Shown here one piece after another: positions 1 to 59,107 of a stretch of DNA of 59,107 bases. The notes under the pieces were generated by a model. That model saw nothing but the letters and a program-made list of their open reading frames with translations. It was not told the origin of the DNA and made no database searches. Source of the stretch: an uncultured bacterium (lineage in GTDB: Bacteria > Chloroflexota > UBA5177 > JANWHV01); assembly GCA_963729625.1 (NCBI GenBank), contig CAVSOU010000001.1:1-59107 (forward strand), read 5' to 3'. Position 1 is the first letter of the stretch. Every line of letters starts with the position of its first letter. A program made the position numbers and the translations under genes.

Positions 1-8
1 GAGCGACG

Positions 9-512
9 CTACCCCTGAAATCGCAGCGCCATGATCGGCGTGACGACAGAAACCTCCGCGCGACCGACTTGCACCAGGGCTGCCGCCCGAAGATGCATCG
101 CGCGGAGGACCACTCTCTGTTGACCGCGCAGAATGGCATTGGGAAGAAGGGAATATGGCGGCGGGCGACTGCAGCCCCCGTCGCGTTTCGGGGGCAGGAT
201 ACCGCCAAGTGGGTACACGACCTCGCCATGATCCCCGATCACCTGGACAACAGGGTTATCAACTGTGCAGTAGATCGGAATCTGCACCGGCAGCGAAGCA
301 GTGTTTTGCAGCGTCACCGTGACGGCCAAGCGGCTCATGCGCGTGCTGATCAACGTCGCCACAGCCATGGTCAGGACTACGCCGTGCGAGTGGGCCGTGA
401 CTTGATAGACCTTTGCAGAGCTTCCCGCTGCTGGAGGTGATGGAGCGGCCATCGCCGCCAATGCAACGAGCAACGCAAGCACGCCCGACGCCACGCCTAG
501 TCGCGAGCACAT
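9..512 (-). CDS. Secreted hypothetical protein (beta-rich, two Cys)
   Basis: 167-aa ORF with an N-terminal hydrophobic signal-like segment (GVLALLVALAAMAA) and a GAGGGG RBS-like site upstream; co-oriented with the two neighbouring secreted-protein genes. Confidence 0.6.
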   Translation of the reverse strand: MCSRLGVASGVLALLVALAAMAAPSPPAAGSSAKVYQVTAHSHGVVLTMAVATLISTRMSRLAVTVTLQNTASLPVQIPIYCTVDNPVVQVIGDHGEVVYPLGGILPPKRDGGCSRPPPYSLLPNAILRGQQRVVLRAMHLRAAALVQVGRAEVSVVTPIMALRFQG

Positions 513-597
513 AACACCCCCTCAGCCAAGGATGGAAGCACGATAACCGCCCCAGATTCACTCCACGACGGCCATCGTGCGTCGCAGCCTTCTCTTG

Positions 598-1428
598 TCA
601 GAACAGTGGGTTCGCGCTGCAGGTAGCGCCTCCATTTCCGTCCCACCAGAAGCGAGCGTCACCCGATAGTTTCAGTGCCGCACCGTAGGGTCCTGGGCAC
701 ACACTCGCCGGCGACACGAAAAGGTAGTTGCTACCTGCCCGCGAGGTGGCCGGCCAATCGTGAAAGCCTTGGCCCGACACCATGTACTGGGGATGCCAAA
801 AGTAGTACGACATGGTAAGAAATGGATCGGTTGCGGCCGCGTACCCTTCCTCTCCCACCACCGAAGCCCGGTAGATCTTCAGGCTGGTGGACATGATCTT
901 CGCTACATCGTGACCCACGCTGTTTTGATCGTATACGCGAGCGATCCAGAAGCCCTGGCCGTACGTGACCAACTCCACTTTAGTCCAGTTGCCCCTCGTC
1001 ACCAGATCATTGTAGGCGCCCACACAGCCACGAACGGCAGCGGGAGTGCCGCCTACCCAGGCTTGCGTGCCGCGCAGGCACTGCACACCCGGCTCAGCGT
1101 AGACAAACCAGTAAATGCCTCCTTGGTTGTCGGTCATCAGCCCGACCTGGGAGAACTGACCGCTATACACAGTACCGTTGTACTGCCCGAGGAACGCACT
1201 GAGCCATCCGGTGCTGAAGCAGCACGGGGAATTGACGGCCGGACCATTTGTAGCCGCCACGAGGGCGCTGTAATCGTGTGCTTGGTTCACGCTCTGCTGG
1301 TCCACTCGCAGCTCTGTGTCGACAAAATCGTTTCCTGCTTTTGCTGCCGGTGGAAAAAGACACAGCAGGACCACCAGGATCATCAACACTTGAGCCGGCA
1401 GAATCCAAAATGACTTTCGGGTTTCCAT
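598..1428 (-). CDS. Secreted beta-sandwich protein, possibly glutamic peptidase (G1/neprosin)-like
   Basis: Signal peptide ending AKA; Trp/Tyr/Gly-rich beta-strand pattern with paired Cys; FSQVG and ASVVGEE motifs; GGGAGGG RBS upstream. Confidence 0.7.
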   Translation of the reverse strand: METRKSFWILPAQVLMILVVLLCLFPPAAKAGNDFVDTELRVDQQSVNQAHDYSALVAATNGPAVNSPCCFSTGWLSAFLGQYNGTVYSGQFSQVGLMTDNQGGIYWFVYAEPGVQCLRGTQAWVGGTPAAVRGCVGAYNDLVTRGNWTKVELVTYGQGFWIARVYDQNSVGHDVAKIMSTSLKIYRASVVGEEGYAAATDPFLTMSYYFWHPQYMVSGQGFHDWPATSRAGSNYLFVSPASVCPGPYGAALKLSGDARFWWDGNGGATCSANPLF

Positions 1429-1443
1429 ACCAGCTTCCCTCCC

Positions 1444-1917
1444 TTATCGGACAGGCGTAGGCGGCGGGATCAGGCTGGGGCCTGCCCCTGAAGATGTATT
1501 GGCCGAGACCGCTCCGTTCGGCACGCTGCCGCCTTGACCCAACGCCATCAGGGACAGAGGCGGAGCCATCGCGACGAGCCTCGCAGCGCCCAAGCCCCTG
1601 ACATACGTGGTGACCTGCCCGGGAGGAAGCAGGATTCGCTCCGATGTGCCATCTGAACGCTGTACAACCAGCATTGACTTGTCGCTCGGAGAAAGCTGTG
1701 GGGCCAGATCGGTTTCGTGAGACGGAACCACGAGGCCAACGCCAATGTCCGCATGAGCCAAGCCTGGTGCGCTAGGCAGCCCCAACGCAGCCGGTGTTGG
1801 GGTTGGGTCGATCGACACCTGCGAAGAGGCGCCTTGTATCCGAGGCCGGAACGTTGACATCATGAGCAGCACAGTGCCCATGAAAAGGGCACCCCGAAAC
1901 AGCGTTCGCCCATTCAT
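1444..1917 (-). CDS. Secreted or membrane-anchored hypothetical protein with Pro-rich linkers
   Basis: Start placed at MNGRT (AAGGA RBS); signal-like segment; PTPTP linker; 15 nt from the next gene. Confidence 0.65.
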   Translation of the reverse strand: MNGRTLFRGALFMGTVLLMMSTFRPRIQGASSQVSIDPTPTPAALGLPSAPGLAHADIGVGLVVPSHETDLAPQLSPSDKSMLVVQRSDGTSERILLPPGQVTTYVRGLGAARLVAMAPPLSLMALGQGGSVPNGAVSANTSSGAGPSLIPPPTPVR

Positions 1918-2369
1918 TTCCTTGCGCTTTCTCCCTTTCTCAGCAAACCATCGAACGACCTTAGCGCCCCGAATACCTAACAGGCGCCTTCGGACCCGTG
2001 TGCTGCACCTCCTTTCCGCTGCGGAGACGCGTGCAGACGCAGCATCTATTCGACCCCGCCAATTCGTAGCCGAAGCGGATTCTCTCGACAGCACCAAGCG
2101 CACGCTCGCGCCCGGGCGCTGGAACAGTTGCGGTCAACGTCGATACGTGGCCGACGAGTACGTGCTGGGACCAGTCACGCCATCAGCAAGCAGCCAAGAT
2201 CGTCCCGTGAGCCATGCCGTATCGGAGCACGGCACTATCGATATGCTACGAGCGCGTTATGTCGCGAATCCGCTCCAGCAGGCGCTCCAGTGCTATGAAG
2301 GGCCTGCTGCCAGGGCTCGCAACAGTCAGCACCACAAAGCCACAAATAGGGCACCAAGCAATCAGAGCA

Positions 2370-2378
2370 ATTATAGCA
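2370..2378 (-). promoter_or_regulatory. Extended -10 promoter (TGcTATAAT) facing the secreted-protein genes
   Basis: Perfect TGnTATAAT on the minus strand in an intergenic region. Confidence 0.5.
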
Positions 2379-2489
2379 CGGCACGTGAGAAGCTCTTGCA
2401 TCCGTGACCGGCTCGGTCGCCCGTGCTGCAACTGATGTGCGCCGGAGCCTGTGGAGGCGCTGTTGCGGCGTGGGCTGGCGAGGACGGGT

Positions 2490-2584
2490 CAGCCACGCGT
2501 CCTTTGACTCTGCCATAGTGTTGGATAGGACGATGCCCATAGCTGGGCAACGCCGCGCTGACGGGGTGCACACCAGGAGTTTGA
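2490..2584 (+). repeat. Direct repeat copy 1 (~95 bp)
   Basis: Core 2505-2584 matches 3507-3587 with 2 substitutions and 1 indel; both copies begin CAGCCACG. Confidence 0.9.
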
Positions 2585-2629
2585 TTGTCGCACAGCGCGC
2601 CGGTGATGTCAGCCCTCCTGCTCGTGGCG

Positions 2630-3388
2630 TCACCGGGCTTTGCGAAAGCGCTGCTTCTGATCCGCTGTCATTTTCTCCGTAGCGTACTGGAAGATCACGC
2701 GCGGCGACACATCTTTCCATTCCAGCAGGAAGGCTTCCACCGGATCAGGATCGCGCTTCCACGCTTCGCGCATGAACCAGCCGACGCCCTGCTGAACCAC
2801 CTTCTCCTGGTCCAGCATCATCGGTCGCAGGAAGTCCAGCAATGGCGGCACATCGCGCGTCGTTTTCAGCAGGGCGAGCATGGTGACCGGCACGGCCCGC
2901 CGCTGGTACCTGAGAGGCGATCGCAGCCAGGGTTCAAACGCCTCGAGGGGCACGATATCGCGGCTGAGGAATTCGGAGAGGAGGCTTCCGCAGAGCGTGT
3001 CGGCATGCGCCCAGTTACGGACTCCGTGCGCGAACCATGCGGCAAAGCGGTCCAGCGTGCGAGGCTGAAACTGCTTCTTGAAGCTGCCGGCAAAGTAGAT
3101 CGCCAGAAAGCCCTCTTCGTATTTGCCGCTCGGCCAGAGGAGATCGCCGAGGTCGAGGAAGCCGTCCATGCCGAGCTCGTCGCGGTGACAATCGAGCCAT
3201 CGCGCACGTTCCGCGTCGTACTCGGCGCCGGCAACGCCAAAAGCGTCGTACCCTTCGGTGAAGTACTTCGCGTACTTGGCGACGAGAGCTGGGTCGCCGC
3301 GAGAGCTCAGGTAGTGCCGAATCTCGGCGAGCAGTGATTCCATGGAGGCAGCCCGCTGCCCGCCGCCGTCAGCCTGTGCGACATCCAT
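2630..3388 (-). CDS. DNA alkylation repair protein (AlkD-like, HEAT-like repeats)
   Basis: NWAHAD and VVQQGVGWFMREAWKRDP motifs typical of the DNA_alkylation family; GGAGG RBS. Confidence 0.85.
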   Translation of the reverse strand: MDVAQADGGGQRAASMESLLAEIRHYLSSRGDPALVAKYAKYFTEGYDAFGVAGAEYDAERARWLDCHRDELGMDGFLDLGDLLWPSGKYEEGFLAIYFAGSFKKQFQPRTLDRFAAWFAHGVRNWAHADTLCGSLLSEFLSRDIVPLEAFEPWLRSPLRYQRRAVPVTMLALLKTTRDVPPLLDFLRPMMLDQEKVVQQGVGWFMREAWKRDPDPVEAFLLEWKDVSPRVIFQYATEKMTADQKQRFRKAR

Positions 3389-3491
3389 CTGAGGCGTCCT
3401 CCGGACTATGCGTGCCGTTACGGCCGCCTCGATCCGCGCGGCCTCGCGGTTATTCTAGCACCCGTGACCAGGCCATCTCGGGGGACTGCTC

Positions 3492-3587
3492 CAGCCACGT
3501 GGCCGGTGACTCTGCCATAATGTTGGATAGGACGATGCCCATAGCTGTGGCAACGCCGCGCTGACGGGGTGCACACCGGGAGTTTGA
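3492..3587 (+). repeat. Direct repeat copy 2, forming the promoter, 5'UTR and RBS of the kinase-like gene
   Basis: Contains TGcCATAAT (3513-3521) and GGGAG immediately before the ATG at 3590. Confidence 0.9.
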
Positions 3588-3589
3588 GC

Positions 3590-5938
3590 ATGACTACAGC
3601 CGAACTGCCTGACGCGTCGGATTCTTCTCAGGGACCTGCCTCCTGTCCATTCTGTGGTGCACCGGTCTCCGCCGAGCAGGCATTCTGCACTGTCTGTGGC
3701 CAACCCGGTACTCCGCTCCACGAGGGCGTGCTGCTCAATGGCGCGTACCGCATTGCTTCGACGTTAAGCGTCAGCAGCACCGGCGCCGTGTACAAAGCAG
3801 TGGACCAGCGGCACAAGCGGAGCGTCACGATCAAGGAATTGTTGGCGCCACCGGGAGGCACGGCGGCCGATCGGGAGGCGCTGAGAGAGCGCTTCGCGCG
3901 CGAAGCAAGGATTATCGAACACCTCAAGCACCCATGCCTGCCTGAGGTGTATTCCGGTTTCTCCGCGGGCGGCCGCCACTATATCGTGATGGCGCTGCTG
4001 CCCGGCAGGAACCTCGAAGCGGTGCTGGTCGACCGCGGCAAGGGCTTTCCGGAACGCCAGGTGCGTGACTGGGCTGGCCAATTCGTGAGCCTGCTCGAGT
4101 ACTTCGAAGAACGGCATCCTCCGTTTGTCCACGGCGAGATCCAGCCGTCACATGTGATGACGCGGGACGACGGCACGCCGTGTGTGGTCGGCTTCGGGAC
4201 GGCTCCGCGGCTCGGCCTTCGATCCTATCTGGAGCTTCCGGGCCAGCCGAGCACGCGAGCGCCGGCCGCTCGCTCGGAAAAGGATGGCAAGCGTGGCAAG
4301 AGCGGCCGTCTCGGCCTGGTGGGCGTCCGCGACGATATCTACGGCGTGGGCGCAATCCTCCATGCCGCGCTTACCGGTCGCGATGTATTTGTCGGCGTGG
4401 ACGAGCTGGAACGGCCGTTTCCGCCGGTGCGCGAGTGGGCGCCACGCGCCAGCGTGGGCATCGCTGAGTTCGTGAATAGAGCTGCGTCTACCGATCCGGC
4501 GCTGAGCTACCCGTCCGCCGTGGCGATGCGTGCCGCGCTAACGGCATTGATGCGCACCACAGCGCATACTTCTGCGCACGCTGAGGCGAGCACGCCTTCA
4601 CCCAGAGCATTCCGCTGGTGGCCGGTCGCCGGCATCGGCATTGTCGCGGTGGTTGCTATCGTCGCACTGCTCTATGTCTTCTTGACATCGTCATCGAACA
4701 CGGCGAAGGAACCACTGGTGACCGTCACGCCCCACAACACGCCGGTGCCCACCGCGAGTCCCACGGCAGCCCCGCCGCTGCAAACTACACCAGTTGCCGA
4801 CACGTTCATTCCGCAGACGACCGCCTGGGACAGCTCGAGCACGATATCCAGACACGGCGGAGAGCTGTGGATGGACAACACCCGCGGCGCGACCACGATG
4901 AAGGCTATCCGCAAGGGCTACACCACCGGCGACAGCGGTTTTACCGTGAGAGGAGTCGTCCGCCTTGTCAAGGGACCAAGTACCGTCGGCTACGGCATCG
5001 TGGCGGCTGATCGGACAGGCACATCGCCAGGCAATGTCGCACTGCTGGTGCGGGGCACCGGGGCCTGGGCGCTGCAAAGGACACTCGCTGGACACAAGTC
5101 GATGCTGATTGATTGGCGTCAATCTCTCGCGATCCGGCTCGGACACAACACGGTGAATCAGCTCCAGCTCAGCCTTGCGCCGGGCCGTGGGCAGAAGCCC
5201 GGGACGTTTTCAGTAGTGATTAACGGCCAGCCCACATTTGTCTCTGTTCAGGCGTGGAGCGCGACGCCAACAGGAGGCGTGGGCATCATTGCCGATCCGG
5301 GCGCCGAAGTGGTTTGCGACGGCCTCAGCGTCAATCCGTCTCAGGCTGGAAATGCCCAGGTCGACGCATACTTTCTGGACAATAGGCTCGGCTGGACGGG
5401 CGGAGCCGCGCCTCTGGTCGCCAACGACCTGATGGTGCTGCGTCCAGCCACGAATAACCTGTGGGCCGAGGCAAGCTCACCGCAGTACGCGACCCTCACC
5501 GGAGCGAAACCATTCTCAGAGGATGTCATGCTCGCGCTATCCAGCAAGACCGCCACGCCGCCCATGGGCGGCGTGGTGTTCGCGCGCGCGAACACCACCA
5601 TAAAGGTCCACGGGCGGAAGCAAACCACCAGCACGGCATTGGCGGCGGTGGTCAACACGATCGGTCAGGTCGTGGTCGTGGAGCTGACTGCAGGCCATAG
5701 CAAAGCCGTGTTGGGCCCGCTCGGTAACAAGAGCGTCCGCAGAGGCTCCGGCCTGAATCTCGTGGGCGTCGGCGTGACCGTGGAGCCGAATGGAGTGCAG
5801 GCGCGGATAAGCATCAATGGAAGCAAGCCACTGCTCTATGCGGTCAAGATCCCTGGTCTGAAGCCCGCGACCGGCATCGTCGCCGTCGGCAAAGGCGCGA
5901 TCGTGACGGCGAATGAGTATCGCCTGTTCCGTCAGTGA
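3590..5938 (+). CDS. Membrane Hanks-type Ser/Thr kinase-like protein (probable pseudokinase) with zinc ribbon, TM helix and extracellular beta domains
   Basis: CPFC/CTVC ribbon, VTIKE, RFAREA and DDIYGVG present; catalytic loop reads HGEIQPSH and DFG reads GFG; TM segment followed by a PT-rich linker. Confidence 0.85.
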   Translation: MTTAELPDASDSSQGPASCPFCGAPVSAEQAFCTVCGQPGTPLHEGVLLNGAYRIASTLSVSSTGAVYKAVDQRHKRSVTIKELLAPPGGTAADREALRERFAREARIIEHLKHPCLPEVYSGFSAGGRHYIVMALLPGRNLEAVLVDRGKGFPERQVRDWAGQFVSLLEYFEERHPPFVHGEIQPSHVMTRDDGTPCVVGFGTAPRLGLRSYLELPGQPSTRAPAARSEKDGKRGKSGRLGLVGVRDDIYGVGAILHAALTGRDVFVGVDELERPFPPVREWAPRASVGIAEFVNRAASTDPALSYPSAVAMRAALTALMRTTAHTSAHAEASTPSPRAFRWWPVAGIGIVAVVAIVALLYVFLTSSSNTAKEPLVTVTPHNTPVPTASPTAAPPLQTTPVADTFIPQTTAWDSSSTISRHGGELWMDNTRGATTMKAIRKGYTTGDSGFTVRGVVRLVKGPSTVGYGIVAADRTGTSPGNVALLVRGTGAWALQRTLAGHKSMLIDWRQSLAIRLGHNTVNQLQLSLAPGRGQKPGTFSVVINGQPTFVSVQAWSATPTGGVGIIADPGAEVVCDGLSVNPSQAGNAQVDAYFLDNRLGWTGGAAPLVANDLMVLRPATNNLWAEASSPQYATLTGAKPFSEDVMLALSSKTATPPMGGVVFARANTTIKVHGRKQTTSTALAAVVNTIGQVVVVELTAGHSKAVLGPLGNKSVRRGSGLNLVGVGVTVEPNGVQARISINGSKPLLYAVKIPGLKPATGIVAVGKGAIVTANEYRLFRQ

Positions 5939-6174
5939 CCGCGGGTCACCCGACATTCGGGGGCGCGGAATGCTGAGAGTGGGTCGTCCAGGGCGGCGTC
6001 CGGAGCGACTGTGGTGGCTGGCGCTGCGCACATTTGTGGTTGACGGGGACTCCTATGGTGGCGTGTCAGCCCGCCCCGTTTGCGCCCCTTGGCAGCGCGG
6101 TGCCTCTGCACTTCCCTTGTATGCCGCAGCTTCAGGCCGGATGCACTCCGCAACGGGTAACTGGCGACAAACTA

Positions 6175-7245
6175 CTAAACCTGTTCGGGACATACTTCCC
6201 GGCCCTCCACGGCCGCGCGGTAGACGGCAAGGACAACAGCCAGAACGTTGCGGCCGTCACGGCCGGTAATCGCAGGCGGGCGGCCCTCCACGACCGCCTC
6301 GACGAAATCCGCGATCTGGTCGGTGTGCCTGCCGCCATATGGAGGAGCGTGCGAAGCCGCGCGCGTCGCTGGGGGGCGTTCGCCGGACCAAGGCGCGCCG
6401 TGATCCCCGACTGCCTCGAGCTCGCGCCGGGTAGCGGCGAAGATGAGCTCGCCGTCCTCGAGGATGGCAGTTCCCTCAGTGCCGCTGATTTCCAGCCGTT
6501 CCGGTAGCCCCGGAAAGACAGCCGTACTGCCGAGAATAGTGCCGATGGCGCCGGAGGCGAACCGCAGTACCGCTGCCGCGACGTCCTCCACTTCAATCGT
6601 GTGACAGGCTGTGGCGAGAAGGGCTGAAACGCCGGCTACCGGCCCGCACAGAGCCAGCAGCAAGTCGACATAATGAATGGACTGATTGATCAGCGCGCCT
6701 CCTCCATCCATAGCTCTCGTGCCGCGCCACGCGGCGCTGTCGTAGTACGCCTGAGCGCGATACCACTTGGTGCGCGCCTCGCCGAGCACGAGGCGGCCAA
6801 GCCTGCCCTCCTCAACCATCGACCTCAGATCGACAAACCCAGGGTCGAAGCGATGCTGCGAGACGACCCCGAGCTGGACGCCTGCGTTCCGGCACGCATC
6901 GATGAGCTCGTCGGCGCGTGCGAGCGACACGTCGATAGGCTTCTCGACCAGAACATGCCGACCTGCCCGCGCTGCCTGCACGCCGATTTCCGCGTGCAGC
7001 CCGCTCGGCGTGCATACGTGAACCATATCGGCGTCGGGCCAGTGCAAGGCTTCGTGAAGAGATGTGGTGAAGCGGACGTCCCACCTTGTCCCGTACGCAC
7101 GGGCACGTTCGCCGTCAATATCGACAACACCCACCAGACGCGCCCGCCCATGCTGTGCCAGGTCTGCCAGGGCGTTCGCATGCACGTCGCCCACGACACC
7201 GCATCCTACGAGCACGCTGCCTGGAATACGCGCACCGGCGCTCAT
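6175..7245 (-). CDS. Gfo/Idh/MocA family oxidoreductase
   Basis: GCGVVG Rossmann motif, HVLVEKP, GGGALINQSIHYVD. Confidence 0.92.
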   Translation of the reverse strand: MSAGARIPGSVLVGCGVVGDVHANALADLAQHGRARLVGVVDIDGERARAYGTRWDVRFTTSLHEALHWPDADMVHVCTPSGLHAEIGVQAARAGRHVLVEKPIDVSLARADELIDACRNAGVQLGVVSQHRFDPGFVDLRSMVEEGRLGRLVLGEARTKWYRAQAYYDSAAWRGTRAMDGGGALINQSIHYVDLLLALCGPVAGVSALLATACHTIEVEDVAAAVLRFASGAIGTILGSTAVFPGLPERLEISGTEGTAILEDGELIFAATRRELEAVGDHGAPWSGERPPATRAASHAPPYGGRHTDQIADFVEAVVEGRPPAITGRDGRNVLAVVLAVYRAAVEGREVCPEQV

Positions 7246-8051
7246 CGAGAGCTCACAGTCATCAATGCAGCCTCATTCCATTGCGCGCGCAGCGCGGCGA
7301 TCGCGGGGCCGGCCTCCGTCGCGAAGTCCTGCCATGCGCATTCGAGTGAGATCCGGCCATCGTACCCCATCTTGTGGAGCACGGAGAGCCAGGGTCGAAA
7401 GTCCTCGCCGTAGCGTCCGGGAGCAGAGCGGTCCCGCATCTCGGCGACATGTACGTGCGACAGGATCGACGGGAACGGTAGCACGCTCTCCGGCGCTTCG
7501 CCGTTGCAGGCCGCGTGATACAGATCGACCAGCAAACCGACACCAGGACGCGCAACCGATTGCACCAGCCGGCCCCCTTCCCCGATAGTGTTGACGATGT
7601 TCGTCTCCTCGCAGCGTAGCGGCTCCAGAGCCAGGACGATTCCAGCGTCTTCTGCCCAGACGGACCACGCGGCGAGATGTTCGCCAAGCTGCGCCAGCGC
7701 CTCTTCCCGGGAGACACCGTCCGGGCGCGCCCGCGCAGCGCCGCTTCCGAACACGATCACGAGAATGCCGGCACGACCGGCGCGCTCGATCGCCGTACGC
7801 GCGTAGCGCTGGACGCGCGTTCCATCGATGGGGAGGCCCGGCCCGGCCACGAGGCGCAGATCGGATGGAAACATGGCGTTGGCTGCTTCGACTTGAATCG
7901 GCAGCTGCTGAGCACGTGCAAGATTGGACTCGAACTCCGCGTCAGATCGCTCGGGGCAGAGAAATCGCTGGACATTCTCTTCGACGAAATCCAACGGCAG
8001 GCCGGGACAGGTCACTGCTACATGCACTGAAACACAAGCACCCAGCCTCAT
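7242..8051 (-). CDS. Sugar phosphate isomerase/epimerase (xylose isomerase-like TIM barrel)
   Basis: VFGSG, LALEPL, VDLYH, HVHVAE, ISLEC motifs; start placed at MRLGAC; ATGA overlap with the oxidoreductase. Confidence 0.88.
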   Translation of the reverse strand: MRLGACVSVHVAVTCPGLPLDFVEENVQRFLCPERSDAEFESNLARAQQLPIQVEAANAMFPSDLRLVAGPGLPIDGTRVQRYARTAIERAGRAGILVIVFGSGAARARPDGVSREEALAQLGEHLAAWSVWAEDAGIVLALEPLRCEETNIVNTIGEGGRLVQSVARPGVGLLVDLYHAACNGEAPESVLPFPSILSHVHVAEMRDRSAPGRYGEDFRPWLSVLHKMGYDGRISLECAWQDFATEAGPAIAALRAQWNEAALMTVSSR

Positions 8052-8307
8052 CGTCACCCCCGTCCAGAACTCCCAACCACGGCGCCACGACCCTGTCGCA
8101 TCTCTGAAGGATAACGCTGGAATCACGGATGGTGCGCGCCCTGCTGAGTACATAGGCCCACGTTCCTCACGCTTCGTAACGAAGAAACCACGTCTGGCGT
8201 GCGCTGTGCCACACTGAAGGCAGTCGGCTGGCCGGCTCAGGAATGGCCGCGAAGCGCTTGTCGGCTCAATACTACTGCGACAACATCGTGAGTGAGGAGC
8301 AGTACCT

Positions 8308-9282
8308 ATGATGCACGTCCGCATTTACACCGGAGACGGCCGGTCTCTGGTCGATCCATCGCCCGTCGAAGTCGAGCAGTATCATCGCGACCTGCAATCA
8401 AATGTGTGGGTCGATCTCGAAGCGGCGACAAGCGAAGAAATGGACTTCGTGGCCAAAGCTTTTGGTCTCATGGATCTGACGGTCGAGGATCTGCTGCATC
8501 GCGGCCAACGCGCCAAGCTTGAAGCCTTTGATGGGTACAACGTTCTGATCATGCACGGCATGGCTTTCGAGCCCAAGACGATGGAAGCAACGGTACCGGA
8601 GCTGGATATCGTCCTCGGCAAGTCCTTCATTATCACGAATCACGACGGCTCCATGCCGGAAATCCTGCAGGACCCGCAGGGACCCGAGCACGCCTGCGCA
8701 CAGCTTGGAAAGAGCACAACAGTCACCCTCTATGAGGTGGTCGACCGGCTGGTCGATGCATACTATCCGGTTCTGGACATCATCGACGACGCGATCGACG
8801 CACTGGAGCTGAGCATCCTCAATAACCCTTCCCCCGCCGAGCTACAGCAGATCTTCACGCTAAAGCATTCGCTCGGCACGCTTCGCAAGGTCATCAGTCC
8901 GCAGCTCGAGGTCTTCAACCGGCTGATTGCCCGTCAGGATGAGATGATCGATCCGCAGTACGCCGTCTACTTCCGCGATATCTACGATCACCTTGTTCGC
9001 ACCTTCGAAGTGATCGATTCATATCGGGACCTGATGAGCAATGCCATGGATGCCTATCTGTCCATGGTCTCCAACCGGCAGAACGAGGTAATGAAGCGCT
9101 TGACGATCTTTGCGTCGATCTTCTTTCCGATCACCTTTCTCACCGGCTTGTTTGGCCAGAACTTCCGCGACATGCCTCAGGTGCAACACGACACCGGCTA
9201 CCTGTGGTGGTTCGTGCTGTCCATCATGATTCTGCTGAGCCTGTCACAGCTCGTCTATTATCGTCGCCGAGGTTGGCTCTAG
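8308..9282 (+). CDS. corA: CorA family divalent cation transporter
   Basis: WVDL, QRAKLE, YFRDIYDHL, NEVMKRLT, two C-terminal TM helices with GQN at the signature position; GAGGAG RBS. Confidence 0.92.
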   Translation: MMHVRIYTGDGRSLVDPSPVEVEQYHRDLQSNVWVDLEAATSEEMDFVAKAFGLMDLTVEDLLHRGQRAKLEAFDGYNVLIMHGMAFEPKTMEATVPELDIVLGKSFIITNHDGSMPEILQDPQGPEHACAQLGKSTTVTLYEVVDRLVDAYYPVLDIIDDAIDALELSILNNPSPAELQQIFTLKHSLGTLRKVISPQLEVFNRLIARQDEMIDPQYAVYFRDIYDHLVRTFEVIDSYRDLMSNAMDAYLSMVSNRQNEVMKRLTIFASIFFPITFLTGLFGQNFRDMPQVQHDTGYLWWFVLSIMILLSLSQLVYYRRRGWL

Positions 9283-9496
9283 CAGGGTTGTACGCGCGCG
9301 ACCTCCTCTGCCGGTCGCACCGGGTACACGGGGCGGCATGAAGCTGCTCCGCTTCGTGATGTGCCTGCCGCGCGGATGAATTCAGGGCACCTGGTAGTCT
9401 GAAGAAGACGCCGGATGGGAGTATCGCGCTCGATCTCGCCGCTTCCAGGCAGGATAATGAGCGCCTGAGCAGAGTTGTCAGGAAGGAGTGCATGGT

Positions 9497-11419
9497 ATGG
9501 GTGGGTCGTTTCGCGCGGGATTGCCGATCTTGAGGAGCTTCGCCGCGCTGGCAATGATAGTGTTCTCCACTGCAAACACGGCGAGCGCTCTGGCCTCGAC
9601 GCCTGCCGCGCGCGCTGGAGCCCGATCCGCACTCGCGGCGCCGGTCTTCCCGGGTCCGCTGCTGGGCACGCCGAGTGGGGCAGCGCTCACGCCCGCGAGT
9701 TTCGTCCACAACTGCAACGTAGCGCCGAATACTGGTCCTGAGAAGGCGGCGGGCACGACACTGGCGACGGGCACGGCCATCCAGGATATCGGTGGCTGCG
9801 GCCAGGCCTTGCTGTATCTGAACGATCCGGCGAGCGGCCACTTCCAGGCAACATTCGCCATATCCGACACGGCATCGGGCACGTCGTCCATGCTGCGGCT
9901 CTTTCTGCTTGCGTCGGGCGGCCTTCTCCTGCGCACGATGGATGTGAACGCGACGAAGGGCACGGCTGCCCACGTCGACTTCGACGTGTCGGGCGGCATC
10001 ACGCTCGCTCTCGTCTTCCCCACGCAGACTGACAGTTTCGTGTATGGGCTCACGCTCACCGGCTTGGCGCGCTCGCTAGCGGCGACACCCTTGGCGAATG
10101 GGGGCCTTCCAGCGGGCGGCACGCCTGTGCCTACCAGCTCAATACAGCTCGCTTGCAACGCCACGGCGGCGACCGCACCGGGCACGGTCAGCGCGGTGGT
10201 AGTCAAGTCGACCGGCTCGCTGCAGATGGAAGGCTGCGGCAAGATCACCGTGAAGATACCTGCGCCGGCAAAAGGCACGCTGGCTCTACGCTACGGCGTC
10301 AACGATATTTCGAGCTACAGCAGCCTCCCCACTCAGGTAGGGCTGCGCGTTCTGGACTCTACCGGCCATCTCCTGCGCAAGTCTATCGGTCTCACCTACC
10401 TAGGCGGCGGCTTTCAGCCGATATGGGTCAACCTGCAGGGTGGCGGCACGGCGACGTTCACCATGGATGGCGGGAACACCGATGTTCAGCTCGTCGTCGC
10501 CGGGCTCAGCTTTCTGCCGTCCGCGGTCGCGCCGCACCACAATCCGGACCACCAGGAATTCGGCAGCCCCAGCGGCGGATCGGTTCCTATTGCCCCCGAT
10601 GCCGTGGTCGGTATCTGCAACGCAGGCTTGGGTACGTCTGACACGTCGGTGGATCACCAGCCGGTGCTGCGTGATAACTATGTGGCCGTCGAGGGCTGCG
10701 GCGTTGCGGAGCTGATCATGACCGACGCGACCGGCTCCTTCTCGGCGAAAATCGGCGTGGCGGATAGCAGCGGCGGCAAGACGATGGCCGCTCACCTGGT
10801 GGTTCTCGACCAGAACAGCAAGCCTCTCACCACCAAGACCGTGACCGCCAGTCGCGGCGAACCCGGGGTCGTGATCGGCGCCAGCATAACCGGCGCCAGC
10901 ATTGTACAGATCACGTTCACCAGCAACGCGAACGGCATTCTCTATGACTTGCGGCTGACCGGGCACGCCACGCTTTACGACCGCGTGTTTCCGCCCAGCG
11001 AGCCGCCGGTCAGCACGACAGGCGGCACCGCCATCGATCCGCGCGGCTTCACGGTGTCCTGCAACGTCGGCGTCGCGACGCAGGATTACGAGCTGATCCA
11101 TCAGGTGGCGCTCGAACAGTGGTCGCTGTACGTCAACGGGTGCGGCGCCGCGACCATCAGTATTGCCTCGCTGCACGGCCCGCACGGCACGTTCAGCGCG
11201 CTCTACGGTATCCCCCTCCTGGACGCAAGCGTTCTGATCGCGCACTTGCAGCTCGCGGTGCTGGATGCCAAGGGGAAGACGGTGCGCCAGGCGACGTTCG
11301 TCGCCCGCGCGGGCTACGGCCCTCGCCGCGCGGCCATCAGCCTGGCAGGCGGGTTGAAGCTGCAGATCACCAGTCCGGACAACAAGCAGTTGGTCGTCTT
11401 TGCGCTGACGGCTGCCTGA
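9497..11419 (+). CDS. Secreted protein with four tandem beta-sandwich (NPCBM/galactose-binding-like) modules
   Basis: Signal peptide; four repeats each carrying CN...GCG followed by similar beta-strand motifs. Confidence 0.75.
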   Translation: MGGSFRAGLPILRSFAALAMIVFSTANTASALASTPAARAGARSALAAPVFPGPLLGTPSGAALTPASFVHNCNVAPNTGPEKAAGTTLATGTAIQDIGGCGQALLYLNDPASGHFQATFAISDTASGTSSMLRLFLLASGGLLLRTMDVNATKGTAAHVDFDVSGGITLALVFPTQTDSFVYGLTLTGLARSLAATPLANGGLPAGGTPVPTSSIQLACNATAATAPGTVSAVVVKSTGSLQMEGCGKITVKIPAPAKGTLALRYGVNDISSYSSLPTQVGLRVLDSTGHLLRKSIGLTYLGGGFQPIWVNLQGGGTATFTMDGGNTDVQLVVAGLSFLPSAVAPHHNPDHQEFGSPSGGSVPIAPDAVVGICNAGLGTSDTSVDHQPVLRDNYVAVEGCGVAELIMTDATGSFSAKIGVADSSGGKTMAAHLVVLDQNSKPLTTKTVTASRGEPGVVIGASITGASIVQITFTSNANGILYDLRLTGHATLYDRVFPPSEPPVSTTGGTAIDPRGFTVSCNVGVATQDYELIHQVALEQWSLYVNGCGAATISIASLHGPHGTFSALYGIPLLDASVLIAHLQLAVLDAKGKTVRQATFVARAGYGPRRAAISLAGGLKLQITSPDNKQLVVFALTAA

Positions 11420-11534
11420 GCACTTCCGGCAGCTGCCGTCGATCGAATATCCTCGGGCCGCACATCGCCGCTATGCCGAGGAACACCCGCCGGTGTTCCG
11501 CGCTCGTAGCGGTACCCGGCAGGGGACCCCGCGA

Positions 11535-13670
11535 TCACCACTCGACCGTGTACCGCACGCCCTCGGGACGATTCTCGTAGCGAAGCACGGCCGTGCCGCT
11601 GGCTGCGTCCCAGGACAGGCCCACGGAATCGGCGCCGGCTGTAGCGGACCGCGGGGCCGCGGGAAGCAGCAGACGTGCGACCGCGCGCGTGTTGGTCGGA
11701 CCACTCAGATGGAAACTCAGGCTTCCCGGCGCGATGGCGACGTCGCGCACGCGCGCTGATGCGGCCAGCACAGCCACTTGCTCGGGTCGGCGGAGCTCGA
11801 CGTCGAGAAGGAAGGCGTGCTCGCCCGGCCGGAGATCGAGGGCCCGAAGCACCGGCAAGCTGCCGTCAAGCATGTTGACAAAGCATCCTCGCAGCGTGAC
11901 GGCGGGGCCACCACTTCTCTCCCCGCCGTCGAGCGCCGCCGCGAGCACATAGGCGCCGCGCCGCAGGACCATGTGACGCTGCTCTCGATAGGCCGTTGCG
12001 TCCCCTGCCAGCGCGGCGACCACCTCGCGCAGGCGCGCCCGCACTATGCCGGCGCCTTCGGGGCTGCGCGCCAGGGCGACCGGACCCTCTGGCTCGACCA
12101 ACACCACTCCTCGGCCGGCGTCTTGCAGCCCTGCCCGCGCCTGTATGCCCAGCTCGCCGAACAGATGGGGCCATGGACCGCGCCCGCCGGCGCCAGCGTT
12201 CCACCAGGCAGGCAGCCGCTCGTACGGTCCCTCTCCAGCGCCGAAGAGAATCAGAGCGTGGCCGTCCCGCACCCACGCCGCCAGCTGCTCGTGCGCTGCC
12301 GCACCGGGCGGCGTCATGCCGTCATAACTGAGCAACAGCACCCGCAGGTCATCCGGCACGCCGAGTATCGCGACTGCTTCCAGGCTCACCGGCTGCACGG
12401 GCATGCCTGCACACAGCGGTGGGAGTGCCAGGCCGAAGAATGCCGACATCTCGGGATCGTCCTGCGCGGGTCCGCGGCGTCGAAACATCAAGCTGTCGGC
12501 CACGAGGACACCTACGCCCTGAAATCCGCAGTCCCAGGTCGCCGGCTCAGACGGCATGCCGCTCAGCGCGTTGGCGACTGCCAGCAGCTCGGAAGCGTAA
12601 ACCTGGGGGATGGGGTCGCCGGGCGGACCGTCCGCGCGGCGCGGGTAGAGGCCGGTGAAGACGCGCATCGGCCAGGGCATCACCTCGAAGGCGCCGACGC
12701 TCGGGTGGAACAGCGAGGCGATGATCGTGGCGTGGTAGTCGGCACGATAGCGATCCCAGCCGTAGTCCGGCCTGTCCTCGACGGGATCCGCGAGGAACCA
12801 AAGCTGCCGATCAGTGCCGCGCACGAGCTCGAGGCCCGAGGCATATTCGAGGAACGCCACTTCAAAGAGCTTCTCGCCGCGCCGCCCCTCGTACATGACC
12901 TGGCTGCGCGCGGTATGACTCCAGACCTGCAAGACGACACCACCGCAGTCCTCGATCTCGCGAAGGGCCGAGAGCGGGCTGACGATCGTGTTGTACGCAT
13001 AGCTCAGCAGGCTATGCGTGGCGACGTAGCATGGGATCGGCCCGCCATCGCGTCCGGCGCTCAAGTGTTTCACCGCCGTGCACAGGCGAGAGATCAGATC
13101 GCGGTACAGCGCAAGCTTGAGCTCGGCGGCGAGGGTCCATGCGTGCGGATCCGTGCCCGGATCGCGATAGGCAATCCCGTAGCGCGCTTGCCACGCCCGC
13201 TCAAATGTGGGCCCATACCCGGTAGATGCCCAGAATTCCGGCTCCTCGAGAAACACTGCTTCCACTCCGGCCACGATCGCCACACGCAACAGCGATTCGA
13301 GATAGGCGCCATAGGCGTGGCTCGGCACCATATAGGGGATATCGGGGCCGTGCAGCTTGGGCCTGCCATCAGCCTGGCGCTGTGCGTCGTCCCAGTGATC
13401 GCTGCCGTCCCATCGCCCGAGCACGTAGTCCTGGTACTTGCCCCAAGCCAGACCGGTCATCACGTGAGCGCGATAGCCGTGCTCACGCCAGGCAGCTACC
13501 CTGGCCGGCAGCGTCGCATCTATCCCGTATGCGATGGCGGCATCGGTTTGGAGATCGTAGCGGGCATCGTACGGATCGCCCTCCTGGAAGAGCGTACGGT
13601 CGCGGGGCCACGCTGAGGGCACGGAAGTCCTTCCTGCTGAAGTTGATTGCGTCCTGTTTGCTTTCACCAT
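11535..13670 (-). CDS. Uncharacterised glycoside-hydrolase-like protein (TIM barrel plus GATase-like and beta domains)
   Basis: 711-aa ORF with aromatic-rich catalytic-like motifs (FLEEPEF, FLEY, DPVED, EVMPWP) and an LLLSYD...WV..G..L segment typical of trimerisation domains; start uncertain. Confidence 0.65.
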   Translation of the reverse strand: MVKANRTQSTSAGRTSVPSAWPRDRTLFQEGDPYDARYDLQTDAAIAYGIDATLPARVAAWREHGYRAHVMTGLAWGKYQDYVLGRWDGSDHWDDAQRQADGRPKLHGPDIPYMVPSHAYGAYLESLLRVAIVAGVEAVFLEEPEFWASTGYGPTFERAWQARYGIAYRDPGTDPHAWTLAAELKLALYRDLISRLCTAVKHLSAGRDGGPIPCYVATHSLLSYAYNTIVSPLSALREIEDCGGVVLQVWSHTARSQVMYEGRRGEKLFEVAFLEYASGLELVRGTDRQLWFLADPVEDRPDYGWDRYRADYHATIIASLFHPSVGAFEVMPWPMRVFTGLYPRRADGPPGDPIPQVYASELLAVANALSGMPSEPATWDCGFQGVGVLVADSLMFRRRGPAQDDPEMSAFFGLALPPLCAGMPVQPVSLEAVAILGVPDDLRVLLLSYDGMTPPGAAAHEQLAAWVRDGHALILFGAGEGPYERLPAWWNAGAGGRGPWPHLFGELGIQARAGLQDAGRGVVLVEPEGPVALARSPEGAGIVRARLREVVAALAGDATAYREQRHMVLRRGAYVLAAALDGGERSGGPAVTLRGCFVNMLDGSLPVLRALDLRPGEHAFLLDVELRRPEQVAVLAASARVRDVAIAPGSLSFHLSGPTNTRAVARLLLPAAPRSATAGADSVGLSWDAASGTAVLRYENRPEGVRYTVEW

Positions 13671-13833
13671 GCAGCAAGCAGCGGTCGGTGTCAAAACCCA
13701 AGGCGATGCTCCATATGATCCTCCGGGTCAGGCGCGCTCATCGCCGTCTGCCGCGGATATCCCGCTCTCAAAGGCAGCGCATCGGGGGGCTATACTGGAT
13801 CTAGACCCGCGAACGACCACCGGAGGTGTGCAA

Positions 13834-14523
13834 ATGACCGCTCAGCCTGTCACGGAAGACATCTGGCTGCACGACGACCAGGAGGAGGACCTCGTGGGGA
13901 CGGACTGGCACCAGCGTGCGATCAACTGTGTGTTCGACGCGCTGCAGGACGTGGCGGAAGCGGCAGATCTGCCCTGGCATGTGGGGAACCAGCATACGTT
14001 GGTAGCGCGCATGCGGGACGGTCGAATATGGCGGCCGTGCCCGGACATCATGGTACACCCGCGAGCGGGCAACGAGGCGCGGGCGGAGATGGTGACCGCG
14101 GTCGATGGTCCGCCGGCGCTGGTCATAGAGGTGGTGAGCCCGGCAACCTGGCACTACGACGTGGATGACGTGCAGGGCAAAGGCGCCGGATACCTGGCGC
14201 TGGGAGTGCAGGAGTATCTGCTGTTCGATCCCACGGAGGCGTATCTTCACGAGCCGTGCCGGGGCTGGCGCCAGCGCGAGGGTGAGGTAGAACGCTGGCT
14301 GCCGGAGTCCGGCGGCCGCTACGAGTCCAGGGAGCTGGGAGTCGCGTTCCGCCCGGAAGGCGCGTTTCTGCGCACCTACGACCGGTCCGGCCTGCTTGTG
14401 CCCACGCGGGAGGAGCGCCGCTGGGCGTACGCTCGAATGCAGGCGGAGCAGGAACGGCAGGCCCAGCAGATCGCGCTTCTGCGCGCCGAGCTTGATCGGC
14501 TGCGGAAGCGCGTCGAGGGGTAG
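13834..14523 (+). CDS. Uma2 family (DUF820) PD-(D/E)xK endonuclease
   Basis: CPDIMV, LVIEVVSP, LGVQEYLLFDP motifs; C-terminal coiled coil; GGAGG RBS. Confidence 0.88.
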   Translation: MTAQPVTEDIWLHDDQEEDLVGTDWHQRAINCVFDALQDVAEAADLPWHVGNQHTLVARMRDGRIWRPCPDIMVHPRAGNEARAEMVTAVDGPPALVIEVVSPATWHYDVDDVQGKGAGYLALGVQEYLLFDPTEAYLHEPCRGWRQREGEVERWLPESGGRYESRELGVAFRPEGAFLRTYDRSGLLVPTREERRWAYARMQAEQERQAQQIALLRAELDRLRKRVEG

Positions 14524-14715
14524 GGTCCTGTGTATCCTCCGGCGGCGCCGATCGAGTCGCCGCACTGGAAGAGCGCGCTATCGCGGCGCAGGGTCCGGGT
14601 GCCGGAGCAGGCGCGCGCTGCCGGGGCAGACAGGCCTCGATTGCGCCTGCCCCGCGAGCGTGTCACGGGCTGCACGGCGCGCGTGTGAAATACGCAACAA
14701 TCCGCCTGGATGTCC

Positions 14716-14744
14716 TTGACGCTCGGTCTGATGCCTGCTAGAGT
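14716..14744 (+). promoter_or_regulatory. Sigma70-type promoter of the ABC exporter pair
   Basis: TTGACG-17 bp-TAGAGT with TG extension. Confidence 0.5.
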
Positions 14745-14865
14745 CACCTGTGCGCGCCCGCGGTCCGTGGTGGTGAGACGGCTGTGTGACCCCATTGCTC
14801 GTTCAATTCTCCCGTAACCATGATTGCGCGCACGCGTACTTTCACCATGCGGTAGGGAGCATTGC

Positions 14866-16662
14866 GTGTCGAAACGCGAGTTCACCGTCCCCGGCGCGCA
14901 CACGTACGATCAGACGAGTTCGGTCCGATGGATCGCCTCCCATCTGGGCCGTTATAAGTGGCTGGCTGTGGCATATGCTGTTTCCAGCACCCTGTGCAAT
15001 GCCTTCTGGAGCACCGTGCCACTGGTCACGGGTAGCGCCTTCAACGACGTGCTGCACGGCAAGACGCCCCGCGCCGACCTCGGGCATGCCGCGCTGCTCA
15101 TGCTGGCCCTGATCCTCTGCACGTTCAGTTTCGACATTTCCGCGCGCTCCTTGATCCAGGTGCTGGGCAAGCGCTTGGCGCGCGACACGCGAGACGAGCT
15201 GTATCTCAGCCTTCTTGGCAAGAGCCAGACCTTCCACTCTCGCCAGCGGGTAGGGGATGTCATGGCGCGCGTCGCGAATGACGTCGGCCTCCTGGGCGAC
15301 ATGGTCGTGCCCGGCTTCGATACAGTCTTCGACTCCTCGGTGGTGCTGATCATTCCAACTGTATTCATCGGCCTTTTGCAGTGGCGACTGCTCCTCGTGC
15401 CCCTCATCTTTCTCTGCGTTCACGTGCTTGCGCTTCGCCACTACATGAAGCAGCTCAAACCTGTCTCCAGCGCGATGCGCGACCAGTTTGGGCGGCTCAA
15501 TGCGGATCTCGCGGAGACCGTGAACGGCATAGAACTGGTGAAGGCCACCGCGCAGGAGTATCAGGAACGCTCCAAATTTGAGCGGCAGGCGCGAGCATAC
15601 CGCGACCTCTTCGTGCGAAACGGCCTGATACAAAGCCGCTACCTGCCGCCGCTCTTCCTGGCGGCGACCACCGCTTTCGCGCTGCTCGACGGCCTCTACT
15701 TGGTCTCCGTGGGTGATCTCACCGTAGGCGGCCTAGTCAGCTTTCTCGGCCTGTTGGGGAACTTCGGCTATCCCGTGTTTATGGGCACGTTCGCCTTCAA
15801 CGTAGTACAGCTTGGCTTCGCCGGCGCCGATCGCATCCTCGCGTTGATGCGGGAAGAGACCGATCTGGACGAGAATGAGGCCGGCTATCAGGCGCCAATG
15901 CGCGGGGAGCTGCGATTTGAGGACGTCAGCTTCGGTTACGAGAACGGCATGGTGCTCAAGCACGTCTCGTTCACGGTAGAGCCTGGCCAGACGGTGGCGA
16001 TAGTCGGCCAGACCGGCAGCGGGAAGTCGTCGCTTACGCGTCTGATCAATCGCCTATATGACGCCGGCCGTGGCCACGTGCGCATCGATGGCGTCGACGT
16101 ACGAGACTGGCAGCTGGACGCTCTTCGTTCGCAGATCGCCACAATAGAGCAGGATGTCTTCCTGTTCTCACGCACGATCGCCGAGAACATCGCCTTCGGC
16201 CTGGGTAGCGACGTCGATCGCGGTGCGATCGAAGCTGCCGCGCGCGACGCGCAAGCGCACGACTTCATCATGACGTTCACCGATGGCTACGACACGGTAC
16301 TGGGCGAGCGCGGAGTCACGCTGTCAGGCGGGCAACGACAGCGCATCGCCATCGCGCGCGCCTTGCTCACAGACCCGCGCATCCTGATCCTTGACGACTC
16401 GACCAGCGCCGTCGACAGCGCCACCGAAGACGAGATCCAGAAGGCCATGCGTCGACTGGAGAGCGGCCGAACGACGCTGCTGATCACGCATCGCCTGTCG
16501 CAGATACGAACGGCCGATTGGGTGCTGGTCCTTCGCAAGGGTGAGCTGGTTGACCAGGGAACGCATCGCGAGCTGCTGCGCCGCTGCGACATGTATCGGC
16601 GCATCTTCAGTCACTACGATCCGGCCATACCGGCACTGGTGGGCGCCGGCCAGGCAGGCTAG
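14866..16662 (+). CDS. ABC exporter subunit (TMD plus NBD)
   Basis: GQTGSGKS, LSGGQRQR, Walker B ILDD (Glu replaced by Asp); TM helices; GTG start after GGGAG. Confidence 0.93.
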   Translation: MSKREFTVPGAHTYDQTSSVRWIASHLGRYKWLAVAYAVSSTLCNAFWSTVPLVTGSAFNDVLHGKTPRADLGHAALLMLALILCTFSFDISARSLIQVLGKRLARDTRDELYLSLLGKSQTFHSRQRVGDVMARVANDVGLLGDMVVPGFDTVFDSSVVLIIPTVFIGLLQWRLLLVPLIFLCVHVLALRHYMKQLKPVSSAMRDQFGRLNADLAETVNGIELVKATAQEYQERSKFERQARAYRDLFVRNGLIQSRYLPPLFLAATTAFALLDGLYLVSVGDLTVGGLVSFLGLLGNFGYPVFMGTFAFNVVQLGFAGADRILALMREETDLDENEAGYQAPMRGELRFEDVSFGYENGMVLKHVSFTVEPGQTVAIVGQTGSGKSSLTRLINRLYDAGRGHVRIDGVDVRDWQLDALRSQIATIEQDVFLFSRTIAENIAFGLGSDVDRGAIEAAARDAQAHDFIMTFTDGYDTVLGERGVTLSGGQRQRIAIARALLTDPRILILDDSTSAVDSATEDEIQKAMRRLESGRTTLLITHRLSQIRTADWVLVLRKGELVDQGTHRELLRRCDMYRRIFSHYDPAIPALVGAGQAG

Positions 16663-16679
16663 CTGGAAGGAACAGACAG

Positions 16680-18500
16680 ATGATCTTCGGTGGTCTGGAC
16701 GCGGAGAAATACGATCGCGTCTACGGGGATCGCGTGCTGCTTGGCCGCATCTTGCGCTATTTCGGTCCGGCCAGGCGGCTGATGCTGGTCGTGGCCGGCC
16801 TGGTCGTGGGCAGCTCACTGCTCGACGCCACGATACCGCTCGCCGTTGCCCACGGCGTCGACGAGCTGACCAAGTCGCGCACGCTGTCTGGCGCCGGCCT
16901 GTTGGTCGGCATTATTCTCGCCGCAGGCGTGCTGTCCTGGATCTGCAACTTCGTCCGGCAGTGGTTCACTGCCCGCGCCGTCGGAGACGTCGTCATGCAG
17001 CTTCGGGTCGATGCGTTTGACGCCGTGCTGCGCCACGATCTCTCGTTCTACGACGAGTATGCTTCGGGCCGCATAGTCAGCCGCGTGACCTCCGACAGCC
17101 AGGATTTCTCCAATGTGGTCACGCTTACCGTGCAGCTGATGAGCCAGGTGCTGCTGATGCTGATCTTCGTCGGCGTGCTCCTGCGCATCGATGCTCGCCT
17201 GACGTTGCTGGCGTTGACGATAACTCCGTTCGTGGCGACGACCACGCTTATCTTCAGGCACTTCGCGCGCATCATGTCGCAACGAGCGCAGCGCGCGCTG
17301 GCGAAGGTCAACAGCACCATTCAGGAGGTCATCACGGGCATCACCGTGGCCAAGAACTTCCGCAAGGAAGGAGCGCTCTACGACGAGTTTCGGGCCACGA
17401 ACGAGCAGCGTTACCAGGTGACGCTGCGTGAAGGCCTGCTCTACAACGGCATTTTCCCGGTGCTGGTATTTTTCGCCGGCCTTGGCACCATTATCGTGGT
17501 CTTCGTAGGTGGCAACGCTGTGCTCGATCGCGCGATAGACGCCGGGTCCTGGTACCTCTTCATTCAGGCCATCTGGATCTTCTGGAACCCGATGATCGGC
17601 ATTGCCTCCTTCTGGAGCCAATTCCAGCTGGGCCTGGCCGCGAGCGAGCGAGTGTTTGCGCTCATCGATGCGGAACCGCGCGTGCGACAGTACGCTGGCC
17701 TGCCTGTCGACCAGGTCGCCGGCAGGATCGAGTTCAAGCATCTCAGCTTCCGCTACTCCGAGCAGGAGCAGGTACTGGACGACTTCAGCCTGACGATCAA
17801 ACCTGGGGAAATGGTGGCAATCGTTGGGCATACGGGCGCCGGGAAGTCCACGCTGGGGAAACTGGTCGCGCGCTTCTACGAGTACCAGTCGGGCGACCTG
17901 CTCATCGACGGTCGGGACATCCGCAGCTTCGACCTGTCGTCCTATCGTCGGCGTCTTGGCGTGGTTGGACAGGTACCGTTCCTGTTTGCCGGGACCGTTT
18001 TGGACAACATCCGGTATTCGCGCCCCGAGGCGAGCGACGACGAGGTGCGCATGGCGGCTATGCGCGTGGGCGGAGGAGACTGGATTGATGCCCTGCCGGA
18101 CGGCCTGGGCACAGATTGCGGCGAGATGGGACGTTCGCTCTCTCTCGGCCAGCGCCAGCTGGTAGCTCTGGCTCGCCTGCTGCTGCAGCACCCGTCGATC
18201 ATCATCCTGGATGAGGCCACCGCCAGTGTCGACCCGCTCACCGAAGCGCAGATTCAGGAAGGCATGGACCTGGTGCTGCGTGGCAGCACGGCCATCGTGA
18301 TCGCGCATCGGCTCTCGACCGTGCGCGAGGCCGACCGGATCATCGTGCTCGACCGCGGAAGTGTGGTCGAAGAGGGCACGCACGATTCCCTGTTGCGACG
18401 CGGCGGCCACTACGGGCACCTTTACAACACGTACTTCCGTCACCAGTCCCCTGACTACCAGCCCGGAGGCGGCTTCGTGCCCGTCGCAGCCGGGGCCTGA
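16680..18500 (+). CDS. ABC exporter subunit (TMD plus NBD), heterodimer partner
   Basis: GHTGAGKS, LSLGQRQL, ILDEATAS, IAHRLST. Confidence 0.93.
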   Translation: MIFGGLDAEKYDRVYGDRVLLGRILRYFGPARRLMLVVAGLVVGSSLLDATIPLAVAHGVDELTKSRTLSGAGLLVGIILAAGVLSWICNFVRQWFTARAVGDVVMQLRVDAFDAVLRHDLSFYDEYASGRIVSRVTSDSQDFSNVVTLTVQLMSQVLLMLIFVGVLLRIDARLTLLALTITPFVATTTLIFRHFARIMSQRAQRALAKVNSTIQEVITGITVAKNFRKEGALYDEFRATNEQRYQVTLREGLLYNGIFPVLVFFAGLGTIIVVFVGGNAVLDRAIDAGSWYLFIQAIWIFWNPMIGIASFWSQFQLGLAASERVFALIDAEPRVRQYAGLPVDQVAGRIEFKHLSFRYSEQEQVLDDFSLTIKPGEMVAIVGHTGAGKSTLGKLVARFYEYQSGDLLIDGRDIRSFDLSSYRRRLGVVGQVPFLFAGTVLDNIRYSRPEASDDEVRMAAMRVGGGDWIDALPDGLGTDCGEMGRSLSLGQRQLVALARLLLQHPSIIILDEATASVDPLTEAQIQEGMDLVLRGSTAIVIAHRLSTVREADRIIVLDRGSVVEEGTHDSLLRRGGHYGHLYNTYFRHQSPDYQPGGGFVPVAAGA

Positions 18501-18508
18501 CCACGCCG

Positions 18509-18725
18509 TTAGTACTCCTTCGTTGATTCCTTCGCGGGCGAAAGGTCTTGATGCGGTTTGTGGTGATCAGCCAGAGGACCACGCCCTGAAGCGCCGACCT
18601 TGGTAGTCGTCCAGGCCGCACTCGCCCTTGGCATCTTCATAGAACTGCTCGATCACCCAGCGCTGGTGAGCGAGGACGATCAGCCGCTCCCAGGGCGTGT
18701 CTGCGGGCAGGGTGCTGAAGACAGA
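18509..18725 (-). mobile_element. IS701-family transposase remnant with probable right end
   Basis: Minus strand translates FSTLPADTPWERLIVLAHQRWVIEQFYEDAKGECGLDDYQGRR, then in another frame LQGVVLWLITTNRIKTFRPRRN, ending ACGAAGGAGTACTAA. Confidence 0.78.
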
Positions 18726-18726
18726 T

Positions 18727-19416
18727 TCAGCGGTCAGATCTGTTCAACAGCCGCTCCAGCTCAAGTCGGAGGCGCGCCGTCTCCTTTTCGGCTGCCTCGC
18801 GCGCGCGAGCCTCCTCGGCAAGTGTCCGAAGTGGCTCGCCTTTGGCCGTCCACGCGCGCAGCAGGCCGTCTTGCACGATCAAGCGTAGCCCCAACACGTC
18901 GCTCCACAGGCTGCCGTCCGCGTCACTCGGCCATGGCTGCATGCGCCCCACACCATCGCACCGATAGCCGGCAAGTCGGCCAGGTGCTCTGTCGGACGGC
19001 GTGAACAGCACATACTCCTGCACGCCCAGTCGCCCATAGGCCCTCAGCTTGTCCTTGCTGTCGCGCTCCACGCTCGAGGGCGAGACCACCTCCAACACGA
19101 ATGCCGGAAACACTTCCTCCTCGCGCAGATCATAGGAAGTGCGTGCGTGGTCAGGTACGAAGGAGACAAAGCAGTCAGGCGCCAGCTGATGCAGCGTGGG
19201 TGGCGTGCCGGCCTCGAAGCGGATGGGCAGCATACAGGCCACAAACCAGGGAAGCCGATGGTCGCGCGCGTACTGTTCCAGTGTGTGGGCGAAGGTGCTG
19301 GCAGACCAGAACTGCGCCGTGCCCATCACCATCCAGGGTGCATCCTCCGTGTCGTCTGCCAGGGCGGCCAGGAAAAGCTCATCCGCTGTTGGTGCAGGTT
19401 CTCTCCAGAGTGCCAT
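18727..19416 (-). CDS. Uma2 family (DUF820) endonuclease
   Basis: LAPDCFV, FVLEVVSPSS, LGVQEYVLF motifs; coiled-coil tail; GGAGGT RBS. Confidence 0.88.
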   Translation of the reverse strand: MALWREPAPTADELFLAALADDTEDAPWMVMGTAQFWSASTFAHTLEQYARDHRLPWFVACMLPIRFEAGTPPTLHQLAPDCFVSFVPDHARTSYDLREEEVFPAFVLEVVSPSSVERDSKDKLRAYGRLGVQEYVLFTPSDRAPGRLAGYRCDGVGRMQPWPSDADGSLWSDVLGLRLIVQDGLLRAWTAKGEPLRTLAEEARAREAAEKETARLRLELERLLNRSDR

Positions 19417-19681
19417 GCCGGTGTACCTCCCAGAACCGGGGCTCGCTTCCCCAAGTGTATCGCGTTCGACCTTCCCGGTACACCCCCACAGACCCAAGGC
19501 AGATCTCCGGTGTGGCCAGGTTTTGCCCGACACGTGGAAGGCCGCGGGGTGCTACATTAATCCTGTGTTTCGCCGGCTGGGAGGGAGAACGGCTATTCGC
19601 GCGCCTGAAGACGCGGCCAAGACCAGCCCAGAGTCGCCCGGTCGCCATCTGCACCTGGCTCCGGATGTTGACGCCCAGACC

Positions 19682-21187
19682 ATGGCGATACAGACCATGC
19701 TGGATGAGTTTGAGGAAACCCTGCTGGGCGGTGACGAACCTCAGCTTGCGGCCATAAGCAAGCAGCTGTGGAAGTATCGGCGCCTGCTCCCGGACATGAT
19801 CGTAGAGCGATTTCACGCCGATCGTGTCAAGGTGCCGCGCGTCGCGTTCGAGCTCATCGGCGGCATGGCAGGCAGACGCGCGCCGGCGCTCTTGAAGCGG
19901 ATCGCCGCGGACGGCGCCGTCGCCGATATCGTGCGGTGGGGCGCGCGCCGGCGAGCAGGCTGGGCAGCGCGGGGGCAGCCCAAGGCGCGCCGGGCGTTCC
20001 TTGCGTCGCTGCTGGATCCCGATGATACGCTGGTCGAAGCGCTGCTACAGGCCGGCGACCGGAACCTCGCCGACGGTGAGATTTTGCAGGAAGTCCTGGC
20101 GTTCCTCCAAGTTCTCGGACCCGACCAGCGCCACGCGTTCGTGCGAGATGCACTTGAGCAACAGGTGCCCGCGCTGCCGTGGATTCTTCGCTGCTTGATA
20201 CACCTGGACGTCGATCCTGATCTGCAGATGCTTTGTATCTCGGCTCTGATCAATCTCTCGGATACCCGCGCGGTTGGGGCGTTGGATCGGGTAGCACGCT
20301 CCTCCCGCAACGTGGCTGTTCGACAAGAGGCAGAAGCGGCGGCACGGCGCCTGCGGTTCCAGGTCCTGCGGCCCGATTCCGCGGCGACTGTCTCGACTGA
20401 GCGTCCGTTGCCGGACCTTGAGCGCGTGATGTTGAGCTCGGTTGATGGGGATGGATCGCAGCTGCTCGCGCTGACGCGCCAATGGGCAACGCGCCAGTTC
20501 CTCATCGTCATGGTGTATTTGAACGACAGGGACGGCATCCGCGACATCCTGGGGGCGTCTCAGCGACCTTCACCTGAGGTTGGCGAGGCGCCGATTGAAG
20601 AGTTGGTTGAGCCGCCAATGGTCGAAATTGACGTGCAGGCAGCCCGTGGCGCTCTGGCAGCGGCCTACGAGACCGGCGTAGCAAAGGGACGCAAGCCGCC
20701 GCTGCACTACGAGCTCTGGGAACCGTATTTTCATGATCAGTTACCGCCGGCTGCGGATGAACAAGCGACCTCTGTCGAGATGGACGACACTCCCTTTGCA
20801 CACCGTCACGATCTCGTGCTCAGATCGGGTCAGCTGCTCGATCATCCGGCTTTTGCGTCGTGGCTCGTGGATTCGGAGCCAATCGCGGAATCGATAGGTC
20901 CGGAGTTCTTTGCCGGAAAGCGCGACATCCCGAAGTCACGATATGCCCAGCTCGTGAACACCCTGTTTGGAGGGGATACACGGGCTACGTTACGTGGACG
21001 ACTGCAGAGGCAGGCGTGGCTGCTCGATCGACAGCACGAGGGCACGCTGCGAGACATAGCGCTGGCCGCGGCCGCCGCACTGGCCGAGTCTGCCCCGGAC
21101 TCTCTGGTCGCGCATCCACTCCTGCGCGGGATCATTGGCCGCTCGTTGGATCAGTACATGGCAGCGCCGTTTATCGGGCTGTTCTGA
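19682..21187 (+). CDS. Hypothetical helical (HEAT-like repeat) protein
   Basis: Long ORF with HEAT-like segments (AVGALDRVA, VRQEAEAAARRL) and an SSVDGDGSQ beta region; start uncertain. Confidence 0.7.
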   Translation: MAIQTMLDEFEETLLGGDEPQLAAISKQLWKYRRLLPDMIVERFHADRVKVPRVAFELIGGMAGRRAPALLKRIAADGAVADIVRWGARRRAGWAARGQPKARRAFLASLLDPDDTLVEALLQAGDRNLADGEILQEVLAFLQVLGPDQRHAFVRDALEQQVPALPWILRCLIHLDVDPDLQMLCISALINLSDTRAVGALDRVARSSRNVAVRQEAEAAARRLRFQVLRPDSAATVSTERPLPDLERVMLSSVDGDGSQLLALTRQWATRQFLIVMVYLNDRDGIRDILGASQRPSPEVGEAPIEELVEPPMVEIDVQAARGALAAAYETGVAKGRKPPLHYELWEPYFHDQLPPAADEQATSVEMDDTPFAHRHDLVLRSGQLLDHPAFASWLVDSEPIAESIGPEFFAGKRDIPKSRYAQLVNTLFGGDTRATLRGRLQRQAWLLDRQHEGTLRDIALAAAAALAESAPDSLVAHPLLRGIIGRSLDQYMAAPFIGLF

Positions 21188-21296
21188 GCACCTGCATGGA
21201 ACGCGCCGCGGACCACTGGCCGAAGCGCCTCGAGGGATCGGGATCAGGTGTCGGTACGGTCTGTACGCCCGGGCGTGGCGCCGCGCCGGCCGGCTC

Positions 21297-24200
21297 ATGA
21301 GCGCCGGCCTCCTGCGCCGCGCCGTGCGCGTGGCGGTAGTCGTGCAAACTCTGATCGGCATCGCGGCCGGCGATCAGGATCGCCAGGCTTCCGCGGGCCG
21401 TGCCGGCAGCCATCCAGCGGTAGGTGCACGCCTGAACGCCACCCTCGGTCCCGTTCAGTACCAGTATCGCGCGCGACGTAGTTCGGCCGGCGACGTTGTG
21501 GAGTACTCGACCGACGGAGGCGCTCTATGGTCGACGTTGCTCGTTCCTGTCCCGGCGCTGTCGGGGCAAAGCAACGCCGGTGCCGCGGTATCGACGATCG
21601 GCTGCACACCCAGCTCCTACAGCAGCGTGCGCATACTCGCCGCGACCGGTACGAGTGGCAATAGCCCATTGTACATTGGTACGGCGGGCGCGGCCGGCGA
21701 CTACCTCGATCAGGGGTGCTCCAGCGCCGTCGGCGGAATCTTCATGAGCGCAGGTGGCAGCGCTCCGCCTGTCAGGCTCGGCGCTGATGGGCTTCCCTTC
21801 GCGCAGGACCCTGCTGGACGCACCATCCGCGCTTATGACGTCGACGCGGTGGTGCCGGCACTCGCCGCGGGAGTGATCTACGTGCATGCTTCCGACGGCA
21901 CTGGACCGGCATCGCCACCGGCCGGGCTGTACAAGACGATTGACGACGGGCTGCACTGGAGCGAGATCGACACCGGCTTGATGCCGAGCTCGATTATCAC
22001 CAACACCGCAGGCATGGCCGTTCCCATGTATGACAGCGGCCGGCTCACGGTTGACCCGGAGAATCCGAATCAGCTGAGCTTCGTCAACGACACCGGCAGC
22101 TACCAGAGCAATGACGGCGGCGCTACCTGGCGAGTGCCGGGCGCGTCCGCTCCCCTTGTGCCCACGGCCACGGAGACCCCGCAAGCCTCTCCTACTGCCG
22201 CGTCAGCCTCCGCGCTGCCCGGATCGGCAGGTCAGACCGCCGGGGCCTTGCCGGCAGGCTGGAGCTGGCAGCAGCTGGTCGCCGCCGGTCCGCCGGCCAG
22301 CCGCCAGGACGCGGCAATGGCCTGGGACCCAGCCGGGCATCTGCTGTTCGTTTTCGGCGGCACCAACCCGGACACTCCGCAGGTATTTAGCGATCTGTGG
22401 TCGTATTCGCCGGCCTCGAACATCTGGACGCAGTATCCGATAGCCGGCCCGGCCGCGCGATCCGGTGCGGGGATGGTGTGGGACCCCAATGATAGCGAGC
22501 TGATCGTGTTCGGCGGGCAGAACGGCACTACGTACATGAATGATGTCTGGGCCTTCAGGCCGTCGTCCGGCAGCTGGGTACAGCTCTCGGCGCCCGGAGC
22601 GCTGGGCGCGCCGTCAGCGCGATCGCACGCGGTTGTCGCCTGGGAAAGTGGGACGTACAGCCGGCTGCTCGTCTTCGCCGGCCAGACGACTCCCGGCTTC
22701 GTGAACGATCTCTGGGCGTTTGCGCCTGGCGCGAGCACAGGCGTATGGACGCAGATTTCGCCCGATGACTCCACCTGCACGACCACCTGTCCCATGCGGC
22801 GCTCCTCCGCGCTGGGGACCTGGGACGACGTGGTGCAGCGCCTGGTCGTGTTCGGCGGCCGGGACACGGCGAACAGTGTGGTCAGCGATTCCTGGGTCTG
22901 GACGCCCAACGGTCCGTCCGCGGGCACATGGGCGAATACGAATCTTGGGCCGCAGCCTGCCGGCCGGGCAGAAACGCAGATGGCGATGGACGACACGCAC
23001 GGCATTGTAGTGATTGGTCCCGGAATCGGCATGGTCAATCCCGCCGGCTCTTCTGCCACCGACAACGTGAACGACGTGTGGGAAGGCGTCGGCGATCTGA
23101 CGGGCTGGCAGCCACTGCCCGTCGCTGCCTCGCCGCAGCCGCTGCAGCGGCGGCTTACCACCTGGGCGTGGGACGGTACCGATGGCGCCTTCTTCATGTT
23201 CGGCGGCAGGGCCATCAACGGGGTCGCCGCGTCCAACGACTTGTGGCGGCTCGCGCCGTCGGGTCCGGTGGCGACATACACGCCGACGCCGTCGGCGCAG
23301 GTCACGCCCGGGTTGGACGAAGGCTGGGCCGTGGACAACAACGGCAACGTGATCCAGACCGACCAGCAAATCGCTCTCACCGGTAGCGCCGGCGCCCGTT
23401 TCGTGCGGGTGAACTTCAGACTGGGAAATGCAAGCGACTGGACGAACGCCACATATCTGGCTGCCTATGACACGGTGGTGAACAACTACGCGAAAGCGGG
23501 CATCCAGGTGCTGGGCCTGATCAATCAGGAAGCGACCAAGGACTCCAACCAGGTCGACTGGACCGCGGGCAACGTGGAAAATGGGCAGGGAACAGGAAGT
23601 AACCCCTTCATTCAAACGACATATGTTCAGGGTGCGGTCGTGCCGCTGTTGGCCCATTTCGGGGATCGCGTGAAGTACTGGGAGCTGTGGAACGAGCCGA
23701 ACAGCTATTCGTCATGCAACGGCACCGTGTGCACAGGCGGCACGTTCATCTATCCGTCCAACTTCGCGGCGCTCCTGGTCGACTCGTACACCGCGGTCAA
23801 GGATGCGTCCGGCCTGGGCCGGAGCGACGTGACGCTCATCTCGGGCGGCCTGTTCGGCCACAGCATCGGCGGCACGTTCAGTCTTGACAACGCAGGCGCC
23901 ACCTACTTGAGCAATACATTCAAGACAGGCGTCACCAACGGAACCTGGTCCGCGTTTGCTGCCGCGCATTCCGGGAGGTACCCGCTTGACGGGATCGGGC
24001 AACACCTCTACGTCGACCAGAACCTGATCACCACCGCTTCGGATTTGACTACCTACTATGCCGCCGTGAAGGACGCCGTTGCTGCCTACGAGACGCCGCC
24101 GCAGACATACCTCACCGAGGGCGCTTGGCCGGCCCCGGGCCTGACCCAAGACGTTCAGGCCGAGAACCTCGACATCCTCTTCGGCGCCACGAGGTCGACC

Positions 24201-25016
24201 GGCTTCGTGCCTCGCCTCACCTGGTTTGAGCTGCAGGACGTGCCGTCGTCGGGCCTCTACTTCGGCCTGGCCCAATCCGCTCCGACGCCGAAGGTCTCGT
24301 ACTTCCACTATCAGGTTCAGGCTCTGTCTGGACAGGCGACCGCCACGACGACGCCAACCATGACGGCCACCCGTACCGGCACGCCCACGGCGTCGAGCAC
24401 GCCCACCGTGACGCGAACGCCGACGCAAACTCCGATCCCGACGCCGACCATCGTCACGTTGCAGATCGACGCGGGCTGGAACGCGATCGCGCTTCCGCTC
24501 AGGCCAACCGTGCCGCTCTGGGCCGATGCGCTGCTCTCGAGCCTGCTGCAACGATCGGGCGGGAGCTACGCGGAGGTCGCGGGATTCACTGGCGGCCAGT
24601 GGAGTCAATTCGAATATCGCGATACCACGATTCAGGGTAACGTTGGTGGTACCGGTGATTTTCAGCTGCAGCTAGGCGTCGGCTACGCCGTGTACAGTGA
24701 CAAAGTGGGAAGTGTCGAGGTCGACGGTGTGCCGTCCGGTATGGTCAACTTCTCGGTCTCACCCGGCTGGAATCTGGTAGGGTTCCCGGACGCGACTGTG
24801 CAGGCGTCCGACGCGTACGGGCTTCTGGACACGCTGCTCCTCCTGAGCGGGGGACGCTATGCGGAGATCAGCGGCTATCGCGGCGGCCGTTGGGTGCCCT
24901 TCGCGTACGACGACCATTCTACTGGCGGGCTTGGCAAGGGTCCACGCGACTTCACGCTACGGGCTGGCCAGGGGTACGCCCTGCTCATGGACGCGGCTGC
25001 CACTGCCACGTTGTAG
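21297..25016 (+). CDS. Secreted multidomain protein: BNR repeats, Kelch propeller, clan GH-A catalytic domain, Thr/Pro linker and two GWN repeats
   Basis: STDGG/TIDDG/SNDGG boxes; about six FGG...ND.W Kelch repeats; WELWNEPN and YLTEG catalytic Glu motifs; GWNAIALP and GWNLVGFP; start uncertain. Confidence 0.82.
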   Translation: MSAGLLRRAVRVAVVVQTLIGIAAGDQDRQASAGRAGSHPAVGARLNATLGPVQYQYRARRSSAGDVVEYSTDGGALWSTLLVPVPALSGQSNAGAAVSTIGCTPSSYSSVRILAATGTSGNSPLYIGTAGAAGDYLDQGCSSAVGGIFMSAGGSAPPVRLGADGLPFAQDPAGRTIRAYDVDAVVPALAAGVIYVHASDGTGPASPPAGLYKTIDDGLHWSEIDTGLMPSSIITNTAGMAVPMYDSGRLTVDPENPNQLSFVNDTGSYQSNDGGATWRVPGASAPLVPTATETPQASPTAASASALPGSAGQTAGALPAGWSWQQLVAAGPPASRQDAAMAWDPAGHLLFVFGGTNPDTPQVFSDLWSYSPASNIWTQYPIAGPAARSGAGMVWDPNDSELIVFGGQNGTTYMNDVWAFRPSSGSWVQLSAPGALGAPSARSHAVVAWESGTYSRLLVFAGQTTPGFVNDLWAFAPGASTGVWTQISPDDSTCTTTCPMRRSSALGTWDDVVQRLVVFGGRDTANSVVSDSWVWTPNGPSAGTWANTNLGPQPAGRAETQMAMDDTHGIVVIGPGIGMVNPAGSSATDNVNDVWEGVGDLTGWQPLPVAASPQPLQRRLTTWAWDGTDGAFFMFGGRAINGVAASNDLWRLAPSGPVATYTPTPSAQVTPGLDEGWAVDNNGNVIQTDQQIALTGSAGARFVRVNFRLGNASDWTNATYLAAYDTVVNNYAKAGIQVLGLINQEATKDSNQVDWTAGNVENGQGTGSNPFIQTTYVQGAVVPLLAHFGDRVKYWELWNEPNSYSSCNGTVCTGGTFIYPSNFAALLVDSYTAVKDASGLGRSDVTLISGGLFGHSIGGTFSLDNAGATYLSNTFKTGVTNGTWSAFAAAHSGRYPLDGIGQHLYVDQNLITTASDLTTYYAAVKDAVAAYETPPQTYLTEGAWPAPGLTQDVQAENLDILFGATRSTGFVPRLTWFELQDVPSSGLYFGLAQSAPTPKVSYFHYQVQALSGQATATTTPTMTATRTGTPTASSTPTVTRTPTQTPIPTPTIVTLQIDAGWNAIALPLRPTVPLWADALLSSLLQRSGGSYAEVAGFTGGQWSQFEYRDTTIQGNVGGTGDFQLQLGVGYAVYSDKVGSVEVDGVPSGMVNFSVSPGWNLVGFPDATVQASDAYGLLDTLLLLSGGRYAEISGYRGGRWVPFAYDDHSTGGLGKGPRDFTLRAGQGYALLMDAAATATL

Positions 25017-25201
25017 TCGACTCGGCGACGCCCTGCTGTGCCGGCATTCCGCCGCGAGCTTCGCCGTAATCCGCCGTGCTCCGGGCTGGCCCGCCTGGCC
25101 CGTTAGGCGACCTCGCGAGGCAACGGTTGGCTGCCCAGGAATCGAGCTCGTCGCGATTGTGGAGAGCTTGCGATGCCTCCCGATGCGGAATGGGCGTCGT
25201 C

Positions 25202-25741
25202 CTACCAGGTCTCCCGGTGCAGGTAGTCTTCGAGCCGATCAGGCTCGCGGTGCTCCGCGGGCGCCGCGGGCACGCCGATTGGAATGACGACGAGCGGGAT
25301 CGCGTCTTCAGGAATCGAAAGGATCTCGCGGACCGCGCGGACGAGCTCTTCGACGGGGTATACCGCGGTCCATACCGCGCCCAGGCCGAGGCTGTTTACC
25401 GCTACGAGCATGTTCTCGGTCGAAGCGGCGCAGTCGACGGTCCAGAAACGCGGCGCAGTGTCCAGGTTTTTCTTGGGCAGCCCACAGACCACAAACGCGG
25501 CAGCCGCTGTCGACAGCATCTTGGCGTACGGCAGTGCGTCGCACAGGCGGTCGAGCAGGTCTCGGCGCCGTACAAGGATCAGGGCGCGGGGACGCCCGTT
25601 ATTGGCCGAAGGCGCGGCAACACCGGCTTCCGCGATGGCTAGCAGCGCTTCCTCGTCCACCGGCTCGCCGGTGAATAACCTGATGCTGCGCCTGCTGAGG
25701 ATACACTCGATGACCGGATTCTGGATCTTCATACGCTTCAT
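25202..25741 (-). CDS. Nitroreductase family protein
   Basis: RRSIRLF, AAPSANN, DCAASTENMLVA..SLGLGAVW. Confidence 0.92.
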   Translation of the reverse strand: MKRMKIQNPVIECILSRRSIRLFTGEPVDEEALLAIAEAGVAAPSANNGRPRALILVRRRDLLDRLCDALPYAKMLSTAAAAFVVCGLPKKNLDTAPRFWTVDCAASTENMLVAVNSLGLGAVWTAVYPVEELVRAVREILSIPEDAIPLVVIPIGVPAAPAEHREPDRLEDYLHRETW

Positions 25742-26000
25742 CTGCCCCCGGCTTTACATAGAGTGACGCTAGTTGGACCACTCTTCCATATCCGCTAGTC
25801 TACGACCTCCGCTCGTCCCTCGACAATGGCACGCTGATTCCAGCGCCGTCGCGCCGTGCTTCAGCCGGGCATGCCTGACAGTCTTCGCTCAACCGGCGCA
25901 CCGCGGCACCCCATGCACGAAGAAAACGCCGAAATCGCCGGCTGATCGTCATGCACGTGAGCGGCCGCGGCATCGCCATGTCAGGAGGGACTGTCGCGGG

Positions 26001-26459
26001 CTACCCGCTCCGCAGCACGCTCAACCCAACCAGGCCGGGATCGGGCCAACGGGACGCAAACGCTCCAACCCGGACGCGCTTCGGCGGATATGAGTCGATC
26101 CAGCCTTTCATGTCCGGCGCCCAGCTATCCGCGTCAGCGGTCACCAACTCCGCTTGGTCCCGCCCCATCCCGTCTCTTTCGTGCTGCCGGAGGACCTCGC
26201 CGTAGGCTGCGGCGTCAATCACAATGTGCGTGCCGTCGCTCTGTTTCCCGTGATAGCGGCCATCGCGGCTGTCGAAGCGAAGCGGCTGTTTCGGCCTCAG
26301 GTCCGGCTCCGATGGAGGGGCGTGGCGGTCAAGCCACTCATAAATGGCGGCAACGGCGGCGTCCGCGGCGGTCAGCCCTTCGTCCCTGGCGACGGTACGA
26401 AGTTGATCAAGCAGAGAGGGCGGCACGGCAATTGCCGCTTCACGTAGGTCGTCTGTCAT
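26001..26459 (-). CDS. Hypothetical protein with possible ribbon-helix-helix N-terminus
   Basis: IAVPPSLLDQLRTVARDEG...AIYEWL pattern; GGAG upstream of MTDDL. Confidence 0.55.
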   Translation of the reverse strand: MTDDLREAAIAVPPSLLDQLRTVARDEGLTAADAAVAAIYEWLDRHAPPSEPDLRPKQPLRFDSRDGRYHGKQSDGTHIVIDAAAYGEVLRQHERDGMGRDQAELVTADADSWAPDMKGWIDSYPPKRVRVGAFASRWPDPGLVGLSVLRSG

Positions 26460-26922
26460 CGAATGGAGTCTCCGTGTACGGTAACCCGCGAACGCGCGTG
26501 CGGGACGCACGTGCGGGGTGTCGAACTGGTTCATGATGATCGTTCCTCGCAACTTTAAGCGAGCTCCTGCGATAGCGCAGCGGTGAGCCTCCCGGAAGGA
26601 GGCGTTCACGCACTTGGATCGCGTGGCGTTGATTGGGGGTGCATGCCGGTCAGCATCGACCCTTCAATCGTCGTAAGTATTGACCACCGTCCGGCAGAGT
26701 TTCAGGGCCCTTACTGCCAGCAGTGCTTCAGTTCAGCCAGGCCACCTGATGCGCGGCCGAGGCGTGGTGCCCGGTGGACTTGCCGGTCCGCCGGCGACGT
26801 CGTTTTGTGACCGCCGATCGGTCTGTCCAACTCCACCATAGCAGGTCCCCACCTATACTGTCGCAACGACTCATTGCATATGGAGTCGGTGCGTGTGCCG
26901 TCCAGAGCGCTAACGTGACAGG

Positions 26923-27141
26923 TGCTACAATTTTCGCTGCATGCCGTCATGCTGCCCCGCGGTCTGGCGCTCGCGGAGTCGGTCAGGTGGAGTACCCCAC
27001 GCTGGTAGATGACCACTGCGGCGTCGCACCAGGGGAGGCGACACTGCAAAGTACGCGAGCAACGCCGGGTAGCAGAGGCAAAGATACCGCACGGCACGAA
27101 CCCAGTCGAGGGTTTCACAGGATAGAAGAGAGGCTGGTCTG
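26923..27141 (+). promoter_or_regulatory. Extended -10 (TGcTACAAT) followed by a ~200-nt structured leader
   Basis: -10 at 26923-26931; nested inverted repeats between 26964 and 27068. Confidence 0.4.
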
Positions 27142-28050
27142 ATGACTCCTGCATCGACTTCGGAAGAACGTGGGGCGCCCTTGATTGCATGCGGTCGCTC
27201 GGTGGCGAGCCTTCCGCCAGGGCTGGAGGACGACCTGGCCCAGGTGGTGGCCGCCGGTTACACTGCCGCGGAGCTCTCGGTCGAGAAGCTGCACTGCATC
27301 ATAGGTGGGCGTCTGATCGAGCGAAACGTGGCGCGCGTGGCGGAAATCTGCGCCGGCTTTTCCTCCTCCCTCGCGTTCAGTGTCCACTCTCCTGCCGTGC
27401 TCGATCTGCGTCACCAGAAGTACCCCGATCTCCACCGGGATATCTTGTTGTGCGCGGTGCGTTTTTCCGGGGCGGTAGGAGCCAGAGTGCTCGTAGTCCA
27501 TTATGAAGCACGGAGCGACGATCCTGCGGTGGAAGGGCAATTCCGGTCCGCGATCGAGGCGGCCGCGGAGCTGGCGGGCCGGCACGGCCTCGTGTTGGGC
27601 ATCGAGAACATCGAGGTCGAGCGCACCGAGCGAGTGATCGAGTTTGTTGAACATCTGGCGCACCCGTTCGTGCGCATGACCTATGACTTCGCGCACGATT
27701 ACCTGGCGTCCGACCTGTTCGGTTACGACCACCTGCAATCGGCCCGCGCCTGCGTGCCGTACGCCGCGCACTTGCATCTCACCGATAATTTCGGTCGCTT
27801 CAACATGGCCCGATTGGGTGATTGGACTCAGTATCAAGCCACTCCCTTCGCCGACATCAATGTCACCGGCCTCGGCGATACGCATCTGCCGTTAGGCTGG
27901 GGCACATTGCCGGCCCATGCCATATTCAGCCTGTTCGCCGAGCATGGCTATCGGGGCCTGCTGATCAGTGAGCACAGGAGGAATGCGTTCGCCGACTATG
28001 ACGCGGAGGTGTGCCGGGCAATGCAGGCACTTGCTGCCACGGCCAAGTAG
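27142..28050 (+). CDS. Sugar phosphate isomerase/AP endonuclease 2 family TIM barrel
   Basis: SVHSP, IENIE, YDFAH, HLHLTDNFG, DTHLPLGWG, ISEH. Confidence 0.88.
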   Translation: MTPASTSEERGAPLIACGRSVASLPPGLEDDLAQVVAAGYTAAELSVEKLHCIIGGRLIERNVARVAEICAGFSSSLAFSVHSPAVLDLRHQKYPDLHRDILLCAVRFSGAVGARVLVVHYEARSDDPAVEGQFRSAIEAAAELAGRHGLVLGIENIEVERTERVIEFVEHLAHPFVRMTYDFAHDYLASDLFGYDHLQSARACVPYAAHLHLTDNFGRFNMARLGDWTQYQATPFADINVTGLGDTHLPLGWGTLPAHAIFSLFAEHGYRGLLISEHRRNAFADYDAEVCRAMQALAATAK

Positions 28051-28359
28051 CATGCGCTGCGGCTTCGATCACAGCACGGCGCTGGGCCAATGTACCTATG
28101 GCCGCCAGGAAGAGCGGGATCGCCCACCCATCGCAGGCGGCCCGCCGCCGGTGGACCGGTTGCTGTCCTGGGTAGGAGCTCGGGGTTGCGCTCTAAGCGT
28201 GAGCCTGCTAGCGTAGACGTTAGCTGGGCGGGCTCCGGTCTGCTGCTGCCGTCGAAGAATGCCTGAGATTGCGGTCCAGATTTCGGGCTTTGAACGCTCC
28301 GACCGGAGTCCGCTTGGGGTAACCTGGGGAAGGTGACTAGTTGGGGAGGAGTTGCAGCG

Positions 28360-29535
28360 ATGCTTTCTCGGTCAAACCCGATCATTCGATGCCTGGGAGC
28401 ACTGGCGCTGACCTCTGCCATGCTGCTGGGAGCCGGCTACTCGCACCCGGCCCGTGCGGCCAGCAGTTCGAACATCTACATCGTGACCCTTGCCGACACG
28501 AACGTGGAATCGCTCTTCCGTGACACGTACATTGCCGATTTCTCCAAGGCCTATCCGCAATACAACGTGACCTACACCAACATCCTGCACGGCACTAACG
28601 CGCAGCAGCTGGTCGTCGACAACCTCACCGCGGCGATAGCAACGCACCAGAAGAGTGTGCCCTACGACATCTTTGAGGATACCCCGCTCAACTACACGTA
28701 TCCCGTGGGGAAGACCTTCAAAGACTATTTCCAGCCGGTGAACGCGACCAACGTGCCGGCCGCCGCGAAGGTCGATCCAGCTGTGCTTGCCCAAGCGTTC
28801 GGCTACGGCATCCCCTACCGAGGCTCCTCGGTGGTGCTTGCGTACAATAGCCTGAAGGTCAAGAATCCGCCCACGACCTTCGCGGACTTGCTCGCTTGGA
28901 TTCAGGCCAATCCGGGCAAGTTCACGTACTGCGACCCCAATGACGGCGGATCGGGAGCGCTCTTTGTCGCCGGCGCCATACGCTCGGTCATGGATCCCAC
29001 CGTATACGCCAAGCTGGACTCGACTCCCTATAACAAGGCCAACGAGGTGGACTGGCCGAAGGCATGGGCACTGCTCAAGTCAATCGACGGCGACATGTTC
29101 CAGCACGGTTTCCACCCAACCGGCAATCTGCCCGTGCTGAACCTGCTGGCCAGGGGTACGATCACCGTGGCGACCGTGTGGTCCGACCAGAGCCTCTCAG
29201 CGCAGAGCGCGGGGACGCTGCCCAAGTACATCAAGCTCACGGAGATCAATCCTCCCCTCCCCGGTAGCGATACGTTCCTTGCGGTGCCGAAGCTGGCACA
29301 GAATCCGGCCGGGGCCAGAGCGTTTATAAACTTCATTCTGTCGCCTGCCGAGCAGGCGAAAATGGTGGTCGCGCTCTCAGGCTTCCCGGCCATCCAGGTG
29401 AAGTACATGTCTAGCTCGATCGTCAAGACCATCGGCGCGATCGATACGGGCTACGATACGCATTTCGAACCTGGCGGTCTCTACTACAAGGACATGCAGA
29501 AATTGTGGTCGAGGAACGTGCCTTCAGGAAGCTAG
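28360..29535 (+). CDS. ABC importer extracellular solute-binding protein
   Basis: Signal peptide ending ARA; LAYNS, LLAWIQANPGKFTY, ARAFINFILSPAEQ; GGAGG RBS. Confidence 0.88.
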   Translation: MLSRSNPIIRCLGALALTSAMLLGAGYSHPARAASSSNIYIVTLADTNVESLFRDTYIADFSKAYPQYNVTYTNILHGTNAQQLVVDNLTAAIATHQKSVPYDIFEDTPLNYTYPVGKTFKDYFQPVNATNVPAAAKVDPAVLAQAFGYGIPYRGSSVVLAYNSLKVKNPPTTFADLLAWIQANPGKFTYCDPNDGGSGALFVAGAIRSVMDPTVYAKLDSTPYNKANEVDWPKAWALLKSIDGDMFQHGFHPTGNLPVLNLLARGTITVATVWSDQSLSAQSAGTLPKYIKLTEINPPLPGSDTFLAVPKLAQNPAGARAFINFILSPAEQAKMVVALSGFPAIQVKYMSSSIVKTIGAIDTGYDTHFEPGGLYYKDMQKLWSRNVPSGS

Positions 29536-29614
29536 AGCAGTGCTACTCGGTCCACGACATCGAATGCCTTGCGCTTGGCGGCAGGCGCCGGAGCGTTCGC
29601 AGCGGGGCCTTTAG

Positions 29615-30565
29615 ATGGCAGCGTCAATTGACCTGACGCCCGACGGACCGGCGGCGGGGAACCGCCGCCGGTCCTCTAATGCGCGTGCTGCTGTGCGTGA
29701 GCACATCATCGCCTACGTGATGGTGGCGCCCGCGGTGCTGTTTCTCGGTATTATCATTGTCTATCCGGCGATCAAGGCGATCTGGGACACCCTGGCGGTG
29801 GAACACCTCGTCGTGCAAAACGGCGTGCAGTCCGTACAGCGCACGTTCACGTTCGACACCTATTCCGCGATCTGGAATGACAGCTACTCCCGGAAGTCGG
29901 TGATCTACAGCCTGCGCGTGACCACCACGTCAGTAATCGCCCTGTTCGCGCTGTGCTATCCGCTCGCAATCTATCTGCGCTTTAGCCGTGGATTCATCGC
30001 CTCGCTGTTCCGCACGCTCACCCTGATCCCGCTGTTTATTCCCACGATTATCTGCGCCTATGCATTCATCTCCTTTTACCAGCAGGGCAACTTCCTTGAC
30101 GTTCTGCTGCAGCAGACCGGCATCGAGGGCAGCGTCTTTGGCGGGAATTACCCGCAGCTGATCGACAACACCACCGGCATCGTGCTGGCTCAGGTGTGGA
30201 AGAATATACCGATTACGGTCCTGCTCATTGGCGCCGGACTGGGAGAGATAGATAACGCGCTGATTGAGAGCGCACGTGACGTGGGCGCGGGCTGGCTGCG
30301 TATCTTCCTCCGTATCCTGTTTCCGCTGACCTTGCGCCAGTCGCTGATCGCCTTTGCCCTGGCCTTTATTGGCGTGCTCGGGAGCTACAATATCCCCGTG
30401 CTGATCGGCCCCACTGCGCCGCCAATGGTCGGGGTTTTGATGGATCATGATGTTAATGAGGGGGATCTGCTGACCGCTCAGGGACTGGCCGTGATCACGT
30501 TTGCAATCGCGGTCATAGTTGGTGTGTTCTACGTTTTGGCGGTCTCGCGCCAGCGCTGGCGATGA
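29615..30565 (+). CDS. ABC importer permease
   Basis: TM helices with EAA-like motif LIESARDVGA. Confidence 0.9.
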   Translation: MAASIDLTPDGPAAGNRRRSSNARAAVREHIIAYVMVAPAVLFLGIIIVYPAIKAIWDTLAVEHLVVQNGVQSVQRTFTFDTYSAIWNDSYSRKSVIYSLRVTTTSVIALFALCYPLAIYLRFSRGFIASLFRTLTLIPLFIPTIICAYAFISFYQQGNFLDVLLQQTGIEGSVFGGNYPQLIDNTTGIVLAQVWKNIPITVLLIGAGLGEIDNALIESARDVGAGWLRIFLRILFPLTLRQSLIAFALAFIGVLGSYNIPVLIGPTAPPMVGVLMDHDVNEGDLLTAQGLAVITFAIAVIVGVFYVLAVSRQRWR

Positions 30566-31468
30566 GTGGCGATGAATGACGTAATTGCCGGATCGGATGC
30601 TGCGCGGCCTGGAACGGTGCGTCGCGCGTTTGGCCCGCGAAGAGCCTGGCGCGACGTGCTGGGCCCCCAGGTGCCGTTCACGATCCTGAAGTGGATTGCC
30701 CTCGTCGCTATGGCGATCTTCATTCTCGGGCCCCTGCTGGTGATGACACTGTGGGCCTTTGAAAATGACTGGACGGGGGACAGCCTCTTCCCCACGAGCT
30801 GGACCTTCCGTTGGTGGCCGGACGTCTGGAACCTCACCGGCATCACGGACGCCGTGACGCTGAGCCTGGAAACGGCGGCGGTGGTGATGATTTGCTCCAC
30901 TGTGCTCTGTTTGCCCGCGGCATATGCCTTCGCCCGCTACAAGTTTTTTGGCCGCGAGGCGCTGCTTCTGGCGTTCCTGGCCTCCAACGCGTTTCCCAAA
31001 TTCGGTCTGTACATTACCATTCTGACGCTCTTCTACCAGATTAACTTCATGCAGTCGGTCCAGGGTATCGTGGCCATCCAGATGGTGGAGACGCTGCTGT
31101 TCATGATCTGGATACCGGCCACCGCATTTCAGAACATCGACCGTAGTCTTGAAGAAGCAGCACAGGACGCCGGCTGCTCGAAATTCGGCACGTTCATCCG
31201 AATCACCTTGCCACTGGCGGCGCCGGCGATTGCCGTGGCGATGCTGCTCGCCTTTGTTGCCGCGCTCGACGAATCGCAAGGCACGCTGCTGGTCGGCCTG
31301 CCACGTTACAAGACGATGCCGTTGATCATGTACGATGCCGTGAACAGCTACTCGCAGCCGGAAGGCGCGGTTTTCGCCCTGCTGCTCTCGATACCCTCGC
31401 TGCTTTTGCTTGCCGCGGCCCAGTTTGTAGCGCGTGGAAAAGGCATTCGCCTCACGGGAACGACTTGA
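30566..31468 (+). CDS. ABC importer permease
   Basis: LEEAAQDAG EAA motif; TM helices. Confidence 0.9.
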   Translation: MAMNDVIAGSDAARPGTVRRAFGPRRAWRDVLGPQVPFTILKWIALVAMAIFILGPLLVMTLWAFENDWTGDSLFPTSWTFRWWPDVWNLTGITDAVTLSLETAAVVMICSTVLCLPAAYAFARYKFFGREALLLAFLASNAFPKFGLYITILTLFYQINFMQSVQGIVAIQMVETLLFMIWIPATAFQNIDRSLEEAAQDAGCSKFGTFIRITLPLAAPAIAVAMLLAFVAALDESQGTLLVGLPRYKTMPLIMYDAVNSYSQPEGAVFALLLSIPSLLLLAAAQFVARGKGIRLTGTT

Positions 31469-31469
31469 G

Positions 31470-32564
31470 ATGGCAGAGCTAGCAATCAAGAACATCGTGA
31501 AGTACTACGGGAACGTCCTGGCGGTAAACGACATCTCGATCACCGTCAACAGTGGCGAATTGCTCTGCATCCTGGGTCCGTCAGGCTGCGGAAAGTCGAC
31601 GACGCTGCGGATGATTGGCGGCTTTGAAGCCGTCGACGGTGGCGACATCGCGATCGACGGGCGGTCGATCCTGCGCCTGCCGCCGAACAAGCGACCGACG
31701 GCAATGGTCTTCCAGAAGTACACCCTCTGGCCACATATGCGCGTCCACGATAACGTGGCCTTCGGCCTTAAGCTGAGACGACAACCTGCCGCGACGATTG
31801 AGCGCAAGGTCCGCGATGCGCTGGAGATGGTGGGGCTGCCGGACGCCGGCAAGCGGTATCCGAATCAGCTCTCCGGCGGCGAGCAGCAGCGCATCGCGCT
31901 GGCGCGTGCGCTGGTGCTGGAACCGGCCGTACTCTTGCTCGACGAGCCGCTGTCCAACCTGGACGCGCGGCTGCGCGTGCGCATGCGCGAGGAGATCAAG
32001 CGGATCCAGCGGCGCACCGGAATCACTTCCGTGTTCGTAACACACGACCAGGAGGAAGCGCTTTCGATCGCCGACCGCATCGCGGTCATGAGCAAAGGGC
32101 GTCTCGAACAGCTGGATACACCTTCGCACGTCTACTCCTTGCCACAATCGGTCTTCGTGGCCGACTTCATCGGTACCATGACCATGCTGGCCGGTGTCTA
32201 CCATCGATCCACAGGCAGCCTGGAGGTAGCGGGCGTCCGGTTGCCGGCACCGGGCGCAAGCTGGGCGGACGGCCAGCAGGTGCGCATCGCGTTTCGGCCG
32301 GAGGACCTCGAGCCGGTGCAAACACGGAACGGCGCCACGCTGAACGGCCGTGTGGACGTGGTAATGGACCTTGGGCACTTCCGGCACCTGGAAGTGCAAC
32401 TTGAAAGCGGACCATCGGTCAAGGTCTTTGTCTCCAAGGACCTGGTGCTGAATTCTGGCGATCCTGTTCGCCTTGCGCCCAGCCGGTGCCTGGTGTTCGT
32501 CGGTGACGCGGATCCGGTGGAGATCACGCTCCGCCGCGAGCCGGCGCCGGCACCTTCCATCTAG
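31470..32564 (+). CDS. ABC importer ATP-binding protein (PotA/MalK-like, TOBE tail)
   Basis: GPSGCGKS, LSGGEQQR, LLLDEP, VTHDQEEA. Confidence 0.93.
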   Translation: MAELAIKNIVKYYGNVLAVNDISITVNSGELLCILGPSGCGKSTTLRMIGGFEAVDGGDIAIDGRSILRLPPNKRPTAMVFQKYTLWPHMRVHDNVAFGLKLRRQPAATIERKVRDALEMVGLPDAGKRYPNQLSGGEQQRIALARALVLEPAVLLLDEPLSNLDARLRVRMREEIKRIQRRTGITSVFVTHDQEEALSIADRIAVMSKGRLEQLDTPSHVYSLPQSVFVADFIGTMTMLAGVYHRSTGSLEVAGVRLPAPGASWADGQQVRIAFRPEDLEPVQTRNGATLNGRVDVVMDLGHFRHLEVQLESGPSVKVFVSKDLVLNSGDPVRLAPSRCLVFVGDADPVEITLRREPAPAPSI

Positions 32565-32604
32565 TCCACCGGTGCGCTACGATGCGCACACTGGAGGGTG
32601 CATC

Positions 32605-32790
32605 ATGCGCGCGCGGTTGCTCGTGGTCGGATTGGCGGTATTGGGCGTGTGCGGCGGCCGGCAGCAGATGGCCGATCCGTGGGCATGGGTCCCGGGCGGG
32701 ATCCGGCAGCGCCTGCCCTTCTCGACCGGCGGCCCGGCTACACGCGTGGAACCAGGCCGTGTATTCGTCCTGGACCTCAAACGCCTGTAA
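32605..32790 (+). pseudogene. Short ORF or truncated exported-protein remnant
   Basis: GGAGG RBS and signal-like start MRARLLVVGLAVLG; stops after 61 aa directly against the convergent gene. Confidence 0.3.
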
Positions 32791-32791
32791 G

Positions 32792-33412
32792 TTAGTGCTT
32801 GGCGCTTTCGATCTTCGTGGCGACCTTGAGAGCGAGCGAGCGATCGAGTGTATCGATGCTGGGTACAGGCAGGTTCGTGCCCGATTCGCACACAAAAACA
32901 CTGACGACATAGTTCCGAAGCCGGAACTGGATATCTGCCACTGGTGACTTGTAGAACATTGCCGTCGTGTACAGACAGACCTCGCCGAAGTGGCATGCTT
33001 GAACCTTCGTGTGCGCGTCGGCCGGCAATTTGGCCACCTCGGCTTTGGCCGTTGCCAGGGCCCCGGCAGGCATAAACGACACTGCCTCGGCATTCGTCCG
33101 GTAATACTCTATCGTCGTGGACACTTCGGTGCTATGATCGCCGCCGGCGTTCTTCCAGTAATAGTCCCTGTCGTCGGCGGAAGCCGCCTTATTGTGCGCG
33201 GCGGTGCCGTCATCATGTTGCTCGATGCCATTGACGCCGGCCACGAACATGACTGCTCCATGCGGCCCGCGCGGCAGGTCGGAGATCTGGAGATTGACCT
33301 TCTGTGCAAGGTTAAGTCCGGTCGTCCCAACTGCCGCCACGGCTGAGCCGGCAGGCGCAATAAAGGACGCGGCCACAAAGAGGCCAACGACTACTCGCGC
33401 GATTCCCCGCAT
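32792..33412 (-). CDS. Secreted hypothetical protein
   Basis: Signal peptide ending AVA; AAGG RBS; VNLQISDLP start of the mature region. Confidence 0.7.
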   Translation of the reverse strand: MRGIARVVVGLFVAASFIAPAGSAVAAVGTTGLNLAQKVNLQISDLPRGPHGAVMFVAGVNGIEQHDDGTAAHNKAASADDRDYYWKNAGGDHSTEVSTTIEYYRTNAEAVSFMPAGALATAKAEVAKLPADAHTKVQACHFGEVCLYTTAMFYKSPVADIQFRLRNYVVSVFVCESGTNLPVPSIDTLDRSLALKVATKIESAKH

Positions 33413-33517
33413 GATGCATGCCTTTCGTTCTATGGCCTGGCCGCCGCAAGGCGCAGCCTTCAAGAAATAGTATAGCTCCGGGATGCCCGCTGGCGCCGCG
33501 CTTGCCGGAGGCGTCGT

Positions 33518-35227
33518 CTAGCCCGATCGCGCCGATCCGCGCAACTCGAAGATGACCGCATCGCGGTAGCGCCACACCGGCCGATAGCGCCTGCGCAGCA
33601 GGGCGTCGAGCGATCCGGATGCCGGCAGCTCGGGCTCGATCGCTACCACGTACGGCGGCGAATCCGCGCGCAGACTTGTCATAACCTGGTTCATGCCATC
33701 GGGAATGGGCGGGCGGTAGTAGGCCGAGAAGTAGCGCGTTGCGTGCTCGTAGCCTGAAAGATAATAGATCCAGGGCGCATTGCCCCACACGTAGAGGCGG
33801 TCAGGCTGCACTGGATGCGAGCGCAGGTAGCCGGCCACGGCGACATTGCGCTCTACTCGCGCGTCCATGCGATCGCCAAACTCCTGGTCGCTGAGCGCTC
33901 CCGTGAGGTGCTGCCAGATATAACCGTAGTAGCCGTACAGGTGGTTGCCCGGAGGATCGGTGGCACGGGTCGCGCTCACCGCCTGCAGGGAAGCGACGGG
34001 GACGGCGACAGTCCATGCTATGAGCAATCCCGCAAGGAGCCGGCGGGCAACGCGCTGCCGGCTTTCGCCCAAACCTCCGGCGAGCAGCGCCAGGCAAATC
34101 GCGCCCGGCGGCACGGCCTGCAAATAGTAGTGGAGGTACGAGCGGCCGCTGGCCAGGGCGCCAAGCAGCGCCAGGCCAAGCCACCACAGGGACCCGGCGG
34201 CGAATACGGCTGCAGGAATCGCGCTGGAATACATGGCAGAATCGCTGGTGCGCGGTGCCGATCCTCGCAGGATGCGGACGCCAAGGAGCAGAAGAAGGGC
34301 CGGCAGAGTCAGCAAGCCGATGCTGAGCAGCGGTGCGTGCATGCCCTGGCCCGTGGAGACGTAGCTTTCGTTGTAGCCGACGGTGGCGTACAGCGCGTCG
34401 CCGAACAGTCCTCGCGTGGCCAGCCACACCGAGACCGCGGAAATAGGCAGGGCAGCGCCCGTGAGCAGCGCACTGGCCAGGTGCCATCGCCGCCTGGGAG
34501 AGGCAATCGCGAGTATGGCCAGTGCGGCGACGAGATCCGCTCCCGCGACGAGCTTGAACAGGATGGCGACCCCCAACGCGGCGCCAGTAGCGACAATCGG
34601 GACCAGATCGCCCTTGTGTGCCGCCGACTTGCGTACGCGGGCAACGATGCGCCAGATCGCCGCCATGGCCGGCGTGGTGGCCGCGACCAAGAATATCTCG
34701 GCGTTGGCAGTCGTGCCGTCCAGCAGCGGCAGATCGAAGGCTGCTCCCGCGATGGCGGCGCCGAGCAAGGCAGACCAGTACGTGGCGTGCCCGCGCAGCA
34801 GTCGGAAGACCGCGATCTGCGCGATCAGCGCCGCGACAAGCGCGAAGATGCGAGCAGTGACGAGAACGTGCGCGGATCCGGCCACGGTCTCAGCAAGAGC
34901 ATAGAGCAGATAGATTGCGGGCGGCTTGTTCTCCCACACCTGGCGATACAGGGCCTCGTGACGGAGGATCGCCTGGCCCACGTTGGCGTACACGCCCTCG
35001 TCGTTCAGCCAGGGCGGATCGCCCAGAGTCGGCAGTCGCCAGGTAAGGCAGAAGATGACGACGGCGATGGGCAGTGCCTGTCGCGGACCGGCCACCGTTT
35101 CGGCCGCGCGCCGTAACCGATTCATGCCGCGTGGCGTCCTCACGTTCGCCCTCCACACATCGGCGCGCGTGCCGGCGGACAGAGCTGCGCCAGCGCGAAA
35201 TGATTGCTGCCGGCCTGTGTGCAACAC
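33518..35227 (-). CDS. GT-C fold glycosyltransferase (ArnT/PMT-like)
   Basis: NDEGVY, LYRQVWENKPP, ANAEIF, HYYLQ; many TM helices; start uncertain. Confidence 0.85.
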   Translation of the reverse strand: MLHTGRQQSFRAGAALSAGTRADVWRANVRTPRGMNRLRRAAETVAGPRQALPIAVVIFCLTWRLPTLGDPPWLNDEGVYANVGQAILRHEALYRQVWENKPPAIYLLYALAETVAGSAHVLVTARIFALVAALIAQIAVFRLLRGHATYWSALLGAAIAGAAFDLPLLDGTTANAEIFLVAATTPAMAAIWRIVARVRKSAAHKGDLVPIVATGAALGVAILFKLVAGADLVAALAILAIASPRRRWHLASALLTGAALPISAVSVWLATRGLFGDALYATVGYNESYVSTGQGMHAPLLSIGLLTLPALLLLLGVRILRGSAPRTSDSAMYSSAIPAAVFAAGSLWWLGLALLGALASGRSYLHYYLQAVPPGAICLALLAGGLGESRQRVARRLLAGLLIAWTVAVPVASLQAVSATRATDPPGNHLYGYYGYIWQHLTGALSDQEFGDRMDARVERNVAVAGYLRSHPVQPDRLYVWGNAPWIYYLSGYEHATRYFSAYYRPPIPDGMNQVMTSLRADSPPYVVAIEPELPASGSLDALLRRRYRPVWRYRDAVIFELRGSARSG

Positions 35228-35433
35228 ATCAAGCAGGGCACTTCCACTGCAACTTGAAGCTGCTGTGATGCATGACTCTCACTGTCCTTTGAACCGTGGC
35301 GATAGACGTCTCGCATCAAATAGTAGTTGGTTGGCATTCAGGATAGCCAGCGGTAACGACTGGAGCATTCGGGCCTCCCTGGTATACTCCGGGACGTGCT
35401 CGAGATCGCCAAAGCCATGGGGAAATCCCAGCA

Positions 35434-37014
35434 ATGCAGCAGCCTGGCGCAAGAGAGACCGCATCAACCGACGATGGCTCGCGATCACTGGGGCTGCCGC
35501 TGGTGGGCGCGTTCGCGCTGACCGCTGCCTGGTGGCTGCTGTGGATCGGCCGCTCGACCTTGTTCTTCGACGAGGCCTACTACTGGGACTGGTCTCGACG
35601 GCTCGACCTTGGCTACTTCGACCACCCGCCGCTGGTCGCCGTGCTGATCCGGCTTGCCACCAGTCTCGCCGGTTCGAGCGAGTTCGGCGTTCGCGTGTCG
35701 ATGGTCGCCTGCGGGCTGGGAACGGTGGCGCTGGCGGCCAGGGCAGGTTACGTGTTGGGCGGCGCGCGTGCCGGCTGGCTGTGCTTGCTGCTGGCGGCCA
35801 CGTGCCCGCTGTTCGGCCTCCTCTTCGACTTCGCCGGTCCGGATGCCCCGTTGCTTCTTGCCTGGGCCGGTGTTGTGTACGCGATGGTGTTGGTAGCTCG
35901 CGGCGGGGATGGTCGCTACTGGTATGTTGCGGGTGCGCTCGTGGGCGTGGCATTGCTGTCGAAGTACACGGCCGGCTTCCTGGTCGTGTCGCTCGCGCTG
36001 TACGCTGCCCTCTCCAGCCGGAGCTGGCTTGCGAGGCGCGAGCCGTACCTTACCGTCGTGCCGGCGCTGCTCGTATTCAGCCCCAATCTCTGGTGGAATG
36101 CCCGTCACGCGTGGACCAGCATTGAGTTCCAGACCACGCACGGCGCCTGTGTCATTGGCGCACGCGGGTCAAACTATCTGTATCAGACATGGCTCTACGG
36201 CCAGAATCAGGTGACCCTGGTAGGCCCTCTCCTCGCGCTGATGGTGGCAGCCGGCACGCTCGGAGCGCTCGTGCGGGGTCTGCGCGGCGACGATCCGATG
36301 CTCTTGCTGGCATGCTGCACGCTTGTAATCACGGGGTTCTTCTTCGCCTCGCATGGCGTCCGCCAGTGGGCGGCTCCCGGCTACTTCTCAGGTATCGTCT
36401 CCGCGGGCGTGCTGGCGGCACGGCATCCCTGGTGGCAGCGGACCTCGCCGTGGCGGCCCCGCATCATGGCGGCCGTGGCAATCATGGCCGGCGCGATCGA
36501 ATTTGCCGGCATTCAGACCGGCTACGTTGAGCGCGCCACGTCCGGGGGCGGCGTGTTTGTAGAGAGCGCCGCGCGAGTAGACACCTCGCTCTTGCGCCCG
36601 CAGCCACGCTGGCCCGAAGCGGCAAGGCTTGTAGCGTCCTTCACGGCGACGCTAAGCCCCTCCGAGCGTGGTTCCATGGTTCTCGTCGCCGATTCCTATG
36701 GTACGGCGGCGGAGTTGGCCTTTTACCTGCCGGGGCATCCGCACGTCTACAGCGACGCCGATCAATACAAGCTCTGGCCGCCGCCGAGCCAGGTTGCCAC
36801 CATCGTATTCGTGTCGACTGACCCGCCTATCGGCGCCCCGGTGCCGGACCCCCCGGGCGCGCGCGTGTTTGCCGCACTGCCAATCCTGTCCGGTTCGCGC
36901 GTGGTTGGGCACTTCACCGCGGCAATCGCGCTCAACCGGCATCTGGCTTCGGGGGCGTCCACGCTGGACGATCTCCTGGCGCGGACCGAAATCGTGCAGC
37001 AGCACTGCCAGTAG
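35434..37014 (+). CDS. GT-C fold glycosyltransferase (GT39/GT83-like)
   Basis: FDEAYYWDWSRRLDLGYFDHPP, GPDAPL, LLSKYT, FSPNLWWNA. Confidence 0.9.
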   Translation: MQQPGARETASTDDGSRSLGLPLVGAFALTAAWWLLWIGRSTLFFDEAYYWDWSRRLDLGYFDHPPLVAVLIRLATSLAGSSEFGVRVSMVACGLGTVALAARAGYVLGGARAGWLCLLLAATCPLFGLLFDFAGPDAPLLLAWAGVVYAMVLVARGGDGRYWYVAGALVGVALLSKYTAGFLVVSLALYAALSSRSWLARREPYLTVVPALLVFSPNLWWNARHAWTSIEFQTTHGACVIGARGSNYLYQTWLYGQNQVTLVGPLLALMVAAGTLGALVRGLRGDDPMLLLACCTLVITGFFFASHGVRQWAAPGYFSGIVSAGVLAARHPWWQRTSPWRPRIMAAVAIMAGAIEFAGIQTGYVERATSGGGVFVESAARVDTSLLRPQPRWPEAARLVASFTATLSPSERGSMVLVADSYGTAAELAFYLPGHPHVYSDADQYKLWPPPSQVATIVFVSTDPPIGAPVPDPPGARVFAALPILSGSRVVGHFTAAIALNRHLASGASTLDDLLARTEIVQQHCQ

Positions 37015-37177
37015 ACCGTTTGTCAGAGGTCGTGGACGCTAATGCGAAGCCACGAGGAGATCTCTACTGGCGCGCGCGATCCTGGAGGCGCGGGCGTCCT
37101 CGTCCGCCAGGGACGCGCCGGCCATACACTGCATCGCCAGGACGTGACCACCCTGCGGACTCCGGCGTGGCACCACT

Positions 37178-38758
37178 CTAGGTGACGATTCTATAGGAGC
37201 TGCGCGCGCGGGAGGCGTGGTCGGACCGCACCAGAGGCCCGATAGCAGCGCCGACTACCCGTGGTGTCGTCGTAACAAGAGCGGCGACGGCCAGAACCGG
37301 CAGGAACATGAAATACGTGTGCAGACTCCGCCAGGCAAAGAACATCGGAACCAGCGGCAGCAAGAGGGCGAGGGCCGGCGCGTTTGCACAGCGACGCACG
37401 TAGAAGACGAAGGCGCCAATGTACGCCGAGACCTCGAGCAGCACGTACACGACCGCCGGGAACAGCGGCAGAGCCTTGGCGATCGAGAGGTCGATCAGTC
37501 CGACGCCGAGCGCGAACATGGGATCGCGCATCGGACCAAGCACACCGGAAATCCAGTCACTCGGCGACGCCACAATGAACTGCAGGTTGAAGCCGAGGAA
37601 CACAAGCGCTATCAAGACGACGCGCTTCCAGAGATCGCGCGTGCCGCATTCACGCCAGGCGAGGAACAGCAGGAAGGGCACGAAGAACCAGGCTTGTTGC
37701 CGGCTGGCGATGGCCACCCCGAGTAGCAGTCCAGCCGGCAAGGCGCGCTTGCGGTTGAACCAGTACAGCACGAGGAAGAGCGCATACGAGGCGTCCGTCA
37801 GCCCACCTGCACCGTCGATCACGAGCGGCGCGTTTCCGAGCAGAAGAAGCGCGACGGCGGGGCGAATCCTGGGACTGGCGCGTCGATAGATCAGGACGCA
37901 GGCAAGGATGGTGAAGCAGAGGTACAGGGGAATGAGGTCGCGCACGCCGAGCAGCAAGGCGGGAATGGCAATAGAGATCGCGGCGCCCGGATAGTTGAAG
38001 CGGTTCTCGAAATCGGGCGTCATGTATGCAGGATTCCGGCGCTCCTGCAAGAGATCGTTGACGAACGTGTGGTACTGGATCCACTTGTATGTCACCGAAG
38101 CAGGGGACGGATAGCTGCGGAATTGCTTGAACGCTCCCGCCGTCTTGGGCGTCGTCGATCCTGACCCCAGGCCGTGATCGGACAGGCACGTCAGCATGTG
38201 GATGTTCGCGTATGGGTTAGCGCCATGCATGACCATTTGCGCGGCGCAGTCCGTCACCGCGACGGCATCGTTCGTGTAGCGCTGAACCAGCATCAGGTGG
38301 GGAATAGCGATGAACGTCTGCGCGACCGTGATGCCGACCAGGACGAGCATGAGCAGTGTCGTCTTGGGACGCTCGCCGACGGCGAGAAGGCGTGTGGGCG
38401 GCCGCGCCAGCGCACAATAGAGCGCAGCGAGCAGGACCACGATCGAGCCTGTCAGCACCAAGGCGAGGGGAATCTGTACGCGAAAGACACCATGGTCGAG
38501 ACAAATCGCCACGTACATTGCCAGGCTCGCGATAGCGACCGGCGTTGCCCACGCGGGGATCGGCACGCTCGCGACGGCAGATCTCGCACGCTGGAAGCGC
38601 GAAAGGGGGCGCATCGACCGCTCCTCATCGTCCTTGTCAGGCGAGAACCGGCTATCGCGCATCGCGCTCGCTCGTTCTCCCGCAACGGGAGGGATCGCCT
38701 CGACTGGGCGCGGGGCCAACCGGACACGCGGCAGACTGCTCATCGGCTGGTTCTTCAC
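37178..38758 (-). CDS. GT87/DUF2029-like membrane glycosyltransferase
   Basis: YTND, GANPY, FNYP, G.TD and GVAIASRQQAW motifs; multi-TM. Confidence 0.72.
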   Translation of the reverse strand: MKNQPMSSLPRVRLAPRPVEAIPPVAGERASAMRDSRFSPDKDDEERSMRPLSRFQRARSAVASVPIPAWATPVAIASLAMYVAICLDHGVFRVQIPLALVLTGSIVVLLAALYCALARPPTRLLAVGERPKTTLLMLVLVGITVAQTFIAIPHLMLVQRYTNDAVAVTDCAAQMVMHGANPYANIHMLTCLSDHGLGSGSTTPKTAGAFKQFRSYPSPASVTYKWIQYHTFVNDLLQERRNPAYMTPDFENRFNYPGAAISIAIPALLLGVRDLIPLYLCFTILACVLIYRRASPRIRPAVALLLLGNAPLVIDGAGGLTDASYALFLVLYWFNRKRALPAGLLLGVAIASRQQAWFFVPFLLFLAWRECGTRDLWKRVVLIALVFLGFNLQFIVASPSDWISGVLGPMRDPMFALGVGLIDLSIAKALPLFPAVVYVLLEVSAYIGAFVFYVRRCANAPALALLLPLVPMFFAWRSLHTYFMFLPVLAVAALVTTTPRVVGAAIGPLVRSDHASRARSSYRIVT

Positions 38759-39385
38759 TCCCTATGCGTCGAGGTCGAGCGAAAAGAGTCGTTCAGAGTA
38801 CGTCCTGGGCCGTGCGGTCCGTCGACGTATGCGGTCGCCGGCATGGCACGCCCGTGCGAAGGCAATTCATCCGTGGTTCATGTAGCCCTGTGATGAGCGT
38901 ACAGTGGCGCCGGACAGCCGTCAAAGCACCGAGCTAATTGCCGCTAACAGGCGTCACCTGGCCACGGTGGCCAAGGAATAGTAAGTTTCGTCCGCGGCCA
39001 GACTATGCTCTGTCACGTAGAGTGCCTACCAGCTCGCATAACTAGGCACATCGACACGCTGGGGTTCGCGCGACTCGCAGGCCGACTACAGGCAAAACTG
39101 TGGCATCGCGAGCGCGAGTGCCACGGGCGCAAGTGTGCAATCCTTGGAGCGCCGAGCCCCTCCATCGCCCGTGGGGCACGCCGAACAGGCCGGCTGATCT
39201 GCATCTCGCGGCGCGCATGCTTTCTCCAGCTGCAACCCACGGTAGCTTGAGGATTCGCCAGCAATAATAACGGTGTCAGCGTCGGCTCCTTCGTCAATTG
39301 GGGACGTCGTGCAAGGCATGATCGCTCGCGAGGTACACTGAGCAGAGGCGATTGCCGATACGGTGCAGTGTGCAGGGGAAGCGCG

Positions 39386-39628
39386 ATGAGTGAACTGGCT
39401 TTCGATCAGGTGCGGCGATTGGCCCTCCAGCTGCCACGTGCCGAGCGGGCCCGACTCGCATCATGGCTTGCCGCGACGGTAGACAGCGGGCCAAACGCTC
39501 CAGCCCCATCACCAGCGCGCTCCTTGTACGGCTTGTGGGCCGACCTCGGCGCGGCGCCCTCGGCTGCCGACATCGATGAGGCGCGGCGCGAGCTGTGGCA
39601 GGACTTCCCGCGTGAGGATATCGCCTGA
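39386..39628 (+). CDS. Antitoxin of a PIN-domain TA pair
   Basis: 80-aa ORF with RSLYGLWADLG...DIDEARRELW; TGATG overlap with the PIN gene. Confidence 0.8.
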   Translation: MSELAFDQVRRLALQLPRAERARLASWLAATVDSGPNAPAPSPARSLYGLWADLGAAPSAADIDEARRELWQDFPREDIA

Positions 39629-40029
39629 TGCTGGTGGGGGTGGCCGACACCCACGCGCTGATCTGGTATCTCCACGCCGATACGCGCCTTTCGCCAGCCG
39701 CCAGGGCGCTCTTCGAGACGGCCGCGACAACTGGTGACCAGATCGGGCTCTCATCGATCACGCTGATCGAGATGGTCTATCTCATTGAGAAGGGTCGGAT
39801 CGCGTCTGAGAGTTTCAGCCGGTTGGCAGCGGCCCTTGAAGCACCGGGTAGCCTGCTGGTCGAACTAGTGCCCGACCTAAGGATTGCGCGAACGTTGGCC
39901 CGTGTCGACCCGGCATCGGTGCCGGACATGCCTGACCGCATCATCGCTGCGACCGCCCTCGCAGCGCAAGTGCCGTTGATCAGCAGGGACGGCAGGATCC
40001 GGCTTTCAGGTCTGCCGACCGTCTGGTAG
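39628..40029 (+). CDS. vapC: VapC/PIN-domain toxin
   Basis: ADTHALIW, ITLIE, DMPDRIIAATA, LISRD: acidic active-site residues intact. Confidence 0.9.
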   Translation: MLVGVADTHALIWYLHADTRLSPAARALFETAATTGDQIGLSSITLIEMVYLIEKGRIASESFSRLAAALEAPGSLLVELVPDLRIARTLARVDPASVPDMPDRIIAATALAAQVPLISRDGRIRLSGLPTVW

Positions 40030-40130
40030 GCTCGTGCTGGCGCGCCCGGCAGGGAGTGAAGCCTGAGCATGCACGTGCATCGATGCGGGTGCAGACTGCT
40101 CGCATGCAGCGGACGCCGTACAGTGATTGT

Positions 40131-40598
40131 ATGAACGTGACAGATGGGCAGGAGGTGCCGGCGGTGCCCAAACGCCGTTCCCGGAAGCCACGGCGACTCG
40201 GCAAGCTGCCGCCGCGTTTCAAGTTCTTGCTCAATCCGTATACGGACGTGCGATTCACCACGTGCCCGAACTGCGGTGGCCGCACGCGGCAGCGCAAGTT
40301 GCCGCTCGTCATTCACGTCGACCCGCAGAGCCCGTTCTCGCTCAACATGACGTGCCGCTACTGCCCCTTCTGTGATCTGCTCATCGCGCATCAGGATGTG
40401 CTGGAATCCCTGATGGCCAGGATCTTTGGCACGCTCAGGCCCGAGGTGGTAGGCAACGAGTACCTGGTCCTCGGGACTATGGAGCGAGCCGACTGGAAAC
40501 GGGGCCTCACCGACCCGATCAGCAGCAAAGACCTGCTTGCCACCCTGCACGACTTCAAGGACTACGTGCGCGTTGAGCCTGGCGGCTGGCGGCGATAG
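40131..40598 (+). CDS. Hypothetical zinc-binding protein
   Basis: LNPY..RFTTCPNC...CRYCPFCDLLIAH; start uncertain. Confidence 0.75.
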   Translation: MNVTDGQEVPAVPKRRSRKPRRLGKLPPRFKFLLNPYTDVRFTTCPNCGGRTRQRKLPLVIHVDPQSPFSLNMTCRYCPFCDLLIAHQDVLESLMARIFGTLRPEVVGNEYLVLGTMERADWKRGLTDPISSKDLLATLHDFKDYVRVEPGGWRR

Positions 40599-40762
40599 GG
40601 CTGCTGCCACACGCTGAGCACAAATGATCGAGGCTAAGCGTATAGTTATGTCTGAGCACGCCGGCTTCCATAGCCTATCGTGCCGAATCCGCGCCACATG
40701 CAGCGGCGACAGCAGTGAAGGCTGGCATGGGCGCAATGATCGCACTGAGCATGCAAGAGTAT

Positions 40763-41040
40763 CTAGCTCACCCAGGACTCTGCGCGCAGGGTCGGCACAT
40801 GCGTGAAGTCGCCGTCGGGCGTCAGGAGCGTGAGGTCGTGCCGCAGCGCCGCCGTGGCGATCAAGGCGTCGACCGTGGCAAGCTGCCGGCCGCGCCGGCG
40901 GAGCGCCACCTGCAGGCGAGCGGCATGGACGGCATCGACTTCGTCCAGGTCCAGCAGCACAAACGACGGTCGCAGGACCTGCCACTCGACCCAGTTCCGG
41001 ATAGCACGCGGCAGGATGCCGAAGCCGGCCACCGTCTCCG
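40763..41040 (-). pseudogene. N-terminally truncated PIN/VapC toxin
   Basis: C-terminal PIN motifs VDALIATAALRHDLTLLTPDGDF present; first DT strand and antitoxin missing. Confidence 0.75.
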
Positions 41041-41158
41041 TGGTACACGGACTGCGGGCAACAACAGCACAGGGTGGCAACGCTCTCCACCAGATCGTTG
41101 GCCATGATCTTCGCCAACTTATCCTTGAGAAGACGTGCAGGGCAGAGCCACTTTGTGT

Positions 41159-41186
41159 TGCTATCACTGTCGCTGTCATGCTAGCA
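41159..41186 (+). promoter_or_regulatory. FitA-type operator TGCTATCA-N12-TGCTAGCA
   Basis: Imperfect inverted repeat 30 nt upstream of the fitA-like start; one mismatch from the Neisseria FitAB site TGCTATCA-N12-TGATAGCA. Confidence 0.75.
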
Positions 41187-41216
41187 TTGACTACATGTAG
41201 AGAGGAGTGCTGTCAC

Positions 41217-41456
41217 GTGGCCGTTGTCACCGTTCGCAACGTACCGGAAGAGACTCATCGCGCACTGAAGCTTCGCGCTGCCCAGCACGGGCGCAGCACT
41301 GAAGCAGAAATCCGTGAGATCCTCGAAGACGCCGTGCGCCCTGCAGCACGCGTCAAAATCGGATCACAACTGGCCGCCTTCGGGCAGCGGTTCGGGGGTC
41401 TCGATCTCGACATCGCGAGAGAGCAAGCGCCAACCGAGCCTGCCATATTCGAATGA
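41217..41456 (+). CDS. fitA: FitA-like ribbon-helix-helix antitoxin
   Basis: VTVRNVPEETHRALKLRAAQHGRSTEAEIREIL; GAGGAG RBS; GTG start. Confidence 0.9.
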   Translation: MAVVTVRNVPEETHRALKLRAAQHGRSTEAEIREILEDAVRPAARVKIGSQLAAFGQRFGGLDLDIAREQAPTEPAIFE

Positions 41457-41878
41457 TCGTACTCCATACGAATGTTGTCTCAGAGCCGATGCGACTCGCC
41501 GGGAATCCCAATGTGCGGGCCTGGCTCGATCGACAGGTGGCCGAGACGCTGTATCTGACGGCGACCAGCCTCGCAGAGCTATTGCTCGGTATCGAGCTGC
41601 TGCCGGAAGGCAAGCGCAAGGAAGGGCTCGCTACAGCCTTAGCCGACCTCATGGCCACGATCTTCGGCTCTCGCGTGCTGCCGTTTGACCGGCATGCTGC
41701 AGAAGTCTATGCCCCTATCGTCAGCCGCGCTCGCGCAAGCGGCACAAGCATCTCCGTCGCGGACGGCCAGATTGCAGCAATCGCGTCGGTGTGGGGATTC
41801 ACCGTTGCCACGCGCGATACCGCACCCTTCTTGGCGGCAGGCGTGCCAGTCATCAACCCGTGGGAGGCCAACGCTTGA
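41453..41878 (+). CDS. fitB: FitB/VapC PIN toxin with first catalytic Asp changed to His
   Basis: MIVLHTNVVSE, ADGQIAAIA, VATRDTAPF, INPW; ATGA overlap with fitA. Confidence 0.88.
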   Translation: MIVLHTNVVSEPMRLAGNPNVRAWLDRQVAETLYLTATSLAELLLGIELLPEGKRKEGLATALADLMATIFGSRVLPFDRHAAEVYAPIVSRARASGTSISVADGQIAAIASVWGFTVATRDTAPFLAAGVPVINPWEANA

Positions 41879-41896
41879 TCCGTCTCAGCCCAGCCG

Positions 41897-43945
41897 CTAA
41901 AGCTCCACCACCTTCGTCACCGCCCTGTCCACGTCGCTGTAGAACACCACGTCGAGCTTCTCCACCACCTCCTCCGGCAGGCTGGCAAACTGCAGCTTGT
42001 TGCCGGTCGGCAGCAGCACCCGGAGGGCGCCGTTGTCCAGGGCGAGCTGGAGCACTTCGCCGATCGATGACAGTGGTTTGACGTTGCCCTGAATGGTCAG
42101 GTCGCCGAGCACCACAGTGCCGGCCTGCACACGGCGGCTGCCGATCGCTGAGAGGATCGCAGCGAAGAACGCCACGCCGCAGGCGCATTCCACCCGACCG
42201 CCGGAGAGGTCGATCGCTTCGGCCACCACATCCTTTTGCGCCAGGGCCTCAGACAGGCCCATTCGGTCGCGCACCGACCCGAGGTACGCCCAGGCGCGAT
42301 TCAATGACTCCTTGAGCCCGTGTTCGAGGCCGGTCGGGGTGCGCAGCTTTCCCGTACCCGCCGTCAGTGTCACTTCCAGCCGATACAGGGACATCCGCGC
42401 TTCGTCGTCGATCGCCGCGGTGTAGACCGTGCCTGGCGGCAAGGGATCGGCGGAGATTACGCCGCGGCCTCCCTGCTCGGGCACCCCAACGGCGCGTTCG
42501 ACGCCGTCATCCAGGTCGAAGTACGAGAAGCTGGTTTTGTAGAACTCGAAGGAGCCGCGCTTCTTCAGCTGTTCCTTCACCCTTCGGCGGCCTTCAATGG
42601 CCAGCTCGAGATACTCGCGCAGCTCATCGCGGCTGACTTCGCCGTCCGGATGCAAGAGCTTGAGAAACCCACTGACCGTGCGCCGCACCGCGCTGGCGTC
42701 ACGCCCTTCCAGATGCGAGCCCAGGCGGAAGTGCGCGTCGATGGCGTCGAAGCGGTTCTGCTTGCGCAAGGCTCTGAAAGCCTCCGACATGTAGTCGGTC
42801 ACGAATCCATAGTGGTCCGTGAGCAGATCCTTCGACGTCTTGGGTATCTCCCAGCCCGGCAGATAGAAGTGCAGACGGTCCAGGACCGCCAGGTCGAATT
42901 CCTTGGCCAGCGGCTGGAACAGGTCGGTGCCCGCATTCTGCACCAGGGTCTCGACGCTCTGGTTGAGGTTCCCGACGAAGGCCAGGGACGCGTCCGCCAT
43001 CACCTGCGTCACGCCGCGGCTGAAGCGGCCATTCGCCATGTAGTCTTTCATGATCTGGATGGTGTCGGAGTCCGTCACCTTCATGCCGGCGACCTCGTCG
43101 AAGGCCACCGTGTCCCAGTGCCCGACCAGGCCCACAGTCCGGCGCGCGTTGTTGTAGAAGAGGTTGGCGCTGCTGGCCTTGCCGCCGGAGATCAGGATGC
43201 AGTATGGGGACATCTCGCTGAACACGTAGCTCTTGCCTGTGCCGCGCGGGCCCAGCTCGATGAAGTTGAAGTTCTTCTCCACGAAGGGGATAAAGCGGCT
43301 GATGAAGAGCAGCTTGAGTCGCCTCTCCATCCGGTCGGGCTCCATGCCCGAGCTGCGGACCAGCACATCCATCCACTGCTCGGTCGAAAAGGCGTGGCGG
43401 CCTTCGCAATACTCCGCGAAGTCGAAGCGCGCGAGCTGAATAGGCCGCAGATCGCCGATATGGAACGGACTGCCGTGCTTCTTCGCATTGCCGTCGTCGT
43501 CAGGCTCCGGACGGTACTCCACGTCGATCAACGCCCAGATACCGCCCTCCAGTAGCCGGTCGTATTGGCGATAGAACCGCTCGTTGACGTGGATGCGGTT
43601 GAAGCTGAAGTTATCCATCGCCGCCCAGTACTTCATCTCACTGGGCAGGAAGCGCACCTCAATGCGATCGATGAAGCGATGGCTGCCGCGCCGTTCTACT
43701 TCCGATTGCGCCCTGTTGGCCTGGTCGTGGCGGAAGTAGTTGTCGCCGAGGGTCGTCTTGACCGCTTCGATGCCAAGACGGATCTCCTCCGGGTCATCGG
43801 AGGCGCAGTAGCGGCCGAGCAGATACTCCAGCACGTAGCTGGGCACGTTCTCGCCGCCTTTGATCAGGTGAAGCAGATCCTTGCGCACCACCTTGCCGGG
43901 ATAGGTGCGCAGCAGGAGCTGGTCCAGGGCGTCGGTGTCGCTCAC
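41897..43945 (-). CDS. brxL: BREX BrxL (AAA+/MCM-like plus Lon-like domain)
   Basis: YPGKVVRKDL, NVPSYVLEYLLG, ELGPRGTGKS, FDEVA, RRRVKEQLKK; last gene of the operon. Confidence 0.93.
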   Translation of the reverse strand: MSDTDALDQLLLRTYPGKVVRKDLLHLIKGGENVPSYVLEYLLGRYCASDDPEEIRLGIEAVKTTLGDNYFRHDQANRAQSEVERRGSHRFIDRIEVRFLPSEMKYWAAMDNFSFNRIHVNERFYRQYDRLLEGGIWALIDVEYRPEPDDDGNAKKHGSPFHIGDLRPIQLARFDFAEYCEGRHAFSTEQWMDVLVRSSGMEPDRMERRLKLLFISRFIPFVEKNFNFIELGPRGTGKSYVFSEMSPYCILISGGKASSANLFYNNARRTVGLVGHWDTVAFDEVAGMKVTDSDTIQIMKDYMANGRFSRGVTQVMADASLAFVGNLNQSVETLVQNAGTDLFQPLAKEFDLAVLDRLHFYLPGWEIPKTSKDLLTDHYGFVTDYMSEAFRALRKQNRFDAIDAHFRLGSHLEGRDASAVRRTVSGFLKLLHPDGEVSRDELREYLELAIEGRRRVKEQLKKRGSFEFYKTSFSYFDLDDGVERAVGVPEQGGRGVISADPLPPGTVYTAAIDDEARMSLYRLEVTLTAGTGKLRTPTGLEHGLKESLNRAWAYLGSVRDRMGLSEALAQKDVVAEAIDLSGGRVECACGVAFFAAILSAIGSRRVQAGTVVLGDLTIQGNVKPLSSIGEVLQLALDNGALRVLLPTGNKLQFASLPEEVVEKLDVVFYSDVDRAVTKVVEL

Positions 43946-46485
43946 TCCATCCTTCCATTCTTGAGGGATAGCTTCGCAAAGATGGCACCGGTGCGCGGGT
44001 CTGTAGCGCGAATCTCGATTCTCGAGCCGGTGAAGTTGCTATCGATCACAAGCGGCACGGCTGTCTCGACGCCGGCCTGGAGCGTGATCTCGCCGGTGTC
44101 GGCGTTGCGGGCATCGCATTCCGCGGCCACTCCAACCATGCGCGCTTTTGGGCCGACTCCATCATAGGCCTCGACGCGCACGTCCACCGACTGGCTGACG
44201 AGACTGGCGTTTACAAGCTTTGCTTTCAGGCTGATCACCGTGGTGGTGAAGCGGTCCTTGCTATAGGTGAGCGCGATCTGTTCGCCGCCGCCCAATGGCT
44301 GCGCCTTCTGCAGACGGACGACAACTGCCGGCACAATGCACTCCTGCAGCGACAGGCCCTCATGAAAATAGCCGGCGCCGGCATTGAACGTCTTGAAGCC
44401 CATAGCAGTGACATAGTCCTCGATCGAACCGACGATGCCCACATCGCGTGCGGGAAGGCGCAGAATACCGGCTGCAGTGCTGTGCGCTCTGCCAAGCAAC
44501 GAACGCCGCGTCTTCAGTAACCACTCGCCCGCGGGCGCGGACAGCGCGTCGCCCGCCGCGACTTCGGGCAGGATCATGTGCCCGTGGTCCGCTGCGAAGA
44601 CCAGTGTCTGGAAGCCGAGATTGGCCAGGCGAGTGGCAGCGCCGCGAAGCTCGCCGAGCACCTCGGTCATAGAGCGGCGCGCACGATGCAAGCTGATACC
44701 TTCACCCAGATCGTCGATGTCCTGCGTGCGAACCACCAGGAGGTCGGCCACGCCGATCTGTTTAGCCAGTGCTTTCTGGGAGACGGCGCGCAGGTCCTCG
44801 AGCGTGATATCGACGACCCGGTCCCGGTAACGCGTCTGTAGCAGGGCCTGGCGTTCAGCAAGGCCGGGTAGAGGCGTACCGCCCACGGCAGGGACGGCGT
44901 CCCCCTTGTGCTCCACTGCGGTGAAAGCACCGTCGGCACCCGGCAGCAGCGCGGCCATGCCGAACGCCGTCTTGGTGGGCAGGACCGCAGTGATCGGATC
45001 GAGCTTGACCTCTCCGAGGCCGGCGAGTGTGGTCACAAGGTCACGGCCCATCTCGTAGCGCAAACTATCGACCAGAATATACGCGGTGCGGCGCCGCTCG
45101 TTCAGCTCGGGGGCCACGTACGTATCGAAGATCTGGGTCTGCCTGCGGATGCCGTCTGGAGGCCAGCCGCCTGCCTTTACATTCTCCTGGAAGACGACTT
45201 GAGTGCGCTCTACCACCGCGCGATACCTGGCCCGGCAGAGGCCCAGCAACTCTTCTACCTCGTCGTCATGCTCGCACTGCGCATGGGCATACTCATACAG
45301 CCGCTGGGCGCGATCGAGCCCCCAAAGCCCCTCAGACCCGCTGTACAGATCGACCAGGACGTGGAGTGACCGCGGGAGACTGATTCCGTCGAGTTCGGCG
45401 GCGACGGCCAGGAAGCCAAGTGAACGCTCGACCGCGCTCCAGAGCAACGCGCGGTCGGGCTGGCGTCGCCAGATTGACGTCACGCCGCCGCACAGTGCCT
45501 CGGCGGTGGCCAGTCTACCCTGAACCGCGGCGGCCACCACACGCTGCAGACGCAGGCGATCCTGTATGGCAAAGGTGTCACGCGAGCCAAGCCGGGAACT
45601 CGAGCCAAGCGCTCCAGGTATGCGCAAGTCGCGTTCGGCTTCGCCGGCCAATGCAATGTAGGCGTCGCGCCCGGCCTCGGTGTCCCGCAACCGCGCGCAG
45701 ACGGCGAGAACATCCTGCCGGTGAGGATCATCGGCATGTGGCACGCCGCTCAGTGCCGCGGGCAGGCCCTCTGGTAAATCAAAGGCCAGCTCGCTGGCAA
45801 GCAGATACCGCGCCAGGCGGCTGCGCAGGGCAGGCCATTTCTCATCCTCATGCTGAGGAAAGCCGATCTTCGACCCGGCCAGTCTGGCAAGCTCACCGGA
45901 AGCGCCGGGTACAGCGCCGAGTCGCGCGGCGGCTTCCGGGTCGCTCAGTGCCATGCTCAAGACTTCGACGGTGCTGTCGCTCCCGAACGCCTGAGCCACA
46001 AGCGGGTACCGGCTCCCGGCCTGCAGACTGTCGAGGAGTACCAGCGTGGGCTTGCTCTCGCGAAATAGCCGGGCGATCTCCGTGGCCTGATCGGGGAGCG
46101 CCTGGACAGCCAATGCCTGCAGCTGCTCACCTTCGTGGCTGCCGAACGTCGTCCCACAGGACGCGAACGCGGCGAAAGGATCCTGCCGTCGAGCCTCGGC
46201 GGTCATTTCGAAGCCGCCGGGAACGTAGATCAGGAGGTTCGCGCTTGCGCCGTCACCGCCGTTGCTCTCATTCAACTGGCGGTACGCCGCTTCGGCGGTG
46301 CGCCTGGCCCGCAGCGCCGACCCACTGGCAGAAACCACGATCGTATCGGGAGATTCAAATCCCTTTAGCAGGCCCTCGAAGTCGCACTGCGAGTCATACC
46401 AGACCACTACTCGGCGCTCACGCAGAATGGCGTTGACGCGGTCACGCACGTGATCGGACACAGGCTGAAGCGTTGCCGGCTTCAC
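43942..46485 (-). CDS. pglZ: BREX PglZ phosphatase-domain protein
   Basis: VDSLRYE, LPTKTAFGMAALLP, ADHGH, YFHEGLSLQE. Confidence 0.92.
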   Translation of the reverse strand: MKPATLQPVSDHVRDRVNAILRERRVVVWYDSQCDFEGLLKGFESPDTIVVSASGSALRARRTAEAAYRQLNESNGGDGASANLLIYVPGGFEMTAEARRQDPFAAFASCGTTFGSHEGEQLQALAVQALPDQATEIARLFRESKPTLVLLDSLQAGSRYPLVAQAFGSDSTVEVLSMALSDPEAAARLGAVPGASGELARLAGSKIGFPQHEDEKWPALRSRLARYLLASELAFDLPEGLPAALSGVPHADDPHRQDVLAVCARLRDTEAGRDAYIALAGEAERDLRIPGALGSSSRLGSRDTFAIQDRLRLQRVVAAAVQGRLATAEALCGGVTSIWRRQPDRALLWSAVERSLGFLAVAAELDGISLPRSLHVLVDLYSGSEGLWGLDRAQRLYEYAHAQCEHDDEVEELLGLCRARYRAVVERTQVVFQENVKAGGWPPDGIRRQTQIFDTYVAPELNERRRTAYILVDSLRYEMGRDLVTTLAGLGEVKLDPITAVLPTKTAFGMAALLPGADGAFTAVEHKGDAVPAVGGTPLPGLAERQALLQTRYRDRVVDITLEDLRAVSQKALAKQIGVADLLVVRTQDIDDLGEGISLHRARRSMTEVLGELRGAATRLANLGFQTLVFAADHGHMILPEVAAGDALSAPAGEWLLKTRRSLLGRAHSTAAGILRLPARDVGIVGSIEDYVTAMGFKTFNAGAGYFHEGLSLQECIVPAVVVRLQKAQPLGGGEQIALTYSKDRFTTTVISLKAKLVNASLVSQSVDVRVEAYDGVGPKARMVGVAAECDARNADTGEITLQAGVETAVPLVIDSNFTGSRIEIRATDPRTGAIFAKLSLKNGRME

Positions 46486-46979
46486 AGCACGCGCCCCTGT
46501 TGAGGCCCGAACCCGAGCTGGACGCCCGAACCCTTGACCCGCACGGGGTACGGCCTGCCCCGGAAGCTCACCCTCTTCTTTAGTAGCCGTTCAAAATTGG
46601 CCGAGTGGACGCCCCCACTGTGCACAACCACCGGCATAAGCACCTCTCTAGCCCTCCCACGCGGTTTGACCTGGAACCTTGCGTCGCTCTCGATCGCTCG
46701 CGCGCCAGCCTGTAGCTGGGCCACTATGTCGCTCACACCCTGTAGCCGGCTCTTCATCTCCAAGACCATCCAGGTAAGGCCGGAGTTGTCCGCAGCGCAG
46801 AGCACGATGAAATCCGGTTTCTTCCCAACTATCGCGTTAAATGCGCTACATAGGTCGCAGGAGACGCAGCAGCACTGATCGGCATTCACCATTGCGAACG
46901 ATTTTCCGGCCCGAGGCTGAGCGACCAGGCAGCCACAGTCGTGGAGCGCTTTCAACAACAGAAGGCGCTCGGCGCTCAT
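46482..46979 (-). CDS. Small putative PD-(D/E)xK nuclease
   Basis: KKPDFIVL...VLEMKS...QLQAG; TAATG overlap with the ATPase and GTGA overlap with pglZ. Confidence 0.65.
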   Translation of the reverse strand: MSAERLLLLKALHDCGCLVAQPRAGKSFAMVNADQCCCVSCDLCSAFNAIVGKKPDFIVLCAADNSGLTWMVLEMKSRLQGVSDIVAQLQAGARAIESDARFQVKPRGRAREVLMPVVVHSGGVHSANFERLLKKRVSFRGRPYPVRVKGSGVQLGFGPQQGRVL

Positions 46980-48457
46980 TACTCGCCGGCCTCCGAGCTG
47001 CCTTCCTCGCGAGCTGCGGAGATGCGGTACGTCTCATCGCCGATGGCCTCGAGGACCGGCAGGAAGTCTTCCTCTGATATGCCGAACTCCTCGTCTATCG
47101 GCACCTCTCGCACCACAGTCCCATCGGTTTGACAATCAAACAGGTAGACACCGATATCCTCCTTGTTCAAGATGTCGGCCCCAGCATAACCCAGAGCCGA
47201 GCGCTCGTCCGGAGGCAGATTGGAGGCAAGGAGAAGATTGCTCAGTTGATGCAGTATGAGCGAGCTATGCGTAGGGCACACTACACGCACTCCGGCGCGG
47301 ATCAGTCTTACCAACACTCGTGCGATCTTGCGCTGGTTCTCCGGATGCAGGTGGGCCTCCGGCTCATCGATGATCAGAAGGTCGCCGGGCTCGACCACGT
47401 GCTTTATCCATAGGTCCAGTGGCGCAAGCTCAGCCACCATGGACGAAGCACGCTCAATCGGAATGCTGCCGGCGCCAGACCTGTAGAGTAGCTGGGCATC
47501 CGTCGGGCCCGATGTTTTCATTGACACGTTCCCGCGAAAGATATCCTCCTCTAGCGCGGAGAGCGCCGCCCTCATGGAGTCACCGGTTTCTCTTGGCCGC
47601 TGGGCCGTCAGTCCAAGCAGTATCTGCATGAAATCACGAGCGACCTCAGAGATGACTGGTACCGCTATCCGCCCCCTGCCCGCGAAGCGTCCAACTGTCT
47701 GCACAGCCACGGATGCAACCATCTGCCAGCCCTGAAGGACCCCCGAACGTGCAGCCGGCAGATAGAATGCACAGCTCTCTGGGACACCGTGCTCCTGCCC
47801 CCACGTTTGAAAGATGTCCCCAGCCGCTATCTGCAGCAACTCAAATGGGGGCGGTTCACTTCCAACCCTGCTCACGGTCTTGAGTGGTATTCGATAACCG
47901 GTGAGGCTGGGGCCGGTGATGGTAATCTCCTCCTTCATAGCGCCAACACCCTGCGTGATTTCGAGAAACGGCGGACTAGTCTGCCCAACTGAGAGACTCA
48001 CACTTGTTCCACTGCCGCCGTTTGGCGCGTGAGCAAGCTCTGAGAAGCTCGCAATGTTGAAGTAGTTCCTGACAGACCTGACGCATTCTCCGCGTACGTC
48101 GGCAATGTGCGACTCTATCGCGTCCTGGAACGCCTGCTGGACCCTCGAAGGTGCGCCGGAGAGCAGTGGATCGGTACGGGTACGCTGCACTGCCGCCAGG
48201 TAGTCTTGCATGTCCTCACGGTACTTATTGAACAGCTCAGGATCATACAGACTGGACCCCACATCGTATCCCGCGCTACTTCTGTACAGAGGAGCCCCAG
48301 TAATCGCCCGTGTCAATGCGTAGATGAGCAATGCCAAATAGGACTTGCCGCTGTTGTTCGGGCCGATCAGCAGGGTAAGGGGCCTCAGCTCAACCTGCCC
48401 TCTCACGATCGGGCCGACATTCTGAACGCTAATGCTCAGGTTCTTGTGATCGGCCAT
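46979..48457 (-). CDS. ABC-type ATPase (AAA_15/AAA_21-like, defence-associated)
   Basis: GPNNSGKS, YLPAARSG, ASSMVAELAPL, LIIDEPEAHLHPENQ, THS. Confidence 0.9.
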   Translation of the reverse strand: MADHKNLSISVQNVGPIVRGQVELRPLTLLIGPNNSGKSYLALLIYALTRAITGAPLYRSSAGYDVGSSLYDPELFNKYREDMQDYLAAVQRTRTDPLLSGAPSRVQQAFQDAIESHIADVRGECVRSVRNYFNIASFSELAHAPNGGSGTSVSLSVGQTSPPFLEITQGVGAMKEEITITGPSLTGYRIPLKTVSRVGSEPPPFELLQIAAGDIFQTWGQEHGVPESCAFYLPAARSGVLQGWQMVASVAVQTVGRFAGRGRIAVPVISEVARDFMQILLGLTAQRPRETGDSMRAALSALEEDIFRGNVSMKTSGPTDAQLLYRSGAGSIPIERASSMVAELAPLDLWIKHVVEPGDLLIIDEPEAHLHPENQRKIARVLVRLIRAGVRVVCPTHSSLILHQLSNLLLASNLPPDERSALGYAGADILNKEDIGVYLFDCQTDGTVVREVPIDEEFGISEEDFLPVLEAIGDETYRISAAREEGSSEAGE

Positions 48458-48965
48458 GGTCCCTTCCCTTCAAATCGTTGGAAAACGCGGACTGGCGAGT
48501 CGCCTGCTGCAGCTGCCGCACGAGCACCAGCTGTCGCTCCATGTTGGCGATGCGCGCGGCCGGGGTTTGCGCAAGCGCATTCTCTACCAACGACAGGTCC
48601 ACACCCCAGCGCTGCAGCTCGCGCAGGCGCGCGTGCCGTCCAGCCGCTTGGGCAGCGTGAGGTCCGGGCAGAATAGGTGTTGCACGCAGGCGTTCGCCCT
48701 GCACGAAGCGGCGCACCAGCTCAGGCAGGCTGTCGGTGCTGCCGCGATCCTCCTCCTGCACGATGAAGGCGGGCAGCAGTTGGATGTCGCGCATCAGCTT
48801 CTCGCGTGCCGGCGTATCCGCGGGACCACCACCCACGTCCGCCTCCGCCTGTGCGGCGAGCAGGGCCAGCACCAGCGCTTTGCTGCCGGCGGCATCTGGC
48901 GGTAGCTCGGACCTCAGCATCGGCTGCAACCGGGCATTGAAGGATTGCACGCGCGTCTCATTCAT
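48429..48965 (-). CDS. Hypothetical protein with antitoxin-like C-terminal helix pair
   Basis: 178 aa; start overlaps the pglX stop; GVDLSLVENALAQTPAARIANM segment. Confidence 0.65.
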   Translation of the reverse strand: MNETRVQSFNARLQPMLRSELPPDAAGSKALVLALLAAQAEADVGGGPADTPAREKLMRDIQLLPAFIVQEEDRGSTDSLPELVRRFVQGERLRATPILPGPHAAQAAGRHARLRELQRWGVDLSLVENALAQTPAARIANMERQLVLVRQLQQATRQSAFSNDLKGRDHGRSQEPEH

Positions 48966-51900
48966 CGTCGTCTGCCTCTGCGTCCAGCGTGGCCACGGCG
49001 GAGGGCGCGCGTACGCGCCGCTTCTTTACCGCGGTGCCGGCCGGCTCCACGTACAAATCCTCCAGGCCGTGTGCAATGGCCAGCGACTTATCCGTGCGGC
49101 ACTTCTCACGCACCCGATCGGGCCAGATCGCGTACGCCAGGTGCGCCCAATCGTAGTCGCCGCGCTCCAGCTTGTTCCAGCACTCCTTCGTGTCCTTGGC
49201 CCATTTAGGCAGACGGAACAGGCGGTGCAGTGGCGCGGCGTTGATGATCGCGCCGTCGTTCAGATCGGGACGGTAGGGCAGTGCGGCTACCCGCAGCAGC
49301 TCATCGCGGAAAGCGGCCAGCTCCTCGCGGAACGTCTGCCGGCCTTCAATCTCCTCCCTCAGCCGCGTCGCCTCACGCCCGCTGGCGGCTTCCAGCCGTG
49401 CACCCAGCTCGGCCACGTCGCGCTCGACCGATGACACCTTCGGCAGCACGTACCGGTTCACCGCAGTGAACAGCGTGTCGGAGGTGAGCCGGTGGTAGGA
49501 GATCCACAGTGTGTACGAGCAGGATGGCGTGGAGAGCGGCCAGTAGATAGGAGCCTGCCGACGGCTCTTCGAATACTGCGACAGATGGTGAGCGAAGAAT
49601 GAGGCGGGACGCCGGACGTACTCGCGCAATCCTTTCACTTGCAGGATCTCGCATGCCTCGGCTTCGATCGCTTCAGCGCGCTCCTCAAACAGGTATGCCA
49701 GCACGGCCTGTACACTCCGCACGATGTCATCCTCAGGCAACTCTGAATCATCCACCAGGATGCCGGACCACTGGATGGCAATCGGGTAGTTGGTGGGCAC
49801 ATGCTCTGGCCGTGCGGGGATCCGCCCAGGGCGGAAGGGGAGAGGCCCCGCTACCCCCACAAGCGTGGCGTCCTCGGTCAGCATGCCGGGCGGACAGCTA
49901 GCGAGCGGACCAAAGGCGTCGCCTGGCGTGGCCGCCCACTCGGGATGTTTGCCTATGCGGGCGTCCCAGCGACCAAAGACTACACCTAGAGCGTACCCCA
50001 CTACATTGCTTGAAACAGCTGAAGCATCCTCTTCTTCGAACTCAGCTCCAAAGTAAAGTCGCCAACGCCCCGCCGCGGGAGGGATTCGCGCTCGAAAGTT
50101 ACGATCCATTTCCTCTATGTCGCCAGATGAAAGGCCAAGGAGCTGACATGCAATCTCGTCAATGCGACCCCTGACGCCGAGTAAATCACGAATTGTCGTC
50201 GTCTCTTCCTGGTGCCATGCGCGTGCCGATGCGGCCAAGCCATCGCTGTTCACCCCAGCAGGAGAAATGAAGTCATGGGCGGTCTCCTCGATCTGGTACA
50301 GGCTCCTGACCAGCTGTACCGCATTCGTGGCATGGGTGGTGAGCAAGCACTCGTCATGAGCCGGCACGTGCGGCCAGATCAACCTCTGGATGACACCAAC
50401 TTCATAATGATTGGGATGAGAACCGGCCTCACCTTGAAGAGATCCGACGAAGAAGCTCAGGACATATTCCGCCGGCCTACTTGACATATACGCCAACAGC
50501 GCTGCAGGGGATACATCCTTGGCGAACGCAACCGAACCGGTATGGGAAAACCCCGACCCATGCGGATGGACTCTAGCATTAAACCCCAGGACCGACCGAG
50601 ATGGAAATGTGACCCCCGGTAGACCAAAGCACTCCGTTCCCTGAACACGAGATCTTCCAGTTGCCTGGATCTCAGCGCCTGCAGCGCCATACTTAACGAC
50701 CCAGCTAGGGTCGTCCCAAAATGGGCTGTATTCACTCGACTTTGTGTACGGAAGCCATCCGGCCGAGGGGACAACCTCCCACCATGCGTATGAAAAGCGG
50801 AACTCGTCAGCAGTCACCATTCCCTGCCGAACGGACGCCCCACTTCCTTCAAGAGGTGGAAGAGTTGAGAGTCGCGAACGGAACTCATCCGAAACCCAGT
50901 ATGCGAGAGGGGATCCGGGAATGGAAGTCACGGCCCTTAAATCGAAGAGAAACAGGTCACCAGGCCAATTGCCTGCAGACGTGCAGTCTATTGCCTGCTC
51001 AAGTTCCATTTGCTTATCAGCATCGAGTTGAACACGGAATATCGCAGCTGCGTCAGATGCCTGGGGCGAAATAACCATGGCAGACGCGCTAACGGTAGCG
51101 CCGTCGAGCACGTCCCCTCCCAACTGCGCTCCAAATGCCAACGCTCTAGTAGGGCTGGCCAGATTTGCCAGCCGCCAGCGCCTGAATGCAGGCTGGAACC
51201 AAGGCCGTGTTGACAGGAGGACACCGACCAAGCCAGTTGGCGCCCAGCGCTCTCCAGCTGCTGTAACAAAGGCGCTCCCAATGTCCCTGCCGCTCTCCGC
51301 AAGCTGGCGTTCAAGTACCGCAGCGGAAGCAGTCGAGGCATCGCCAAATGGCGGATTCATCAGCACAACGCCATAACGCTGTCGCAGAAGGTCAACGAAC
51401 CTGAACCCCTGGGTCCCGTCGGCCGCGAAGAGGCGACGCGTGGCGGCATCGCCGTTCTCCGCCATCTCGCTATACGCTCGCAGCACATCCAGGATGCGCA
51501 CTTCCGCGGCATTCCAGAAGCCGTCGTCAGTCACGTCGGAGAAGTCCAGCGCTTGCTGCGTTGGCGGCGAGTACCCGGCGAATAACGCGTGCTGTACGCC
51601 GCCGGATTGCGCGCGGTAGCGTACGTGCTCTTCCTTCACGATCTCCCGCAGCCGTTCCTCGGGCTTGAGCAGGCTGCCTGCCACACCCGCTAGTGCTAAC
51701 TCGTCCCACATAGCCTCCGCCAAGCGCGCCAACGTCGGCGAGTCCAGAGCAGTGAGGAAGCGGGTGAAGTGGTTGCGTTCGCCCGGCATCGGCGCTGCGC
51801 AGACAATGTTGCCGCGGCTGATCGCCGGTCGCTCCGCCGCCTTCAGGCCGACGTCCTGGTAGGCCCGCTGGGCACGCAGCCACAGCGCCAGCGCCGCGAT

Positions 51901-53424
51901 CTGGCAGGCACGCGGGTCGATGTCGATTCCATGCAGGTTGTGTCGCAGGATCAGTGAGGGCGTGGCGCGCCGCAATACCTCGAAATCGGGGTAGTCGTCG
52001 CGCAAAGTGGTGCCGGTGGCCTCGCTCGGCACGGCACGGCTCCAGGTCCATCCTTCCTCGTAGATGGCGGCGAGGAGATCGAAGGCGTAGAGCAGGAAGT
52101 GCCCGCTGCCGCACGCCGGGTCGAGAATCTTGATGTCCCTCGGGTCTTTCGCTACGCGGTAGGGGATGTGCTCGGTCTCCAGATCCCATTGGCGGCAGAT
52201 CGCGGCGTTGAGCGAGCGTAGCAACGCCAGGTCCTCCTCGGATGGTCCACCGTCGGCATGCGCCCATCGGCGCTGGCAAACAAAGAGAGTAATGCGCAGT
52301 TCCTCAAAGCTGCCCTGCCATTTGGCTGATTGTCTGTAGGCATCCTGGCAGCGGTTCGCCACCTCGAAGAAGGCCTCCGAGGCATCCTGAACCCCCTGCA
52401 CTTGATGGGCGTAGCCGTAGTCAATAGTCATGCCGTAGTGCAGGATGTCCCAGAACTCCGTCAAATCTGGATTGGGACGCGTCCACATCTCACCTGCGAT
52501 ATCGGGATCCGTGTATCCATCCTCCGGCTTCCACGGCGCCGGCGCTTCCTCCAACAGACCAAGGAATACCGGTCGCTTCCGCCGCACCATGTACCGGCAT
52601 TGCTCGACCAGACGCGTATCGCCCTGCCGCATCTCGTACCAGGTGCGGCCGAGGGTGTTGTCCGTCAGGAACTCCACCACGTAGCGCGGCGTGAAGAACT
52701 GGTTGCGTACCGCCAGCTCGCGGCTGGTGCGCGGCGCCTGCGACTCACGCATCTTCTTGCGCTCGTCCGGGTCGTTGTAATACTGGTACACCCAGCCGAT
52801 CGTCTCGTCTTCCGCCCACAGGTGCGCCAGCTCGGCTCGATTCAGTAGGGCAAGCACGTCGTCCAGGCAGCGCTCGCCTGGGAAGATCAACGAATGGGGA
52901 TCGGTGCGATCGAATAGCGCCGGCAGGTCGCGGGCGATCTCGTCGTAGAGGCACTCCAGGTACGTGCGATAGGTTTCATGGCGGCTACCCAGCGCCCCGC
53001 CTGCCAGCCGCTCAAAAACCTGGAAGCCGCTCGAGGCCGGCCCGGCCCCGGCGCTCTGCACGATCAGCCCTCGCTCCTCCGCCATGCGCAGGGCCACCAG
53101 ACGGTTGAGTGTCGTGAAGCCGATCTCCCGCGCCATACGGTCGTACGCGTCGCGTGCAATATCCCGTGTGCCCCTGCCCCCGGCGCCTGTCTCGCCCGCG
53201 CCACGTTCCGCTGCAATCAGATGCTCCAGCAGCGCCCGTAACTCCGCACCGGCGGCACGCTCCGCCTCGGTGAGGTCGCCAATGGCGGCAAGATCCAGCA
53301 CGGTGCCGTCATCCTGAAAGCCCAGACGCCGCAACTCGTCCATCACGTCGGTCTTGAGTCGCTCGCGGATCTTGCCGACCGCGTTGGCGAGCAGGTTGCG
53401 CGTGTCGCGATCGAAGCTCATCAA
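48958..53424 (-). CDS. pglX: BREX PglX adenine DNA methyltransferase
   Basis: IGWVYQYY, NQFFTPRYVV, ILDPACGSGHFL, GIDID, MNPPF, YSKSRRQAPIYW, PDLNDG. Confidence 0.93.
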   Translation of the reverse strand: MMSFDRDTRNLLANAVGKIRERLKTDVMDELRRLGFQDDGTVLDLAAIGDLTEAERAAGAELRALLEHLIAAERGAGETGAGGRGTRDIARDAYDRMAREIGFTTLNRLVALRMAEERGLIVQSAGAGPASSGFQVFERLAGGALGSRHETYRTYLECLYDEIARDLPALFDRTDPHSLIFPGERCLDDVLALLNRAELAHLWAEDETIGWVYQYYNDPDERKKMRESQAPRTSRELAVRNQFFTPRYVVEFLTDNTLGRTWYEMRQGDTRLVEQCRYMVRRKRPVFLGLLEEAPAPWKPEDGYTDPDIAGEMWTRPNPDLTEFWDILHYGMTIDYGYAHQVQGVQDASEAFFEVANRCQDAYRQSAKWQGSFEELRITLFVCQRRWAHADGGPSEEDLALLRSLNAAICRQWDLETEHIPYRVAKDPRDIKILDPACGSGHFLLYAFDLLAAIYEEGWTWSRAVPSEATGTTLRDDYPDFEVLRRATPSLILRHNLHGIDIDPRACQIAALALWLRAQRAYQDVGLKAAERPAISRGNIVCAAPMPGERNHFTRFLTALDSPTLARLAEAMWDELALAGVAGSLLKPEERLREIVKEEHVRYRAQSGGVQHALFAGYSPPTQQALDFSDVTDDGFWNAAEVRILDVLRAYSEMAENGDAATRRLFAADGTQGFRFVDLLRQRYGVVLMNPPFGDASTASAAVLERQLAESGRDIGSAFVTAAGERWAPTGLVGVLLSTRPWFQPAFRRWRLANLASPTRALAFGAQLGGDVLDGATVSASAMVISPQASDAAAIFRVQLDADKQMELEQAIDCTSAGNWPGDLFLFDLRAVTSIPGSPLAYWVSDEFRSRLSTLPPLEGSGASVRQGMVTADEFRFSYAWWEVVPSAGWLPYTKSSEYSPFWDDPSWVVKYGAAGAEIQATGRSRVQGTECFGLPGVTFPSRSVLGFNARVHPHGSGFSHTGSVAFAKDVSPAALLAYMSSRPAEYVLSFFVGSLQGEAGSHPNHYEVGVIQRLIWPHVPAHDECLLTTHATNAVQLVRSLYQIEETAHDFISPAGVNSDGLAASARAWHQEETTTIRDLLGVRGRIDEIACQLLGLSSGDIEEMDRNFRARIPPAAGRWRLYFGAEFEEEDASAVSSNVVGYALGVVFGRWDARIGKHPEWAATPGDAFGPLASCPPGMLTEDATLVGVAGPLPFRPGRIPARPEHVPTNYPIAIQWSGILVDDSELPEDDIVRSVQAVLAYLFEERAEAIEAEACEILQVKGLREYVRRPASFFAHHLSQYSKSRRQAPIYWPLSTPSCSYTLWISYHRLTSDTLFTAVNRYVLPKVSSVERDVAELGARLEAASGREATRLREEIEGRQTFREELAAFRDELLRVAALPYRPDLNDGAIINAAPLHRLFRLPKWAKDTKECWNKLERGDYDWAHLAYAIWPDRVREKCRTDKSLAIAHGLEDLYVEPAGTAVKKRRVRAPSAVATLDAEADDDE

Positions 53425-56400
53425 CGCACGTCGATTCTGATCGGTGCGCCCGCGGCCATGCTGTTGCGGATGCGGGCTTCAACATCGGCCAGCCACGTCG
53501 AAAGTTCTTCTTCGTTATGGATCACAGCCGACCGCGCCACCGCGCCAATGGGCAGGCTGACCGGCGCCGGATCCGATCCCGGCTCCGCGATGACGAGCGA
53601 AGGTACTCGCCGTGCCACTTCCGTTTCCAGCTTCTGGCGCAGTCGCGGCACGTCACTCTGCCGGAACAACAGCAGCTTGAGGCCGGACAGCTCTCTTTCT
53701 TCCACCGGCAACTCCGGAAGATCCGACTCCGTTTCTTCCGCTATTTCGGCGCGGTCATCGTCGCCGATTTTCAGCCAGTCCAACAGACCTTCGAGATCCG
53801 TGCGAACCTGCTGCAGGGCATCGGCATACCCTGCCATTTGCTCCCGGTACGCCGCGGCAGCACGTTCGCGCACCCTGCGCACAAGGGTGCGAAGGTCGGG
53901 CAGTCGCTCGTAGAATTGTTCGGAAGCCAGCGAACCCTGCAGTATCTCTCGTTCCGCCGACTCGAGCACAGCCGGCAGCCAGGGGAAGAGCTGTGCCAGC
54001 TCGTCCGCGTCGCGGAGCACCGCTCGAGCTGCCTGGATATCGTCTTCTGCACCACCATCAAGGGCTTTCACTACCGCTCCCGCCCAGGCCAGATCGGCCG
54101 GGAATGCGCAATCCTTGGCACCCAGGATATCGATAGCCGCCGCGCCGTCCTGGCCCTGCACGTCTTGACCCGTGGCCAGGAACGCCAGCGCCCGTGCTTC
54201 GCCGGACAGGCCGAGCAAGCGTAGTTGCTCGGGCACCGGTGCGAACGGGGAAAGCAAACGAGGGAGGTGCTCGCGCACGGCCTTACCGATCTGGTCTTCG
54301 TGCGGCAGTATCTCCCTGCCGATCATCTCCTGGAGCCGGCTTGACGCGCGATCGAGTGCCTCCAGAGGTGGGCGGCTATCGCGCAAACCGACTCCCACTT
54401 TGTTGAAGCTTTGCGTGTTTCGCAGCGCGTCCTCGGCGGTGGGGCCCCTCATAGTCACGGGCCCAGAAGCAGGATAGAGGACCAGCTCGCCCGCCACGAG
54501 CAGGGCAGCGAAAACATAACGCGTGGCATCCTTAGACCATCCGTACGGCGCCACGGCAAATCGGTCCTGAATGGCATTGCCCTGGATTCGGCCAGTTTGA
54601 GCATCGTGCAACATCTCCCGAAGCAGCCTGAGTGCCTCTGCGAGGGCAGGATGCTGGATATTTACACGCGACTTGCCACCGATCTTGCTCACGAAGCCCA
54701 GCGGATCGCTGACCGAAGGCATGCGGTCCAGGCCGTCCACTTCTAGGAACTTCACGGCCAGATCTGTGGACGGGCGGATGTTGACCAGATGGAACTGCGG
54801 ATAGATACGCGCCGCGGCATCGGACAGCACTTTTCGAGCCGCCGCATCCAGCGTGGCGCCGGCGGTTGCAGCAGGCGTCGGCGTGCCTCGAAAGATGAGC
54901 GTGCCTTGCAGCAAGGCCGTCTGATACAGGGAACGGGCCCGCGCAATGTGTCTCTGCTCGGCCACGCGCTCGGTCCGTACATACGCCGCGACGTCCTTAG
55001 ACACCTCGGACGCCGACACCTTGCGCTGAATGTACTGGGAGCGAATTGCCTGTGCGAGCGCGTCCTCGACAGTATCCTCGGGGCGCATCAGCCAGGCGAT
55101 GGCGTTCTTCCACTCCGCGTGGCCGGTGCTCTCTGCGAGCAACGTGGTACGACGATCGTCCCACATGGCGCCGGAGACGGCTTCCAGCCGAAACTGCACT
55201 TCCTCGTCGTCACCCACGATGGCCGTCCTGCCGTACTGCACGCCGGCTTTGACGGTCTTTGCACCCTCAATTGTGACTGCGGGCAGCGTGTCGAATAGCT
55301 CCTTCAAGATCGTGTTGCGCAGCGTGGTCACCTCGGCGGCGGTGGGGACATGGCTGTCGCGGTCCCGCACGATCGGCTTGAGGCTGTCGCTGAGGAAACT
55401 CACCCCGCCGGCCTGTGGATCATCCACCAGGCCCAGCTCTTTGCTGTCCAGCAACGTGCGCAGGGCGGCGCGTACAGCATCCAGGTGCGGCGCATCGCCG
55501 ATCTGGGGGTACAGCAGGGCGGCAATATTCTCCGCGTTGCGCGGGAAGTTGTCGATCGGCTGCAACGCGGCGATGGCCTTGGCCACCCGAAGCGGCGTGA
55601 CGTCGCCTGGAAAGGCCTGCGCCACGCGGTCCACGCCGGTCACCACGTGCGGCAGCACTTTCAGGATGTCGGCGCGAAGCGTGTCGAAGAACGCGTCGAC
55701 CGTGGCCAAACGACCAACGGCGGCGTCGGCCAACAGCGGGGCGCCAGCGGGAAGCACCTTGCTGGTATCCACGAGCACGTCCTGAATCACCCTGATCGCC
55801 GAGCGCAAGCCAAGGCCGCTGAATTGATCGCGCTTGGCGAGCGCTCGTACCAGTTCCATGAGCAGGTCGAAGTGCTGCGGCAGGAACGGGTAGAGGTGCA
55901 CGAAGCTCTGCTCGTCGATCTCGCTCTTGACCATTGACGTGCCGGCCAGACGGGTGTTCATGGCCAGGGACTGCCCATGCTGGCGATACAGCGCGCCAAG
56001 CTGTGCAGTGCCCTCGGCGCTCTTGGTCAGCAGGCGTTTCCAGGTGATCTCGCGGATGTCCCTGGCATCCAGCTCGAGCCCAATGGGGAAGCGATCGCGC
56101 AGCTTGTTCAGATCCACCGAATTGTAGGCGGCCCCGTCCACGATCTCGCTGAGCGTCTGCTGGCCGGTCGCCACAATCCAGGCCTGGCCCCGTCCCAGTT
56201 CTTTGATGTTGCGCGCCAGTCCATCCAGATTGAGGATCAGCTCGCGGCGGGGCGCCACATACTGGCCTGCCTCGTCTATCAGGAACAGCACGTTGCGGTG
56301 CCCGCTGCGCCGGCGGATCACGTCCAGCATGTCCCGCACCTGGTCTCGCATGTCGAGGGCGAGCGAAAAGCGCAGTTTGTTGAAGACGCCGGGCTGAGGG

Positions 56401-57080
56401 TACTCCTTGGGATAGAACCGCGTGACCAGCTGGTCGGCACGTGGCACGCCAACCAGGGGATCGTCGTGTACTGCTTCCCAGGCCTCATGAAACTGCGCCT
56501 GATGCGCAGCCTTGAATTCCTCCAGCCTGCCGTCGCCCTCGAGCTTCAGCTCCAGCTCTGCGAGCTTCTTCTCCTTTGAGAAGCCCGCCCACTGCAGCAC
56601 CTTCCAATACAGCACCGTGGAGACACTGTCGCTTGCCGACTCCGCAAGCTGCTCCGAACCGAGGTCCAGCATGATCACCGCTGCCGGCTGCTGGGTGGCC
56701 AGCGTGCGCAGATCGCCCTTCACCACGGGGCTGTTGATACGCTCCAGCAGCAATTCCAGGAACGGACGCCCGTTGACTTGCCGCGCGGGATCGAGGCCGA
56801 AGCCCAGGTATTTGGTGAAGGAGCTTTTGCCCGAGCCGTAGAAGCCTGACACCCAGATGCCGACCTGGGTCACCTGGCCGGTGCGCACGCCCTGGCCGAA
56901 ATGGTCGAGAAATCGCTCGAAGTTCCGCTCCACATTATCGGTCACCTCGTACTCCTCTATCTCCGCCAGCAGCCGGTGCTCGTCGGTGGCATAGTAGTCG
57001 ATGACCTTCTCGATCGGTCTGTCGATGCGACGCTGCTTGGAGAAGAGGTCGCGGATGGTGCCGGCTCCGGTAGTAATCAC
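53421..57080 (-). CDS. brxC: BREX BrxC P-loop ATPase
   Basis: GFYGSGKSS, LIDEAGQY, KLRDRF, LYPFLP, PYGW. Confidence 0.93.
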   Translation of the reverse strand: MITTGAGTIRDLFSKQRRIDRPIEKVIDYYATDEHRLLAEIEEYEVTDNVERNFERFLDHFGQGVRTGQVTQVGIWVSGFYGSGKSSFTKYLGFGLDPARQVNGRPFLELLLERINSPVVKGDLRTLATQQPAAVIMLDLGSEQLAESASDSVSTVLYWKVLQWAGFSKEKKLAELELKLEGDGRLEEFKAAHQAQFHEAWEAVHDDPLVGVPRADQLVTRFYPKEYPQPGVFNKLRFSLALDMRDQVRDMLDVIRRRSGHRNVLFLIDEAGQYVAPRRELILNLDGLARNIKELGRGQAWIVATGQQTLSEIVDGAAYNSVDLNKLRDRFPIGLELDARDIREITWKRLLTKSAEGTAQLGALYRQHGQSLAMNTRLAGTSMVKSEIDEQSFVHLYPFLPQHFDLLMELVRALAKRDQFSGLGLRSAIRVIQDVLVDTSKVLPAGAPLLADAAVGRLATVDAFFDTLRADILKVLPHVVTGVDRVAQAFPGDVTPLRVAKAIAALQPIDNFPRNAENIAALLYPQIGDAPHLDAVRAALRTLLDSKELGLVDDPQAGGVSFLSDSLKPIVRDRDSHVPTAAEVTTLRNTILKELFDTLPAVTIEGAKTVKAGVQYGRTAIVGDDEEVQFRLEAVSGAMWDDRRTTLLAESTGHAEWKNAIAWLMRPEDTVEDALAQAIRSQYIQRKVSASEVSKDVAAYVRTERVAEQRHIARARSLYQTALLQGTLIFRGTPTPAATAGATLDAAARKVLSDAAARIYPQFHLVNIRPSTDLAVKFLEVDGLDRMPSVSDPLGFVSKIGGKSRVNIQHPALAEALRLLREMLHDAQTGRIQGNAIQDRFAVAPYGWSKDATRYVFAALLVAGELVLYPASGPVTMRGPTAEDALRNTQSFNKVGVGLRDSRPPLEALDRASSRLQEMIGREILPHEDQIGKAVREHLPRLLSPFAPVPEQLRLLGLSGEARALAFLATGQDVQGQDGAAAIDILGAKDCAFPADLAWAGAVVKALDGGAEDDIQAARAVLRDADELAQLFPWLPAVLESAEREILQGSLASEQFYERLPDLRTLVRRVRERAAAAYREQMAGYADALQQVRTDLEGLLDWLKIGDDDRAEIAEETESDLPELPVEERELSGLKLLLFRQSDVPRLRQKLETEVARRVPSLVIAEPGSDPAPVSLPIGAVARSAVIHNEEELSTWLADVEARIRNSMAAGAPIRIDVR

Positions 57081-57643
57081 GCGAGACCTCCAATCGGGGT
57101 GGCGCGGTAGTTATTGTCCTCCGGGTAGAAACCGAGGAATTGTAGGCCGAAGTGGCCCTTACGCAGGCCGGGATAGAAGACGACCGTCGGCCTCTTTGTC
57201 CGGTCGTGGAGAGCACTTTCGAGAGCGCGTACTCGGAAATAGGGATGCAGCATCTCCGTCTCGGTCAGGAACACCACGCTGTTTGGGCGCGGCTGCTCGA
57301 CGATCTGGGCAACGCGCCGCACCAGGACGTCGTCTCGCAGGATGCTGCGTATAGAGGCGTTGACCTCCTCCGGTTCGAAATCTGCTTCCGCTGCCAGCCA
57401 GCCGTCCCATCGGCCCGTTGCGTCGACAAGCTCCCACAGCAGATCCGAGAAGGACACACGCTCCACATCCAGACCCGCCTGCCGAAGCTGAGCGGTCCAC
57501 ACCGGCAGGAGATGCTTGACCGTCAACGCCTCAGCCGGTGGATAGACAAAGTAGAAGAAGGGATCGCTACCTGCCGCGCTCAGGGAGCCGCGCTCGACCA
57601 GCCGCTGCCGCAGCGTCGCGAAGTCATCGTCCAACGAGGACAT
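57077..57643 (-). CDS. brxB: BREX BrxB (DUF1788)
   Basis: FYFVYPP, LHPYFR, VVFYPG, NYRA; located between brxA and brxC. Confidence 0.88.
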   Translation of the reverse strand: MSSLDDDFATLRQRLVERGSLSAAGSDPFFYFVYPPAEALTVKHLLPVWTAQLRQAGLDVERVSFSDLLWELVDATGRWDGWLAAEADFEPEEVNASIRSILRDDVLVRRVAQIVEQPRPNSVVFLTETEMLHPYFRVRALESALHDRTKRPTVVFYPGLRKGHFGLQFLGFYPEDNNYRATPIGGLA

Positions 57644-58412
57644 CCAGCACCTCCTCAACGCTGCCGTAAGTCCAGCTGATACGGACCACATCACCCGCGC
57701 GTTGGACGATCAGCCAGCCGGCGGCGACCAACCCCTCTAGCCGGTCCAGCACGTCGCCGGGACCGAGTCCGAAAAGAGCCCACCCCGGCTGGGAGGCCAG
57801 CGACGCGTCGGTCACCCCGCGATCATGGAGGAGATAGGCGATGTAGATGATGGTGCCGTCGGCTGGCGTGTAGCGAAGTACGGACCGCCTTCCAGGCGCA
57901 TCCTGGCGGACCAGACCGAAGCCGGTCAGTGCCGCGAGAAGTATCCTCGCCATCTTCTCGCGCACACCGCGAGACCATGGCACGGCGATTCGCCCAGCCG
58001 AATGAGCTTCCGCGATAAAGTGCCATGCGTCTTCGGTCCTCAGCTCTGCAGCGCCTGCACGTACCCTCGGCCAGTATGACTCCGAGATAAAGTCCCGCAG
58101 CATGGCGTCCTGGCGGGCAGTGTAGTACATGACGAGATCAGTAAACATCTGGCGCGGCGCACTTGGCGCAGCCAGCCGTTTCAGATGCCGCGCCGCTATA
58201 TCGTCTGGGCGGAGGAAGCGCAAAGAGAAGACCTGCACGATGTTCTGCGCTCGCGCGGCTGTTGCACGACCAAGCACGTCATCGTTGAGCACGCGCCGGC
58301 CCAAATCGCCTGCGGACTCACCAGGATGCCAGGTCTGGAGCAGCGCACGCACTTCGGGAAGCAGTGCCCCGCCCTTGGCGAGCATTTGCGTGTAGCGAAC
58401 TTGCGGCTGCAA
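57624..58412 (-). CDS. brxA: BREX BrxA (DUF1819)
   Basis: KGGALLPE, VLGRATAAR, PWSRGV, WALFGL; operon position. Confidence 0.85.
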   Translation of the reverse strand: MQPQVRYTQMLAKGGALLPEVRALLQTWHPGESAGDLGRRVLNDDVLGRATAARAQNIVQVFSLRFLRPDDIAARHLKRLAAPSAPRQMFTDLVMYYTARQDAMLRDFISESYWPRVRAGAAELRTEDAWHFIAEAHSAGRIAVPWSRGVREKMARILLAALTGFGLVRQDAPGRRSVLRYTPADGTIIYIAYLLHDRGVTDASLASQPGWALFGLGPGDVLDRLEGLVAAGWLIVQRAGDVVRISWTYGSVEEVLDVLVGR

Positions 58413-58423
58413 CTACAACACCG

Positions 58424-58945
58424 TCATAGCGTCACTGGCTCTAGCAGGAACGGAAAGGCGGTCCGACCGCTCGTGAACGCGCCGAGATATGCAGCGCACA
58501 GTCGTTGCAGAGTCTTGCCGCGCCGAAGTCCAGAAGCGCTCCCGACGTGCATCGGCCCATAGGCGTCCGCCACAAGGTCGCCGGACGCGAGCGACGCTAA
58601 GGCGTCCAATCGAGCCTGCCTATCACCTAGATCCGCAACGCTCTGGATCAGCGGCTCACCCGCAGGTGAGCGCAGCAGCTCTGCCAAGGCAATCTCTTCT
58701 GCGGTCGGCAGACGGAAAAGATGGTATGCGCCGAGCCGGCCGATCTGCTGGTCATGCACGATGGCAGCGGCGCGACTGACCGTTTCCAGGCTGGCGCTGA
58801 GAACAGTGCGTGGAAACAACCGAGCCAGCATGCGCCTGCCCACGGGGCTGGTCACCGACGTGCCCCACCACGGCGTGGCCGCGTCTTCGCCGAGGCTACC
58901 GACAAGGTAGCGAGCCTGGATGATCGACTCCGCCCACTGTGCCAA
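58424..58945 (-). CDS. brxE: BrxE family protein
   Basis: LVGSLGE...WW, LFPRT, AAIVHDQQIG..YHLFRLP and C-terminal AY..AF....FPF; directly upstream of brxA. Confidence 0.8.
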   Translation of the reverse strand: MAQWAESIIQARYLVGSLGEDAATPWWGTSVTSPVGRRMLARLFPRTVLSASLETVSRAAAIVHDQQIGRLGAYHLFRLPTAEEIALAELLRSPAGEPLIQSVADLGDRQARLDALASLASGDLVADAYGPMHVGSASGLRRGKTLQRLCAAYLGAFTSGRTAFPFLLEPVTL

Positions 58946-59107
58946 CTTGCCGCTTCCTCATCCAACGACTGCGTCAACATCGTCGGGTCGATTGAACAGG
59001 GTAACCGTACCACTTTTCGCTCGGCCCGGCTGTCCAGTCTCCTGGCGCCGGCAGGGCCGTAGTTCGCACATGTTCAACCCTTCATTCCTTGCCGTGGTGC
59101 TGAGGAA

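Follow-up and report, generated by a model that had tools for sequence, protein, structure and literature searches.

Positions 46482-48457 of the window (the whole stretch of 59,107 nucleotides analysed here), between pglX and pglZ of a BREX operon, probably encode an autonomous two-gene anti-phage module in which an OLD-type ABC ATPase is joined by a small PD-(D/E)xK nuclease, of the kind represented by WonAB, PD-T4-4 and PDC-M47. A first-pass annotation had seen here a three-gene cassette and a candidate new system. Its reading of an ABC ATPase and a small PD-(D/E)xK nuclease in the variable pglX-pglZ slot is borne out by family, fold and motifs. The claim of an uncharacterised system does not stand: the best PADLOC matches of the ATPase are PD-T4-4_A (140 bits, 2.8e-41) and PDC-M47A (103 bits, 3.4e-30), the nuclease is linked to such described entries at the level of its family, and a studied relative, WonAB, is described in PMC12137116. 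Judged by sequence comparison, the locus is best regarded as a divergent addition to a described ATPase-plus-small-nuclease defence family in a known BREX cargo slot, and not as a new kind of system.

The slot and its surroundings contain the following features:
41897..43945, minus strand: brxL (Lon-like protease), the last BREX gene (PADLOC BrxL 1.4e-271)
43942..46485, minus strand: pglZ, the downstream flank of the slot (PADLOC PglZ 2.3e-204, profile 7-836/840)
46466..48491, no strand: putative swapped-in segment, non-homologous to a paralogous BREX remnant, of lower GC, carrying the ATPase-nuclease pair
46482..46979, minus strand: ORF165, predicted small PD-(D/E)xK-fold nuclease of 165 aa, the putative effector half (conserved residues, AlphaFold model)
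46979..48457, minus strand: OLD-type ABC ATPase of 492 aa, the putative sensor/activator half of the two-gene module (Pfam, PADLOC, motifs)
48429..48965, minus strand: ORF178, all-helical protein (by its model), a conserved BREX-slot gene
48958..53424, minus strand: pglX (BREX methyltransferase), the upstream flank of the slot (PADLOC PglX PDLC02527, 1282.6 bits, profile 1-1308/1332)
53421..58945, minus strand: BrxE-family gene, brxA, brxB and brxC, the upstream rest of the BREX operon

The host operon is a complete type 1 BREX: BrxA, BrxB, BrxC, PglX, PglZ and BrxL are each matched near end to end by their PADLOC profiles, in order (BrxA 4.2e-70, BrxB 9.5e-42 and BrxC 1241.9 bits for the upstream genes), with a BrxE-family gene recognised by NCBIfam (BrxE_fam, 2.1e-34) and the Pfam families BrxL_ATPase, BrxL_N and Lon_C matched in brxL. 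The coordinates, strand and junctions of the three embedded genes given in the first-pass annotation all proved exact on re-reading. pglX and ORF178 overlap by 8 nt (ATGAATGA), ORF178 and the ATPase gene overlap by 29 nt, the ATPase gene meets ORF165 at TAATG and ORF165 meets pglZ at GTGA; every junction overlaps, an arrangement that suits the proposed co-expression with BREX. A scan of the operon for promoters and terminators gave 1 promoter-like and 12 terminator-like sites, not above the level in shuffled sequences. All three ORFs appear to be real genes, because homologues exist for each (37 for ORF178, at 49-74% identity; 591 for the ATPase; 105 for ORF165, at E<=1e-3 in an exhaustive search).

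The ATPase belongs to the Pfam families AAA_15 (8.8e-17) and AAA_21 (1.5e-15), and its intact Walker A, Walker B and H-loop, noticed from the start, are invariant in a 27-sequence alignment. This holds for the Walker A motif G32-x-N-N-x-G-K38-S39, for R237 at the Q-loop position, for S338-S339, for the Walker B/D-loop E365-P-E-A...H371 and for the H-loop T396-H397-S398, and the invariant columns extend to residues 438-476 of a C-terminal extension. Lower PADLOC scores were obtained with NsnB (81 bits) and AriA (68.6 bits), and GajA, PtuA and Old gave 30-52 bits, mostly around Walker B. Against PD-T4-4_A the hhalign probability is 99.6%, and a genuine E. coli plasmid PD-T4-4_A is collinear with the ATPase over residues 7-52 and 317-479 at 32-36% identity. 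The first stretch covers the Walker A end, and the second starts at the signature motif and runs on to the C-terminus; the middle ~260 residues do not align, and only the inserts there differ. The PD-T4-4_A model covers the ATPase in two stretches with 140 bits, short of a member-level, full-length score, whereas genuine members reach 364-862 bits in one full-length stretch; the ATPase is therefore taken, on these scores, to form a separate and distant branch.

The smaller protein is more difficult to place. A word-indexed search with ORF165 recovered only the query among 76 candidates, and its relatives emerged in the exhaustive search. They confirm the PD-x-E-x-K motif that had been read from the single sequence: the 16 closest homologues share P55, D56, E74, K76 and Q88 without exception, and in the motif D56...E74-x-K76 E74 is invariant and D56 at least 90% conserved among 58 family members. 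The cysteine cluster noticed along with it holds in part: the same 16 homologues all keep C41-D42-x-C44 and nearly all keep C15, whereas the CCC run before C41 is peculiar to ORF165 and its nearest relative. The AlphaFold model (pLDDT 84.3) has the order alpha-beta-beta-beta-alpha-beta, with D56 opening strand 2 and E74-x-K76 in strand 3. Nearly all top rows of the Foldseek and VIA-align searches are PD-(D/E)xK (restriction-endonuclease-fold) nucleases, at weak scores: no Foldseek match lies at E<=1e-3 (best E 0.02), and the best VIA Z of 6.0 is middling by the tool's own warning. ORF165 is thus most likely a PD-(D/E)xK-fold nuclease, as predicted from its model and conserved residues. None of the three ORFs matched a TOPRIM, HNH, helicase or DUF262 family in PADLOC, Pfam or NCBIfam, in agreement with the first-pass annotation.

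The link between ORF165 and named nucleases lies in its family. Alone, it has a sole near-threshold PADLOC match, PDC-M47B (E 0.018, 12.7 bits), no HMM match to the PD-T4-4_B model even at E<=10, and a pairwise BLAST E of 0.66 against genuine PD-T4-4_B. Among the 58 family members at least 12 match PDC-M47B (E<=1e-3) and 3 match PD-T4-4_B. The family profile aligns with one genuine PD-T4-4_B (L092) over the catalytic core with an hhalign probability of 83% (E 9e-6), and with the small protein of a pair in a P2-like Vibrio phage at 94.6%; with a narrower profile of 16 sequences, the probability against another genuine PD-T4-4_B (L093) was 1.4%, which is not significant.

The pairing of the two genes is conserved. 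When genome contigs were scanned, the ATPase sequence alone recovered no relatives; an alignment-based profile recovered 79 ATPase-bearing loci. ORF165 relatives directly follow the ATPase gene in 9 of the 79 by tblastn, and an ORF165-family protein was recognised downstream by phmmer in 16 of 74 ORFs and by an iterated HMM in 63 of 74, with a spacing mostly of -4 to +10 nt. From this recurrence, 46482-48457 is regarded as a two-gene module. Checked for co-occurrence inside and outside BREX, the linkage is conserved in these 63 of 74 cases, and BREX proteins adjoin the pair in 1 of the 79 loci (L073), where a distant homologous pair occupies the same pglX-pglZ slot of a second BREX; another locus (L040) has only a far-off PglX-like fragment. 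Elsewhere the surroundings are Hma, type III-like methyltransferases or no recognisable system: in L047 the pair is embedded between HmaA and HmaB, and in three representative loci it follows a type III-like methyltransferase. By raw count, the nearest flanking ORFs carry PADLOC matches in 14-15 of 38 representative loci and none in 23-24. Small E. coli plasmids carry the pair too, as does a P2-like phage, in which it stands between the genes for repressor and integrase. A tblastn search with the ATPase matched 33 plasmid records and 3 phage records, all with less than 80% of the query covered; these matches served as the source of the genuine PD-T4-4 examples and of one phage example.

How the pair came to its present position can be read from a second contig of the same genome, which carries a decayed BREX remnant. 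By blastn this contig and the window are 85% identical over 49259-48492 and 83% identical over 46465-46019, with no homology between 48492 and 46465. In the assembly as given, 46466-48491 would thus have been swapped in. The segment has a GC of 0.591, the whole window one of 0.635; only short, chance-level repeats flank the segment, and the junction alignment places the first ~6 codons of pglZ inside it. Among 21 genomes the ATPase profile matches only the source genome and gave no match in the 20 related ones. ORF178 sits in the flank conserved with the remnant. The match to the paralogous locus ends at 48492, and the final ~20 codons of ORF178 arose with the swap. Elsewhere, a homologue of ORF178 is followed in 8 of 9 places by a gene for an AbiEii/DUF6036-like nucleotidyltransferase; one of these places is the decayed remnant, in which the ORF178-nucleotidyltransferase pair is intact, and this usual partner is missing in the window. 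We found no mention of DUF6036 in the literature searched.

These boundaries bear directly on whether ORF178, the ATPase and ORF165 are a single three-component system, with ORF178 in the role of antitoxin, regulator or adaptor. In favour of this, ORF178 is conserved and undamaged, its overlap with the ATPase start may couple their translation, and its position elsewhere, upstream of a nucleotidyltransferase gene, is the usual one of an antitoxin. However, tblastn finds no ORF178 match in any of the 79 ATPase-bearing loci, its homologues have a different partner in those 8 of 9 places, and the swap boundary lies ~20 codons before its end, so the overlap with the ATPase gene is a by-product of the swap. 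Nor does the protein itself help: Pfam, PADLOC and NCBIfam hold nothing usable, the all-helical model (pLDDT 77.1) has no Foldseek match (best E 1.6), and RecX was rejected (E 0.006, far below the family cut-off). The three-component reading is thus unlikely, and with it falls the three-gene cassette; the label "antitoxin-like" finds no family or fold match and is suggested only by the pairing with the nucleotidyltransferase. ORF178 is better seen, from its distribution, as a leftover of the previous occupant of the slot, outside the ATPase-nuclease module. It is a long shot that the ORF178 family and its nucleotidyltransferase form an undescribed, self-maintaining toxin-antitoxin-like slot module from which ORF178 was kept to serve the new pair or BREX, for example as regulator or adaptor, in a BREX with a "constant head, exchangeable effector".

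The pair could also depend on its host, as a BREX accessory that supplies nuclease activity or fires only once BREX has been blocked, by Ocr-like DNA mimics for instance. Its place inside BREX with every junction overlapping, and the distant pair in the same slot of L073, fit such a role, and according to a proposal in the preprint of Payne et al., anti-BREX proteins may be what sets off embedded ABC-ATPase systems. On the other side stand the single BREX neighbourhood among the 79 loci, the Hma, methyltransferase and unrecognised contexts of the others, and the reports that WonAB and PD-T4-4 work without BREX (PMC12137116; PMC9519451); we consider this dependence improbable. Even less credible, and very unlikely indeed, is a pair with no part in defence, whether an ATPase-nuclease that serves in housekeeping or repair or a passenger in decay. 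Such a pair would fit the many loci with unmatched flanks, and a search of sequencing runs found no expression data (no RNA run, and two DNA runs sharing 0.08 of words); yet neither ORF is damaged and each has its full set of catalytic motifs, the best family matches of the ATPase are all defence ATPases, and the pair recurs in BREX, Hma, plasmids and a phage.

The two-gene module shares with the wider group its motifs, C-terminal extension and conserved downstream partner. Judged by its description in PMC12137116, WonAB likewise has the gene for a C-terminally extended OLD-type ABC ATPase, followed in the same orientation by that for a small PD-(D/E)xK-variant nuclease. The two pairs also have in common a Q-loop position occupied by arginine (R237 here, R182 in WonA), a catalytic lysine in the E/D-x-K motif (K76 in ORF165, K71 in WonB) and mobile and defence-associated contexts. 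Between Walker A and H-loop the present ATPase (K38...H397) has ~64 residues more than WonA (K34...H333; PMC12137116), so the inserts differ, and the window pair lies in the BREX operon of an environmental bacterium whereas WonAB lies in a prophage. PD-T4-4 (Vassallo et al. 2022, PMC9519451; PADLOC models PDLC04032-04037) has the same gene order and similar sizes (492 and 165 aa here; 462-483 and 198-209 aa for the pairs on E. coli plasmids), the ATPases are collinear at both ends, and the nuclease family profile aligns with the PD-T4-4_B core; ORF165, however, has no direct HMM match, whereas genuine PD-T4-4_B proteins score 147-357 bits. PMC12137116 states that WonAB, PD-T4-4 and an operon of an "OLD-ABC ATPase + novel REase", a type encompassing WonAB, are related, and PD-T4-4, listed among PD-(D/E)xK nuclease-NTPase systems, forms higher-order complexes (bioRxiv 10.1101/2025.07.10.664194). 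PDC-M47, a predicted phage defence candidate in PADLOC-DB v2, shares the ATPase match, the family overlap of ORF165 with PDC-M47B and the embedding in BREX; on PDC-M47A the ATPase reaches 103 bits against 227-307 bits for genuine PD-T4-4 proteins. The genes behind the PDC-M47 models are ones that lie within BREX, DISARM or type I RM systems, and the name itself occurs 0 times in the main text of the source (bioRxiv 10.1101/2024.01.29.577857).

PARIS, Menshen, Gabija, Septu and OLD likewise partner an OLD-clade ABC ATPase with a nuclease; AriB, GajA and OLD are TOPRIM nucleases and PtuB is an HNH nuclease, whereas ORF165 is a minimal PD-(D/E)xK protein. PARIS, placed by the first-pass annotation in the BREX of Salmonella D23580, was rejected on the low AriA score and the lack of an AriB/TOPRIM (DUF4435) match in ORF165 or ORF178. 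Menshen was rejected on the low NsnB score with no NsnA or NsnC match for ORF178 or ORF165. No NsnA/NsnC, GajB or other third component was matched among the ORFs of the locus in PADLOC, Pfam or NCBIfam.

By analogy with WonAB, the pair is most likely an ATPase-controlled defence effector. WonAB, from the WASA-1 prophage of Vibrio cholerae, is an ATPase-dependent nuclease that aborts infection: both proteins are needed for defence, point mutants of the ATPase or the nuclease lose it, and the toxicity of WonB requires active WonA (PMC12137116). The present ATPase may accordingly dimerise and hold the small nuclease through its conserved C-terminal extension; an infection cue would lead to ATP-dependent licensing of the nuclease, which would damage cellular or phage nucleic acid and so abort the infection. 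With WonAB, translation stops and genomic DNA stays intact (PMC12137116), which suggests RNA as the target. The module would have entered the pglX-pglZ slot through a cassette swap that removed the nucleotidyltransferase gene normally following ORF178. It may now be translationally coupled to its neighbours, therefore probably co-transcribed with BREX, and act as a second, independent defence layer beside it.

The locus leaves the understanding of BREX, or of such ATPase-nuclease systems, unchanged. Its contribution is a divergent branch of the WonAB/PD-T4-4/PDC-M47 group, found widely among uncultured bacteria and archaea; only two members of the group have so far been tested. The ORF178-nucleotidyltransferase pair appears to be another recurrent, uncatalogued occupant of the slot. 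The two paralogous loci in one genome, with flanks 83-85% identical, different cargo and boundaries mapped within a few codons, give a clear-cut natural case of one cargo replacing another in the pglX-pglZ slot of BREX.

A complete type 1 BREX operon occupies the minus strand of the window at 41897-58945, and all six of its core proteins give nearly end-to-end matches to PADLOC profiles. Its genes, together with the three additional ORFs that lie in the slot between pglX and pglZ, are as follows:

58945-58424, minus strand: BrxE-family gene (NCBIfam BrxE_fam, 2.1e-34)
between the BrxE-family gene and pglX, minus strand: brxA, brxB and brxC (PADLOC)
53424-48958, minus strand: pglX (PADLOC)
48965-48429, minus strand: ORF178, between pglX and the ATPase gene
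48457-46979, minus strand: ATPase gene, 492 aa
46979-46482, minus strand: ORF165, between the ATPase gene and pglZ
46485-43942, minus strand: pglZ (PADLOC)
43945-41897, minus strand: brxL (PADLOC)

The four junction overlaps that the first-pass annotation gave for the three extra ORFs (8 nt, 29 nt, TAATG and GTGA) are exact, and from these overlaps only we infer that the ATPase-nuclease pair is co-transcribed with BREX; a promoter and terminator scan of the operon was uninformative. Just past brxL, on the opposite strand, lies a PIN-domain ORF (41453-41878, plus strand; Pfam PIN 3.2e-9), a possible VapC-like toxin gene bordering the defence locus, and beyond it are two unassigned minus-strand ORFs (39777-41117 and 39294-39761). 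Elsewhere the plus strand of the window encodes a Uma2-family putative restriction endonuclease (13669-14523), a 789-aa protein with a Ser/Thr kinase domain (3569-5938) and a 1293-aa Kelch-repeat protein (21135-25016), the remainder being ordinary-looking chromosomal genes such as transporters and oxidoreductases.

The ATPase belongs to the Pfam families AAA_15 and AAA_21. Its top PADLOC match is PD-T4-4_A (2.8e-41, 140 bits; 126 bits with a second PD-T4-4_A model), and it also matches PDC-M47A (3.4e-30, 103 bits) and, with lower scores, NsnB (81 bits), AriA (69 bits) and Old/GajA/PtuA. In an alignment of 27 relatives the Walker A motif GxNNxGKS (K38), R237 at the Q-loop position, S338-S339, the Walker B/D-loop E365-P-E-A..H371 and the H-loop T396-H397-S398 are invariant, and the C-terminal extension is conserved.

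ORF165 has no Pfam or NCBIfam family and gives only sub-threshold PADLOC matches (SduA/DUF4263, 0.007; PDC-M47B, 0.018). With exhaustive HMMER searching, 105 relatives are recovered at E<=1e-3, the top one being 42% identical. P55, D56, E74, K76 and Q88 are invariant in its 16 closest relatives; in an alignment of 58 members E74 remains invariant and D56 is at least 90% conserved. In the AlphaFold model, which is of good quality (pLDDT 84.3, pTM 0.80), the order of elements is that of the restriction-endonuclease core, D56 opening one strand and E74-x-K76 lying in the next. Foldseek returns nothing at E<=1e-3 with this model, its top rows being Bse634I (E 0.02, probability 0.99), Cfr10I, EcoO109I, EndoMS/NucS, HamA and Mus81. 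VIA-align against 48,161 chains reaches a best Z of only 6.0; almost all of its first 20 rows are PD-(D/E)xK nuclease domains, among them VC1899, Cdn1, Can2, AF1548, Bse634I, Cfr10I, NucS, Upx and LlaBIII. Although the fold evidence is weak by itself, motif and predicted fold jointly support the assignment of ORF165 as a putative PD-(D/E)xK nuclease. C41-D-x-C44 is invariant and C15 nearly so in the 16 closest relatives, and these conserved cysteines may form a structural metal site; the CCC run preceding C41 is not conserved.

The ATPase has 591 database relatives, of which the best non-self one is 59% identical and all others at most 45%. An alignment-based scan of species-representative genomes with the ATPase yielded 79 loci, and 74 of them have an ORF of 60 aa or more whose start lies -90 to +250 nt from the ATPase stop, mostly at a spacing of -4 to +10 nt. 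ORF165 recognises 16 of these 74 downstream ORFs directly (phmmer); HMM building iterated five times raises this to 63, with one sequence still gained in the final round. ORF178, by contrast, has no tblastn match in any of the 79 loci, which implies that the travelling unit is the ATPase with its small partner. The three-gene cassette proposed in the first-pass annotation thus does not hold as a unit, as ORF178 is partnered elsewhere with a nucleotidyltransferase (NTase)-like gene. By record titles the pair is spread over many bacterial phyla and also occurs in archaea; Poribacteria, Caldilineaceae, Dehalococcoidia and Cenarchaeum assemblies contribute many of its loci (L013-L039 and others). 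Two copies are present in some genomes, such as CBDAUQ010000002 (L019, L040) and isolate jk18xAbins.24 (L025, L031).

The same annotation had taken the cassette for a candidate new anti-phage system; its family links instead place the pair in a described ATPase-nuclease group (PD-T4-4/PDC-M47/WonAB). Two genuine PD-T4-4 pairs from E. coli plasmids served as calibration: with PD-T4-4_A their ATPases reach 862 and 410 bits, with PDC-M47A 227-307 bits, and their small proteins reach 357 and 147 bits with PD-T4-4_B. Only about 98-150 bits with PD-T4-4_A are reached by the window ATPase and by seven of its relatives, among them L073 (embedded in BREX) and L047 (embedded in Hma), so that the sampled clade is a branch of its own, distinct and roughly equidistant. 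When the ATPase alignment is compared with PD-T4-4_A, hhalign gives 99.6%; pairwise, residues 7-52 and 317-479 of the window ATPase align with genuine PD-T4-4_A at 32-36% identity, whereas the middle (about 260 residues) does not align, which fits the remark in PMC12137116 that relatives vary in their Insert 1/2 regions.

For the small protein the link runs through the family. With E<=1e-3 as the limit, at least 12 of the 58 ORF165-family members match a PDC-M47B model; of the two PD-T4-4_B models, PDLC04035 is matched by a further two and PDLC04037 by one, and PDC-M29B is matched by two; the window ORF165 itself matches none of the PDC-M47B, PD-T4-4_B or PDC-M29B models at that threshold. In hhalign the 58-member profile gives a probability of 83% (E 9e-6) with a genuine PD-T4-4_B, the D...(D/E)xK core being aligned, and of 94.6% with the small protein of a P2-like Vibrio phage pair. 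A narrow 16-member profile against the second genuine PD-T4-4_B is not significant, and pairwise BLAST of ORF165 with genuine PD-T4-4_B gives E 0.66. The phage locus (Vibrio phage 1.202.O, Peduoviridae; L095 1613-3644) encodes a homologous 469-aa ATPase and a 209-aa protein between the repressor and integrase genes. The name PDC-M47 does not appear in the main text of bioRxiv 10.1101/2024.01.29.577857.

The surroundings of the pair were surveyed in 38 non-redundant loci through the nearest one or two ORFs per side (121 of 149 flanking ORFs; PADLOC E<=1e-10). A clear defence match lies beside it in 14 of the 38, or 15 with a doubtful oxidoreductase model, as a raw count. These neighbours are HmaA upstream and HmaB downstream (L047), an HmaB fragment (L041), an upstream type III-like methyltransferase (L016, L033, L049), Dsr2 (L021), HEC-01B (L024, L031), PDC-M41A (L028), mad3-like ATPases (L001, L050), SoFic (L012), a pAgo-like protein (L052) and PbeA/type IV (L062). 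When the window's BREX proteins were compared with the 79 loci by tblastn, one further BREX was found with the pair in the pglX-pglZ slot: a type 1 system in a Desulfobacterales assembly (L073 4-7290), arranged pglX-ATPase-small protein-pglZ-brxL, without ORF178. Its ATPase is only 26% identical to that of the window, so the pair reached this slot independently.

ORF178 has 37 unnamed relatives, with identities of 49-74%. Across 61 genomes searched, a second copy (73% identical) lies on another contig (C11) of the genome itself, and weaker copies are found in two genomes of the same genus. The C11 copy sits in a decayed BREX remnant (L084 13070-15401, that is, C11 about 171069-173400, minus strand), in which the final ~120 residues of PglX are joined to a BrxE-like N-terminus, followed by the intact ORF178 homologue, an intact 189-aa NTase-like ORF with an ATGA overlap, and residues 8-159 only of PglZ. 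The ORF178-NTase pair has survived the decay of its host system, a hint that it maintains itself. Neither Pfam nor PADLOC gives a match for the 189-aa protein; a protein atlas groups it with nucleotidyltransferase clusters (score 0.96) in which 10-45% of members carry DUF6036, DUF2204 or AbiEii.

An NTase-like relative lies directly downstream of the ORF178 homologue in eight of nine places outside the window, the query's own included, none being found at L089. An AbiEii/DUF6036-like NTase recurs beside ORF178 matches in L081, L082, L086, L087, L088, L090 and L091, with an apparent frameshift in L087 (6987-7512, matches in two frames). The pair, which has no PADLOC, Pfam or NCBIfam model, lies inside BREX in L086, an intact pglX-...-ORF178-NTase-pglZ-brxL locus; elsewhere the short flanking stretches show no BREX gene. 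As a module, the pair is a candidate for a toxin-antitoxin-like or defence role. L086 also holds an extra 343-aa ORF between pglX and the ORF178 homologue (399-1430, plus strand), which has no PADLOC match and carries a QGVAQG-type repeat close to the C-terminus, indicating that the slot can take several cargo genes at once.

When the window is compared with the C11 remnant by blastn, identity is 85% across 49259-48492, a stretch covering the 3' end of pglX and most of ORF178, and 83% across 46465-46019, where pglZ is matched from about its codon 7; no match falls between 48492 and 46465. In the junction alignment, homology ends about four codons ahead of the ancestral ORF178 stop, so that the window's ORF178 gains a new 20-residue tail, which overlaps the ATPase start and contains the ATPase ribosome-binding site; homology resumes just within pglZ. 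The intervening 2,026 bp (46466-48491) have a GC content of 0.591, below the 0.635 of the window and the 0.62-0.66 of the BREX genes; no flanking repeats were found at its ends. Among the genomes searched the ATPase profile was found in this one only, and in none of 20 relatives, four of them of the same genus (83-95% completeness); nor does the window hold any trace of the NTase gene (best tblastn E 2.2). The most economical reading of these sequences is that the ATPase-nuclease pair replaced the NTase gene in a slot that held the ORF178-NTase pair.

How the pair might work can be proposed from its described relatives. In bioRxiv 10.1101/2025.07.10.664194, PD-T4-4 is counted with the PD-(D/E)xK nuclease-NTPase systems and assembles into higher-order complexes. 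WonAB, as described in PMC12137116, joins an OLD-type ABC ATPase to a PD-(D/E)xK variant, and its relatives include an 'OLD-ABC ATPase + novel REase' operon and PD-T4-4; defence depends on the two genes and on their catalytic residues, WonB is toxic only with active WonA, WonB is Lon-labile, and translation is halted while the chromosome stays intact, giving lysis-independent abortive infection. By analogy with WonAB and PD-T4-4, we propose that an ATPase dimer would carry the nuclease, sense infection and activate it in an ATP-dependent manner, aborting the infection, the target perhaps being RNA and not chromosomal DNA.

What the sequences show is the anatomy of the locus, the conservation of the gene pair, its family relationships and the swap. 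The finding is real, yet ordinary in kind: the pair adds a divergent new member to an ATPase-nuclease defence group that has been described before, and the BREX slot in which it lies was known to accept cargo.
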